From a virus (taxonomy: Duplodnaviria > Heunggongvirae > Uroviricota > Caudoviricetes), in the IMG/VR virus record IMGVR_UViG_2648501787_000012: a DNA stretch of 14,572 nt; one strand, written 5' to 3'. How positions within the stretch are numbered: position 1 is the first letter of the stretch; every line of letters starts with the position of its first letter. The notes beneath the pieces are model-generated. The model had not been told where the DNA came from. It did not search any database and saw only the letters and a program-made list of their open reading frames with translations. Shown here one piece after another: positions 1 to 14,572 of the stretch. The position numbers were made by a program, and so were the translations under genes.

Positions 1-1260
1 ATGCCAAAACTCACAGATATGCAGATCCGCGCATGGATAAAGGCGGGAGACAGATTTGATGGCAAGGCAGACGGCAACGGCCTTTATATTTGCTACCCCA
101 AAAACTACACAGCCCCGTTCTGGCGATTCCGCTATAAGCTCGCAGGAAAGCAGCGGGCTATGGTTATAGGCTCTTACTCCGAACTGTCACTATCAAAAGC
201 CAGAGAAACAGCAAAAGAGCTGTCAGCCAGAGTTGCTCTTGGCTATGACGTAGCAGCAGAGAAACAGGAACGAAAAGCTGAAGCACTGGCAAAAATGGAG
301 GCTGAGAAAAACGCCATGCGTGTTTCAGATCTGGCCTCCGAATACTTCGAGCGCCAGATACTTCCGAGATGGAAACATCCCGATATCCTTCGCCGGAGAA
401 TTGATAAGGATATTAACCCCTGCATTGGGCATATGAAGGTAGAGGACGTTAAGCCACGCCACATTGACGACATGTTGAAAGGTATCGTTGACCGAGGAGC
501 ACCAACGATAGCAACAGATGTATTACGCTGGACACGCCGTATCTTTGACTACGGGATAAAACGCCACGCTCTGGAGATAAACCCTTGTTCAGCGTTTGAA
601 GTATCTGATGCTGGTGGTAAAGAGGTTTCCCGCGACCGTTGGCTAACTCGCGATGAGCTTATCAGGCTATTCGAGGCTATGCGCACCGCAAAAGGATTCA
701 GCCGCCAGAACGAACTGACATTTAAGCTATTGCTGGCACTATGCGTTCGTAAGATGGAGTTATGCGCCGCACGATGGGAAGAGTTTGATTTAGATGGTGC
801 GGTATGGCATTTGCCGGAAGAACGCAGCAAAAACGGAGACCCTATTGATATACCTCTACCTTCCCCAGCCGTTGAATGGTTGAGAGAGCTACACACCTTT
901 TCATGTAATAGCGCATGGGTGCTTCCAGCCAGGAAGATGCAAAACAGAATGATCCCACATATTCAGGAAAGCACTTTGCCCGTAGCACTGGCTAAGGTTC
1001 GCGCCGAAATGCCGGATGTGCCTAATTTCACGATTCACGACTTCCGACGCACCGCACGTACTCATTTAGCAGCGTTGGGTGTTGATCCTGTCGTGGCGGA
1101 ACGATGCCTCAATCATCGCATTAAGGGCGTAGAGGGGATTTATAACCGCCATCAGTATTTTGATGAGCGTAAAGCAGCACTGGCACAGTGGGCTGATCTG
1201 CTGGTGGCACTGGAAAGCGGAAAAGACTACAACGTAACGCCTCTCAGAAGGGCGAACTAA
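1..1260 (+). CDS. int: Tyrosine site-specific integrase (P4/CP4-57 type, with N-terminal arm-binding region)
   Basis: 419-aa ORF. C-terminal catalytic motifs readable in the translation: HDFRRTARTHL, LNH, and terminal GIYNRHQY carrying the catalytic Tyr. N-terminus (MPKLTDMQIRAWIKAG...GLYICYPKN...FWRFRYKLAGKQR) matches the arm-type DNA-binding fold typical of P4-family integrases. Window begins at the ATG, so the upstream att site is not visible. Confidence 0.93.
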   Translation: MPKLTDMQIRAWIKAGDRFDGKADGNGLYICYPKNYTAPFWRFRYKLAGKQRAMVIGSYSELSLSKARETAKELSARVALGYDVAAEKQERKAEALAKMEAEKNAMRVSDLASEYFERQILPRWKHPDILRRRIDKDINPCIGHMKVEDVKPRHIDDMLKGIVDRGAPTIATDVLRWTRRIFDYGIKRHALEINPCSAFEVSDAGGKEVSRDRWLTRDELIRLFEAMRTAKGFSRQNELTFKLLLALCVRKMELCAARWEEFDLDGAVWHLPEERSKNGDPIDIPLPSPAVEWLRELHTFSCNSAWVLPARKMQNRMIPHIQESTLPVALAKVRAEMPDVPNFTIHDFRRTARTHLAALGVDPVVAERCLNHRIKGVEGIYNRHQYFDERKAALAQWADLLVALESGKDYNVTPLRRAN

Positions 1261-1355
1261 CTGAATAGATTGAGCCTAGCTCGACGGGGCGAAAAGCGGG
1301 AAGCCTTACCGCCTGGCTCAATCACAAAATAAGGCGCAGCGTAAAAGGTGACGCA

Positions 1356-2321
1356 ATGAACGACTCTCATGAAACAACAGTGGTGCATAGAAATTTATGG
1401 CAGGAATCAGGTATTCCACCTTTGGACTACTGCACGATAGAGCGAGCATCAAAATTATTAAATTGTGAAATTGATGATATATGGCATTGGAAAGATAGAC
1501 TACATATAGACTTTTATGTCTATGCTGACTTTCTTGATTTCATTGAATCTGATGCCACCATCCACTTCAAAAAAGATGCTAATTTTATAACTGATTTATT
1601 ACTTATGTACCCAGAAGAAGTAAGGTTTACATTTCCTTTTCTTATTACCAGCGCAAGCAACGAAGTTTATATCCCAGCATCTGAAAGCGGTGCTTATGAG
1701 CTATTTTATGCACATAAACCACTGACAGTTGAAGACAGCGACAATAAAAATGTTTTTGAACAAATTGGCAAAAACTCTTTTATTGTAAGAAAATCAATTG
1801 CATGTGGATTGTTGCGTGTACGCGGTAGAACAACACGACATTATCATTCACAAGAATGTGGAGAACCATATGTGCGACTTGAAGCAACATTTGATTGTGA
1901 TCTATATAAATTCAAAATGCAAAGTTCCCAAATTCACCTGAGTAGCCTGTCAGATAAAAACATTTATATAACAAAGGCTGATTTAGAATACCTTCATGAC
2001 GCAAAGGTTAATGGAAGTTTTGACGCAGCTAAGAGCAAAAAACGATACGAAATGGCGGTAGAACAGGAACTAATACCTGAAATAAAAAATAGCAACCATA
2101 ATGCCGAGAGACATGCTGAAAACAGGGAAAAACTTTTCAAATCTGCAATATATCTTTTGTCAAAGTATCCTGATGAATGCCGTGGCAAAAAGAAAGAAAT
2201 AAGCCCTGAGAAGTGGCGGGATTGCATAGTGGCTCATAAAGACGAAATTCCACCGTTAGCAATCACAAATGAAGATGTGATTTTGAGACACTTACGTGCT
2301 GCCGCCAACGGTAAGGGGTAG
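1356..2321 (+). CDS. Hypothetical protein, AT-rich cargo gene in the int-alpA slot (function unknown; candidate defence/anti-defence)
   Basis: 321-aa ORF with a Shine-Dalgarno-like AAGGTGA 6 nt upstream of the ATG and an intrinsic terminator immediately downstream. The sequence is visibly more AT-rich than the flanking int and alpA genes (e.g. aaattgatgatatatggcattggaaagatagactacatatagacttttatg). I recognise no motif in the protein. Confidence 0.8.
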   Translation: MNDSHETTVVHRNLWQESGIPPLDYCTIERASKLLNCEIDDIWHWKDRLHIDFYVYADFLDFIESDATIHFKKDANFITDLLLMYPEEVRFTFPFLITSASNEVYIPASESGAYELFYAHKPLTVEDSDNKNVFEQIGKNSFIVRKSIACGLLRVRGRTTRHYHSQECGEPYVRLEATFDCDLYKFKMQSSQIHLSSLSDKNIYITKADLEYLHDAKVNGSFDAAKSKKRYEMAVEQELIPEIKNSNHNAERHAENREKLFKSAIYLLSKYPDECRGKKKEISPEKWRDCIVAHKDEIPPLAITNEDVILRHLRAAANGKG

Positions 2322-2336
2322 AGTAGCTAACTATTC

Positions 2337-2366
2337 AGGCACAGTATCATTACTGTGCCTTTTTAT
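2337..2366 (+). terminator. Rho-independent terminator after the cargo gene
   Basis: Perfect 9-bp stem AGGCACAGT (2337-2345) / ACTGTGCCT (2352-2360) with a 6-nt loop, followed by TTTTTATTGTT. Confidence 0.75.
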
Positions 2367-2391
2367 TGTTCATATATGTACAGATACTTCC

Positions 2392-2432
2392 TCCCGTAAC
2401 GAAGCAACAACTATCGCTAAGAGGTTACGGGA
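2392..2432 (+). promoter_or_regulatory. Inverted repeat in the alpA leader (possible operator or RBS-occluding hairpin)
   Basis: TCCCGTAAC (2392-2400) and its exact reverse complement GTTACGGGA (2424-2432) separated by 23 nt. The right arm lies between the likely SD (AAGAGG, 2419-2424) and the alpA ATG (2436). Confidence 0.3.
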
Positions 2433-2435
2433 AGC

Positions 2436-2639
2436 ATGAACACCGACACTATTCCTACAAAAGGCTATATCAGACGCTTCCGCCTGGCTGAATTGCTGGG
2501 CGTTAGTGTATCCACCATCGACCGTAAAGTAAGAAACGGTTCACTACCACGTCCGGTAAAGCTGGGAGAAAAAATAACTGCGTTTGATGCGGTTGAGATT
2601 CACAACTGGCTGGCAGAACGCCGCGGGAAGGTGGCCTGA
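2436..2639 (+). CDS. alpA: AlpA/Vis-family helix-turn-helix transcriptional regulator (excisionase-like)
   Basis: 67-aa protein with a central HTH segment (RFRLAELLGVSVSTIDRKVRNGSLPRPVKLGEKITAFDAVEIHNWL), the size and pattern of AlpA/phage Xis-like regulators. Position immediately after int and cargo is typical of P4-like and PICI-like elements. Confidence 0.8.
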   Translation: MNTDTIPTKGYIRRFRLAELLGVSVSTIDRKVRNGSLPRPVKLGEKITAFDAVEIHNWLAERRGKVA

Positions 2640-3070
2640 TGGAAAAGAAAAACCGCCCATTACAGGCGGCTAATTCAGATATTCGCGTATCTGATGTTAC
2701 GCCCCTGACAAAATCCCTTCAAGCACCAAAGCGCACACCGAAAAAGCATCGTGCCAGAGTCTATATGCTGCGTACTGGTATAGAGGGATGGACAGAAAAT
2801 GACATTCTTCGCTACTGCCGTCTGTCTTCTGGTCGTAACTATGCAACAGAGTTAGAACGCCAGCTTGGAATCACTCTGGAGCGTATCGACGAAAAGAATC
2901 CTGATGGTATCGGAACACACCTTCGCTACCGTTTCTCCTGCCGTGGTGATGTTCTGAAAGTGATCACTCATGTTAACCATCTTGCGAACATAAATGATCA
3001 CAACGGACTTTCTCAGCAGGAAATTGCCGACATTCTGAAACTCTACCCGAACGCGTTTAACGCCGCCTAA
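2639..3070 (+). CDS. Hypothetical protein
   Basis: 143-aa ORF whose ATG overlaps the alpA stop (cTGATGg), i.e. translationally coupled. Basic N-terminus (KRTPKKHRAR). No family recognised. Confidence 0.65.
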   Translation: MEKKNRPLQAANSDIRVSDVTPLTKSLQAPKRTPKKHRARVYMLRTGIEGWTENDILRYCRLSSGRNYATELERQLGITLERIDEKNPDGIGTHLRYRFSCRGDVLKVITHVNHLANINDHNGLSQQEIADILKLYPNAFNAA

Positions 3071-3082
3071 CGGAGACTGAAA

Positions 3083-3916
3083 ATGAACATCGAAAAAAGC
3101 AGATTAATTTCTGAGGCCGCCCCTCATCTGAACGCCTCTCTGGGCACAATTAACGGTAATGAATTTGCCGCAATTGTCCCGGTTATTCCTGGTCATATCG
3201 GTGGGCGTGAAACCAATATTGTTAGCGCAAAAGCGTTACACAAAGCGTTGGGCGTGGGAAAAGACTTCTCTACATGGATCACTGATCGCATCTCTGAATA
3301 TGACTTCACCATTGGGCACGATTACTCAGTCCATAAAACAATTTCCCCAAATTTGGGGAAAAGCCCGAATGGCGCGGCTTACAGCAAGATAAAGCACTCT
3401 GGCAGACCCGGCAAAGACTATCTGTTAAGTGTCGGAATGGCGAAAGAACTGGCAATGATCGAACGCAATGATCAGGGTCGCGCTATCCGCCGTTATTTCA
3501 TCCAGTGCGAGGAAGAATTACAGCGTACCGTGCCTGAAATCGCCGCCCGCTATCGTCGCCAGCTAAAAGCCCGTATTAGTGCCGCAAACAACTTTAAGCC
3601 AATGTGCGATGCGCTGAATATGGCCCGTGCCGAGATGGGGAAAATGACGCAGCAACACCACTACACAAACGAGAGCAATATGATTTCTCGTATCGTTCTT
3701 GGTGGGCTAACTGCTAAGCAGTGGGCGCGGATAAATGGCTATTCTGGCGAACCTCGCGACCATATGAACGCAGAACAGCTTGAGCACCTCTCATATCTCG
3801 AAAGCACCAATATCACGTTAATTGATATGGGCATGGAATATGAGCAGCGCAAAGGAGAACTCACCCGCCTGTCGCAACGCTGGCTCGCCAAGCGTCTGGA
3901 GGCGCTCAATGTCTAA
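3083..3916 (+). CDS. AntA/AntB-type phage antirepressor-like protein
   Basis: 277-aa ORF with SD GGAGA 6 nt upstream. N-terminal segment (NIVSAKALHKALGVGKDFSTWITDRI...DYLLSVGMAKELAMIERNDQGRAIRRYFIQCEEEL) resembles the AntA antirepressor domain as I recall it. Not verified by search. Confidence 0.7.
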   Translation: MNIEKSRLISEAAPHLNASLGTINGNEFAAIVPVIPGHIGGRETNIVSAKALHKALGVGKDFSTWITDRISEYDFTIGHDYSVHKTISPNLGKSPNGAAYSKIKHSGRPGKDYLLSVGMAKELAMIERNDQGRAIRRYFIQCEEELQRTVPEIAARYRRQLKARISAANNFKPMCDALNMARAEMGKMTQQHHYTNESNMISRIVLGGLTAKQWARINGYSGEPRDHMNAEQLEHLSYLESTNITLIDMGMEYEQRKGELTRLSQRWLAKRLEALNV

Positions 3917-4088
3917 GCCAACAGGAACACCACAACCACAAAAACGCTACAAAGATGCCCACGGAGCACTCGTTACTGTCGAAAGCGTGTCTCACAACCG
4001 AGTGACGTTTTATCGCGACGGGTATCAATCGCCATGCGTACAACCGCTGGCGCGTTTCATGAAGGAGTTCGCGGAGGTTAACCAATGA
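3909..4088 (+). CDS. Small hypothetical protein (59 aa)
   Basis: ATG at 3909 overlaps the upstream stop (ATGTCTAA) and is preceded by a strong SD, GGAGG at 3898-3902. The track ORF 3822..4088 is in the same frame, but its first Met has no RBS and would overlap the upstream gene by about 95 nt. Confidence 0.55.
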   Translation: MSKPTGTPQPQKRYKDAHGALVTVESVSHNRVTFYRDGYQSPCVQPLARFMKEFAEVNQ

Positions 4089-5152
4089 TACCCGTCCAGA
4101 AGAAGACATTTTCACTGGCTGGTATGTCGCCAAAATCCAGCAATATGACGGCAAAGTCAGGCATTAATACAGCAGATACAAGCAAAGTTTATCATTTGCT
4201 GGTGGTCGGAACGGATGCCTTAACCATACCAGAAATCTCGGGCGATGATATTAGCATTGAGAAGGTCAGCGGCTGCGCCAGAAAATTTCTGGTCGTAGAT
4301 GATGTCTTCCGCTCGCGTAGTGACTCCACAAAAACCTTCATCCGCGCGCGTGACGTTAACGAAATGAGCGCGATGTACTGTGCATCTGGTGCTTCCAATA
4401 GCGAGTTTTCGGAGTCCATAAAAAAGAGCTTGCCGTTATGCGGCAACACGGTTTATGGTTATAAGGCACCTCATAAAACGGGTGCCGGGATTGGCGTCCT
4501 GGTAAATCGAATGGCGACATATGACGCGCCGAGCGTCTTTTTTTATGTCGTAGGTCTGACTCACCCATTTTTTGGGCGTTGGTGTATAATCCAGCGCCTT
4601 TGTCAATCAATGGTGGCTCAGGCAGGGGCTTCTTCGGAAGCGCCGGTATCCATTCGAGCCGGTTACGCCAACCCTGTCTGGGCTACCACCAGCGAAATTG
4701 GCGTTTCCGGTGGTAGCGTTACATGCTATCGAATGGAGGCTGCCACATGCTGGCTACTACCCCTACCCAAAAACCGCAATTTATCTGGATTATCGCCGCA
4801 GTTCGCCGCGATTGCCCGACAATTACCGCCAGAATTCATCATATTGCTGCCGAGTCTGAACGCGATGCTCGCCGTTCTCTGGTGCGCGATCACGTCTGCT
4901 TTTTTGCTGGTCGTATCCGCATGGAGGTGGCACATGATTAAAACCTACGATGTGCATATGGATCCCCTCGAACGCACAAGCCAGATCATCACACTGACAG
5001 AAGTGATTAACGACATTCTGGTGAGCAACTCTCCCTCACGAGACGAAAGACTGAAGGCGTTACTCGCGATATTGGATCTCGCCGTTCGTGACGTTCATTT
5101 CCTGCTGGAAGGTGGCGAAATGCCAGTAAAAACGGGGGCAACCAATGAATAA
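4085..5152 (+). CDS. Uncertain long ORF (355 aa), probably a chimeric open frame rather than one protein
   Basis: ATG at 4085 overlaps the upstream stop (ATGA) and has a strong SD (GGAGG 4073-4077). Codon choice looks coding-like from 4085 to about 4580. The same frame then runs without a stop through the candidate RNA region and through the Icd-like gene (different frame) where its codons look poor (cta cta ccc cta ... tta), and merges with the 72-aa ORF at 4934. Either a real 5' gene whose end is obscured (frameshift/pseudogene) or a fortuitous open frame. Confidence 0.3.
4595..4725 (+). ncRNA. Candidate CI/C4-type antisense immunity RNA (P4 CI RNA / P1 C4 / IsrK-like)
   Basis: Perfect -10 TATAAT at 4585-4590 with a weak -35. 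GC-rich structured segment follows: UUCG-tetraloop hairpin GCTTC-TTCG-GAAGC (4628-4641), a short CCGG/CCGG stem (4643-4662) presenting the loop TATCCATTCGAG, and a 9-bp stem GCTACCACC (4682-4690) / GGTGGTAGC (4709-4717). Loop bases TCCATTCGA (4649-4657) are exactly complementary to TCGAATGGA (4729-4737), which overlaps the SD of the Icd-like gene, and to TCGAATGG upstream (4507-4514). Boundaries are approximate. Confidence 0.35.
4747..4941 (+). CDS. Host cell division inhibitor Icd-like small protein
   Basis: 64-aa ORF ([22 protein letters not shown]...[24 protein letters not shown]) with strong SD GGAGG (4735-4739) 7 nt upstream and E. coli-like codon choice. The ...SER.ARR.L.RD.V.FFAGR motif matches my recollection of the Icd-like family that follows C4-type RNAs. 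The track ORF starts at 4723, but 4747 has the RBS. Confidence 0.55.
   Translation: MLATTPTQKPQFIWIIAAVRRDCPTITARIHHIAAESERDARRSLVRDHVCFFAGRIRMEVAHD
4934..5152 (+). CDS. Small hypothetical protein (72 aa)
   Basis: ATG overlaps the Icd-like stop (cacATGATTAAa) and is preceded by GGAGGTGG (4924-4931). Good codon choice. Same frame as the uncertain 355-aa ORF, so it may be that ORF's C-terminus. Confidence 0.45.
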   Translation: MIKTYDVHMDPLERTSQIITLTEVINDILVSNSPSRDERLKALLAILDLAVRDVHFLLEGGEMPVKTGATNE

Positions 5153-5339
5153 CTCAATTAATACCCCTCGCCTTACGTCCGCACTTCAATTAATCGAGCA
5201 AGCAGCGGCTGTCCTGGTTGCTGTCAGTCTTTCGGCTGAAGAAATGGACGCTACTGATGTCGTGGATGCGATTAAAGCGTGCTCATCTTTGGTTAACGAT
5301 GCCCGTGCAGAGCTGGTAATTCTTGGGGGTGAAAAATGA
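5145..5339 (+). CDS. Small hypothetical protein (64 aa)
   Basis: Start overlaps upstream stop (ATGAATAA); part of a coupled small-gene array. Confidence 0.6.
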   Translation: MNNSINTPRLTSALQLIEQAAAVLVAVSLSAEEMDATDVVDAIKACSSLVNDARAELVILGGEK

Positions 5340-5599
5340 ATATCAACTTAATTTATCGTCATCCGTGTGAGCTGGAAATTGAATCATTGCTGAGCCGTGA
5401 AGAACCATATCCAGACACATTCACTCTTGCAGATCGCACGACTGAACGGCTTACCAGAGCGCGCACAGGTCTGGTTCATGTGATGAATGAGATTCTTCCA
5501 TCGGTGGGAGGGGAACAGGCGACAGTAATCACTAGCTGGCTACAAAAAGTTACCTCTCTGATAGATATCAGTTTAATCGATGCGGAGAGTGCGAAATGA
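5336..5599 (+). CDS. Small hypothetical protein (87 aa)
   Basis: Start overlaps upstream stop (ATGA); same array. Confidence 0.6.
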   Translation: MNINLIYRHPCELEIESLLSREEPYPDTFTLADRTTERLTRARTGLVHVMNEILPSVGGEQATVITSWLQKVTSLIDISLIDAESAK

Positions 5600-5817
5600 C
5601 CAACATCCAGCTCATTGAAGCGCAATGTCGCATCGAACAGGTTCAGACTGTTTTAGGGTTCTGGCTTGAAGGGGCCAGCCCCAGCAACAGAGACAAGTTA
5701 ATGATTGGCGCGGTTATGTCACTGCTCAATGGCGTACCAGAAGCTATTCAGGAAGCAGACGAATTGTTGGGCAAATATGAGTTACAGAATCATTCAGGCG
5801 AGGCGAAACATGAATAA
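5596..5817 (+). CDS. Small hypothetical protein (73 aa)
   Basis: Start overlaps upstream stop (ATGA); same array. Confidence 0.6.
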   Translation: MTNIQLIEAQCRIEQVQTVLGFWLEGASPSNRDKLMIGAVMSLLNGVPEAIQEADELLGKYELQNHSGEAKHE

Positions 5818-6412
5818 TTTCTTAACTTTCCAGGCAGAAGCAACGCCTGACGGCGTAAACATCATGCACCGCAGCAACGATGGCATGACAGAACGCGTTG
5901 AGACCGTCTCATATATTGATGCCGTAAATCGTCTGGATGCCGGGGATTATGACGATAAACCAGATGAAGGTATGTCAATACATCTCGCTATTGCCGATGG
6001 CGGCAACCAGGGATATTTCGATTACACATCACAGCATAACGTCATTATGTGGAGATGGTTGATCGCAACAGTATTCATGCTGGAAATGAGAGAGGAAAAC
6101 GGCACTGTCAGCATCATTGATGATACTGGCAATCCTTCCGAAGTGGCTGTTTATTCCAACGGCATCGTCGCCATGCCGCTGTATCCAGTAGCAGAGCGCC
6201 TCGCTATGGCAAACAACATTGAGGGCGCGATGATAGAACGTTTTGGCATCGAGTCTGGCACAGAACGCTCCATCATTTTCTACAGAGCCATGATGGATGT
6301 GGAACAAGGAGCACTGACTCCATTTGGTCGTGAAACGCTTGCTGAACTTCACAACAGCTTTATAGCTGAACTGAATGAAAACGGCATGCCATCGGAACCA
6401 GTGACGCACTGA
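5810..6412 (+). CDS. Hypothetical protein (200 aa)
   Basis: ATG at 5810 overlaps the upstream stop (ATGAATAA) and has a GGCGAGG SD-like sequence. The track ORF start at 5705 would overlap the upstream gene by over 100 nt and lacks an RBS. Confidence 0.65.
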   Translation: MNNFLTFQAEATPDGVNIMHRSNDGMTERVETVSYIDAVNRLDAGDYDDKPDEGMSIHLAIADGGNQGYFDYTSQHNVIMWRWLIATVFMLEMREENGTVSIIDDTGNPSEVAVYSNGIVAMPLYPVAERLAMANNIEGAMIERFGIESGTERSIIFYRAMMDVEQGALTPFGRETLAELHNSFIAELNENGMPSEPVTH

Positions 6413-6422
6413 GGATGGAACC

Positions 6423-6764
6423 ATGATTACTAAAAATTTCCGACTGAATGCGCTGGCAAATAAGTATGCGTCAGCACTGTATAACCACATTACCTCCACC
6501 AGCGGCGGGGACTATTTCATGATTGATGCGGACGGAGAGGCCGTACGTGTGGAAATCGTCAATGGAGTAAAAGGCGTTCGCAGCCTGATCGATAGTTACG
6601 CACTGGCAGCCATGAAAGTGTTCTACCCGCAGTGGGAAACCGTGGGGATCGAGCTTCTTGATCGTTGCGTCACTAAGGACAGATTGACTGACGTCGGGCG
6701 TGAGATATGGCAAAGCATGGTTAATGACATGGGCGCAACTGTAGCGGGAGGTTCTCATGCGTGA
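6423..6764 (+). CDS. Hypothetical protein (113 aa)
   Basis: ORF with SD-like GAGGATGG upstream of the ATG at 6423. Confidence 0.65.
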   Translation: MITKNFRLNALANKYASALYNHITSTSGGDYFMIDADGEAVRVEIVNGVKGVRSLIDSYALAAMKVFYPQWETVGIELLDRCVTKDRLTDVGREIWQSMVNDMGATVAGGSHA

Positions 6765-7128
6765 AAATGCAGAAATGGCGCTTAGCTCCGCAATCGGAGA
6801 GCAGGTGGCAAAGATTGCTGGTGCTGTGTGGATTCATAACCTTCATTCTACTGGTGAAGAGAAAATGGCAATTCAGACGCCAGAGGGACGCACTATTACT
6901 ACATCTCTGAAGCCGTCAGATGTTTGTGATCTGATTTGCGCATTCATGTACCCAGCAATGAGGACTGTCCACGGCGATAAGTGGAAACTTGCGACAACCG
7001 CTGAATTTGATATGTGGCTAAACAATGATGGCATGCTGACTGATTACGGAATAACCAAGTGGCAGATGCTGGTTAGCCATATCGCAAACGCTATAGACCA
7101 CGTGGGGTACGGTGATGCGAAACATTGA
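6757..7128 (+). CDS. Hypothetical protein (123 aa)
   Basis: Start overlaps upstream stop (ATGCGTGA); its 3' end overlaps the primase start. Confidence 0.65.
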   Translation: MRENAEMALSSAIGEQVAKIAGAVWIHNLHSTGEEKMAIQTPEGRTITTSLKPSDVCDLICAFMYPAMRTVHGDKWKLATTAEFDMWLNNDGMLTDYGITKWQMLVSHIANAIDHVGYGDAKH

Positions 7129-9871
7129 TCTTATCCGTCAGGTTATCAGTGCGTCTGAAAACAACTGGCCTCATGTGCTGGGCTGCCTGAACATAAATGT
7201 CCCTGACTCTCCGCGCCGTCATGCTCCCTGCCCTGCATGTGGGGGCAAAGATCGATTCCGGTTCGATGACAACGGGCGCGGTAGCTTCATCTGTAATCAG
7301 TGCGGCGCTGGTGATGGGCTGGATTTAATTAAACGCGTAAATAACTGCGACACAACAGAGGCGGCGCTGCTTGCCGCTGATGTTCTGGGTATTGATTACC
7401 GGACAACGGAAACACCAGAAGCCACCAGCCAGAAACGGGAACAACTGGAAACCGAGCGCCAGCAACGCGAACAGGAGCGCCTGAAAAGGGCGGAGAAGGA
7501 CGAACAACAAAGACGGGATACGTTTTCCCGTCAGTTTGATGACATGCGCAGAAAGGCTGTAAACGGCAAATCTGATTATCTGGTTGCGAAAGGGGTAGGT
7601 GATTTTACATTCCCCGTGTTGCCCGATGGATCTCTGTTGCTGGCGCTGGTGGATAAATCCGGCGCAGTCACAGCAGCACAGACTATTACCTCACATGGTG
7701 AAAAAAGACTCCTGACAGGTTCAGCAAAGCGGGGGGCATATCACGCCATAAACGCACCAGAAACAACACAGAGCATCTTAATCGCAGAAGGGCTGGCAAC
7801 GGCATTATCTGCCCATTTAATTCGTCCAGAGGCGCTGACAGTGGCGGCGATTGATGCCGGGAACCTGTTATATGTCGCCCAGGTACTGCGGGATAAATTT
7901 CCTTCAGCACAAATCATCATTGCTGCGGATAACGACCACAGCGAAGGAAGACAAAACACGGGGAGAATAGCAGCAGAAAAAGCAGCTTTATCTGTTTCTG
8001 GATGGGTGGCATTACCCCCGACAGGTCACAAAGCAGACTGGAATGATTACCACCAAAAACACGGCATTAAATGCGCCACAGAAGCGTTCAATAAGTCAAT
8101 GTACCAACCACAGGGTAATGGCGTGAAACAGGAGCCACAGACCATTGAGGGAAGCGATTTTAAGGTTATGGATACCGACCCACTGAAACCAAGAATAGAA
8201 AGCCGCGAGGATGGTATTTATTGGGTATCTCCGAGAGCTGACAGCCAGAGTGGAGAAATCATCAATAACGAAAGCTGGTTATGTTCTCCGTTAAGCGTTA
8301 TCGGTACTGGCAGAGACGATAAAGACCAGTATCTCATTCTTCGCTGGCTGTCGTTTGGTTCTGAAACGCCGACAACCGCTGCCATTCCACTGGCTGATAT
8401 TGGTGAACGTGAAGGATGGCGCACACTTAAAGCTGGTGGGGTAAATGTCACGACCAAAAGCAGCCTCAGAGCAATACTGGCAGACTGGCTACAACGCAGT
8501 GGCTCTCGTGAATTGTGGCGTGTTGCTCATGCCACTGGCTGGCAATGCGGAGCGTACATCATGCCTGATGGGGAAATCATCGGAACACCTGAAAATCCTG
8601 TGCTGTTCAGCGGGAGAAGCTCAGCCGCAGCCGGATATACCGTCTCAGGGAGCGCGCAAAGCTGGCGTGATAACGTGGCGCGTCTGGCCTTTGGTAACTA
8701 TTCAATGATGACCGGGATCGGCGCAGCACTGGCAGCACCATTGATTGGGCTGGTGGGCGCTGACGGGTTCGGCATTCATTTCTATGAGCAGTCGAGCGCA
8801 GGTAAGACCACCACGGCAAACGTGGCGAGCAGCTTATACGGCAACCCTGATTTACTGCGGCTGACGTGGTACGGAACCGCGCTGGGGCTGGCAAATGAGG
8901 CCGCCGCCCACAATGACGGACTAATGCCGCTTGATGAAGTTGGTCAGGGCGCTGATCCTGTCAGCGTTTCACAGTCTGCCTATGCGTTATTTAACGGTGT
9001 AGGGAAACTGCAAGGCGCTAAAGATGGTGGAAACCGGGATCTAAAACGCTGGCGTACAGTGGCAATCAGCACCGGAGAAATGGATTTAGAAACATTTATC
9101 GCTACTTCCGGGCGAAAAACCAAAGCCGGGCAACTGGTGCGACTGCTGAATATTCCGTTGAGTAAAGCAGTACGCTTTCACGATTACCAGAACGGAAAAC
9201 AGCACGCAGACGCACTGAAAGACGCTTACCAGCATCACCATGGCGCAGCCGGGCGTGAGTGGATTAAATGGCTGGCAGACCACCAGCAACAGGCTATTAA
9301 AACTGTTCGTGATTGCGAAAGCAGATGGAGAAGCCTGATCCCACCCGATTATGGTGAGCAGGTTCACCGTGTAGCCGCGCGATTTGCCATTCTGGAGGCC
9401 GCATTGTTGTTAGGCGAGGTTGTAACAGGCTGGGATGCTCAGACATGCCGTGATGCGATACAGCACAGCTATAACGCATGGTTGCGCGAGTTCGGCACAG
9501 GTAACAAAGAGCATCAGCAGATTATTGAACAAACGGAGGCATTTCTTAATGCCTATGGGCTTAGCCGTTTTGCACCATTTCCATACAGCCCGGCAGATTT
9601 GCCCATCAAAGATTTAGCCGGATACCGTCAGCGTGGAGAACATGACGAAAGCCCAATGATTTTCTACACATTCCCGGCCACATTTGAAAAGGAGATCGCA
9701 TGTGGTTTCAACGCAAAACAGTTTGCTGAAGTGTTGAAAAAAGCCGGGATGCTAACCCCACCAAACAGCGGTCGTGGATACCAAAGAAAATCACCACGTA
9801 TTCAGGGACGACAAATAAACGTTTATGTACTCAATTACCAGCCAGGAGATTATAACTCATCTGAAGAATGA
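7112..9871 (+). CDS. P4 alpha-type DNA primase/helicase (zinc ribbon + TOPRIM + P-loop NTPase)
   Basis: 919-aa ORF. N-terminal zinc ribbon CPACGGKDRFRFDDNGRGSFICNQCG; TOPRIM signatures ILIAEGLATALS and IIIAADNDHSEGR; Walker A-like FYEQSSAGKTTT in the C-terminal half. Domain order matches phage P4 alpha and related satellite primases. Confidence 0.93.
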   Translation: MMRNIDLIRQVISASENNWPHVLGCLNINVPDSPRRHAPCPACGGKDRFRFDDNGRGSFICNQCGAGDGLDLIKRVNNCDTTEAALLAADVLGIDYRTTETPEATSQKREQLETERQQREQERLKRAEKDEQQRRDTFSRQFDDMRRKAVNGKSDYLVAKGVGDFTFPVLPDGSLLLALVDKSGAVTAAQTITSHGEKRLLTGSAKRGAYHAINAPETTQSILIAEGLATALSAHLIRPEALTVAAIDAGNLLYVAQVLRDKFPSAQIIIAADNDHSEGRQNTGRIAAEKAALSVSGWVALPPTGHKADWNDYHQKHGIKCATEAFNKSMYQPQGNGVKQEPQTIEGSDFKVMDTDPLKPRIESREDGIYWVSPRADSQSGEIINNESWLCSPLSVIGTGRDDKDQYLILRWLSFGSETPTTAAIPLADIGEREGWRTLKAGGVNVTTKSSLRAILADWLQRSGSRELWRVAHATGWQCGAYIMPDGEIIGTPENPVLFSGRSSAAAGYTVSGSAQSWRDNVARLAFGNYSMMTGIGAALAAPLIGLVGADGFGIHFYEQSSAGKTTTANVASSLYGNPDLLRLTWYGTALGLANEAAAHNDGLMPLDEVGQGADPVSVSQSAYALFNGVGKLQGAKDGGNRDLKRWRTVAISTGEMDLETFIATSGRKTKAGQLVRLLNIPLSKAVRFHDYQNGKQHADALKDAYQHHHGAAGREWIKWLADHQQQAIKTVRDCESRWRSLIPPDYGEQVHRVAARFAILEAALLLGEVVTGWDAQTCRDAIQHSYNAWLREFGTGNKEHQQIIEQTEAFLNAYGLSRFAPFPYSPADLPIKDLAGYRQRGEHDESPMIFYTFPATFEKEIACGFNAKQFAEVLKKAGMLTPPNSGRGYQRKSPRIQGRQINVYVLNYQPGDYNSSEE

Positions 9872-9893
9872 GCTTCTTCATGTGCGTAGAAAA

Positions 9894-10010
9894 GGTGTTG
9901 GTTCAGTTGGTTCAGTTGGTTCAATTTGTAAAGAGTATTGTTTTATAAGGATTTTATTCTTTTTATTGAACCAACACTGAACCAACAACACGGTATTTTG
10001 AACCAACACA
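9894..10010. repeat. Iteron array, putative replication origin
   Basis: Three tandem copies of GTTGGTTCA (9897-9905, 9906-9914, 9915-9923), a 43-bp very AT-rich spacer (9924-9966), then three copies of the reverse complement TGAACCAAC (9967-9975, 9978-9986, 9999-10007) spaced 11 and 21 bp. Begins 23 bp after the primase stop. Confidence 0.7.
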
Positions 10011-10100
10011 ATGTGACTGAATTGATGCGCACAACACCTGGCTGGCATCAGAGAGTGTTTTACGAGACTTTCGTAAAATCCTGTGTACAAGGGCGTGACG

Positions 10101-10141
10101 TTTTTGAAAGTGAGCACTACGAAATTTTCGTAGTTCAAAAA
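10101..10141. promoter_or_regulatory. Nested palindrome, possible protein-binding site or cruciform
   Basis: Outer arms TTTTTGAA (10101-10108) / TTCAAAAA (10134-10141); inner arms CTACGAAA (10117-10124) / TTTCGTAG (10126-10133) around one central T; 8-nt asymmetric insert on the left. A further TTTCGTAA half-site lies at 10069-10076. Confidence 0.35.
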
Positions 10142-10329
10142 ACAGCCTCTGAGAAGTTGTTATGCCTGTTCAGCAAACCATCCGCATAGCTGATCGCGAA
10201 TCAAATTACCAATGGAGCCAGAAGCAAGGGCAGAACTGAAAAGCGCCTGCCGTAAAGAGTAATGCGACACCATAAATATAGTTTTTAGAGTCCATAAAAA
10301 ACCTGTCAAAACCTGACACACAGAACGAT

Positions 10330-10360
10330 GCCACCAGCTACTGAGCGGTGGCATTTTTTT
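10330..10360 (+). terminator. Rho-independent terminator at the module boundary
   Basis: Stem GCCACC (10330-10335) / GGTGGC (10347-10352) with an 11-nt loop, followed by ATTTTTTTG. Confidence 0.7.
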
Positions 10361-10392
10361 GTGCTATTTGTTTCATATTTTGCAATTACGAT

Positions 10393-10422
10393 GATGAATA
10401 TTGCGATTTGCGAAACTATAAT
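10393..10422 (+). promoter_or_regulatory. Candidate sigma70 promoter for the downstream operon
   Basis: Perfect -10 TATAAT at 10417-10422 about 35 bp upstream of a strong RBS and ATG (10456); the -35 (around 10393-10399) is poor. AT-rich intergenic context. Confidence 0.3.
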
Positions 10423-10455
10423 AACTGTTGTTTTATACAGTTCTAAGGGGGCGTT

Positions 10456-10617
10456 ATGGCTATTTCAGTAAAGCCGGTATTGATAAGTGAGAAGCAAATG
10501 GAAGCGATAAAGAAAATTCAGGAAGAGCAGCGTAAAAAATCAGGAATTGGAGTAGCGCCAACTCTGCATGAAATTGCACGAGGGTTAATAGATAAGGCGC
10601 TGGCAGGCTGTATGTGA
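10456..10617 (+). CDS. Small hypothetical protein (53 aa), possibly ribbon-helix-helix-like
   Basis: Not in the ORF track (under 60 aa). ATG at 10456 preceded by an excellent SD (TAAGGGGGCG); stop TGA at 10615-10617. The translation (MAISVKPVLISEKQMEAIKKIQEEQRKKSGIGVAPTLHEIARGLIDKALAGCM) loosely fits a strand-helix-helix pattern; weak inference. Confidence 0.45.
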   Translation: MAISVKPVLISEKQMEAIKKIQEEQRKKSGIGVAPTLHEIARGLIDKALAGCM

Positions 10618-10633
10618 AAACGGATGGCACCGC

Positions 10634-11095
10634 ATGGAACTAAAATTTATTGATAACCCGGTGCGATTACAGGCCTTTCTTAACGAGCCTGGCAATACCG
10701 AAAATATTGTTGAGCCGGGGCACACGTACTACATCAAGCCTGATGCGGTATATCTCGGCATCTACGAAGGATTAGTGCTGACAGGCGTTCATGAAGTGCG
10801 TAACTTCTGGCATAGCATTGTTGAATGCCATGCGGTGTACGACCCCGGATTCCGTGGTGAATATGCACTGCAAGGGCATCGATTGTTCTGCAAATGGCTT
10901 CTCGAAAACTCACCATTCCTTAACAGCATCACCATGGTTCCTGACACCACGAAATACGGACGGGCAATTATCCGTTTGCTTGGCGCTACCCGTGTTGGTC
11001 ACCTGGCCGATGCATATATCAGATGTGGTAAACCCGTCGGCGTAACGCTTTATCAGTTAACACGGCAACAATATAAGGAACTCAGCGAATGTTAA
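10634..11095 (+). CDS. Hypothetical phage protein (153 aa), first gene of the ejection-protein-like operon
   Basis: Globular-looking protein with several His/Cys. Its stop overlaps the next start (ATGTTAA). Positionally analogous to P22 gp14, but homology is not established. Confidence 0.75.
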   Translation: MELKFIDNPVRLQAFLNEPGNTENIVEPGHTYYIKPDAVYLGIYEGLVLTGVHEVRNFWHSIVECHAVYDPGFRGEYALQGHRLFCKWLLENSPFLNSITMVPDTTKYGRAIIRLLGATRVGHLADAYIRCGKPVGVTLYQLTRQQYKELSEC

Positions 11096-11766
11096 TTACC
11101 CATATAGCTCATAAACATCTCAATCGTGCCGTATACGAAAAAGGCGGTGATGGTGGTGCCTCTAAAGCCCAGGCGAAGGCCCAGCAGCAGGCAATTGATT
11201 TGCAGCGCGAGCAGTGGAATACGGTGATGAATAATCTCAAGCCGTATGCAGAAGTCGGATTGCCTGCTTTACAACAACTGCAAGGACTGATGACTCTGGA
11301 AGGGCAGAATAAAGCCGCGAATGATTTCTTTGGTTCTGGTTTATATAAAACACAGGCAGATCAGGCCCGTTATCAGAACCTTGTCTCAGCAGAAGCTACC
11401 GGGGGGCTTGGCTCAACAGCTACCAGTAACCAGTTATCTTCCATTGCGCCCATGCTTTATAACAATTGGCTTAGTGGGCAAATGCAAAATTATGGAAACC
11501 TGCTAAATGTCGGGATGAATGCGGCATCAGGGCAGGCAACAGCAGGGCAAAACTACGCCAATAATACCGGACAACTCTTGCAGGGGCTTGGCGCTATTCG
11601 TGCAGGTCAGGCGCAGCAGCCATCCAGTCTTGCGCGTGGTATTGGTGGGGCGGCATCAGGCGCTTTAGCGGGTGCGCAACTTGGTTCCGTTGTTCCGGGT
11701 ATAGGTAATGTCGCCGGGGCTATTGGTGGTGGGCTTATTGGTCTTGTTGGGGGGCTTGGATTCTAA
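11089..11766 (+). CDS. Putative phage DNA ejection/transfer protein (P22 gp7-like by size and composition)
   Basis: 225-aa protein, Q/A/N/G-rich and low complexity, with a glycine-zipper-like hydrophobic C-terminus (GIGGAASGALAGAQLGSVVPGIGNVAGAIGGGLIGLVGGLGF). Coupled to neighbours by overlapping stop/start. Confidence 0.8.
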   Translation: MLITHIAHKHLNRAVYEKGGDGGASKAQAKAQQQAIDLQREQWNTVMNNLKPYAEVGLPALQQLQGLMTLEGQNKAANDFFGSGLYKTQADQARYQNLVSAEATGGLGSTATSNQLSSIAPMLYNNWLSGQMQNYGNLLNVGMNAASGQATAGQNYANNTGQLLQGLGAIRAGQAQQPSSLARGIGGAASGALAGAQLGSVVPGIGNVAGAIGGGLIGLVGGLGF

Positions 11767-13186
11767 TGACGACATGGCAACTTGGCGGGCTGCCTAGCAT
11801 GGCACCGCAAAATGATAATGCTCCTCGTTCTTCCGTTCCTCAGCCTGTGCAGTATCAGCAGCAGCCAAACGTAGGTTTAATGGCGCTACAGGGGCTAAGA
11901 GGCGTTGCTGAGATTAATCAGCAGGCACGTCAACAACAGCGTAAATCAGAGTTTCAGAAAGCATATGCCGGGGCTTTTGAGTCTGGAGACAGAAACAAAA
12001 TGCGCAGTCTTATTTCTGAGTATCCAGAAGAATTTGAAAGCGTTCAGAAAGGGATGGGCTTTATTGATGACGACCAGAGAAATTCTATTGGTCATCTTGC
12101 GACTAGTGCTCAAATCGCATCTTCGCTCGGAACTGGGGCATTTGGAAAATTCATAGCAGATAACGAAGATGAAATGCGTCGCTTGGGAATTTCTCCTGAG
12201 TCTGTTGCCGAAATGCATGTTAATGATCCACAGGGATTCCAGCGGCTTGCTGGTAGTATGGCACTGTTTTCTCTCGGTCATGAGAAGTATTTCAATATCA
12301 AAGATCAAATGGAAGGTCGGGATATTGAGCGAGGCAGGCTGGCAGAGACAATCCGCAGCAATCAGGCTGGCGAAGCACTTCAGGCGAGAGGGCAGGATAT
12401 TAGCCGAGCAAATGCGTTAACGTCAGCATATGCACCAACAGCAGCAATGCAGAATTACAATCAGTACGCTCAAATGTTAAAGGCGGATCCAGAGGGGGCG
12501 GCGGCATTTGCGGCAGCGGCTGGAATTAATACAAACGCCAAAAAATTAATGAGTGTTAGAGAAAACGATGATGGCACTGTCACAAAATACTACACAGACG
12601 GAAGTGAAGAGCAGGGAAAACTAAACCAGCCAATATCTGGAGATGGGTTTCGTCCAATAGCTTTGCCAACAGCCCAAAAGATCATGGAAAAGTCGCCAGA
12701 AGGGGCTAAAAAAGCTGCTGGATTTGCATACAGGGTTAGGGATGCTCTTGATTCAATAGATACACTGAAAGACCAGCTTAGCCCACAGCGAGTGGCGATC
12801 ATTAATAATGCTTTGGGTAATGGGACGCTGGCTAACTTAACGCTCAGCCCAACAGAGCAGCAATACGTTGTTAATGCTAATGACGCAATAATGGCAATAC
12901 TCCGTCAGGAAACAGGGGCAGCTATCGTACCTGCTGAAATGTCAAAATATTATCAAATGTATTTCCCTCAGCCTGGCGACTCCACAAAAACCATTGATAC
13001 CAAGCGCCGGAAGATGGAAAACCAGTTCAATTCGCTGAAAGCTGCTTCTGGTCGAGCTTATGATGCTTTGCGGGTTATTTCAGCAGTTGACAGAGGAACG
13101 TCTTCTTCGTCGCAGACATTGCCGCAATCTGAGCAGGTATCACAGCCAGCAGCCAGCAGTAACTTTTCTTCACTATGGGGTGATTA

Positions 13187-13187
<1 letters not shown>
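11766..13187 (+). CDS. Putative phage DNA ejection/transfer protein (P22 gp20-like by size and order)
   Basis: 473-aa protein, Q/A/S-rich, start overlaps upstream stop (TAATG). Sizes of the coupled genes here (225, 473, 461 aa) parallel the P22 gp7-gp20-gp16 ejection-protein trio as I recall it (about 229, 471, 609 aa). Recollection, not an alignment. Confidence 0.85.

Positions 13188-14572
<1,385 letters not shown>

Follow-up and report, generated by a model that had tools for sequence, protein, structure and literature searches.

The DNA analysed here (the window, 14,572 nucleotides) is read as part of an EcCIMP1-type PICI of about 18.1 kb, inserted after the stop codon of yicC and built on the four-zone Gram-negative plan, with a late zone for which we propose a role in genome delivery. 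The probability that we give this reading as a whole is about one half. The kind of element is already published, as an EcCIMP1-like island that rides on P22-like phages. The zones follow one another in the order integration (integrase, int-alpA RNA, cargo gene and AlpA), Bro/immunity (AntA, DUF4222, Ash with the isrK and C4 RNAs, and Icd), replication (small ORFs, primase and iteron origin) and late. Every gene is on the plus strand, and the genes and RNAs listed in an earlier note on this DNA were all found.

The boundaries were defined by comparing a 100%-identical E. coli copy with the empty site of K-12. The copy contains an exact and discrete insertion of 18,129 bp between yicC and dinD, which starts straight after the yicC stop codon, and arm-type repeats flank both ends of the element. 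Judged from an intact sister copy, the element begins 188 bp upstream of the window and ends about 3.4 kb beyond it. The earlier note had covered positions 1-10360, which stops too early: the element does not end there, and late genes continue from 10456. The 18.1-kb insertion of the identical copy lacks genes for capsid, terminase, portal, tail and lysis. The discrete insertion and its gene content bear out the proposal that this is a satellite rather than the early genes of a full phage, and a complete prophage over the region is not present. The window differs from the copy L001 at 2 positions in 14,499 bp and diverges from it at 14500. Positions 2629-11926 are 97.4% identical in DNA to EcCIMP1, and the proteins from h143 to the gp7 homologue, which occur in the same order in both islands, are 96-100% identical to their EcCIMP1 counterparts.

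The integration zone opens with a tyrosine integrase (1..1260, plus strand; Pfam Arm-DNA-bind_3, Phage_int_M and Phage_integrase), whose target is the 3' end of yicC, to judge from where the island is inserted. It is followed by an int-alpA RNA motif (1269..1335, plus strand; Rfam RF02996, 60.6 bits with the gathering score at 35.8) and by a cargo ORF of 321 aa (1356-2321, plus strand) with its own terminator (2337-2360). The cargo ORF has a GC content of 34% and no match in Pfam, PHROGs, NCBIfam or PDB; PADLOC gave a weak match to PDC-S31 (0.002). In the related copy L084 a different cargo, of 281 aa, occupies the same position. The zone closes with an AlpA-family regulator/excisionase (2436..2639, plus strand; Pfam Phage_AlpA, 2e-8). 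This zone differs from that of EcCIMP1, in which the integrase is only 29% and AlpA 36% identical, the site is tRNA-Thr and the 321-aa cargo between int and alpA is missing.

The backbone shared with EcCIMP1 starts at a conserved 143-aa protein, h143 (2639..3070, plus strand), which is 98% identical to its EcCIMP1 counterpart, is present in most related islands and has no family match in Pfam, PHROGs, NCBIfam or PADLOC. The Bro/immunity zone contains an AntA/Bro-N antirepressor-like protein (3083-3916, plus strand; Pfam AntA, 3e-21; PHROG 'anti-repressor Ant') and a DUF4222 protein (3909-4088, plus strand; Pfam DUF4222, 2e-24), followed by the immunity region (4085..5152, plus strand). The Ash-family ORF that starts the region at 4085 (Pfam Phage_ASH, 3e-30) contains an isrK/seqA-like RNA (4466-4543; Rfam, 67 bits) and a C4/CI-type antisense RNA (4606-4693; Rfam, 79.5 bits), both on the plus strand and above their gathering scores. 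An Icd-like ORF (4723-4941, plus strand; NCBIfam NF033153, 6e-20) follows. The immunity region shows DNA similarity to P4 and, in two reading frames, 42-43% identity to the overlapping 'cI gene product' ORF of the P4 record.

Six translationally coupled ORFs of 64, 87, 73, 200, 113 and 123 aa, joined by overlaps of start and stop codons, begin the replication zone (5145..7128, plus strand). They are 97-100% identical to EcCIMP1, with three small proteins identical between the two islands. Their matches are to PHROGs without a function (phrog_20558, phrog_2196, 1515 and 37628), with nothing notable in Pfam, NCBIfam or PADLOC and no credible sequence match in PDB. The suggestion that helper exploitation may lie within the ORFs at 4934-7128 gained no support from these searches, which gave the ORFs no functional assignment. 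The primase-helicase (7112..9871, plus strand) combines a Zn-ribbon, a Toprim domain and DUF927 (Pfam; phrog_1139, 6e-178). P4 alpha matches its N-terminal 340 aa at 33% identity, and the EcCIMP1 primase is 99% identical. A repeat search pointed to a putative replication origin (9897..10009), in which the 9-mer GTTGGTTCA occurs six times. The copies form two mutually inverted clusters with an AT-rich spacer between them, the three direct copies lying at 9897-9929 and the three inverted ones at 9966-10009. An intrinsic-terminator-like hairpin with a run of seven T (10319..10363, plus strand) marks the border between the replication and late zones.

The conserved promoter/operator of the late zone (10371..10440, plus strand) was identified from an alignment of 32 upstream regions, those of the window and of 31 islands from other species. 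It contains the dyad TTTCAT..TTGCAAT..ATTGCG..GCGAAA, a -10 element TATAAT at 10417-10422 and, at 10425-10440, the LexA-box-like palindrome CTGTTGTTTTATACAG, the sole CTGT-N8-ACAG in the window. In sister copies and in Leclercia the half-sites of this box are conserved and the spacer is variable. The box is canonical in 9 of the 32 regions, and in 12 others of the 32 the palindrome is one base shorter. The first late-zone gene encodes s53, a conserved satellite-specific protein of 53 aa (10456..10617, plus strand) that is present in the 31 related islands at 40-75% identity (alignment of a 20-sequence subset). No PHROG, Pfam, NCBIfam or PDB match to s53 was found. Its AF2 model (pLDDT 77.6) has helices at residues 12-29 and 37-52, and a Foldseek structure search gave no informative match. 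In this model, the extended segment and two helices resemble a ribbon-helix-helix fold, for which s53 is a candidate only.

The helper-related operon occupies 10456-14499, inside the window and past the stretch that the earlier note had covered. Four genes follow s53, all on the plus strand and in the order of Kapi1_055-058. The first is a homologue of P22 gp14 (DUF2824, head-assembly/ejection-protein helper; 10634..11095; Pfam 2e-61; phrog_651), with 83% identity to Kapi1_055 and a dN/dS of 0.11-0.14 among satellite copies. The homologue of the ejection protein gp7 (11089..11766; Pfam P22_gp7, 2e-72; dN/dS 0-0.07) is 99.6% identical to EcCIMP1 and 57% identical to Kapi1_056, with no sequenced phage above 70%. 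The third gene is a homologue of gp20, the ejection protein of the periplasmic conduit (11766..13187; Pfam Inj_translocase, 1e-58; phrog_917; dN/dS 0.25-0.58). Its allele departs from that of EcCIMP1 past 11926, and only the N-terminal 188 aa align, at 48%. The last is a homologue of the ejection protein gp16 (13187..14499; phrog_29864 and phrog_770, 'DNA transfer protein'), which is broken at codon 438 in the window and is 701 aa long in intact sister copies. Over the full length it is 33% identical to the product of Sf6 gene 13 and to other gp16 proteins and 67% identical to that of phage N7; no phage gp16 exceeds 67% identity to the satellite protein. The break is the left end of an IS100 (IS21 family; 14500..14572, plus strand), placed by the divergence from L001. 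These 73 bp match a multicopy element upstream of IS100 istA, and the window terminates at an in-frame TGA within IS100.

Several observations suggest that the late zone is functional. All four ORFs are intact in four satellite copies (for gp16, L001, L084, L087 and L088, with a dN/dS of 0.08-0.18), and the dN/dS values range from 0 to 0.58 overall, which indicates, at the level of sequence comparison, purifying selection in the sister copies. The cassette lies inside the island, with the conserved s53 on one side and, on the other, r147 and perC, distal genes that are likewise conserved. About 180 complete genomes of E. coli carry it with the allele of the window and more carry it with other alleles, and it is kept on two integrase backgrounds and in Leclercia. 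The gp20 and gp16 alleles have been swapped relative to EcCIMP1 on otherwise near-identical backbones, and a common variant carries gp20 and gp16 alone behind the same promoter. The cassette is not a core feature, as E-protein genes occur in 3 of 66 species-level primase relatives; L005 and L034 have the full E cassette and L035 a gp20-gp16 fusion. The slot after s53 contains tape-measure, internal-virion or ejection proteins in 26 of the 31 related islands of other species.

Among the closest known systems is EcCIMP1, from E. coli MP1 (Pick, Stadel and Raivio, ISME J 2025; PMC11773190). Both islands have the s53 promoter and box, the P22-type gp14/7/20/16 cassette after the primase and a PerC-family gene near the distal end, and both lack capsid and terminase genes. 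Other distal accessory genes differ, gp20 is unrelated beyond its N-terminus, and the gp16 alleles are unrelated (906 aa with an SLT domain in EcCIMP1; 701 aa here, with no SLT domain detected), that of the window being cut by IS100. In experiments EcCIMP1 excised and was transduced, at low frequency only, solely with the P22-like helper Kapi1, and a dependence on alpA and int was shown. A Kapi1-like prophage was present in 2 of 21 EcCIMP1 carriers (PMC11773190). The four-zone plan is that of the published Gram-negative PICI model (Tommasini, Mageeney and Williams 2023; PMC10111431), with the same integration zone, Bro zone (AntA/Ash, C4/isrK RNAs), replication zone and dynamic late zone. In that model capsid genes are the commonest captured late genes, with examples from lambdoid helpers, whereas here and in the primase clade the conserved s53 opens a late zone of mostly genome-delivery proteins. 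The integrase also appears, tentatively, to fall outside the fis, hpt and helper-embedded groups of that study.

In P22 (Leavitt et al., mBio 2024; PMC10883804) the same four genes occur in the same order, and gp20 and gp16 are likewise the mosaic, fast-changing members in P22-like phages. Here, however, the genes are in a satellite, apart from portal, coat and tail genes, and upstream of them lie a promoter of their own and a small gene specific to the satellite. In addition, none of 50,697 phage records contained a close match to the gp7 or gp16 allele. SaPI operon I, as described from Ubeda et al. 2007 (pmid 17581119) in PMC6739421, is also a separate co-oriented operon downstream of the replication module with an SOS-box-type operator upstream. 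In that description its products are TerS and proteins for capsid size and packaging interference, rather than ejection proteins, and it is controlled by LexA, whereas the box here is only LexA-box-like and canonical in part of the family.

Two alternatives concern the nature of the element, and both appear very improbable. A P4-like satellite that exploits a P2-type helper and has lost sid, delta and psu would explain the features in common with P4, namely the integrase (25% identity), Vis/AlpA (35% to ORF88/Vis), the CI/C4 RNA immunity region with Icd/kil-like coding, the N-terminal primase domain and iterons by the primase gene. Direct comparison with P4 Sid, Delta and Psu gave no match at E < 0.6, as the earlier note had anticipated, and epsilon, gop/beta/cII and cos of P4 also had no match here. 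In the primase, DUF927 makes up the helicase half, with P4 alpha aligning over the N-terminal ~340 aa only, the virion genes are P22-type and not P2-type, and the near-identical EcCIMP1 uses a P22-like helper. Of the earlier label 'P4-like/PICI-like', then, the second half stands and the first does not. The P22-type virion genes could instead indicate a P22-like prophage in decay, or the fusion of a PICI with an adjoining prophage remnant, rather than one mobile unit; the corresponding region of EcCIMP1 was itself first annotated as an 'incomplete prophage' (PMC11773190). Against such a remnant, comparison with the empty yicC-dinD site shows an exact insertion, satellite-family genes lie on both sides of the cassette with no internal att-like junction, lambdoid early, terminase, portal, coat and tailspike genes are missing, and the sequenced circle junction of EcCIMP1 includes the cassette (PMC11773190).

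The other alternatives concern the role of the cassette. It is unlikely, though less so than the readings above, that the cassette is an interference or defence device, in which satellite-made variants of gp7, gp20 and gp16 act as poor or poisonous subunits, co-assembled into helper virions or placed in the cell membrane, and make the helper less infectious or keep incoming P22-like phages out, instead of delivering satellite DNA. EcCIMP1 adds to the superinfection immunity of Kapi1 lysogens (PMC11773190), which would fit interference equally well. The outlying gp7 and gp16 also speak for it, and so does a promoter with an SOS-box-like operator that may allow expression independent of the helper. 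Also, satellites commonly interfere with helpers, and PICIs carrying tail-assembly-inhibition systems are described in PMC11364771. However, Kapi1 titres from induced lysogens were unaffected by EcCIMP1 (PMC11773190), P22 hybrid phages function with foreign and very different sets of E proteins (PMC10883804), and complete, collinear, full-length genes under purifying selection fit working E proteins better than poisons. Less probable still is a passively captured piece of a helper late operon, without a satellite role and on its way to decay. Capture and subsequent loss of late genes is part of the published model (PMC10111431), most relatives have no cassette, and damaged copies exist (an internal deletion in L086; L084 and the window as other deleted or IS-hit copies). 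The intact ORFs and their dN/dS values, the distribution over E. coli genomes, integrase backgrounds and Leclercia, the replacement rather than erosion of alleles, and the delivery-type proteins of other phage morphotypes in the same slot all argue against passive capture.

The reading of a satellite that supplies its own genome-delivery proteins is inferred in part, from sequence comparison. By homology with the experimentally tested EcCIMP1, a P22-like (Lederbergvirus) helper triggers AlpA-dependent excision, and transfer occurs in helper particles. Comparison with Kapi1 and phage 720R6 showed no pac-like or terS-like similarity. At about 40 kb (Kapi1, 39,436 bp), a headful of the P22 type would have room for roughly two copies of an island of 18-20 kb (18,129 bp here; EcCIMP1, 19,963 bp), so that capsid-size redirection would not be needed, which would account for the 'missing' genes. 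The late zone (10371-14499) would form a separate operon behind the terminator and the conserved promoter with its LexA-box-like operator, encoding s53 and satellite versions of gp14, gp7, gp20 and gp16. With gp16 broken by IS100 in the source genome, the copy in the window is probably impaired in delivery. In intact copies the satellite E proteins would most likely load into helper procapsids and form the conduit for satellite DNA. Satellite particles would thereby gain an entry specificity unlike that of the helper. They could, for example, escape exclusion of the SieA type, whose targets gp20 and gp16 are the proteins to which SieA escape mutations map (PMC10883804).

Over positions 1-14499 there are only 2 mismatches between the window and E. 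coli strain 755, and at least 80% of the window is present in 183 of the 5,426 complete genomes of E. coli. The strain 755 element is placed between yicC and dinD, and comparison with the empty K-12 site gives an 18,129-bp insertion located exactly after the yicC stop codon. The element starts 188 bp before the window and, in this intact copy, ends approximately 3.4 kb past it. The core overlap with the chromosome is limited to a few bases around the stop codon of yicC. Near both island ends are 24-nt near-identical repeats, GTGTACATA-N3-GGTGTACATAAT, at positions 11920-11943 and 29851-29874 of the strain 755 locus (L001), which fall just outside the window. These repeats probably serve as arm-binding sites of the integrase, flanking attP when the element is circular. 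Inverted ATGTACA copies are also located just before int in this locus.

The annotated 18.1-kb island contains no coat, portal, terminase, tail or lysis genes. Thus, the complete prophage that the earlier note had set against its satellite interpretation fails as an explanation, and this absence, together with the exact insertion, supports a satellite rather than the early region of a prophage. A complete P22-like (Lederbergvirus) prophage, which would have a lambdoid early region, terminase, portal, scaffold, coat, tail hub and tailspike, was rejected on the same island, which has only homologues of gp14, gp7, gp20 and gp16 in common with the P22-like phage Kapi1 and with phage 720R6. The capsid, portal, protease and head-completion genes of cf-PICIs were neither annotated nor detected in the 18.1-kb island. 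The architecture is that of a PICI: one end carries an inward-facing integrase and then an AlpA-family regulator, a Bro-network zone (AntA/Ash) carries C4/isrK immunity RNAs, the replication module has its own primase with an adjacent origin, and the whole is a discrete island in the 10-20 kb range at a specific site that lacks capsid-shell, terminase, tail and lysis genes.

The individual features listed in the earlier note were recovered by matches in Pfam, PHROGs, NCBIfam and Rfam. All credible genes in the window are on the + strand, and no tRNA gene is present in the window. The integrase (1-1260; Pfam) is followed by the int-alpA RNA motif (1269-1335; Rfam), a 321-aa cargo ORF of 34% GC (1356-2321) with its own strong terminator (2337-2360), the AlpA-family regulator (2436-2639; Pfam), a conserved 143-aa ORF (h143), AntA (3083-3916; Pfam), a DUF4222 ORF and an Ash-family ORF (Phage_ASH; Pfam). 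The Ash ORF encloses isrK (4466-4543) and C4 (4606-4693), and these C4/isrK immunity RNAs (RF01695 and RF01394) score above the Rfam gathering score. Further downstream are an Icd-like ORF (4723-4941), six coupled small ORFs (5145-7128) and a Zn-ribbon/Toprim/DUF927 primase (7112-9871). The iterons beside the primase are real and consist of six copies of GTTGGTTCA, three direct (9897-9929) and three inverted (9966-10009). Past the iterons, at 10319-10363, is a terminator-like hairpin with a T7 run.

The cargo ORF with its terminator (1356-2360) lies between the int-alpA RNA motif and alpA. Searches of PADLOC, Pfam, NCBIfam and PHROG returned nothing usable for this ORF or for the distal ORFs; the best match of the cargo ORF was a weak one to PADLOC PDC-S31 (E 0.002). 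This interval looks like a cargo hotspot, because EcCIMP1, a PICI of E. coli MP1, lacks this gene and the island of E. coli Ecol_244 (L084) carries a different one. Among the small ORFs, the 123-aa ORF at 6757-7128 overlaps the primase start and contains TPEGRTITTSLKPSD, which resembles the first ubiquitin hairpin, TLTGKTITLEVEPSD. A ubiquitin relation was rejected, since the E value of 4e-15 against polyubiquitin is an artefact of nine repeats of approximately 5 bits each being summed, and against a single ubiquitin E was approximately 0.6. The single-sequence AF2 model of this ORF was of low confidence (pLDDT 46.7). By tblastn, this 123-aa ORF was restricted to islands in which gp14 and gp7 occur as well.

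The element is of a published and experimentally validated kind, the EcCIMP1-like PICI with a four-zone architecture. EcCIMP1 is 19,963 bp long, excises and circularises only in the presence of the P22-like phage Kapi1, requires its own int and alpA, and is transduced by Kapi1 at low frequency (PMC11773190). The gene order of the MP1 locus is identical to that of the window, the DNA is 97.4% identical over window 2629-11926, and the proteins from h143 through gp7 are 96-100% identical. The differences between the two are modular. The int and AlpA proteins are only 29% and 36% identical, which implies a different attachment site; the window has the added cargo gene; gp20 aligns over the N-terminus only (48%) and gp16 gives no match; and the distal accessory genes differ, with PerC at 53% identity. 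The window layout also matches the plan described for Gram-negative PICIs, which runs from an Integration zone through a Bro zone with C4/isrK RNAs and a Replication zone to a Late zone in which late genes of helpers have been captured (PMC10111431). Experiments demonstrate helper-dependent excision and transfer for EcCIMP1 with Kapi1 only; since the backbone is 97.4% identical, they can be extended to the window's island: by homology to this tested element, it would undergo helper-triggered excision dependent on AlpA and Int, replicate from its own primase and origin, and be transferred in the particles of a P22-like helper.

The earlier note had described the element as P4-like or PICI-like and had seen no sid, delta or psu genes. 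Searches of the whole island with the P4 proteins by tblastn and phmmer gave no match to Sid, Delta or Psu at E < 0.6, and none was found in Pfam or PHROG, so this absence holds. P4 epsilon likewise had no match in the whole island. The best match to the 19-nt cohesive end of P4 has 6 mismatches, and no similarity to a P2/P4-type cos region was found. The P4 matches that were found are to int (25% identical), Vis (35%) and the N-terminal 340 aa of alpha (33% identical to the island primase, E 1e-41), whereas the C-terminal half of the island primase fails to align and is a DUF927 domain. P4 immunity is based on a C4-type CI RNA, and the window has both Rfam C4 and isrK and P4 DNA and ORF similarity at 4513-4917. 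Because the P4 matches are limited to these parts, the island has P4-type immunity and primase ancestry but not P4-like helper exploitation; the PICI half of the earlier description stands. In this region, a P4 ORF annotated as the 138-aa "cI gene product" aligns at 42-43% identity in two frames (4580-4917), the first half in the Ash frame and the second in the Icd-like frame, and PHROG 6928 covers both frames likewise. The switch falls near 4745, just past the C4 RNA, and could represent a frameshift or two separate genes.

Rpp is a protein of solved structure, and its sequence is expected in the PDB. Among all PDB sequences, neither phmmer searches with the cargo ORF and each of the six small ORFs nor a profile search with s53, a 53-aa satellite-specific ORF, gave a relevant match to an Rpp-type protein. 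Nothing indicating Rpp/Ppi-type packaging redirection was found in Pfam or NCBIfam, with Ppi covered by those family searches only.

The earlier note had suggested that the helper-exploitation functions may lie in the unassigned small ORFs at 4934-7128 or outside the window. The helper-related genes are instead at 10456-14499, within the window and past position 10360, where the note's satellite region ends. A separate operon starts after the hairpin at 10319-10363, with s53 (10456-10617) followed by homologues of the P22 ejection proteins. The P22-type set is complete and in the order gp14 (DUF2824, 2e-61), gp7 (Pfam, 2e-72), gp20 (Inj_translocase, 1e-58) and gp16 (phrog_770/29864), with Pfam and PHROG matches of 1e-58 to 2e-72. 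The gp16 homologue aligns over its full length with those of Sf6 and other phages. The gene order is that of Kapi1_055-058, and identity to Kapi1 falls from 83% in gp14 to 57% in gp7 and 34% in gp20 (N-terminus only), and is undetectable in gp16. The closest phage homologues share 67% identity in gp16 (phage N7) and no more than 70% in gp7.

The window diverges from its sister sequence at 14500, and its last 73 bp (14500-14572) correspond to the left end of IS100, an IS21-family element. This insertion truncates gp16 at codon 438 in the source genome of the window, which ends on an in-frame TGA inside IS100, and the apparent 461-aa ORF is a truncation product. In sister genomes gp16 is intact at 701 aa. 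All four cassette genes are intact in four satellite copies that differ by 1-2% in DNA, and the dN/dS values among these copies were 0.11-0.14 for gp14, 0-0.07 for gp7, 0.25-0.58 for gp20 and 0.08-0.18 for gp16. The cassette is inside the island, flanked by s53 and by distal genes that are both conserved in the family. Window 9872-14499 had matches in 1,542 of the 5,426 genomes, with the full allele set in 180. In other classes the break falls at 11926 (the EcCIMP1 allele) or between gp20 and gp16, and in a further class s53 is directly followed by gp20 (488 aa) and gp16 (701 aa), with no other cassette gene, under the same promoter, as in L084. We recognise the late operon as a selected, allele-swapping ejection-protein cassette carried by satellites. 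Among the ejection proteins of P22-like phages, gp20 and gp16 vary the most, mutations in them allow P22 to escape SieA exclusion, and foreign E-protein sets function in P22 hybrids (PMC10883804).

L084 (11585-15334) is a common variant at the yicC site that keeps gp20 and gp16 only; it lacks gp14, gp7, h113 and h123, the cargo gene between its int and alpA is a different one of 281 aa, and the adjoining dinD is missing. H75, which has a gp16 allele 99% identical to that of the window, was considered as a helper prophage and rejected, as it is an internally deleted EcCIMP1-type island. The island of E. coli ETEC6334 (L086, 10635-22128) has the EcCIMP1 integrase and an internal deletion from the 200-aa ORF into gp20; the primase, origin, s53, gp14 and gp7 are lost, and gp16 of the window's allele is intact and 99% identical. 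In L001, the gene directly downstream of gp16 (27311-27700, - strand, opposite to gp16, approximately 2.7 kb past the window end) encodes a 129-aa protein that has several hydrophobic segments; sieA occupies this place on the P22 map. This protein has no detectable similarity in PHROGs, Pfam or PADLOC.

The 100 bp upstream of s53 is conserved in 32 regions, the window and 31 islands of other species, and the promoter/operator itself (10371-10440 in the window) is also present in L001, L005, L034, L083, L084, L087 and L088. The region contains a dyad, TTTCAT..TTGCAAT..ATTGCG..GCGAAA in the window with ATGAAA in most relatives, and a -10 element, TATAAT, with a palindrome starting two bases later. 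This palindrome, CTGTTGTTTTATACAG at 10425-10440, is an exact CTGT-N8-ACAG box and resembles a LexA box; it is the sole occurrence in the 14.6-kb window, where 0.23 are expected. In the E. coli sister copies and the Leclercia island the half-sites are kept and the spacer is variable. Among the 32 upstream regions the box is canonical in only 9, one base short in 12 and reduced to the left half-site in 11, so a LexA box was rejected as a family-wide feature, and LexA control is offered as a hypothesis for the window's lineage and not as a family rule. Operon I of SaPIs is LexA-controlled (Ubeda 2007, as cited in PMC6739421), and the s53 operon with its LexA-box-like palindrome recalls it. The s53 protein had no match in PHROG, Pfam or NCBIfam, and neither a profile search of the PDB nor Foldseek with its AF2 model was informative. 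The model (pLDDT 77.6) predicts an extended N-terminus and two helices, a pattern compatible with a ribbon-helix-helix fold.

A primase scan over one genome per species gave 77 loci. The backbone in most Enterobacterales relatives consists of h143, AntA, DUF4222, Ash, Icd, h200, h113, primase, s53, r147 and PerC. Among the scanned loci the full ejection cassette occurs only in an Escherichia (L005) and a Leclercia (L034) locus, and a primase-related island of Pectobacterium sp. (L035, 15130-19407) has a single 1,425-aa gp20-gp16 fusion (phrog_2534 and phrog_770/29864). By gene clustering, s53 opens a variable slot, the contents of which were identified by PHROG and Pfam. They include tape-measure proteins (TMP_3/phrog_1107, 584-1245 aa) with a 108-aa companion upstream, "lytic tail" or tape-measure proteins with an SLT domain, tape-measure-like proteins with an injection transglycosylase, podovirus-like internal virion protein sets (phrog_418, 1044/992, 3003/342 and 684) and a baseplate hub. 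Such a gene lies within 1.4 kb downstream of s53, mostly at 20-360 bp, in 26 of 31 species-level islands. These genes were seen in L006-L067 from Enterobacter, Klebsiella, Pantoea, Erwinia, Serratia, Pectobacterium and others. In several islands a tape-measure gene, with no other tail genes, lies between s53 and distal genes (a pRiA4b ORF-3 family gene and its neighbour) that also mark the EcCIMP1 end; the tape-measure gene is therefore inside the island.

No paper stating this pattern was found in the literature searched. Pick et al. name "DNA transfer/DUF2824" genes only as packaging candidates (PMC11773190), and Tommasini et al. found capsid genes to be the commonest among captured late genes (PMC10111431). 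Our reading, to which we give a probability of roughly 0.3 and which is accordingly tentative, is that in this Enterobacterales satellite clade the post-primase zone is a dedicated, swappable slot that holds genome-delivery proteins of the helper's type and re-equips helper particles with the satellite's DNA-entry machinery, possibly crossing envelopes that exclude the helper. This strategy would be distinct from capsid-size or terminase redirection. The slot would open with the conserved promoter/operator and s53, its contents would follow the type of helper ridden, and cells protected by SieA-like or tape-measure-targeting exclusion might be reached.

P22-like phages package by headful with a redundancy of a few percent. 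Two copies of the island amount to 36.3 kb, and two of EcCIMP1 to 39.9 kb, with a helper genome of 39.4 kb. Packaging would thus be by headful from concatemers with no capsid-size redirection required, and with a satellite dimer filling a P22-type head the lack of capsid-redirection genes would be expected. Comparison by short-word blastn and tblastn with Kapi1 and phage 720R6, the latter chosen as being among the strongest phage DNA matches to the cassette, gave no shared packaging signal outside the ejection genes, and nothing in the island is similar to the terS/pac-like region of either phage.

The products of the late operon would be built into helper procapsids and form a DNA conduit, and their divergence, mostly in gp20 and gp16, may give satellite particles an entry specificity different from that of the helper, for example against SieA-type exclusion in helper-lysogenic recipients. 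The main rival is that the cassette interferes with or excludes the helper. EcCIMP1 does add superinfection immunity, which would fit such a role, but helper titres are unchanged with EcCIMP1 (PMC11773190), and the cassette proteins look like working E proteins. Passive capture of the cassette, the lesser rival, is weakened by the dN/dS values and by the swapping of alleles. Ejection genes that are kept, selected and allele-swapped, together with the slot in relatives, suggest that DNA entry by helper particles is a step that some satellites tune.

The island as first described is largely explained by the published work on EcCIMP1-like PICIs. This analysis adds the relocation of the "missing" helper-related genes to 10456-14499 and the lead that genome-delivery proteins occupy this slot across the family of satellites. 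If DNA-entry tuning is true, it would be a new class of helper manipulation and would bear on the access of satellites to cells under prophage exclusion systems. In addition, swapping the cassette would then be a simple handle on the delivery range of PICI-based transducing particles.

Follow-up and report, generated by a model that had tools for sequence, protein, structure and literature searches.

A fast-diversifying gene family fixed between integrase and alpA in phage satellites and genomic islands of Enterobacterales

Gene X, a 321-aa gene in the 14,572-nucleotide stretch of DNA that we analysed (the window), is one allele of a large, fast-diversifying family that forms a fixed part of the arrangement int → (int-alpA RNA) → X → terminator → alpA. 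Our comparisons show that this int-X-alpA integration module belongs to phage satellites and genomic islands of Enterobacterales of the P4-integrase/AlpA type.

The Pfam and PHROG matches of the window, its C4 and isrK RNAs and the annotated locus L001 mark it as a PICI/P4-like island of E. coli, located beside yicC. It contains int, alpA, a Bro/Ash zone with a C4/CI-type RNA, a P4-type primase and a late zone, all in one direction, and a four-zone scheme of such satellites has been described (PMC10111431). Since the P4-type C4/CI RNA already gives the island immunity, its need for a protein repressor would be lessened. In PICIs, accessory and immune genes are found in the stretch from integrase to regulator, which is the 5' end (PMC10085698, PMC11364771); the PICI immune genes known from earlier work are placed between att and int rather than in the int-alpA interval (PMC13586616). 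The related island EcCIMP1, which has no known defence system, confers an immunity to superinfection that is as yet unexplained; it has only a small ORF at the int-alpA position and is still inducible (PMC11773190). A relation of X to the protein EcCIMP1_002 was considered and set aside, since that protein is small (~10% of UvrB's length; PMC11773190).

The reading frame of gene X (1356-2321, plus strand, ATG start, from the ORF list) is more AT-rich than its neighbours, as the first-pass annotation had claimed. Computed gene by gene, its GC content is 0.369 and its GC3 0.292, against means of 0.486 (sd 0.017) and 0.472 (sd 0.053) for the 16 other ORFs of the window (z = -6.7 for GC and -3.4 for GC3). 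Sliding GC falls to 0.34-0.37 at 1400-2200 vs ~0.49-0.51 on either side, and the 1.1% of all 966-nt windows that are equally AT-rich each overlap gene X. A ribosome-binding site of its own, likewise proposed earlier, can be read from the sequence as the Shine-Dalgarno motif AAGGTG at 1345-1350 (plus strand), 5 nt upstream of the ATG. The accompanying picture of an insulated single-gene cassette holds for this site and for the terminator described below, but probably not for transcription: a scan of 1261-1355 for sigma-70-like promoters found none, and in several related loci gene X starts 9-28 nt past the int stop codon. Because of this short spacing and the lack of a detected promoter, gene X is probably co-transcribed with int, and hence not fully insulated.

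Gene X is a real coding gene, since comparison with a 98%-identical allele of its class reveals purifying selection (dN/dS = 0.21; values obtained span 0.21-0.47). It is found intact, at >= 98.7% identity, in 77 E. coli genomes, and contigs with exactly this allele number at least 1000; it is annotated nowhere, and literature searches by RefSeq accession for four slot alleles and for the DUF6387 occupant turned up no paper. This want of annotation anywhere is what could be said for a non-functional or decaying ORF, an idea that is hardly credible: it is contradicted by the selection values, by the intact copies, by a length kept across hundreds of clusters and by conserved motifs at both ends of the protein.

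The spacer upstream of gene X is far from anonymous: it holds a conserved RNA. A cmscan search identified a full-length copy of the Rfam int-alpA RNA motif (RF02996) at 1269-1335 on the plus strand, within the 95-nt leader of gene X and on the left flank of the exchanged cassette. The match covers model positions 1-71 of 71, begins 9 nt after the int stop codon and, at E = 1e-10 to 1e-12, scores 60.6 bits where the gathering score is 35.8. The RNA consists of an 8-9 bp outer stem around two small hairpins, with an MFE fold of -32.4 kcal/mol (z = -2.45). The window copy thus scores as a member of RF02996 and sits after int, matching the family name; in these loci, however, the next gene is the hypervariable X or DUF6387, with alpA not immediately downstream, and the window copy has only a degenerate form of the U-rich tail that ends the consensus. 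The motif follows int independently of the next gene in one set of loci (L003, L004, L005, L007, L016, L017 and L018) and is missing after int in another (L002, L009, L010, L012, L013, L015, L019 and L020).

Downstream of gene X, the strong terminator reported by the first-pass annotation was confirmed by a terminator scan and by hairpin energy at 2337-2370 (plus strand). It is an intrinsic terminator of the probable int-X unit, comprising a 10-bp stem at 2337-2360 and then TTTTTATTGTT; the hairpin folds at -16.5 kcal/mol (z = -4.6), a value equalled by 0 of 200 shuffles. Beyond it lies an inverted repeat in the alpA leader, UCCCGUAAC / GUUACGGGA (2392-2432, plus strand; identified by covariation and fold), which forms the right flank of the cassette and whose arms flank the alpA Shine-Dalgarno sequence. 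Across 10 loci, 96.7% of cells in this repeat are paired, with compensatory changes at 3 pairs and a covariation score reached by 0 of 500 shuffles; the fold has an energy of -15.4 kcal/mol (z = -2.55). Other inverted repeats occupy this position in L009, L019 and L020. The repeat at 2392-2432 is part of alpA, not of gene X.

Far from being the orphan it was first thought to be, protein X has 48 close homologous clusters in Enterobacterales; its whole family, grouped at 50% identity, comprises at least 600 clusters (E <= 1e-3), with uniform lengths of 270-345 aa. The gene order int→X→alpA, on one strand, is found in 20/20 distinct alleles examined and is kept even where int is only 24-27% identical to that of the window; the loci sampled include other att sites (tmRNA, tRNA) and one island with BREX cargo. 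The same gene is therefore largely conserved at this position in related elements, an outcome that had been named as refuting the notion of free cargo. Only in one case, the Klebsiella remnant L022, was a family member found away from int and alpA. A scan of a genome collection, run with patterns from the subfamily-specific C-terminus, gave only 5 loci. Among family members, 37 of 142 match phrog_7144, a PHROG with no annotated function (best E = 1e-123), whereas the window protein does not (E <= 0.01).

A tblastn search of the family against 50,697 phage genomes returned no match. Full-length plasmid matches comprise a 4.9-Mb E. coli record that is evidently a chromosome and two small circular Klebsiella records (21.8 and 22.9 kb); the smaller of these proved on inspection to be an island. 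Most other plasmid matches cover just the N-terminal motif in large records; L022, the one that was inspected, has chromosomal genes around it. An origin of the family in phages or plasmids was rejected on these grounds.

Low GC had been read as the mark of foreign cargo. Each family member examined lies 5-20 GC points below its own flanks, one of them at 40% in a 60% locus. Because the gene is AT-rich in every locus examined, low GC is a trait of the X family and not a sign of recent import.

A comparison of islands with near-identical backbones revealed X alleles that are just 22-60% identical. Where Int is 99-100% and AlpA 100% identical, X is yet only 29-60% identical and differs along its whole length. 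Against one such island (L025), the window has a dS of 0.003 in int and 0 in alpA and orf143, compared with 0.60 in gene X, a contrast that shows cassette replacement by recombination. The segment swapped between near-identical islands extends over 1361-2392 by blastn breakpoints and includes the terminator: identity to L003 is 99.3% through 1360 and 95% from 2393 on, with no match between. Breakpoints were mapped at 1360/2393 and also at 2121. These data show that alleles are swapped as whole cassettes via homologous recombination, with the int 3' end and the int-alpA RNA as left anchor and either the alpA leader or X's own conserved 3' module as right anchor. Given alleles that differ beside 99-100% identical Int and AlpA, the variable part of X is not co-evolving with its neighbours, and the target of X, to judge from these alignments, likely lies outside the island.

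The proposal of a variable cargo slot was partly borne out. Among 187 E. coli genomes that share the flanks, 77 carry the window allele, and unrelated genes at times occupy the slot, namely DUF6387 and, in K-12 CP4-57, yfjH; mostly, however, the occupants come from the X family itself, to which 3 of 4 alternative E. coli occupants belong. The occupant in L004 matches DUF6387 (PF19924) at E = 3.8e-30 and replaces X in a homologous island that shares both the int-alpA RNA and the alpA leader, so that X is dispensable for the island core. DUF6387 and YfjH of CP4-57 resemble X in size (283-318 aa) and in their int-alpA slot, and DUF6387 also follows the same int-alpA RNA as X; yfjH, unlike X, lies on the opposite strand. 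DUF6387 adjoins AlpA in ICEKp258.2 too (PMC10763509). Homology of X to DUF6387 or K-12 YfjH was tested by HMM and hhalign and rejected: X and 140 relatives have no match to PF19924, and the hhalign probability for X vs DUF6387 is 0.2%.

The slot of X has parallels in the known satellite hotspots (int-psu in P4; the 5'-end, 3'-end and pri-adjacent sites in PICIs), which likewise lie between core genes, are low in GC and hold different occupants in near-identical elements (PMC13586616, PMC11364771, PMC10085698); it is likewise turned over by recombination on conserved flanks. The known hotspots house many systems that are unrelated to one another, act mostly as enzymes and are found in other places too, whereas the X slot carries mostly one non-enzymatic family that is found essentially only there.

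According to models and alignments, protein X is a three-part protein with an acidic winged helix of the AlpA/Xis/MerR kind, a hypervariable β-rich centre and a conserved helical C-terminus. The conserved N-terminal domain (aa 20-58; 1413-1529, plus strand) is modelled as an acidic winged helix-turn-helix of AlpA/Xis/MerR type, with the family consensus LPPLEYCrLdRAAkLLgCEveDLlHWaxiGaIeLC. It shares this predicted fold with AlpA/Xis/MerR winged-helix proteins, but X is ~five times longer and its recognition helix is acidic. The centre (aa 59-199; 1530-1952, plus strand), delimited by BLASTP coverage, alignment, secondary structure and conservation, occurs in the window version in only 5 database clusters, and its sole family-wide motif is G151-L-W. 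Alignments and models then place a conserved strand-helix unit with the motif D-L-x-I-T...L...G at aa 200-240 (1953-2075, plus strand), followed by a poorly conserved linker helix. The conserved C-terminal module (aa 247-321; 2094-2321, plus strand) comprises a long helix and a small helical bundle that is winged-helix-like and mildly basic; its consensus is AERHAxNREKLFKSAIYLLSKYPDECRG..KEISPEKWRDC..H..EIPPL.ITNEDVILKHLR.AANGKG, and it doubles as an internal recombination anchor. The AF2 model has a mean pLDDT of 73, that is, moderate confidence, with the central domain backed by 5 homologues only. The putative recognition helix has a mean net charge of -2.3 across the family, which argues against classical DNA binding; whole proteins average -9, and the window protein carries -8 over its 321 aa.

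The first-pass annotation had recognised no motif in the protein, and the database searches agree. The window protein has no match in Pfam, NCBIfam or PHROGs (the last at E <= 0.01), not even to PF05930 or PF12728 at E <= 10, and only 1 of 142 relatives touches HTH_17 (E = 0.005). The family profile found nothing among PDB sequences at E <= 10, and Foldseek of the model against BFVD viral structures gave nothing at E <= 1e-3; no catalytic or enzymatic fold emerged from profile and structure searches. Two candidate sites were rejected: a HEPN ribonuclease, which would need a conserved R-x4-6-H motif in an all-helical domain, since the candidate motif R288-x5-H294 is not kept family-wide, and a four-cysteine metal site joining the N- and C-termini, since C26, C37 and C275 turn hydrophobic when absent and C290 is rare.

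The earlier suggestion of a defence or anti-defence system gained no evidence from these searches. The sole PADLOC match of the window protein, to the candidate single-gene defence PDC-S31 (E = 0.002, 15.6 bits, only profile PDLC04994 positions 19-105 of 273), was rejected as a chance one since it recurs in 0 of 141 relatives, and PADLOC-DB v2 searched with 142 X family proteins yielded just scattered single-member matches at E >= 4.6e-4. We thus consider it very improbable that X is an orphan, insulated cassette in a cargo hotspot, newly acquired and acting by itself in defence or anti-defence; as worded, this reading is largely refuted. Low GC, the gene's own ribosome-binding site and terminator, the variability of the slot and the weak PDC-S31 match would fit it; against it stand the large family, AT-richness in every host, confinement to the int-alpA slot in 20/20 alleles, the missing PDC-S31 match in relatives, and a leader that holds a conserved RNA motif and no detected promoter.

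Our best explanation, held tentatively, is that X recognises or excludes phage without acting as an enzyme. Probably sharing a transcript with int, it would act as a stoichiometric recognition protein: its centre, which changes fast, would bind something outside the island that evolves rapidly too, most plausibly a protein of a phage, and its conserved ends would contact a partner that stays the same. Each allele would in this way exclude, or interfere with, particular helper or competitor phages, making X a satellite accessory function and a defence in the broad sense, not a classical enzyme-based system. In favour of phage recognition are the size and length uniformity of the family, its strict synteny, cassette replacement and the likely external target, together with dispensability for the island core, purifying selection within the allele class and the absence of an enzymatic fold. 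Low GC is typical of accessory genes and counts on the same side, as do the immune genes at PICI 5' ends, the immunity of EcCIMP1 and the C4/CI RNA that lessens the need for a repressor. Against phage recognition, no member has a convincing PADLOC match, and the family is absent from the phage genomes searched and coupled to int and alpA except in L022; such strict coupling argues for a function in the integration module, as typical defence genes move between contexts. The AlpA/Xis-like N-terminal domain would suit a regulatory or recombination role, and the model behind the architecture is of moderate confidence, its central domain drawn from 5 homologues.

The main rival, possible though in our view doubtful, is a life-cycle regulator or helper sensor that gates AlpA-driven induction or Int-mediated excision. 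X could be kin to the AlpA winged helix and serve as an anti-activator or decoy, or it could sense a helper-phage protein through its variable centre in the manner of Stl. Its position between int and alpA, fixed across deep divergence, the AlpA/Xis/MerR-like N-terminal fold and the mildly basic winged-helix-like C-terminal bundle would all suit such a role. SaPI Stl proteins, too, are diverse, and the hypervariability of X parallels theirs. Like X, Stl is encoded beside int in a satellite and has an N-terminal HTH-type domain, the rest being extremely divergent among related islands, as befits the binding of different phage proteins. Stl, the SaPI master repressor, has however a basic cI-type HTH and is divergent from the genes it represses, whereas the winged helix of X is acidic and of Xis/MerR type, and gene X runs in the same direction as alpA and can be dispensed with; the analysis showed no relation between the two in sequence or fold. 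X departs from what an Stl-like master repressor would look like: such a gene would be divergent from the lytic operon, essential for maintenance and present in all related islands, while gene X is not divergently transcribed and DUF6387 substitutes for it in a homologous island. That substitution also weighs against regulation more generally, as do the acidic recognition helix and net charge, the free variation of X beside identical Int, AlpA and alpA leader, the strong terminator between X and alpA in an arrangement that is not divergent like that of known satellite repressors, and the C4/CI-type immunity RNA that the island already has. EcCICFT073 presumably has nothing in its int-alpA slot. 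This island is helper-inducible through AlpA with no further factor reported, although Gram-negative PICIs have no known repressor and alpA no known phage inducer, which favours a regulator (PMC6092414, where SaPI Stl is also mentioned); EcCIMP1 is inducible with only a small ORF at the position (PMC11773190).

Two further roles have less in their favour. An acidic X that binds and disables some host or competitor factor which itself varies, for instance part of a restriction or other immune system, and thereby helps the satellite or its helper to establish, would agree with a net acidic, non-enzymatic protein, with diversifying cassette exchange and with expression beside int, which would be early on entry; this is nonetheless improbable. 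Known DNA mimics are more strongly charged than X, whose charge is only moderate, and PDB and BFVD searches gave no likeness to known anti-defence folds. We regard as more improbable still a directionality or architectural protein of the P4-type integrase, with one or two Xis-like winged-helix units. X does adjoin int, probably in the same operon, and has the Xis/AlpA-like N-terminal fold and a second strand-helix unit at aa 200-220. But it is hypervariable beside a constant Int and flanks, whereas directionality factors co-evolve with integrase and att sites; its recognition helix is acidic; it is 5-6 times larger than known Xis proteins; and AlpA is already the excisionase/activator in such islands (PMC6092414, PMC10111431).

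These results turn an anonymous hypothetical protein into a defined family with a fixed int-alpA position, mapped cassette breakpoints and a three-part architecture with a diversifying centre. The orphan Rfam int-alpA motif gains a genomic role as leader and recombination anchor of the X cassette, and low GC is here an intrinsic property of a family, not a marker of recent acquisition. The family bears on how Gram-negative PICI/P4-like satellites sense phages and on what their 5'-end accessory genes do. If X blocks phages, as in the phage-recognition account that we favour, it would represent a new family of exclusion systems that work allele by allele and without enzymatic activity; if induction is what it controls, the link between such islands and their helpers would be explained. 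By analogy, and rather speculatively, the X family may even be the phage-sensing switch of Gram-negative satellites and AlpA-type islands, following Stl-like logic in an unrelated protein: the centre would bind a helper-phage protein, and the winged helix and C-terminal module would relieve or trigger AlpA- or Int-driven induction, with the int-alpA RNA motif and the alpA leader hairpin in the same control circuit. A cassette swap would then re-target the island to a new helper.

We found that the 321-aa gene between int and alpA (1356-2321, + strand; hereafter X) is a functional, hypervariable and recombinationally exchanged member of a large protein family hard-wired in int-alpA modules. The first-pass annotation had described it as an orphan, but a protein search returned 48 homologous clusters (in Escherichia, Salmonella, Enterobacter, Cedecea, Klebsiella, Citrobacter, Pectobacterium, Pantoea, Serratia and others) and a profile search returned at least 600 clusters at 50% identity, almost all of them with proteins of 270-345 aa. 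At least 1000 contigs carry exactly the window allele, and its name there is 'hypothetical' in every case. A search of 50,697 phage genomes yielded no homologue, and our literature search found no paper naming the accessions of the four slot alleles queried.

The proposal that X is free cargo of a hotspot does not fit its genomic context. In a sample of 20 distinct alleles with readable context, drawn from the at least 600 clusters, all 20 show the co-oriented order int→X→alpA. The sample spans islands at tmRNA/tRNA sites, others with an int 24-27% identical to that of the window, satellites in tandem, a circular Klebsiella element of 21.8 kb and one island with BREX cargo. The only out-of-context relative seen is a 273-aa Klebsiella chromosomal gene (L022 3995-4816) that has the X N-terminal motif and neither int nor alpA nearby. 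A Symbiopectobacterium locus has an additional 1.4 kb between int and X (L020 1585-2952), and another locus holds two primase-bearing satellites in tandem (L028 1-20960). The Klebsiella pneumoniae 'plasmid' pKpvST101_4 (L021; CP031371.2, 21,845 bp, circular) contains an entire int-X-alpA-antirepressor-DUF4222 island, C4 and isrK RNAs included. Its int reading frame is in two pieces, and the record may be an excised, circularised satellite deposited as a plasmid.

Three of four other E. coli slot occupants belong to the X family (E values 1e-17 to 1e-109) and the fourth is DUF6387, while the K-12 CP4-57 slot holds yfjH on the opposite strand; neither DUF6387 nor YfjH has detectable homology to X. 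DUF6387 constitutes a second slot family (~285 aa; L004 3590-4441, preceded by the same int-alpA RNA) that adjoins AlpA in the Klebsiella ST258 island ICEKp258.2 (PMC10763509) and may be functionally analogous to X.

The slot varies between related satellites. Of 187 complete E. coli genomes matching segment 1261-2435, 77 carry the window allele and the remainder retain just the flanks or the 3' end. Identity to ECONIH5 is 99.3% through 1360 and 95% from 2393 on, with 1361-2392 unalignable, and homology to NT1F10 picks up again at 2121, within X. The Int, AlpA and orf143 proteins of ETEC1721 are identical to those of the window (dS 0.003, 0 and 0), whereas X differs with dS 0.60 and dN 0.28. 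Synonymous sites have diverged too, so this difference reflects replacement of the allele by recombination and not fast evolution in place.

The left recombination boundary of this cassette coincides with an int-alpA RNA motif (Rfam RF02996; 1269-1335, + strand; full-length, 60.6 bits, threshold 35.8). The motif follows int in seven other loci whatever gene comes next (X alleles or DUF6387) and is missing where X abuts int. The U-rich tail of its consensus is degenerate in the window, suggesting read-through from int. To the right, an inverted repeat, UCCCGUAAC...GUUACGGGA (2392-2432, + strand), marks the exact point at which homology returns; its arms flank the alpA Shine-Dalgarno sequence, and it stops 3 nt short of the ATG. 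Across ten loci the repeat pairs at 96.7% of positions, with compensatory changes in three pairs and a covariation score reached by 0 of 500 shuffles; more distant islands have unrelated inverted repeats at the same place before alpA. The repeat belongs to alpA control (as RNA hairpin or palindromic operator), not to X, and is a candidate translational hairpin or operator. A TATACAG-like motif lies ~20 nt upstream.

No other stretch of the window is as AT-rich as X, and the reported contrast with its neighbours is substantial: its GC of 0.369 and GC3 of 0.292 correspond to z = -6.7 and -3.4 against the 16 other window ORFs (means 0.486±0.017 and 0.472±0.053). In every locus examined, however, flanks exceed X by 5-20 GC points (in one case X is 0.40 and the locus 0.605), so low GC is a family property rather than a sign that this island acquired X recently. 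The description of X as an insulated single-gene cassette holds in part. X has its own ribosome-binding site (AAGGTG, 5 nt upstream of the ATG) and a strong terminator (10-bp hairpin plus T-run, 2337-2370, -16.5 kcal/mol, z = -4.6), but a scan of the int-X gap detected no sigma-70-type promoter and in several relatives only 9-28 nt separate the int stop from the X start. Int and X therefore probably form an operon, with X second and that terminator at its end.

The island follows the Gram-negative PICI four-zone plan of integration, Bro, replication and late zones (PMC10111431). E. coli chromosomes match the window at 100% identity; in strain M160133 the island lies downstream of yicC. Int (1-1260; Arm-DNA-bind_3, Phage_int_M and Phage_integrase domains) and X are followed by alpA (2436-2639), whose stop overlaps the start of orf143 (TGATG, 2636-2640); this overlap suggests translational coupling, which is known for alpA-eta in P4-like elements (PMC10111431). 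Beyond lie genes for an AntA/Bro protein, DUF4222 and Ash, several small ORFs, a 919-aa primase (Zn-ribbon/Toprim/DUF927) and a late zone (10634-14572, + strand) with DUF2824 (phrog_651) and three P22-type DNA-ejection proteins (phrog_598, 917, 770/29864). A similar layout is seen in EcCIMP1, a PICI that the P22-like phage Kapi1 mobilises, with DUF2824 and DNA-transfer genes after the primase (PMC11773190). Inside the 'ash' ORF (4085-5152) Rfam places isrK (4466-4543, + strand, 67 bits) and C4 antisense (4606-4693, + strand, 79.5 bits) RNAs, a pair also found in compared loci L002, L003, L004, L005, L010 and L021. The two together resemble a CI/C4 immunity RNA cassette of P4/P1 type lying within the Ash region, and the long 'ash' call may thus be partly non-coding. 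A second AT-rich stretch downstream of the primase (9600-10600, GC 0.40-0.42, short ORFs only) may be a replication origin or iteron region. In M160133 (L001) the late zone occupies 26098-33175, and an IS66 element breaks its last gene. The same strain has, ~3 kb upstream of its island, a 'reverse transcriptase family protein' gene inserted between slmA and pyrE (10882-11841), which may represent a defence insertion of retron type; it is missing at the same position in ECONIH5 and D5. The related D5 island has SSB and PerC genes in its late zone.

X has no recognisable enzyme domain. Pfam, NCBIfam, PADLOC and PDB sequence searches found no relationship, and phrog_7144, which matches 37 of 142 X relatives, is a PHROG of unknown function. 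We also tested and rejected a HEPN motif, a metal site made of four cysteines, and assignment to PDC-S31, a PADLOC candidate single-gene defence family. By BLAST coverage, the first 200 residues are common to five clusters only, and residues 198-321 are 50-81% identical across genera. Family-wide conservation is limited to an N-terminal block of ~40 residues (LPPLEYCrLdRAAkLLgCEveDLlHW..G.I), a central G-L-W motif, a strand-helix unit (D-L-x-I-T) near residue 200 and a C-terminal module (ER.A.NRE..L..AI......PDEC...W...H....PPL). An AF2 model of moderate confidence (pLDDT 73) predicts a strand-helix-helix-strand unit, a centre rich in β-structure, one long helix and a small bundle of helices; few homologues stand behind the central domain. 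X has the predicted fold of AlpA/Xis/MerR proteins but does not belong to their families. Its putative recognition helix is acidic (mean charge -2.3), the family averages -9 overall, and only the C-terminal module is mildly basic.

Because the variable part of X differs freely where Int, AlpA and leader are identical, this part probably has a target outside the island. Replacement of X by DUF6387 in a homologous island, together with the inducibility of EcCIMP1 with a small ORF alone in the slot (PMC11773190), indicates that X is accessory rather than core. We tentatively favour a stoichiometric recognition protein whose rapidly evolving partner is most plausibly a phage protein; allele-specific exclusion or interference would be the result. 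The strongest counter-argument is the strict coupling of X to int and alpA, which, with its AlpA-like domain, would suit a regulator or helper sensor, a role we consider somewhat unlikely. In position and hypervariability X is similar to SaPI Stl, but it fails the defining features tested, orientation and indispensability. An anti-defence protein is a doubtful prospect and a recombination accessory a still poorer one. The orphan, insulated defence or anti-defence cassette originally proposed seems very improbable as worded. X is under purifying selection (dN/dS 0.21 against a 98%-identical allele), and that it is a non-functional ORF is scarcely conceivable.

Compared with satellite accessory and immune hotspots (PMC13586616, PMC11364771, PMC10085698), the X locus behaves alike but is dominated by one context-bound, non-enzymatic family. 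X represents a well-defined, abundant and easily testable unknown. Although we lean towards recognition, a regulator or sensor role, if true, would be the more exciting outcome, since no repressor or sensor is known for Gram-negative PICIs (PMC6092414).

Follow-up and report, generated by a model that had tools for sequence, protein, structure and literature searches.

Three coupled genes between alpA and the primase of an E. coli PICI-type satellite lie in its Bro zone, a region that is already known, and the middle one encodes a 277-aa protein with an AntA domain that we tentatively read as a helper-induced, exchangeable DNA-binding regulator rather than as a shown antirepressor. We put this reading somewhat short of an even chance and prefer it to the alternatives weighed below. 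The analysis covers a 14,572-nt stretch of Caudoviricetes DNA (IMG/VR record IMGVR_UViG_2648501787_000012), called here the window, whose relevant features are collected in Table 1.

Results

The window is an EcCIMP1-like satellite of the E. coli PICI type. A satellite setting had been assumed in the original prediction, and it is borne out by the presence of int, alpA, Bro-type genes, P4-like immunity RNAs and a TOPRIM/DUF927 primase, together with 97.4% nucleotide identity over 9.3 kb (positions 2629-11926) to EcCIMP1, the experimentally verified PICI of E. coli MP1, which has the P22-like phage Kapi1 as its helper (Pick, Stadel & Raivio 2025, PMC11773190). The order int, alpA, primase, with all three co-oriented and no phage capsid or lysis genes between them, is that of Gram-negative PICIs. 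Both islands share the gene order alpA, 143-aa gene, AntA, DUF4222, Ash, primase, DUF2824/ejection genes, and within this orthologous block the amino-acid identities are 98% for the 143-aa protein, 96% for AntA, 95% for DUF4222 and 99% for the primase. In contrast, the integrases are only 28% and the AlpA proteins 34% identical, the window adjoins yicC whereas EcCIMP1 sits at tRNA-Thr, and the window has an additional 321-aa gene and another gp20/gp16 allele. The low AlpA identity places the window's AlpA, which is 35% identical to P4 Vis/ORF88, in a swapped int-alpA module. Helper-dependent alpA induction, excision, replication and transfer have been demonstrated for EcCIMP1 with Kapi1 (PMC11773190); these mobilisation data come from that island, whereas the window's allele carries a different int-alpA module. 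The module with the three genes was found in 847 of 5426 complete E. coli genomes (~16%).

Gram-negative PICIs have been divided into Integration, Bro, Replication and Late zones, with AntA listed among the Bro-network domains (Mageeney et al. 2023, PMC10111431). The region studied here has a Bro-network domain gene between alpA and the replication genes, and the domain is swapped among relatives; it is the Bro zone of an EcCIMP1-type PICI. Across 40 related loci, the slot behind the 143-aa gene holds an AntA body in 23, Bro-N in 14, Rha in two and Ash in one, each behind a conserved leader peptide that is maintained despite synonymous nucleotide changes. The swap junctions map to codon ~15-20 and to the stop codon. 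Sharing of the AntA protein's C-terminal domain by the Bro-N and Rha variants was considered and rejected, identity being 22-26% in a forced alignment.

DUF4222 is present at 26 of the 40 loci, behind AntA, Bro-N and Rha bodies alike, and appears to be an optional accessory. The three genes had been taken for one module, but the trio is not obligate: DUF4222 lies next to the slot gene at 18 of the 40 loci only, and AntA is also found without either neighbour. The two flanking proteins had further been described as unknowns, which stands for the 143-aa protein, for which we found no family, and not for the 59-aa protein, which belongs to DUF4222 (PF13973).

The three predicted plus-strand ORFs were all found exactly where they had been placed (Table 1), and PGAP annotation contains the same three. 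Their Ka/Ks values of 0.09-0.21 against Serratia, Klebsiella and Enterobacter orthologues (with Ks of at least ~0.85), the PGAP agreement and the numbers of homologue clusters (608 for the 143-aa protein and more than 1800 for the AntA protein) establish them as real genes rather than chance ORFs. They lie in an operon between alpA and the primase, and the coupling suspected between neighbours extends further than the trio, every junction from alpA to Ash being tight or overlapping: the alpA stop and the start of the 143-aa gene overlap by 1 nt (TGATG), the 12-nt gap before the AntA gene contains GGAG, the AntA and DUF4222 genes overlap by 8 nt, and DUF4222 meets the Ash ORF in an ATGA overlap. 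Neither terminators nor promoter-like sites were predicted on the plus strand between 2360 and 4257, and the first predicted plus-strand terminator after the one that precedes alpA is only at 4523.

Table 1 Features of the alpA operon and its surroundings in the window.
Feature	Coordinates	Strand	Description
Intrinsic terminator	2337-2360	+	10-bp stem, 4-nt loop, T-run; closes the upstream 321-aa gene; the alpA transcription unit begins here
Inverted repeat TCCCGTAAC-N23-GTTACGGGA	2392-2432	+	Ends 3 nt 5' of the alpA start codon
alpA (67 aa)	2436-2639	+	First gene of the operon; Pfam Phage_AlpA, E 2.2e-8; master activator of Gram-negative PICIs
143-aa basic protein gene	2639-3070	+	Satellite-specific backbone gene, always coupled to alpA
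AntA-type Bro-network protein gene (277 aa)	3083-3916	+	Leader, AntA domain, long helix, helical C-terminal domain
AntA/AntB Pfam domain (aa 47-129)	3221-3469	+	Exchangeable N-terminal module
DUF4222 protein gene (59 aa)	3909-4088	+	ATG start; facultative small neighbour; PF13973, E 5.8e-25, 87 bits vs cut-off 27
Ash-family (P4 Eta-like) ORF	4085-5152	+	PF10554 at aa 124-232, E 3.1e-30; covers the immunity RNAs; the three genes are coupled into it
Promoter-like site within the Ash ORF	4257-4286	+	TTGAGA-18-GAAAAT; consensus match only
isrK-type RNA	4466-4543	+	Rfam RF01394, 67.1 bits vs gathering score 50; terminator 4523-4537
C4/CI-type antisense immunity RNA	4606-4693	+	Rfam RF01695, 79.5 bits vs gathering score 45

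A search for a sigma-70 consensus promoter just upstream of alpA, around the inverted repeat, found none, which would fit an activator-dependent promoter. The repeat itself is a candidate operator or RNA hairpin of a helper-responsive alpA control region. At the other end of the operon, the isrK and C4 RNAs lie inside the Ash ORF and are collinear with the P4 cI region, whose product aligns to 4580-4917 (E 1.5e-14). The promoter-like site ahead of them is, by analogy, a candidate counterpart of PLE, the promoter from which P4 transcribes its immunity RNA constitutively.

For the 143-aa protein, searches of Pfam, NCBIfam, PHROG, PADLOC, PDB and the phage collection gave no match. Its predicted structure consists of a disordered basic N-terminal tail (aa 1-33) and a helix-helix-helix-strand-strand core resembling a winged helix, and its mean column identity across genera is 84%. 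We regard it as probably a satellite-specific basic protein of winged-helix-like topology that belongs to the conserved backbone of the island and not to the int-alpA module. A specific partnership with AlpA, also considered, is unlikely because between the window and EcCIMP1 the 143-aa protein is almost invariant while AlpA has diverged to the extent given above. The two leader types showed no clear pattern of co-variation with variants of the 143-aa protein, which could have been a sign of physical partnership.

The AntA protein comprises a disordered, conserved leader (aa 1-23), the AntA domain (aa ~30-130), a basic long helix (130-184) and a helical C-terminal domain (191-276). A profile search confirmed the domain that had been predicted: PF08346 matches aa 47-129 with an E value of 2.7e-21 (76.4 bits against a cut-off of 27), and also matches all 39 aligned full-length relatives. 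The protein further matches PHROG 'anti-repressor Ant' families, and in tblastn its aa 31-157 match 'antirepressor' genes of Stx2a phages. The Pfam search returned nothing besides AntA, with both P22_AR_C and ANT/KilAC absent. Since BLAST alignments to streptococcal Ant proteins extend to aa 220, the C-terminal domain was tested as a diverged ANT/KilAC; this was rejected, a custom ANT/KilAC HMM scoring below zero and hhalign giving a probability of 0.3%. The AntA form is 66-73% identical across genera, a conservation that says little about its target.

The AF2 model of the AntA protein (pLDDT 81) has a single structural match, to the dimeric DNA-binding protein DdrC (PDB 7QVB, 7UDI), and this match is near full-length. 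Like DdrC, the model has an N-terminal domain with a beta-hairpin and wHTH, a long connecting helix and a C-terminal helical bundle. Sequence homology to DdrC was found neither by phmmer nor by profile searches of PDB, and nothing meaningful came from PDB sequence searches in which the AntA protein, a profile of 39 AntA sequences or the 143-aa protein served as the query. The protein is basic (pI 9.3 overall, 10.0 for the long helix). From these features it may be a DNA-binding protein of the Bro network, with a beta-hairpin and winged-helix AntA domain, a basic long helix and a helical bundle. It should be mentioned that the wHTH of DdrC is itself acidic, DNA being held in grooves of the dimer (PMC9303277), so that likeness of fold is no proof of sequence-specific binding. 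PADLOC detected no established defence system, its hits being limited to two candidates, PDC-S22 and, weakly, PDC-S31; the former is an unvalidated profile, of which positions 156-259 of 281 align to aa 165-266 of the AntA protein (E 7.6e-11).

Discussion

We propose a scheme in which the AntA protein acts after the helper has been sensed, and not before. Entry of a P22-like helper into the lytic cycle would activate the alpA promoter, giving a single transcript of alpA, the 143-aa gene, the AntA gene, DUF4222 and the Ash/Eta-like ORF. Ribosomes would pass from gene to gene, and translation would probably enter the Ash ORF across the isrK and C4 RNAs, as in P4; by analogy with P4, such translation would probably override immunity-dependent termination. 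The AntA protein might then dimerise and bind DNA through its DdrC-like architecture and modulate, most likely by dampening or redirecting, transcription or replication after induction, its targets being the helper or an incoming related phage, island genes, or both. The N-terminal body (AntA, Bro-N or Rha) would serve as an exchangeable specificity cassette behind the constant leader peptide.

Two precedents point to such a function. The AntA/AntB domain of Listeria AriS, tested alone, leaves induction itself unaffected and, once it has taken place, reduces phage transcription and replication and the yield of virions (PMC9043618); in a full-text search of the literature this was the only functional study of an AntA domain that we found. 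In the Vibrio PLE satellite, CapR represses a gene of the helper by binding DNA (PMC8096241). Several points weigh against the regulator reading: the DdrC resemblance comes from a predicted model, AriS comes from a Gram-positive phage and differs in its C-terminal domain, and cassette swapping fits a protein-binding specificity module, for example an antirepressor, equally well. No candidate operator for the AntA protein was identified.

The role that the original prediction had assigned to the AntA protein is that of a true antirepressor, which, as a functional analogue of epsilon, would start or reinforce the induction of a resident helper, P22-like or lambdoid, by binding its CI-type repressor. 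We consider this improbable. The matched Pfam and PHROG families do carry antirepressor names, the Ant protein of Phi24B, with an AntA-like N-terminus, promotes efficient induction (PMC3064807), P4 epsilon (as annotated in P4) is a precedent for helper derepression by satellites, and an exchangeable N-domain could follow diverse repressors. EcCIMP1 is also known to aid its helper by another route, through AlpA_1 acting as an excisionase (PMC11773190). However, the Ant activities that have been tested or proposed reside in C-terminal domains, P22_AR_C and ANT/KilAC (PMC3064807, PMC9043618), neither of which the AntA protein has, and it is in the P22_AR_C part that Phi24B Ant resembles P22 Ant (PMC3064807). 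The AriS domain does not affect induction, and the sole fold match is to a DNA-binding protein. The position of the gene argues in the same direction: the EcCIMP1 alpA promoter does not fire until the helper has been induced (PMC11773190), and the three genes, lying behind alpA, are thus downstream of helper sensing. Lastly, deletion of the whole of EcCIMP1 changed neither the Kapi1 titre after mitomycin C nor the CI-lux reporter (PMC11773190). Nor is the placement that of epsilon, which in P4 follows the cI RNA (vis - cI - epsilon); the three genes end at 4088, upstream of isrK and C4. Overall, the first interpretation holds for the AntA domain, the satellite, the operon and the coupling, and gives way on helper derepression, epsilon-like placement and the obligate trio.

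It is just as improbable, in our estimate, that the protein is a DdrC-like structural binder of DNA ends, nicks or duplexes that, acting without sequence specificity, would protect island DNA, compact it or close it into circles while it is replicated and packaged, or else would sequester helper DNA. The near full-length fold match is to DdrC alone, DdrC compacts and circularises DNA (PMC9303277), the AntA protein is basic, and from the gene arrangement it would be co-expressed with the island replication genes. Against this, one would not expect a generic binder to trade places with Bro-N and Rha bodies in a cassette that looks like one for specificity, sequence homology to DdrC is lacking, and related PICIs manage without the AntA form, as at the 14 Bro-N loci.

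Slightly less probable still is an anti-phage or superinfection-exclusion effector, in which the AntA protein, alone or with the 143-aa protein, would strengthen lysogen immunity to superinfecting Kapi1. EcCIMP1 does confer additional superinfection immunity to Kapi1, and PADLOC and DefenseFinder found no known defence system in it (PMC11773190), a phenotype that might also match the regulator reading. The C-terminal match to PDC-S22 and the tenfold drop in virion yield upon overexpression of the AriS AntA/AntB domain (PMC9043618) also favour an effector. However, only half of that candidate profile is matched, many other uncharacterised island genes, including P22-like ejection-protein genes, are equally good candidates, and the explanation overlaps with a regulator without excluding it. 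The least probable alternative is that the proteins have no dedicated partnership, being dispensable passengers at a recombination hot spot, and that coupling merely carries ribosomes from alpA to the Ash/Eta-like ORF in a P4-style, translation-dependent anti-termination: all junctions are coupled and related PICIs lack DUF4222 and the 143-aa gene, but all three proteins are under strong purifying selection and the 143-aa protein keeps its cross-genus identity.

We advance the following only as a doubtful extension. AntA-plus-helical-domain proteins, which form thousands of phage and satellite clusters, might be mobile-element relatives of DdrC, hitherto called genus-specific, and PICIs might use a plug-in system whose constant leader (joined by the 143-aa partner in this lineage) accepts AntA, Bro-N or Rha DNA-recognition bodies and so retargets control over different helpers. 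A new, epsilon-independent family of helper-derepressing proteins ranks as less likely than this. Were helper derepression true, it would explain the mobilisation of PICIs that are seldom found in one genome with their helper, and it would amount to a second answer, unrelated to epsilon, to the problem for which P4 uses epsilon.

The result is of use as a correction and in practice. A gene carried by roughly 16% of complete E. coli genomes owes the label 'antirepressor' to a family name only, and the EcCIMP1 orthologue drawn as "antirepressor" (PMC11773190) is likewise an annotation; what the gene represents is one allele in an exchangeable cassette. EcCIMP1 and Kapi1 offer a ready experimental system for its function, and the predicted DdrC-like architecture provides a testable biochemical expectation, namely a DNA-binding dimer.

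Comparison with known systems

P4 epsilon resembles the AntA gene in lying between an alpA homologue and the primase, in the leftward operon of P4. Epsilon has 95 aa whereas the AntA protein has 277, and the two have no sequence similarity: tblastn of Epsilon against the window gave no homologue (best E 0.05, at an unrelated place), and among the P4 proteins only Vis, the cI region, alpha and int align, with no homologue of epsilon, ORF151 or ORF106 in the window.

Ant proteins of the Phi24B type from Stx phages share the AntA-like N-terminus of the AntA protein, whereas P22_AR_C is common to P22 Ant and Phi24B Ant and missing here. AriS of Listeria phage phi10403S has an N-terminal AntA/AntB domain, and its relatives alternate AntA, Bro-N and pRha at this end (PMC9043618). 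Its C-terminal domain is ANT/KilAC, an SOS inhibitor, to which that of the AntA protein is unrelated, and AriS is a phage gene whereas the AntA gene belongs to a satellite. DdrC of Deinococcus radiodurans is a chromosomal DNA-damage-response protein, described as Deinococcus-specific, in contrast to the satellite-encoded AntA protein.

CapR exemplifies the type of function proposed here: it is encoded by a satellite, belongs to the Bro/KilA/T5orf172 network, binds DNA and acts as a repressor on a helper gene. Its domain family and its satellite lineage are different ones. The published Bro zone (PMC10111431) agrees with the region in its place between int/alpA and the replication zone, in the swapping of AntA, Bro-N, Rha and Ash domains and in the immunity RNAs of the C4/isrK type, and to this the present analysis adds, for one lineage, that a 143-aa partner gene is constant, that the leader peptide is conserved and where exactly the swap junctions lie.

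Gene order and coupling

Every long ORF in the window is encoded on the + strand (Table). The original prediction described an AntA-like gene coupled to two flanking genes at 2639-4088, and these limits are exact for all three ORFs. The coupling is borne out by a 1-nt overlap between alpA and the 143-aa gene, a 12-nt gap with GGAG before the AntA gene, an 8-nt overlap between AntA and DUF4222, and an ATGA overlap between DUF4222 and the Ash ORF. The anticipated AntA domain was recovered by profile search. Both flanking proteins had been described as unknown; the 143-aa protein has no match in any family, profile or structure search run, but the 59-aa protein is a DUF4222 member. Several small ORFs separate the Ash ORF from the primase, after which homologues of the P22 gp14/gp7/gp20/gp16 cluster close the gene order.

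Features of the window
Feature	Position	Strand	Evidence or remark
Tyrosine integrase	1-1260	+	
int-alpA RNA	1269-1335		Rfam RF02996
321-aa ORF	1356-2321	+	
Inverted repeat	2392-2432		shortly 5' of alpA start codon
AlpA-family protein, 67 aa	2436-2639	+	
143-aa gene	2639-3070	+	
AntA gene, 277 aa	3083-3916	+	Pfam AntA/AntB at aa 47-129, E 2.7e-21
DUF4222 gene, 59 aa	3909-4088	+	DUF4222, E 5.8e-25
Ash-family ORF	4085-5152	+	
isrK-type RNA	4466-4543		Rfam; inside Ash ORF
C4/CI-type RNA	4606-4693		Rfam; inside Ash ORF
Icd-like ORF	4723-4941		NF033153, E 6e-20; frame differs from overlapped Ash ORF
TOPRIM/DUF927 primase	7112-9871	+	
Iteron-like repeats	9893-10012		AT-rich stretch
Late zone	10634-14572		P22-like homologues

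Ka/Ks values of 0.09-0.21 against orthologues in other genera show that purifying selection acts on the 143-aa and AntA genes. For the 59-aa gene (Ka 0.18-0.31, 64-73% amino acid identity to other-genus orthologues) Ks is saturated, hence no Ka/Ks is given.

An EcCIMP1-type PICI

From 2629 to 11926 the window shares 97.4% identity with the E. coli MP1 element EcCIMP1, a PICI verified by experiment whose excision, circularisation and transduction occur only with the P22-like helper Kapi1 (PMC11773190). The 143-aa, AntA, DUF4222 and primase proteins are 98%, 96%, 95% and 99% identical, whereas the integrase and AlpA share merely 28% and 34%, and similarity breaks at the alpA/143-aa junction. Because the 143-aa protein is so conserved where AlpA has been swapped, it is part of a conserved Bro/replication block and probably does not serve AlpA as a specific partner. 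Of 5426 complete E. coli genomes, 847 carry the stretch 2436-4200, and yicC adjoins the island in NZ_CP077574. We assign the AntA gene with high confidence as a Bro-zone gene of an EcCIMP1-type PICI.

NZ_CP077574 is 99.7% identical to the window up to 11926, past which the window switches to another gp20/gp16 allele; the gp20-like protein is just 30% identical to that of EcCIMP1, and the mosaic breakpoint falls inside its gene (11926-14572). The late zone holds homologues of the P22 gp14 (DUF2824), gp7, gp20 and gp16/lytic-transglycosylase ejection-protein cluster, with patches 86-94% identical to P22-like podophages, Kapi1 among these; such satellite-borne ejection proteins could bear on EcCIMP1 superinfection immunity. 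The iteron-like repeats right after the primase gene comprise three direct copies of GTTGGTTCA (9897-9929) and three inverted copies, TGAACCAAC (9966-10009), and are probably the island's replication origin.

An exchangeable cassette behind a constant partner

A profile of the 143-aa protein retrieved 38 further loci in Enterobacterales species; with the window and three other loci, and less two cut-off loci, these form a set of 40. The gene directly after the 143-aa gene starts 13-17 nt past it in this set and encodes AntA in 23 loci, Bro-N in 14, Rha in two and Ash in one. Its first ~15-20 codons specify one of two leader peptides, M-x-I-E-K-S-R-x-x-S-E-A-A-P-Q or M-K-x-x-N-x-x-x-x-G-Q-G, both of which precede AntA, Bro-N and Rha bodies, with synonymous differences present. 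Island pairs across genera share 94-99.6% identity over the 143-aa gene and leader (in one pair alpA too) and then diverge, similarity returning in two pairs exactly at the stop codon of the exchanged gene. This position is an exchangeable cassette, and it is the Bro zone of Mageeney et al., one of four ordered zones in Gram-negative PICIs, which has C4/isrK RNAs inside it and whose domains include AntA, Bro-N, pRha and Phage_ASH (PMC10111431). BRO, AntA/AntB and Rha genes are also listed in a survey of Enterobacter cloacae PICIs (PMC13612085).

The leader is disordered and kept at the protein level over ~15 residues (window 3083-3150; loci L011-L047), and might bind a partner, act as a degron or anchor recombination; a vaguely similar sequence, MEKKNRPxQQAAN, is found at the N-terminus of the 143-aa protein.

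The 143-aa protein is basic (pI 9.65), shows 84% mean column identity and was not found in 50,697 phage genomes. Of the 40 loci, 26 contain DUF4222, which adjoins the exchanged gene in 18 and is found behind AntA, Bro-N and Rha bodies alike. AntA orthologues occur directly after alpA with both neighbours missing in another yicC-site PICI (57% identity), behind a Bro-N gene in a cfPICI-like contig, and as a solitary full-length copy in Edwardsiella phage EPP-1 (63%). Since DUF4222 is facultative and AntA occurs without either neighbour, the trio is an arrangement specific to the lineage and does not constitute an obligate system of three genes.

One typical enterobacterial PICI locus (CACSKA010000004.1; 143-aa protein 82% identical) lies in an assembly labelled Chryseobacterium sp., which is probably contaminated or mislabelled.

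Predicted architecture of the AntA protein

With 7409 clusters (50% identity, E up to 0.001), the AntA family is very large. One subfamily retains the full two-domain architecture, and every C-domain-bearing relative examined also carries AntA. An AlphaFold model built from 39 diverse sequences (pLDDT 81) predicts a disordered leader (aa 1-23), a beta-hairpin and winged-helix-like domain (aa 30-130) with a disordered loop (aa 87-106), then a basic helix of 55 residues and a helical bundle. For the C-terminal domain, P22_AR_C was rejected (no Pfam match), as was ANT/KilAC (no Pfam match; custom HMM, hhalign probability 0.3%).

The sole solved structure resembling the modelled AntA plus helical domain architecture (3083-3916) is DdrC (PDB 7QVB/7UDI), which binds DNA as a domain-swapped dimer and compacts it (PMC9303277); at sequence level the two show no detectable relation. 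DdrC has been described as Deinococcus-specific and without structural homologues, and the AntA plus helical architecture is very common in phages and satellites. Because of this resemblance, DdrC may descend from AntA proteins of mobile elements or have a common ancestor with them. The helical domain (aa 165-266, 3575-3880) also matches PDC-S22, an unvalidated single-gene defence candidate in PADLOC (E 7.6e-11).

Regulatory layout

No + strand terminator is predicted in 2360-4523, and the only + strand promoter-like site there, at 4257-4286 inside the Ash ORF, corresponds in place to PLE of P4. We infer that the trio is transcribed only from the alpA promoter, which in EcCIMP1 responds to helper induction and not to DNA damage itself (PMC11773190). 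The Ash ORF, as called by PGAP, has 355 aa and spans both immunity RNAs; its true coding extent is doubtful, as the Ash domain is confined to aa 124-232; the EcCIMP1 copy of the Ash gene is a pseudogene.

The 321-aa ORF separates the int-alpA RNA motif from alpA and looks like an inserted cargo gene: it is GC-poor (34% over 1501-2000), is closed by a strong terminator and belongs to no family, with a weak PADLOC PDC-S31 match (E 0.002), and similar ORFs of ~277-323 aa, without Pfam match, are found at this position in islands of Serratia, Klebsiella and Pectobacterium. The perfect 9-bp inverted repeat TCCCGTAAC-N23-GTTACGGGA, in a region with no sigma-70 consensus promoter, may be an operator (for a helper-encoded activator or AlpA) or an RNA hairpin.

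Helper derepression and a proposed mechanism

That the AntA protein derepresses the helper, as its family name suggests, is in our judgement improbable. Phi24B offers a precedent, but the likeness of its Ant to P22 Ant lies in the C-terminal part (PMC3064807), so the absence of P22_AR_C and ANT/KilAC, the known effector domains, matters. It matters also because in Listeria AriS, whose AntA/AntB domain is the only one for which a functional test was found in the literature, SOS inhibition resides in KilAC, and AntA/AntB alone reduced transcription and replication of the phage and its virion yield following induction while leaving induction unaffected (PMC9043618). Exchangeable bodies could follow differing repressors, yet the gene sits behind a promoter firing only once the helper is induced, and the predicted fold is a DNA-binding one. 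[quoted passage not shown] Deletion of all of EcCIMP1 left the Kapi1 titre (after mitomycin C) and CI-lux unchanged (PMC11773190), which only weakens derepression because induction was saturating and the whole island was removed.

We tentatively propose instead that helper induction triggers AlpA-led transcription, yielding the 143-aa, AntA and DUF4222 proteins and taking ribosomes on into the Ash ORF and over the immunity RNAs. The AntA protein would dimerise through its helical domain, bind DNA and modulate helper and/or island gene expression or replication, the body setting the target; a link to EcCIMP1-dependent superinfection immunity against Kapi1 is possible.

Comparison with known systems

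Both the gene with its label and the dynamic zone holding it are already in the literature: PGAP gives 'antA/AntB antirepressor family protein', 'DUF4222 domain-containing protein' and 'ash family protein', and the EcCIMP1 map reads 'antirepressor', as annotation only (PMC11773190). Incremental additions are the predicted DdrC-like architecture and the constant 143-aa partner with its conserved leader and precise swap junctions. In P4, eta translation coupled to the alpA homologue blocks CI-dependent termination (PMC10111431); the unbroken translational coupling from alpA to the Ash ORF fits this rule, and therefore joint action of the three proteins need not follow. In alignments with P4, Vis matches AlpA, the cI region matches 4580-4917 and alpha matches the primase; no counterpart of epsilon, ORF151 or ORF106 is present in the window. 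The P4 order is vis - cI - epsilon - alpha, which puts epsilon downstream of the immunity RNA, whereas the trio is inserted upstream of it, directly behind alpA, and the proposed epsilon-like placement does not hold. A further incremental result is thus that position and domain content set the AntA gene apart from both epsilon and proven antirepressors.

Follow-up and report, generated by a model that had tools for sequence, protein, structure and literature searches.

Why should one reading frame stay open across two small genes and a candidate RNA? The window analysed here is a 14,572-nucleotide stretch of viral DNA (Caudoviricetes; IMG/VR record IMGVR_UViG_2648501787_000012). It contains a long frame that we call ORF355, for which a gene decayed by a frameshift, a genuine fusion and a chance open frame had all been put forward in the original prediction. 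The frame and its ribosome-binding site are as follows:

4085 to 5152, plus strand: ORF355, an eta-type ('ash family') read-through ORF of 355 codons, with its ATG at 4085 and its stop at 5150-5152

4073 to 4077, plus strand: ribosome-binding site of ORF355, GGAGG, 7 nt 5' of the ATG, read from the sequence

The 1,068-nt open frame described in the original prediction is confirmed, with zero stop codons between 4085 and 5149. A stop-free run of 355 codons has a probability of (61/64)^355, or ~4e-8, and the length of ORF355 thus lies far outside chance. The proposed start of a gene at 4085 also holds. In addition to the GGAGG, the ATGA at 4085-4088 overlaps the start with the stop of an upstream DUF4222 gene (3909-4088), and this strong context is kept in relatives such as L082. 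At the other end, the next gene begins at 5145 and thereby overlaps the ORF355 stop.

We identified the exact ORF355 protein on 164 contigs and allelic forms of 355 and 342 aa on hundreds to at least 1000 contigs of E. coli and Salmonella. The frame recurs at the same length in hundreds of independent assemblies, and we therefore reject a sequencing error (an indel at 4500-4750 had been suggested as a check) as well as programmed frameshifting. ORF355 is named an 'ash family protein' in RefSeq and matches Phage_ASH (Pfam accession PF10554, 105.2 bits, gathering cut-off 26) over residues 124-232 and profile positions 1-106 of 107. In some genomes, PGAP calls the same DNA a pseudogene, and many distant copies are labelled 'frameshifted/incomplete'. 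The surrounding element is a P4-like satellite, with an early operon that runs from an alpA-like gene to the primase.

In nucleotides, the PF10554 match spans 4454-4780, the segment that holds isrK, C4 and the start of icd. This middle third of ORF355 is what a P4-type RNA immunity cassette spells when translated; in this cassette, an internal promoter is followed by a seqA/IsrK-like leader with a terminator, a CI/C4 RNA, seqC and then kil/icd:

4430 to 4459, plus strand: predicted internal promoter, equivalent to P4 PLE (-35 TTGCCG at 4430-4435, 18-nt spacer, -10 TATGGT at 4454-4459)

4466 to 4543, plus strand: seqA/IsrK-like leader RNA (Rfam isrK, 67.1 bits, gathering score 50)

4606 to 4693, plus strand: CI/C4-type antisense immunity RNA (Rfam C4, 79.5 bits, gathering score 45)

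4697 to 4708, plus strand: seqC (ATTGGCGTTTCC), the second seqB target, just 5' of the icd ribosome-binding site

The original prediction had correctly led the frame through a candidate RNA region, where two Rfam matches exceed their gathering scores. It had missed that this region is a P4-type immunity cassette. A generic promoter scan made no call at 4430-4459, where only 8 of 12 consensus positions match. The TTG and TAT columns of the predicted promoter are invariant over eight cassettes including P4, the segment lines up with the promoter region of P4, and 15 relatives show no variation at 4421-4465. The leader, an element also present in P4, carries seqA (ATTGGCGTCC, 4490-4499) on its second hairpin and ends in an intrinsic terminator (hairpin 4523-4537 plus a T-run) found by a terminator scan. 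This terminator (about 4523-4544) sits inside ORF355.

Compensatory changes are found at 9 of 15 pairs in the consensus fold of the leader and at 18 of 28 pairs in that of C4. The single-stranded stretch TTACGCCAACCC of the CI/C4 RNA (4663-4674) contains seqB, and this CI loop is complementary to both seqA and seqC. All three sequences co-vary between immunity types, and five specificity triplets (seqA/seqB/seqC) are recognisable by eye in the cassette alignment. Among 33 cassettes, the seqB:seqA duplex has an energy of -19.7 kcal/mol within a cassette vs -13.5 between cassettes (p = 2e-16), and the seqB:seqC duplex reaches -18.5 kcal/mol with its own seqB vs -12.3 with a foreign one (p = 6e-12). 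Judging from their sequence, the cassette RNAs are functional units.

The arrangement is that of P4. In P4, the same Pfam domain (PF10554) lies on the eta/'cI' ORF, over isrK-like and C4 matches, and Kil is the last 65 aa of this ORF. P4 also has the same order of upstream gene, coupled start, promoter, leader and terminator, CI, seqC, kil/icd and a next gene overlapping by 8 nt, within the same early operon context from alpA-like gene to primase. There are differences in detail. P4 eta begins ~25 codons 5' of the promoter, whereas ORF355 begins 127 codons 5' of it, and part of this segment is antisense to the relic of a terminase gene. In P4, eta shares the frame of kil and stops with it, whereas ORF355 is offset by +1 relative to icd, lacks Icd and ends with a different gene, ORF72. 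The spacer between terminator and CI is 45 nt shorter in the window than in P4, and most members of the PF10554 family are of the eta type with 175-188 aa, compared with 355 aa here. ORF355 is a homologue of P4 eta and of Pfam Phage_ASH, which the original prediction had overlooked, and is a form of the known P4 eta device, neither a decayed gene nor a new kind of system. It probably acts as the counterpart of P4 eta, a 'bridge' frame that spans the RNA immunity cassette within the early operon of its P4-like satellite.

What is conserved in ORF355 is its translatability, not its protein. We computed pN/pS on ungapped homologues and dropped multi-locus counts of variable sites, given mosaic non-homologous segments. 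The ratio is 0.51 over 4085-4420, ~0.9 over the RNA cassette, ~1.6 over icd and 0.30 over ORF72. Within the cassette, it is 0.90 in the ORF355 frame vs 0.93 and 0.84 out of frame (13 cassettes, mean nucleotide identity 64%). The frame had been described as switching from coding-like to non-coding-like; this is only partly borne out, and the codon-usage score stays best in the ORF355 frame up to about 4700. As a log-odds measure, codon usage failed to separate coding from non-coding sequence inside ORF355, where it is uninformative because the stop-free frame scores best by construction.

We next consider how far the open frame extends to related cassettes. To sample them, we searched with a DNA pattern from the icd ribosome-binding site, a pattern that itself lies within the Ash frame; an nhmmer profile then removed about half of its 120 hits, which had matched by chance in unrelated phyla. 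The Icd protein alignment yielded no conserved stretch that could seed a locus search. Among 24 cassettes with a short Icd (P4-type), which come from different species and elements and are phylogenetically non-independent, so that the counts overstate statistical support, the Ash frame has no stop between the transcription start and the icd ribosome-binding site in 22, vs 3 and 0 for the other two frames. The class stays open despite identities down to 42%. Cassette lengths are 270, 276, 267, 273, 315 and 231 nt, with two exceptions, and the differences are nearly all multiples of 3. E. coli alleles with ~40% divergent cassettes and a 39-nt deletion still keep the frame. In all 24 P4-type cassettes, P4 included, the start codon lies upstream of the promoter and overlaps or abuts the stop of the upstream ORF.

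A second class of 28 cassettes combines the same RNAs with a long icd. In this class, stops and frame-breaking indels accumulate, and the Ash frame is open in 4 of 28, equal to the control frame. An open frame is thus not a necessary consequence of the RNA sequence by itself. We also considered whether loss of the frame in the long-icd class is tied to a divergent upstream gene and rejected this, as most have a co-oriented upstream ORF. In the P4-type lineage, the frame has been shown here to be kept stop-free and in register without selection on the encoded amino acids. With 22 of 24 cassettes stop-free and lengths that change in multiples of 3, a chance open frame, one of the options originally offered, fails for 4085-4746.

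It could still be argued that the long ORF is an annotation artefact, open through constraint on RNA and promoter in a young lineage, with ribosomes that enter at 4085 serving a short N-terminal peptide or nothing. The identity of the Ash 'domain' with the RNA cassette, the absence of amino acid selection in the cassette, the PGAP pseudogene and 'frameshifted/incomplete' calls, the existence of truncated alleles and the roughly 50% chance that the icd-crossing stretch is open all fit this explanation. We nevertheless consider it unlikely, given that the same RNAs leave the frame open in so few of the long-icd class and in nearly all of the P4-type class, even at identities down to 42%. The near-uniform preservation of register across length changes, the coupling of every P4-type ORF start to an upstream gene, and the strong and conserved ribosome-binding site and ATGA overlap at 4085 likewise argue against it. 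In addition, P4 eta is reportedly translated and acts through its translation, as far as the account in PMC10111431 relates.

We judge it improbable that ORF355 is a genuine multi-domain 'Bro network' regulatory protein, with a folded Ash segment and an RNA overlap that amounts to true dual coding. PF10554 and four PHROG 'transcriptional regulator/repressor' families match the Ash segment, the Phage_ASH domain occurs in 301 protein clusters and has been listed among Bro-network domains (PMC10111431), the frame is conserved and intact, and codon usage prefers it to about 4700. The cassette ratio is however the same as in the two wrong frames, and the conserved residues fall on the C4 stems and on the terminator, whose hairpin and T-run read in this frame as DAPSVFF, the most conserved 'motif'. 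AlphaFold gives residues 1-236 a pLDDT <50 and no secondary structure (from an alignment of only 44 sequences), and what the PF10554 model describes is the RNA cassette, with no demonstrable protein fold behind it. The flanks of the ORF are non-homologous between lineages, with N-termini of 17-127 codons, and the C-terminus varies between Kil in frame and Kil out of frame followed by a different gene. Finally, the PHROG labels derive from the old P4 'cI repressor' annotation, whereas immunity acts via CI RNA (PMC4825925).

A decaying gene with an ancestral end near 4550-4580, its stop lost by local mutation or a change in T-run length, is very improbable, since the rare short alleles that end at 155, 162, 167/168 or 210 aa (most of them cut short by a change of frame in or ahead of the terminator T-run) are found on 1-5 contigs each while ORF355 is intact in most relatives (355- and 342-aa forms on 164 to at least 1000 contigs), the read-through form also occurs in P4 and in other species, and no relative has a conserved stop at about 4580. 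Decay by frameshift, as originally suggested, is not compatible with orthologues that keep the full-length ORF on this scale, an outcome that the original prediction had itself named as refuting. The rare truncated alleles do indicate that the open frame is not indispensable.

Downstream of the cassette, ORF355 traverses two small genes:

4747 to 4941, plus strand: icd/kil homologue, 64 aa, with a match to NF033153, likely start ATG 4747 and ribosome-binding site GGAGG at 4735-4739

4934 to 5152, plus strand: ORF72, a separate small gene with its own ribosome-binding site GGAGG at 4923-4927, forming the C-terminal 72 residues of ORF355

The longest Icd-like ORF spans 4723-4941. Its product matches NCBIfam NF033153 (71 bits, cut-off 25) and aligns with P4 Kil. 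Read in its own frame, icd has a pN/pS of 0.30; in the ORF355 frame, which is +1 to icd, the value is 1.6-1.7. The earlier remark that this gene is crossed in a poor frame was accurate. Compared with P4, there is a net 1-nt frame shift at the junction of ribosome-binding site and ATG (GCCAC-ATG-CTG here vs GCCATC-ATG in P4), which originates from a shorter spacer and an extra Leu codon. As a result of the +1 offset, the ORF355 frame skips the Icd product, and because icd and ORF72 also overlap as ATGnnTAA, it runs into ORF72 and ends at its stop. The same two features account for the junction between ORF355 and ORF72. A genuine fusion, also proposed originally, comes closest in form, but neither the cassette nor the icd stretch shows the amino acid selection that it would imply.

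The icd offset is common to four of the other 23 P4-type cassettes (L082, L124, L096 and L040), and three of these four retain an uninterrupted read-through into the following gene. Of 19 cassettes that make no use of the +1 frame of icd, 9 nevertheless have it open (~50% chance), which rules out selection on an open frame through icd. Only this icd-crossing stretch of ORF355 looks like luck.

ORF72 is a gene in its own right, and the original prediction was correct that the long frame merges with it in frame. Its own frame has a pN/pS of 0.30, compared with 1.6-3.3 for the out-of-frame readings, and it is annotated by itself where the upstream part is absent. AlphaFold predicts a helical hairpin (pLDDT 67-82). 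Pfam, NCBIfam and PHROG searches gave no family match for ORF72, BLASTP gave no alignment with P4 epsilon, and the Derepression family (Pfam accession PF25738) was also without a match. P4 epsilon itself matches a family other than PF10554. By these comparisons, the gene in the epsilon position here appears unrelated to P4 epsilon, with which ORF72 shares only the position.

The part of ORF355 upstream of the cassette has a different character:

4085 to 4429, plus strand: N-terminal extension of ORF355, upstream of the internal promoter, weakly constrained and lineage-specific filler (pN/pS 0.51)

4199 to 4348, minus strand: remnant of a phage gene for a small terminase ('DNA-packaging protein'), lying antisense to codons 39-88 of ORF355

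The N-terminal ratio compares with 0.04-0.30 in four of five neighbouring genes and 0.56 in the fifth, orf87. It is the lowest among the six frames, and the N-terminal part may therefore have a weakly constrained peptide function. This extension matches nothing in Pfam or PHROG searches and has an AlphaFold pLDDT <40. In other species, the upstream extension ranges from 17 to 127 codons and is non-homologous. The terminase relic was identified by tblastn with the L024 protein (35 of 50 residues identical, E 3e-17, frame -1, one internal stop), and its DNA is 91.6% identical across 107 nt.

How might such a frame work? ORF355 begins upstream of the internal promoter, with its ATG 381 nt 5' of the transcription start inferred at 4466, and its start is translationally coupled to the gene before it. 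The start codon can thus be present only on transcripts that initiate at an upstream promoter. By analogy with P4, transcripts from the internal promoter would be untranslated, and pairing of CI RNA with seqA and seqC would lead to their termination, so that the replication genes would stay off. Once the upstream promoter is active, ribosomes entering at 4085 would translate the leader, the CI RNA and beyond. As in P4, translation through the cassette would suppress termination and render the transcript insensitive to immunity. The frame, being +1 to icd, would skip the Icd product, reach ORF72 and use its stop. The part of the 1999 work relayed in PMC10111431 already describes this mechanism for P4 eta, stating that eta is translated and that its translation stops immunity-dependent termination (Forti et al., 1999, J Bacteriol 181:5225).

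We put forward more tentatively, as a possibility that may well not hold, that the Phage_ASH 'family' as a whole is the translated seqA-CI cassette, with selection keeping it open only to let ribosomes from an upstream operon pass over the RNAs and thereby turn immunity off. Here, ORF72 would be delivered as a fusion C-terminus from immunity-insensitive transcripts only, with toxic Icd skipped.

Related RNA devices are found in other elements. The immI locus of P1 and P7 (c4, icd, ant) likewise has a C4-family RNA with loops complementary to upstream targets and to the icd ribosome-binding site, followed by a small protein of the Icd family, and co-varying RNA sequences set its immunity specificity. 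The Rfam model of P1/P7 c4-a1b1 matches weakly here (17.9 bits vs a gathering score of 46.7), and the AntA/AntB-type gene lies upstream of ORF355 (3083-3916), not downstream as in immI. In P1, translation of icd controls ant, and no long ORF is known to span c4. The isrK-orf45-anrP locus of Gifsy-1 in Salmonella has a member of the same Rfam isrK family with a processed C4-like RNA downstream (PMC4825925). There, a translated frame that overlaps the C4-like RNA, with conserved nucleotides and variable amino acids, serves expression of a downstream gene, and a short IsrK RNA activates translation in trans (PMC4825925). Gifsy-1 orf45 is short and starts 3' of the isrK promoter, whereas ORF355 starts far upstream, and the gene downstream of the C4-like RNA is icd here and an antirepressor in Gifsy-1. 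We also observed a 45-aa ORF with a TTG start (4579-4716) over the C4 RNA, without an evident ribosome-binding site, in a position equivalent to orf45.

These results explain a conflict in RefSeq, where the same DNA appears either as an intact 'ash family protein' or as a pseudogene plus an Icd-like gene. The units that actually function, two small RNAs together with icd and ORF72, are hidden by automated annotation, and the Pfam model used in the literature as a marker of P4 'epsilon' really marks the immunity cassette. If Phage_ASH is indeed a translated RNA cassette, a satellite-marker family of hundreds of Enterobacterales clusters would not be a protein domain. The locus clearly illustrates a reading frame that is conserved for its translatability rather than for what it encodes, and this bears on how overlapping RNA and protein signals are read and on conserved non-coding RNA in protein-family databases. 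For the satellites themselves, it means that near-identical E. coli elements carry at least five RNA immunity specificities.

The window corresponds to an E. coli satellite element of the P4 kind, and its genes overlap or almost adjoin one another all along the stretch from 2436 to the primase gene. A terminator-like hairpin with a T-run (2337-2360, + strand) lies between an ORF at 1356-2321 and the alpA-like gene. An early operon likely begins at this hairpin, and its promoter would drive transcription into ORF355, the long open frame at the centre of our analysis.

Features of the window
1-1260: integrase gene
1269-1335, + strand: int-alpA RNA (Rfam RF02996, 60.6 bits), directly 3' of the integrase gene
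2436-2639: AlpA-like HTH gene
3083-3916: AntA/B gene
3909-4088: DUF4222 gene
4085-5152, + strand: ORF355
4199-4348, - strand: relic of a phage small-terminase ('DNA-packaging protein') gene fragment
4430-4435 and 4454-4459, + strand: candidate internal promoter (TTGCCG, 18 nt, TATGGT), start near 4466
4490-4499, + strand: seqA
4663-4674, + strand: seqB
4697-4708, + strand: seqC
7112-9871: DUF927 primase gene, with small genes between it and ORF355

The original prediction observed this frame correctly and interpreted it only partly correctly. The proposed gene start is an ATG at 4085, preceded by GGAGG (4073-4077) and overlapping the upstream stop as ATGA, from which 355 codons run without a stop. 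The frame crosses the suspected RNA region, which contains isrK (4466-4543) and C4 (4606-4693) Rfam matches on the same strand. It then traverses the Icd-like gene in a different frame and is also the frame of ORF72, a 72-aa ORF (4934-5152) that has its own RBS.

Decay by frameshift, one of the explanations then offered, is contradicted by the relatives. About 1,260 out of 5,426 complete E. coli genomes contain the region, with a coverage of at least 80% in 481 records. In most genomes RefSeq gives the ORF as a 355-aa 'ash family protein', and the IMG/VR relatives, inspected for where homologues end, mostly keep the full 355 aa (11 of 14 loci). Other forms among these relatives have 342 aa (a 39-nt in-frame deletion between terminator and C4), 283 aa (the frame enters a different icd allele in frame) or 288 aa (locus L013, where a frameshift within icd, at 2163-2285, switches the long ORF to the icd frame). 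The exact window protein is found on 164 contigs, its 355-aa cluster comprises 681 members, and at least 1000 contigs carry the 342-aa allele. Forms truncated to 155-210 aa occur on 1-5 contigs each; most result from a change of frame at the terminator T-run or ahead of it. ORF355 is thus not decaying.

Annotation of the region is inconsistent. Over 3800-5400, two RefSeq genomes match the window at 100.0% and 99.9% identity, yet one is annotated with an 'ash family protein' pseudogene and an Icd-like gene (L001 4286-5142) and the other with a single intact 355-aa protein and no Icd gene (L002 786-1853). In NZ_CP119120 (1-2006), a related element starts abruptly at window position 4647, within C4, and adjoins a truncated terminase gpA gene; this could be a satellite that is rearranged or embedded in a helper.

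ORF355 is a member of the P4 eta/'Ash' class. Its Pfam Phage_ASH match (aa 124-232, nt 4454-4780) spans the isrK match, a spacer, the C4 match and the first icd codons. P4 shares this arrangement: isrK-like and C4 matches lie inside a 214-codon open frame, which is eta and whose last 65 aa are Kil, the homologue of the window Icd. According to PMC10111431, eta holds a constitutive internal promoter (citing Forti et al., 1999), the transcript from this promoter is terminated via CI/seqA pairing and processed to CI RNA, and eta translation from a late upstream promoter blocks this termination (citing Forti et al., 1999). IsrK and P4 SeqA are structural homologues, and in Gifsy-1 a translated frame whose amino-acid sequence is not conserved runs over a C4-like RNA (PMC4825925). 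The window also contains a 45-aa TTG ORF (4579-4716, + strand) that shares the frame of icd, overlaps C4 and matches in place and size orf45 of the Gifsy-1 isrK locus, whose translation activates the downstream gene (PMC4825925). PF10554 'Phage_ASH' served as the P4 epsilon marker in PMC8628076. In P4 (3889-4813, minus strand), PF10554 matches both eta and the product formerly annotated as 'cI gene product', over seqA and CI RNA, whereas P4 epsilon is a member of another family and matches PF25738 only. Judged from these matches, the 'epsilon' component of that survey is therefore a marker of the immunity cassette.

Using a DNA pattern located at the icd RBS, we sampled 53 cassettes of various species and scored open frames from start to icd RBS. 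Among the P4-type cassettes with a short Icd/Kil (n=24, including the window and P4), the Ash frame is open in 22 and the control frames in 3 and 0; the start-to-RBS length is divisible by 3, with two exceptions. Cassettes with the same RNAs and a long icd-like gene (n=28) have an open Ash frame in only 4 cases (control frames, 4 and 0) and no modulo-3 length preference, so RNA constraints alone do not keep the frame open. In every P4-type cassette the start codon lies 5' of the promoter and overlaps or abuts the preceding ORF stop, and the N-terminal extensions (17-127 codons) are unrelated in sequence. Thirteen P4-type cassettes of identical geometry are all open at a mean nucleotide identity of 64% (minimum 42%), with pN/pS of 0.90 in the Ash frame versus 0.93 and 0.84 out of frame. 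AlphaFold predicts no secondary structure for residues 1-236 (pLDDT < 50, 44-sequence alignment). The frame is thus conserved for being translatable, not as a protein. DAPSVFF, its best-conserved 'protein' motif, is the translation of the terminator hairpin with the T-run.

Within the cassette, selection acts on the RNAs. Compensatory changes occur in 18 of 28 pairs of the C4 fold and 9 of 15 pairs of the leader fold. The TTG...TAT promoter columns are invariant in an alignment of eight cassettes, and 4421-4465 does not vary in 15 relatives. A perfect TATAAT (4585-4590, + strand), 16-20 nt before the 5' end of C4, is common to several cassette types, absent in P4 and lost through the deletion in the 342-aa allele; it could give the CI/C4 RNA a promoter of its own. 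seqA, seqB and seqC vary together in five specificity types, giving at least five co-varying RNA immunity specificities (window 4484-4714; L003, L004, L016 and P4). Across 33 distinct cassettes, seqB duplexes are ~6 kcal/mol more stable with their own than with foreign seqA (p = 2e-16) or seqC (p = 6e-12). Four specificities sit on E. coli elements that are near-identical elsewhere, suggesting that recombination has exchanged the cassettes.

ORF355 has a variant architecture, with a long filler N-terminus and a +1 offset through which it skips Icd and ends in ORF72. The offset arises because the window has GCCAC-ATG-CTG in place of P4 GCCATC-ATG. The icd stretch has a pN/pS of 0.30 when read as icd and of 1.6-1.7 when read as ORF355. 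Of 19 cassettes that make no use of the icd +1 frame, 9 have it free of stops, and since icd shares an ATGnnTAA overlap with the gene that follows, this frame necessarily joins that gene; extension to 5152 is thus an easy consequence of the offset. Two loci from other species (L124 and L096) have the same offset, and their frame merges with whatever gene comes next. ORF72, which is unrelated to P4 epsilon, is a constrained gene (pN/pS 0.30) predicted by AlphaFold to form a helical hairpin. The N-terminal part (4085-4420) has no family match and a pN/pS of 0.51, compared with 0.04-0.30 in four of five neighbouring genes and 0.56 in orf87. The terminase relic, antisense to ORF355 codons 39-88, is 91.6% identical at the DNA level to intact genes of other E. 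coli prophages.

By analogy with P4, ORF355 likely functions through translation itself: ribosomes from the upstream operon would translate over the immunity RNAs and would thereby override CI-dependent termination. The system itself is already known. Our analysis adds evidence that the Pfam Ash domain is the RNA cassette, read in a frame that is free of amino-acid selection, and it adds the +1 offset variant.

Follow-up and report, generated by a model that had tools for sequence, protein, structure and literature searches.

A probable copy of the P4/P1 small-RNA immunity switch in a satellite island of E. coli, comprising a C4/CI RNA and an IsrK/seqA partner upstream of it

We found that the region around the C4-like RNA in the window (the whole 14,572-nucleotide stretch of DNA that was analysed) is very probably a module by which a satellite island of P4/PICI type exerts RNA-based immunity. 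Its homologues are seqA-CI-seqC of P4 and a1b1-c4-a2b2-icd of P1. The module is an ordinary copy of the P4/P1 small-RNA immunity switch, in which a C4/CI RNA is preceded by an IsrK/seqA partner. By analogy with these systems the switch most likely keeps the replication genes of the island silent. The evidence comprises the family membership and structure of the RNAs, two complementary triplets that co-vary, the overlap of one target with a Shine-Dalgarno (SD) sequence, homology of the following gene to Icd/Kil, and a long frame that is open but not under selection.

Results

The island is ordered in zones that carry an integrase and AlpA, Bro-network genes (AntA), primase/replication genes, and late genes captured from a helper, as judged by Pfam, NCBIfam, PHROGs and RefSeq annotation. 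The late zone carries P22-type ejection-protein genes. By its gene order the island fits the published layout of Gram-negative phage-inducible chromosomal islands (PICIs). Of 5426 complete E. coli genomes, 1171 carry sequence that matches window positions 4300-5200. The features of the immunity region are collected in Table 1.

Table 1. Features of the immunity region and its surroundings, in window positions.
Feature	Position	Strand	Basis or remark
Eta-like read-through ORF, 355 codons, frame 2	4085-5152	+	ORF list, Pfam, RefSeq pseudo 'ash family protein'
Predicted sigma-70-like promoter of the immunity transcript, conserved	-35 TTGCCG 4430-4435, spacer 18 nt, -10 TATGGT 4454-4459	+	conservation
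isrK / P4 seqA-like leader RNA	4466-4543	+	Rfam RF01394, 67.1 bits (gathering 50)
a1 target TTGGCGT	4491-4497	+	loop of isrK hairpin 2; complement of a'
b1 target TCGAATGG	4507-4514	+	isrK linker; complement of b'
isrK intrinsic terminator	stem 4523-4537, T-run 4538-4544 (T7)	+	terminator scan
Perfect TATAAT	4585-4590	+	lineage-specific; without a usable -35
C4 / P4 CI-like antisense RNA	4606-4693	+	Rfam RF01695, 79.5 bits (gathering 45)
b' recognition loop UCCAUUCGA	4649-4657	+	complementarity and covariation; equals the motif TCCATTCGA of the same coordinates
a' recognition segment ACGCCAA	4665-4671	+	single-stranded junction; complementarity and covariation
a2 target TTGGCGT	4698-4704	+	downstream mRNA; complement of a'
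c2 segment GGTGGTAGC	4709-4717	+	can pair with C4 stem 3' arm 4682-4690
b2 target TCGAATGGA	4729-4737	+	exact reverse complement of b'; overlaps SD GGAGG 4735-4739 of the Icd-like gene
Icd/Kil-like gene, 64 aa	4747-4941	+	NCBIfam NF033153, 71.4 bits (cut-off 25)
Packed downstream operon, including the 4934-5152 gene and ending in a DUF927/Toprim primase (7112-9871)	4934-9871	+	gene calls, Pfam, RefSeq

An initial annotation, made from the letters and a list of open reading frames, had proposed an antisense RNA resembling P4 CI and P1 C4. The Rfam search bears this out, with matches to both the C4 and the isrK families. The C4 match covers model positions 1-87 of 87. In this RNA, 4611-4627 pairs with 4672-4688 to form a 17-bp closing stem. 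Within it lie a UUCG hairpin (GCTTC-TTCG-GAAGC, 4628-4641), another hairpin that carries b' in its loop of about 12 nt, and a single-stranded junction. The minimum free energy fold of 4606-4693 is identical to the Rfam C4 consensus (-47.2 kcal/mol, z = -5.8), and none of 200 shuffles was as stable. Thus the hairpins that had been proposed for this segment take the form of the family structure, and all the motifs that had been pointed out, including the UUCG hairpin and the TATAAT hexamer, are where they were said to be. In 15 relatives all three C4 helices are 100% paired, with 9 pairs changed on both sides. The sequence CCA stands directly 3' of the stem at 4689-4691; a tRNA-like stem followed by CCA is a sequence feature consistent with processing of a C4 precursor.

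The isrK match spans model positions 1-77 of 77, and besides its two hairpins and single-stranded linker the RNA has an intrinsic terminator. Compensatory changes were seen in hairpin 1 and in the terminator in the alignment of relatives. The complementary site that had been noted upstream of the C4-like RNA is therefore real; however, it does not stand alone but belongs to an isrK/seqA-type RNA with a terminator of its own. The region scored 17.9 bits against the Rfam c4-a1b1 motif (RF03163) at 4453-4505, below the gathering threshold of 46.7. We rejected membership of that family on this score, and the isrK model describes the region better. One relative, L003, only just reaches RF03163, at 47.0 bits.

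Upstream of the isrK-like RNA we predict a conserved promoter, from which the immunity transcript would start at about 4466. The TTG of the -35 element and the TA..GT of the -10 element are invariant in the 15 relatives, and the P1-like RCS47 has an equivalent TTGCGC...TATGCT upstream of its isrK. The elements match the consensus at 8 of 12 positions, which falls under the threshold of the promoter scan. Together these features are suggestive of the promoter of the isrK-like RNA. The perfect TATAAT at 4585-4590 had been pointed out in front of the C4 segment. The hexamer is present, but in the alignment of 15 relatives it is confined to the window and L036, the relative nearest to it; the promoter that is conserved precedes the isrK-like element. 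Counting both strands, the window holds three TATAAT hexamers. We rejected the one at 4585 as the promoter of the module because it is not conserved.

We found that the loop at 4649-4657 is exactly complementary to 4729-4737, over the GGAGG, and to 4507-4514, just as the initial annotation had it. That annotation recognised the b triplet only; a second triplet, formed by a', a1 and a2, had been missed. The region thus has two complementary sets, as in P1, rather than one. The exact complements extend over 9 nt for b':b2, 8 nt for b':b1, and 7 nt for both a':a1 and a':a2. The pairings are kept and changes compensate across relatives: in the 15 isrK-type relatives the pairings a1:a', b1:b' and a':a2 are each 100% paired and b':b2 is 97.8% paired, with pairs changed on both sides at 6/7 (a1:a'), 6/8 (b1:b'), 6/7 (a':a2) and 6/9 (b':b2) positions. 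Slid controls for these long-range pairings were 34-48% paired.

The same relationship was found in a wider set of 53 unique C4-like loci. Their a' and b' sequences are very different, and complements of at least 7 nt nonetheless occur at fixed offsets; observed lengths were 7-8 nt, compared with an average of 4.5-5 nt when loci were swapped. Within the 14.5 kb of the window we counted the b-site 8-mer or its complement 3 times, each time inside the same 230 nt. Shuffled sequences gave a mean of 0.49 occurrences and reached 3 in 1 of 200. Chance complementarity is ruled out by these counts and by the swapped controls. The succession of b2, SD and ATG was found again in most of the unique C4 loci. 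The a and b sites assort independently and reassort freely, which is a minor addition to a known system.

A further pairing involves the segment c2. The helix that c2 can form with 4682-4690, the 3' arm of the closing stem of C4, places a2 in its loop and is incompatible with the C4 fold, and the two segments co-vary. P4 has this helix too, as does RCS47 when its sequence is read by eye. The conserved alternative helix is likewise a minor addition to what is known. Tentatively, and with more doubt than confidence, we propose c2 as a further conserved element of the C4 family that lies outside the Rfam model and acts as a conformational switch between maturation of the repressor and the target, or expressed, mRNA. 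Such a switch could act, for example, while the 5' arm of the C4 stem is occupied by ribosomes that translate the eta-like ORF. A third hairpin just 5' of b2 (4712-4718 with 4724-4730) was 92% paired, with covariation no better than that of shuffles.

The first translated gene after C4 had been called Icd-like, and its match to NF033153 and 43% identity to P4 Kil (E = 1.6e-8) agree with that call. By sequence, its product is a predicted member of the family of cell-division inhibitors to which P1 Icd and P4 Kil belong. Mismatches against the relative L053 number 5/3/20 at codon positions 1/2/3, and this third-position bias indicates that icd is truly coding. The ATG at 4723, which PGAP takes as the start of the gene, is not conserved even in L036. 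In a single-sequence phmmer search, Icd-like proteins were found downstream of only 7 of 44 other C4 loci, a count that relies on crude start-codon calls and is a poor guide to how widespread the C4-icd pairing is. The end of the gene overlaps the next start (ATG 4934), where the packed operon begins that runs to the 919-aa DUF927 primase. By analogy with P4 and P1, this operon is presumably the cargo that the switch controls.

The whole immunity region lies inside the eta-like ORF. Its start codon overlaps the stop codon of the DUF4222 gene that precedes it (ATGA). From there the ORF spans the promoter, the isrK and C4 RNAs and the targets, passes through icd in a different frame, and joins the 4934-5152 gene in frame. 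Frame 2 has 0 stops in 15 of 15 relatives, while the other frames have 6-34, and the indels in three relatives (L003, L020 and L034) are of 1 + 2 nt and restore frame 2. Amino acids 124-232 of the product (nt about 4454-4780) match Pfam PF10554, Phage_ASH (E = 3e-30, 105 bits), and the ORF aligns to the long ORF of P4 with 40% identity over 120 aa (E = 1e-18). The N-terminal 123 aa had zero matches in NCBIfam or PHROGs.

The substitutions in this frame do not resemble those of a protein gene. Variability at codon positions 1/2/3 is flat, both in the spacer (0.80/0.95/0.84) and in C4 (0.43/0.50/0.49). Mismatches against L053 in the RNA part number 29/29/30 at the three positions, and those of the N-terminal part against L036 number 13/8/10. 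Codon-position tests found no purifying selection on the PF10554 amino-acid sequence, and conservation tracks the RNA pairings instead. The poor coding signal remarked on earlier was thus right in substance, since codon-position periodicity is absent. The same annotation had held that frame-2 coding with conserved protein homologues would speak against an RNA; homologues of that kind formally exist in PF10554, yet this 'family' is the translation of a conserved RNA region and not a selected protein.

The best reading is that the frame is kept open for translation, as in P4 eta, and not for its protein sequence. In its layout the ORF qualifies as an eta-type ORF: it starts upstream of the predicted immunity promoter, is coupled upstream, and is open across the equivalents of seqA, CI and seqC. 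P4 has kil nested in the eta frame; here icd lies in frame 1 and the long ORF in frame 2. From the SD to a conserved GCTAC, the distance in the window, in L036 and in L053 is 2 nt longer than in P4-type relatives, and it is these 2 nt that put icd and the long ORF in different frames.

Discussion

The homologues suggest how the module would work. The constitutive promoter at 4430-4459 would start transcripts at about 4466, and the majority would stop at the isrK terminator (4523-4544), giving an isrK/seqA-like RNA of about 78 nt that bears a1 and b1. Since this intrinsic terminator lies between a1/b1 and C4, C4 output would depend on read-through or on another promoter. Read-through transcripts would include the C4-like RNA (about 4611-4690), which would be excised as a stable tRNA-like RNA, as RNase P does in P1. 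Mature C4 would then use a' and b' to bind a2 and b2 of subsequent read-through transcripts. Translation of the Icd/Kil-like gene, whose SD is overlapped by b2, would thereby be blocked; the untranslated RNA would end prematurely, and the coupled operon through the primase would stay off. We infer the RNA ends, the processing and the repression at this locus from the homologues, and have likewise taken from them the roles of the isrK RNA, of eta translation and of Rho-dependent termination.

The contribution of the isrK RNA may take more than one form. Its a1 and b1 have the same sequence as a2 and b2, so that it would help termination in cis, as in P4, or titrate or remodel C4 in trans, as in Gifsy-1. 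The sign of this contribution is uncertain here, the RNA being activating and not repressing in Gifsy-1. Transcription that arrives from the upstream alpA-antA operon would be treated differently. Ribosomes on the 355-codon ORF would cover the sites and make expression insensitive to immunity, as with P4 eta. In P4, translation of the eta ORF suppresses immunity-dependent termination, an effect known only from P4 and summarised in PMC10111431.

Other accounts of the region have to be weighed against this repression switch. If the region encoded a functional 'Ash family' protein (PF10554), its RNA-like features would be incidental, and the 355 open codons, the lack of stops in 15 relatives, the frame-restoring indels, the Phage_ASH match and the start codon overlapping the stop of the upstream gene would be explained. 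However, the third-codon-position excess that the neighbouring icd displays in the same L053 comparison is absent, the substitutions preserve RNA pairings, and NCBIfam and PHROGs are empty for the N-terminal part. The Gifsy-1 authors also report that the nucleotides of orf45 are conserved and its amino acids variable. We consider a functional Ash protein highly improbable, and the codon-position tests reject it as the main explanation, though the frame is clearly kept open. It is likewise unlikely, if less so, that TATAAT 4585-4590 is a dedicated promoter and C4 a primary transcript from about 4597, independent of read-through at the isrK terminator. The hexamer is a perfect -10 some 20 nt 5' of the C4 stem, and the terminator just upstream would otherwise restrict the supply of C4. 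Yet the 13 other relatives have unrelated sequence at these columns, an acceptable -35 is absent, and the promoter scan calls none at 4585. In Gifsy-1 the C4-like RNA vanishes when the isrK promoter is deleted, and in P4, according to PMC10111431, CI is processed from the transcript of an eta-internal promoter upstream of seqA.

An induction switch of the Gifsy-1 type, which we regard as somewhat unlikely, would leave the RNAs in place and change their roles: the isrK-like RNA would act in trans to open the read-through transcript and activate downstream translation, and C4 would be mostly a structural part of the mRNA. Gifsy-1 shows the same arrangement of isrK element, terminator and C4-like element, and the minimum free energy fold of 4466-4765 pairs the middle of isrK with the C4 region in cis, like 'structure A' of the Gifsy-1 paper. 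In addition, a conserved ATG at 4610-4612 in the open frame may correspond to the start of orf45. Against this, b2 is followed by a gene homologous to Icd/Kil, whose SD it overlaps, as in P1 and P4, where C4/CI represses in trans, and icd is absent from Gifsy-1. Moreover, the covariation of a2/b2 with a'/b' is as strict as that of a1/b1, as expected of a target in trans. The roles of C4 as a trans-repressor and of the region as an induction switch are mutually compatible.

The practical value of recognising the module as an immunity switch lies in annotation, as it gives the immunity determinant of the island and its specificity (a = ACGCCAA, b = UCCAUUCGA). This specificity predicts cross-repression among co-resident satellites or phages. 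In the RefSeq record examined, the RNA region carries the label of a pseudo 'ash family protein', and an RNA gene is absent from the annotation; the Icd/Kil family and the P4 'cI' CDS are still labelled 'transcriptional repressor'. If the proposal for c2 is true, its helix and the freely reassorting a and b specificities would suggest that the RNA logic is more elaborate, and more evolvable, than in the textbook model of C4.

The likeness to P4 and P1 that the initial annotation had seen holds for both, in that P4 and the P1-like RCS47 share the layout and both Rfam matches. The immunity region of P4 (PLE - seqA - cI/CI RNA - seqC - kil/eta) carries the same two families in the same order (isrK 60.8 bits, C4 74.9 bits), and P4 has the same a1-b1 / b'-a' / a2-b2 arrangement with b2 running into GGAGG and the start of kil, a long ORF across the RNA genes, an AlpA-type gene upstream and a primase downstream. 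It differs in its recognition sequences (a = GTGAGAA, b = TTCACAGG), in an isrK-to-C4 spacer of 107 nt compared with 62 nt in the window, and in the tetraloop of CI, which is CUCCGG where the C4 core has CUUCGG. A single frame serves both eta and kil in P4, whereas the long ORF of the window is out of the icd frame and ends at 5152. The gene order of the island is, moreover, of the PICI type, and its primase is a 919-aa DUF927 protein, where P4 has the sid-delta-psu set.

RCS47 likewise has isrK (60.2 bits) and C4 (75.4 bits) followed by a2 and by a b2 that overlaps the icd SD, and its icd is coupled to the next gene, ant, through overlapping start and stop codons, as icd is in the window. RNase P accepts the C4 RNA of P1/P7 as a substrate. 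The immI operon of P1 places the antirepressor gene ant under control, the window presumably a replication operon, and RCS47 is without an eta-like ORF, having stops in all three frames over the RNA region (3, 8 and 2).

The Gifsy-1 locus of Salmonella (IsrK - STnc1160/orf45 - anrP) resembles the window in its isrK RNA, terminator and partial read-through. There a processed RNA of about 80 nt lies downstream of IsrK, the C4-like RNA depends on the isrK promoter, the a1:a' pairing (G28/G31 with C162/C159) has been proven by compensatory mutants, and an ORF through the C4-like region is translated, with its nucleotides but not its amino acids conserved. Unlike the window, Gifsy-1 is without icd, its orf45 is coupled straight to the antirepressor, and its IsrK has been shown experimentally to activate in trans.

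The kind of system found here has thus already been described in P1, P4, Gifsy-1 and PICIs; it is textbook biology to which the window adds little that is new, and 'IsrK-C4 immunity system of P4' is a term in published use. The closest counterparts are the immunity RNAs in the Bro zone of PICIs, where C4 and isrK profiles match inside the Bro-network genes (PMC10111431). Those islands have the same zone order, with int and AlpA, AntA Bro genes, primase replication genes and captured helper late genes. The window differs from them in nothing of substance and looks like one more such PICI-type island.

Identity of the RNA region

A Rfam scan was decisive for the identity of the RNA region. We found full-length matches to both the C4 antisense RNA and the isrK families, each above its gathering score (Table). 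The minimum free energy fold of the C4 part is the consensus of the Rfam model, and its fold energy is -47.2 kcal/mol (z = -5.8). The initial annotation had read a TATAAT, a TTCG hairpin and a loop complementary both to an upstream site and to the SD region of an Icd-like gene as a P4 CI or P1 C4-like antisense RNA. These elements are all present: the loop (b') is the exact reverse complement of the downstream site b2, which overlaps the GGAGG, and the upstream site b1 lies where it had been placed. Across the 14.5-kb window we counted three copies of the 8-mer or its complement, always inside the same 230 nt, compared with a mean of 0.49 in dinucleotide shuffles, of which 1 of 200 reached three.

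A second complementary triplet had been overlooked. The segment a' in the single-stranded junction of the C4 RNA complements two copies of TTGGCGT, a1 and a2, which completes the P1-style arrangement of a1-b1, b'-a' and a2-b2. Directly 3' of the C4 stem is a CCA. A conserved AUG at the C4 5' end lies inside the open ash/eta frame and may be the counterpart of the start of Gifsy-1 orf45, the translation of which has been demonstrated. The observation itself is confirmed and its reading as a C4/CI-type RNA is supported, with corrections for the missed triplet and for the TATAAT, which is not conserved.

Features of the RNA module and its surroundings, with positions in the window
Feature	Position	Details
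int-alpA RNA	1269-1335 (+)	RF02996, 60.6 bits (gathering score 35.8); immediately 3' of integrase gene
eta-like ORF	4085-5152 (+)	frame 2
Conserved putative promoter	4430-4459	TTG...-18-TA(T/C)(A/G)GT; just 5' of isrK
Inverted repeat	4430-4446	TTGCCG-TTATG-CGGCAA, perfect
Phage_ASH match	4454-4780	PF10554, aa 124-232, E = 3e-30
isrK RNA	4466-4543	RF01394, 67.1 bits (gathering score 50); two hairpins
a1	4491-4497	TTGGCGT; loop of second isrK hairpin
b1	4507-4514	TCGAATGG; linker after the hairpins
isrK intrinsic terminator	4523-4537 (stem)	followed by seven T; 3' of b1 linker
TATAAT	4585-4590	
C4 RNA	4606-4693	RF01695, 79.5 bits (gathering score 45)
AUG	4610-4612	AAUGGUGG
Hairpin	4628-4641	GCTTC-TTCG-GAAGC
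b'	4649-4657	TCCATTCGA
a'	4665-4671	ACGCCAA
C4 stem 3' arm	4682-4690	
a2	4698-4704	TTGGCGT
c2	4709-4717	complements C4 stem 3' arm
b2	4729-4737	TCGAATGGA
icd SD	4735-4739	GGAGG
icd start	4747	ATG, 7 nt past GGAGG; NCBIfam 'phage_ICD_like', 71 bits
P22-type late zone	10634-14572 (+)	

Covariation of the complementary sites

Conservation and compensatory change of the complementary sites had been proposed as a test, and the sites pass it. Searching viral contigs with a pattern for the conserved C4 core gave about 80 C4-like loci, 53 of them unique with usable flanks. Among these 53, a' and b' are highly diverse in sequence. On the upstream side, 47 loci have a 7-nt complement of a' and 34 have a complement of b' of at least 7 nt; on the downstream side the counts are 44 and 41, respectively. 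All these complements lie at fixed offsets. When loci were swapped as a control the mean match was just 4.5-5 nt. We then counted pairs in an alignment of 15 loci with the spacing of the window. All cells were paired (100%) for a1:a', b1:b' and a':a2, with two-sided changes in 6/7, 6/8 and 6/7 pairs, respectively; for b':b2 the values were 97.8% and 6/9. The C4 helices were 100% paired, and slid controls 34-48%.

Within each of the 15 relatives a1 equals a2, and both are exact complements of a'. The alignment contains 14 combinations of five a-types with ten b-types. The two specificities assort independently: one b-type is combined with three different a-types, and one a-type with as many as five b-types. 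With all six sites interleaved along the DNA, a single crossover cannot swap one set without the other.

The 3' arm of the C4 stem also complements c2, which gives an alternative hairpin, mutually exclusive with the C4 fold, that places a2 in an 18-nt loop. This helix is 98.5% paired in the 15 relatives, with three pairs showing two-sided changes, and reaches at least 7 bp in 44 of 56 unique C4 loci, where its arms co-vary. It is present in P4 and, by eye, in the sequence of RCS47. The Rfam C4 model does not contain it, and we found no description of it.

Putative promoter of the module

The TATAAT noted in the initial annotation is found only in the window and its nearest relative, L036, the 13 other relatives having unrelated sequence there; it has no usable -35, and a promoter scan makes no call at this site. 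It may nevertheless be an extra promoter specific to this lineage. The element just 5' of isrK is conserved in the 15 relatives, and the same elements occur in RCS47. In Gifsy-1, deletion of the isrK promoter leads to loss of the C4-like RNA. The -35 of the conserved putative promoter is overlapped by a perfect inverted repeat that the window shares with L036 alone. The scan lists this repeat as resembling a terminator on the minus strand; it may be an operator or may have arisen by chance.

An open reading frame across the RNA genes

The initial annotation had named coding in frame 2 with conserved protein homologues as grounds for rejecting its reading. Formally this applies to the region, but we see no evidence that the amino acids are under selection. 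The Phage_ASH match and a RefSeq pseudo-CDS ('ash family protein') cover exactly the isrK and C4 RNAs plus their target sites. Frame 2 is maintained open, since none of the 15 relatives has a stop in it across the promoter-plus-isrK part, the spacer and the C4 part, compared with 6 to 34 stops in the two remaining frames, and since three relatives carry 1-nt and 2-nt deletions that jointly restore the frame. However, column variability in the 15 relatives is flat across codon positions. Mismatches at the three codon positions are 29/29/30 in the RNA part against the relative L053 and 13/8/10 in the N-terminal part against L036; in the adjacent icd they are 5/3/20 against L053. The ORF part 4089-4429 is a local divergence hotspot, differing from L036 at 31/341 positions (9%, without codon bias; flanking AntA and DUF4222, 1-3%), yet it has no stop codons.

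An open frame with unselected amino acids resembles P4 eta and Gifsy-1 orf45, in the latter of which the nucleotide sequence is conserved and the amino-acid sequence variable. According to the summary of eta in PMC10111431, its ORF starts upstream of the immunity promoter, coupled to the preceding gene, and it is translated solely from upstream transcripts, its translation blocking immunity-dependent termination. Since the picture matches these two cases, PF10554 is best understood as what results when two RNA genes and their target sites are translated. The Icd/Kil family is labelled 'transcriptional repressor' in PHROGs, as is the 'cI' CDS in the P4 record; like the ash labels, these seem to be annotations left over from before the immunity gene was recognised as an RNA.

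The distance from the SD to the conserved GCTAC of icd (4740-4750) is 2 nt longer in the window, L036 and L053 than in P4-type relatives, which shifts the long ORF into a different frame from icd and lets it run on to 5152. Thus, eta is nested in frame with icd/kil in P4, whereas in the window the ORF passes through icd in another frame and then fuses in frame with the gene at 4934-5152. The likely icd start is the ATG at 4747; PGAP places it at 4723, at a codon that even L036 does not conserve. The end of icd runs into the start of the following gene, and behind it closely spaced genes form an operon that extends to a 919-aa Toprim/DUF927 primase.

Proposed mechanism

From the homologues in P1, P4 and Gifsy-1 we infer the following steps. 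A constitutive promoter would chiefly yield a terminated isrK-like RNA, and read-through transcripts would contain C4, to be processed into a stable RNA; C4 of P1/P7 is a substrate of RNase P. The C4 RNA would pair in trans with a2 and b2 (predicted duplex energies of about -9 and -12 kcal/mol), blocking the icd SD and thus exerting polarity on the replication genes downstream. The sites copied in isrK may help termination, as in P4, or compete for and remodel C4, as in Gifsy-1. In the minimum free energy fold of the whole read-through RNA, the middle of isrK pairs with C4 in cis, resembling 'structure A' of the Gifsy-1 paper. Transcripts from the alpA-antA operon, translated through the module, would escape immunity.

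Comparison with P4, RCS47 and PICIs

In P4, Rfam matches C4 at record positions 8507-8420, CI RNA included, and isrK at 8692-8615, the seqA region. The P4 sites are a1 GTGAGAA, b1 TTCACAGG, a2 GTGAGAA and b2 TTCACAGGA, with b2 running into GGAGG and the kil start, and the 65-aa Kil of P4 shares 43% identity with the Icd-like protein of the window. P1-like RCS47 has isrK (60.2 bits), C4 (75.4 bits), a2 and then b2 over the SD of icd, which is coupled to ant.

E. coli strain 755 carries the island directly downstream of yicC and matches window 4300-5200 with 100% identity. Of 5426 complete E. coli genomes, 1171 contain sequence matching this segment, some of them in up to three copies; identity is mostly 80-90%. 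Between the int-alpA RNA and the AlpA gene is a 321-aa ORF without a family match. The P22-type genes of the late zone encode a gp14-like head morphogenesis protein (DUF2824) together with three proteins for ejection/DNA transfer, of which one matches a transglycosylase; this suggests capture of helper late genes from a P22-like phage.

The gene order of the window (integrase, int-alpA RNA, AlpA, AntA, RNA module, primase, P22-type gp14/gp7/gp20/gp16) is the four-zone organisation of Gram-negative phage-inducible chromosomal islands (PICIs) (PMC10111431). Rfam C4 and isrK profiles have already been reported to match inside PICI Bro-zone genes (PMC10111431). The feature thus belongs to a family that is well described, and the context in which it lies has been described as well.

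Follow-up and report, generated by a model that had tools for sequence, protein, structure and literature searches.

The Rep proteins of SaPIs are self-loading helicases whose iterons lie directly downstream of rep, in opposite orientation about an AT-rich centre (PMC7581432, PMC9371898). Gram-negative islands share this layout, and in one of them, EcCICFT073, the pri-rep-ori segment supports plasmid maintenance (Fillol-Salom et al., PMC6092414). The DUF927 protein Cch of SCCmec has been placed with the SaPIbov1 Rep class, in which the Reps bind iterons via a C-terminal winged-helix domain; these papers describe iterons for Cch2, not for Cch (PMC7581432, PMC9371898). The phage-inducible chromosomal island (PICI) EcCIMP1 of E. 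coli MP1 excises and is transduced by the P22-like phage Kapi1; its publication maps and mentions no origin, and notes the ejection-type genes of the island merely as possible packaging or DNA-transfer genes (PMC11773190). For the EcCIMP1 family as a whole, our search of the literature found no description of an origin.

The DNA studied here, referred to as the window, is a stretch of 14,572 nucleotides from the IMG/VR virus record IMGVR_UViG_2648501787_000012. It is 100% identical to part of the chromosome of E. coli strain 755, and matches to it occur in 593 of 5,426 complete E. coli genomes. The island to which it belongs is ~18 kb long and inserted between yicC and dinD. It starts with genes for an integrase, an AlpA-type regulator and an AntA-family protein, an Ash pseudogene, an Icd-like ORF and several small ORFs, and continues with a 918-aa primase-helicase (Pri-Rep), the 585 bp that bear the array described below, a 53-aa ORF and P22-type ejection-protein genes; the perC-like gene of the island sits beyond the window. 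With int, alpA and pri-rep in one rightward operon and no capsid/terminase set, the host element has the make-up of a PICI. The published evidence for helper-dependent excision and transfer comes from EcCIMP1, not from the copy in the window (PMC11773190). The ejection-type genes at 10634–14572 (DUF2824/gp14, gp7, gp20 Inj_translocase and gp16-like) are carried by a satellite that lacks capsid and terminase genes. In place of the 355-aa mechanical ORF at 4085–5152, RefSeq has a truncated pseudogene of the Ash family and, after it, a distinct Icd-like ORF (4723–4941); in sister islands the Ash gene is intact.

The features at issue, in window coordinates, are as follows.

7115–9871, plus strand: pri-rep, encoding a Zn-ribbon primase, Toprim, a DUF927 self-loading helicase and a ~100-residue tail (Pfam, RefSeq)
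9560–9868, plus strand: codons of the last ~100 residues (aa ~817–919), the putative iteron-specificity tail (tail/word covariation, Cch alignment)
9877–9884, no strand: CACATGTG-like motif, reading TTCATGTG in the window, in the gap that separates stop codon and first iteron
9897–9923, plus strand: left iteron set, GTTGGTTCA three times in tandem at a 9-bp period; position and spacing recur in relatives
9924–9966, no strand: AT-rich core, 43 bp, GC 16%, the predicted melting site; contains TGTTTTATAAGG at 9939–9950
9967–10007, minus strand: right iteron set, inverted copies at 9967–9975, 9978–9986 and 9999–10007, with 11/21 bp spacing
10054, no strand: replication cassette, right-hand junction, as placed by megablast (matches with islands of the DUF5906 type)

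Reading of the sequence and a repeat finder gave the same picture of the array. On the plus strand, three copies of GTTGGTTCA start at 9897, 9906 and 9915, head to tail; the reverse complement TGAACCAAC follows at 9967, 9978 and 9999, with start-to-start steps of 11 and 21 bp. An earlier note, made from the letters alone, had described these two triplets and their 43-bp AT-rich spacer as a putative origin right after the primase gene. Its description of the repeats is confirmed, and so is the adjacency, except that the first repeat starts 25 bp past the pri-rep stop codon (9869–9871) and not 23 bp. The spacer has a GC content of 0.163, against 0.481 window-wide, and RefSeq annotates no gene in the 585-bp untranslated stretch (9871–10456) that holds the array. 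All six exact copies of GTTGGTTCA in the 14.5-kb window lie inside the array; the number of exact copies expected in the whole 41-kb genomic locus (L001, where RefSeq places the pri-rep CDS at 17516–20272) is 0.44. When one mismatch is allowed, the window has 12 matches where 3.5 are expected; in 200 shuffles the count of 12 was never reached. Looked for literally in the literature, the repeat string turned up in no paper.

The island compares closely with EcCIMP1. The Pri-Rep of EcCIMP1 is 99% identical to that of the window; gene order, P22-type ejection-protein genes and a perC-like gene are common to both; and EcCIMP1 carries the same two GTTGGTTCA arrays, one 25 bp past rep (unit 1) and one beside perC (unit 2). 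The two islands differ in that EcCIMP1 is integrated at thrW/proA and the window island at yicC/dinD, in the distance between the arrays (8.4 kb against 7.1 kb here) and in the inverted set of unit 1, which is spaced 21/21 in EcCIMP1 and 11/21 here. We interpret the array past pri-rep as very probably the replication origin, or at least the principal origin unit, of an EcCIMP1-type PICI. This reading, which upholds the origin proposed in the earlier note, is supported by the position of the array, by a geometry conserved in 72 loci, by the covariation of the repeat word with the Rep tail, by the homology of the helicase to known Reps and by the near-identity of Pri-Rep to that of EcCIMP1.

Pfam assigns Zn_Ribbon_Prim to residues 35–70 of Pri-Rep, Toprim_3 to residues 222–319 and DUF927 to residues 366–644 (DUF927 score 6e-47). 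Through its first ~350 residues the protein shares 33% identity with the N-terminal part of P4 alpha (E 2e-41); past them no match between the two was found. After the primase, alpha consists of D5_N, DUF5906 and Pox_D5. When a profile of the Pri-Rep helicase half was aligned to P4 alpha with hhalign, the P-loop alone was common to both, at a probability of ~1%, and we therefore make no claim of homology for the origin-binding parts. A 38-sequence profile of the same half, searched against the PDB, matched 8tch_A (‘Pathogenicity island protein’, E 2.5e-22) and 5dgk_A (SCCmec Cch, E 1.7e-12), and the alignment to Cch covers both the ATPase region and the C-terminal tail. Judged by these profile matches, the DUF927 half of Pri-Rep is homologous to the self-loading helicases SaPI Rep and SCCmec Cch. 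Cch (PDB 5DGK) resembles it as a DUF927 MCM-like helicase with a C-terminal winged-helix domain that binds double-stranded DNA (PMC9371898, PMC7581432), but it has no primase fusion, and the sequence similarity is distant. A winged-helix fold of the Pri-Rep tail is suggested by the sequence-profile alignment and the literature. In a sequence search of the PDB, the last 160 residues alone gave nothing meaningful, and a literature search with the PDB code 8TCH gave nothing relevant; the AlphaFold2 model of residues 690–919, built from a 26-row alignment of homologues that are 82–91% identical, had a mean pLDDT of 48, too poor for fold searches.

These relationships bear on which known system the locus resembles most. 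The earlier note had called the primase alpha-type and likened the array to the ori/crr of P4, with a word different from the P4 octamer. The first of these holds for the homologous Zn-ribbon/Toprim third and fails for the helicase/origin-binding part, which is DUF927. P4 is further like the window island in having a cis site directly past the gene, with tandem copies at a 9–10 bp period and inverted copies about an A/T-rich stretch, and in having a second site with the same word kilobases away. It is unlike in that its word is the type I octamer TGTTCACC, against GTTGGTTCA here, as the earlier note had observed, and in that crr is a 120-bp direct duplication. Membership in the P4 ori/crr class was rejected on both the helicase/origin-binding domain and the octamer. 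The two-unit arrangement does recall P4, but the closest described system is the pri-rep-ori of PICIs and SaPIs (PMC6092414, PMC9371898). The DUF5906 islands with CTGTACCAC iterons, described below, are the closer analogues of P4.

Members of the PICI/SaPI group, such as SaPIbov1 with its Rep of the ‘Rep2’ class and EcCICFT073, share with the window island an origin (here a putative one) immediately 3' of rep, 6–12 short iterons in two opposed sets about an AT-rich centre, a self-loading Rep helicase whose C-terminal domain reads the iterons, as that of Pri-Rep would, and which in some members is fused to a primase, and an int-alpA-...-pri-rep order with unidirectional transcription (PMC6092414, PMC9371898). 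The window has the site 25 bp past pri-rep, three iterons per side about the AT-rich core, where at least two are looked for, and a Rep helicase homologous to SaPI Rep and Cch; by every testable criterion the array would thus belong to the PICI/SaPI pri-rep-ori class. Differences are seen in the word, which has 9 bp here against the penta- or hexanucleotide iterons described for SaPIs, and in the family's usual double unit of 12 copies and two AT cores, which here has 7.1 kb of cargo between its halves. In its biology the array would bring what earlier SaPI/PICI work had led one to expect, and it would be a fairly ordinary member of its class, to which the split double origin and a table of tail-word pairs make modest additions.

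To place the array among its relatives, one genome per species was scanned with the helicase half, which gave 80 loci, from Enterobacterales, Pasteurellaceae and one Pseudomonas, with a Rep 40–100% identical to that of the window, and arrays were detected by a de novo count of 8-mers in the 600 bp past each stop codon. An array with the same geometry is present in 72 of the 80 loci, so that an absence of repeats beside orthologous primases, which the earlier note had named as evidence against an origin, is not what the survey gave. No clear array was detected in about 8 loci (for example L049, L050, L067, L076, L078, L079, L082 and L086), some of which have short flanks or arrays elsewhere and which we left unclassified. 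Over the 72 loci, the median offset from the stop codon to the first copy is 25 bp, the tandem period is 9 bp, the median spacer is 43 bp with a mean GC of 0.215 (against 0.524 in the 3' end of rep), and the inverted copies are mostly spaced by 11 and 21 bp (53 and 49 cases). The word itself varies, with 15 words among the 72 loci, including GTTGGTTCA, GTTGTCTCA, GTCGGTTCA, ACGGGTTA, GTGGGTTA, AGTGTGTCA, GTTGTACCA and TAGTCCCA.

Two further motifs recur around the repeats. The CACATGTG-like motif, with up to two mismatches, is found in 55 of the 72 loci (8% of shuffles) and is independent of the repeat word, and TGWTTTATAAGG stands at a fixed offset in the rep-proximal spacer of 47 of the 72 (3.5% of shuffles), together with at least seven repeat words. 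Either motif could be recognised by a conserved part of Rep, the primase or some host factor. Variation within single arrays was also seen: in three loci from Klebsiella and Raoultella (L030, L032 and L077), within the first 140 bp past the rep stop codon, GTTGCCTCA stands at just two places, the third tandem copy and the second inverted one, the remaining copies being GTTGGTTCA, and many other loci have GTTAGTTCA as their middle tandem copy.

The inverted repeats could also be read as an RNA or single-stranded DNA hairpin, for example a terminator, an attenuator or a stabilising stem at the end of pri-rep, in which case they would not be iterons. Folded as RNA, 9885–10015 forms a long stem of −50.2 kcal/mol (z = −7.4 versus shuffles), and changes of the word from locus to locus hit both arms together, which mimics compensatory change. 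The predicted stem is strong, but no T-run follows it, and an intrinsic terminator (a GC-rich stem-loop with a T-run) was rejected for this site; a terminator scan of 9800–10700 was negative at the array, and the two terminator-like sites that it reported, 10337–10352 (+) and 10564–10544 (−), lie away from it. The inverted repeat gave rise only to sub-threshold chance matches to microRNA hairpins in an Rfam scan of the same region. Moreover, all 6–12 copies of an element share one word, even those copies that are unable to pair; 36 distinct GTTGGTTCA-type arrays depart from the word 41 times, never with a compensating change in the predicted partner; and the word tracks the protein tail, as shown below. 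We give the hairpin hardly any credence, and continue with the reading of the array as an origin.

Across 69 aligned proteins, a shared word is predicted by identity over the last ~100 residues of Rep with an AUC of 0.947, against 0.783 for the helicase core (434 residues). The earlier note had suggested that the primase and its iterons form a specificity of their own and had proposed a comparison among related primases; with 15 words that follow the last ~100 residues, the comparison bears the suggestion out at the level of sequence. The word has switched independently at least five times, each time between proteins with a core 85–100% identical and a diverged tail, as in the following pairs.

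L005/L006: core 100%, tail 42% (42–47%), different words
L054/L073: core 91%, tail 35%, different words
L012/L037: core 94%, tail 52%, different words
L011/L013: core 97%, tail 69%, different words
L060/L068: core 93%, tail 78%, different words

Conversely, the word is kept at a core identity of 57–62% where the tail stays ~68% identical. By covariation, iteron specificity maps to the last ~100 residues of Rep, which are predicted to bind the word. Class-specific residues gather in the segment ...SGRGYQRKSPRIQGRQINVYVL / ...GRGYQRKSPRIQGRQINVYVL (window residues ~885–910), which, from its place in the Cch alignment, would be the wing region of the winged helix.

The DNA around the switches shows what is exchanged. 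Between L005 and L006, a swapped block of ~620 bp, made up of the last ~105 rep codons and the whole array, is bordered on both flanks by DNA that is 97–100% identical. A larger exchange is seen in sister islands, which occupy this attachment site or a different one and in which the primase third of Rep is 85% identical but is joined to a DUF5906 helicase and tail; there, CTGTACCAC repeats stand in two clusters after the gene, replacing GTTGGTTCA. Since these islands have swapped both helicase and iterons, the helicase-tail part and the array next to it travel together. Megablast matches from the DUF5906-type islands start at query positions 452–458 (window ~10051–10057), so that rightward of 10054, ~45 bp past the last iteron, homology with islands of the different helicase resumes. 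The alternative module (L002 8315–11915; also in L003 and L088–L091) carries a P4-alpha-like DUF5906 helicase on the same Zn-ribbon/Toprim N-terminus, and its CTGTACCAC clusters are 1.1 kb apart and flank two small ORFs. Just right of the cassette junction, in sequence common to both island types, are two short palindromes of operator-like look, TTTTACGAgacttTCGTAAAA (10058–10078) and ACTACGAAAtTTTCGTAGT (10116–10134), 57 bp apart.

With high confidence, then, we take the array for an origin unit that Rep would recognise, and by analogy with SaPI/PICI and Cch work we envision the following course of events. On induction of the island, the rightward operon would be transcribed and Pri-Rep made. 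The C-terminal ~100 residues of Pri-Rep would recognise the 9-bp GTTGGTTCA, and Rep, probably as one hexamer per side, would occupy both of the oppositely oriented iteron sets. The 43-bp AT-rich core between them would then melt, the DUF927 helicase would load itself on the single strands, and the fused Toprim primase would prime synthesis. Host polymerase would copy the excised circle, for which a P22-like helper phage would finally provide the packaging. From binding and melting to the loading of hexamers and priming, these steps are modelled on the SaPI/PICI and Cch work.

Assigned in this way, the origin would be that of a widespread satellite family, and the survey provides at least 15 cognate pairs of a ~100-residue tail and a 9-bp word on one conserved scaffold. 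Such a table of pairs could help to decipher the reading of DNA by Rep helicases of this class, to foresee incompatibility or cross-activation where satellites are co-resident, and to design small replicons that are orthogonal.

The second array, unit 2, lies 7.1 kb downstream of unit 1 and ~2.5 kb past the window end, outside the stretch of sequence that the earlier note covered. It consists of six exact copies of GTTGGTTCA (L001 27424–27544; L087 9853–9973 in EcCIMP1), ends 37 bp before the perC start codon and is a homologous, mirror-image copy of unit 1. Among the 72 loci, the two units are contiguous in 46, where they form a block of ~250–310 bp with about 12 copies and two AT cores; they are split by 4.8–8.8 kb in 8 loci from six genera; and in the other 18 the rep-proximal unit is alone within the flank available. 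The units are not equivalent, as the distal one is without the TGWTTTATAAGG spacer motif. In five of the six DUF5906-type islands (L002, L003, L088, L089 and L090), the distal GTTGGTTCA unit is kept with 5–6 of its 6 copies intact, and the sixth (L091) is without perC and without the distal unit. The GTTGGTTCA word can thus persist without its presumed cognate protein, and we therefore considered whether the two island types have in common a protein that reads it; for unit 1 this idea was rejected on the evidence of the cassette and of covariation, and for unit 2 such a protein may exist. Unit 2 may have been retained because the recombination was recent, because a co-resident Rep uses it in trans or because it acts at the promoter of perC.

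Unit 2 also gives weight to an account in which the array past pri-rep is an auxiliary cis element like P4 crr, and replication starts at or needs unit 2 by perC, with Rep bridging the two. The mirror-image six-copy array is present in EcCIMP1 as well, the split arrangement recurs in 8 loci of 6 genera, and in P4 itself crr lies 46 bp past alpha and ori 4.5 kb away, with the same octamer in both. Against such a division of labour, the units adjoin in most relatives (46 of 72) and 18 more have the rep-proximal unit alone in the available flank; the conserved TGWTTTATAAGG belongs to the rep-proximal unit and is absent from the distal one; and the distal unit survives in islands that lack the cognate Rep tail, so that it is not tightly coupled to the DUF927 Pri-Rep replicon. 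We consider a crr-like role for unit 1 unlikely, though it is the most serious of the alternatives, and take the rep-proximal unit to be the principal origin, whereas the distal unit may be auxiliary or redundant.

Plasmid iterons often serve also as autoregulatory operators. The repeats might accordingly be operator or partition-type sites for another island protein, controlling the downstream module or perC, with no role in replication, and the proximity of unit 2 to the perC start codon fits this, as does the fact that unit 2 travels with perC and not with the Rep type. Unit 1, however, forms with the Rep tail one cassette that is exchanged as a whole, and across 69 proteins tail and word covary; a promoter scan found no promoter-like site in 9800–10700, and a non-exhaustive look at the other island proteins found none that covaries. 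The cassette exchange and the covariation sit badly with a purely regulatory role, which we judge highly improbable; operator function as an additional role, especially of unit 2, is possible. The rep-proximal array as principal origin is the reading that we retain.

A broader proposal, which we put forward tentatively and which is more probably wrong in some part than right in all, would join these observations. The family's normal origin would be a ~280-bp double unit of 12 iterons and two AT cores, with the outer tandem triplets facing, and in EcCIMP1-type islands it would have been split by 5–9 kb of cargo (here the P22-type ejection-protein genes). The half-origins would cooperate by Rep looping, like P4 ori and crr, and so form a natural intermediate to the P4 arrangement. 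The ~620-bp tail-plus-array segment would be an exchangeable specificity module, and the at least 15 orthogonal pairs would prevent cross-firing between satellites.

Arrays can be more numerous still. In Yersinia pekkanenii (L029), several GTTGGTTCA arrays are spread over the stretch between about −4556 and +1497, counted from the rep stop codon; besides the proximal array, there are extra ones ~4.5 kb upstream and 1.2 kb downstream of that codon, which suggests tandem or nested islands, or duplicated origin units.
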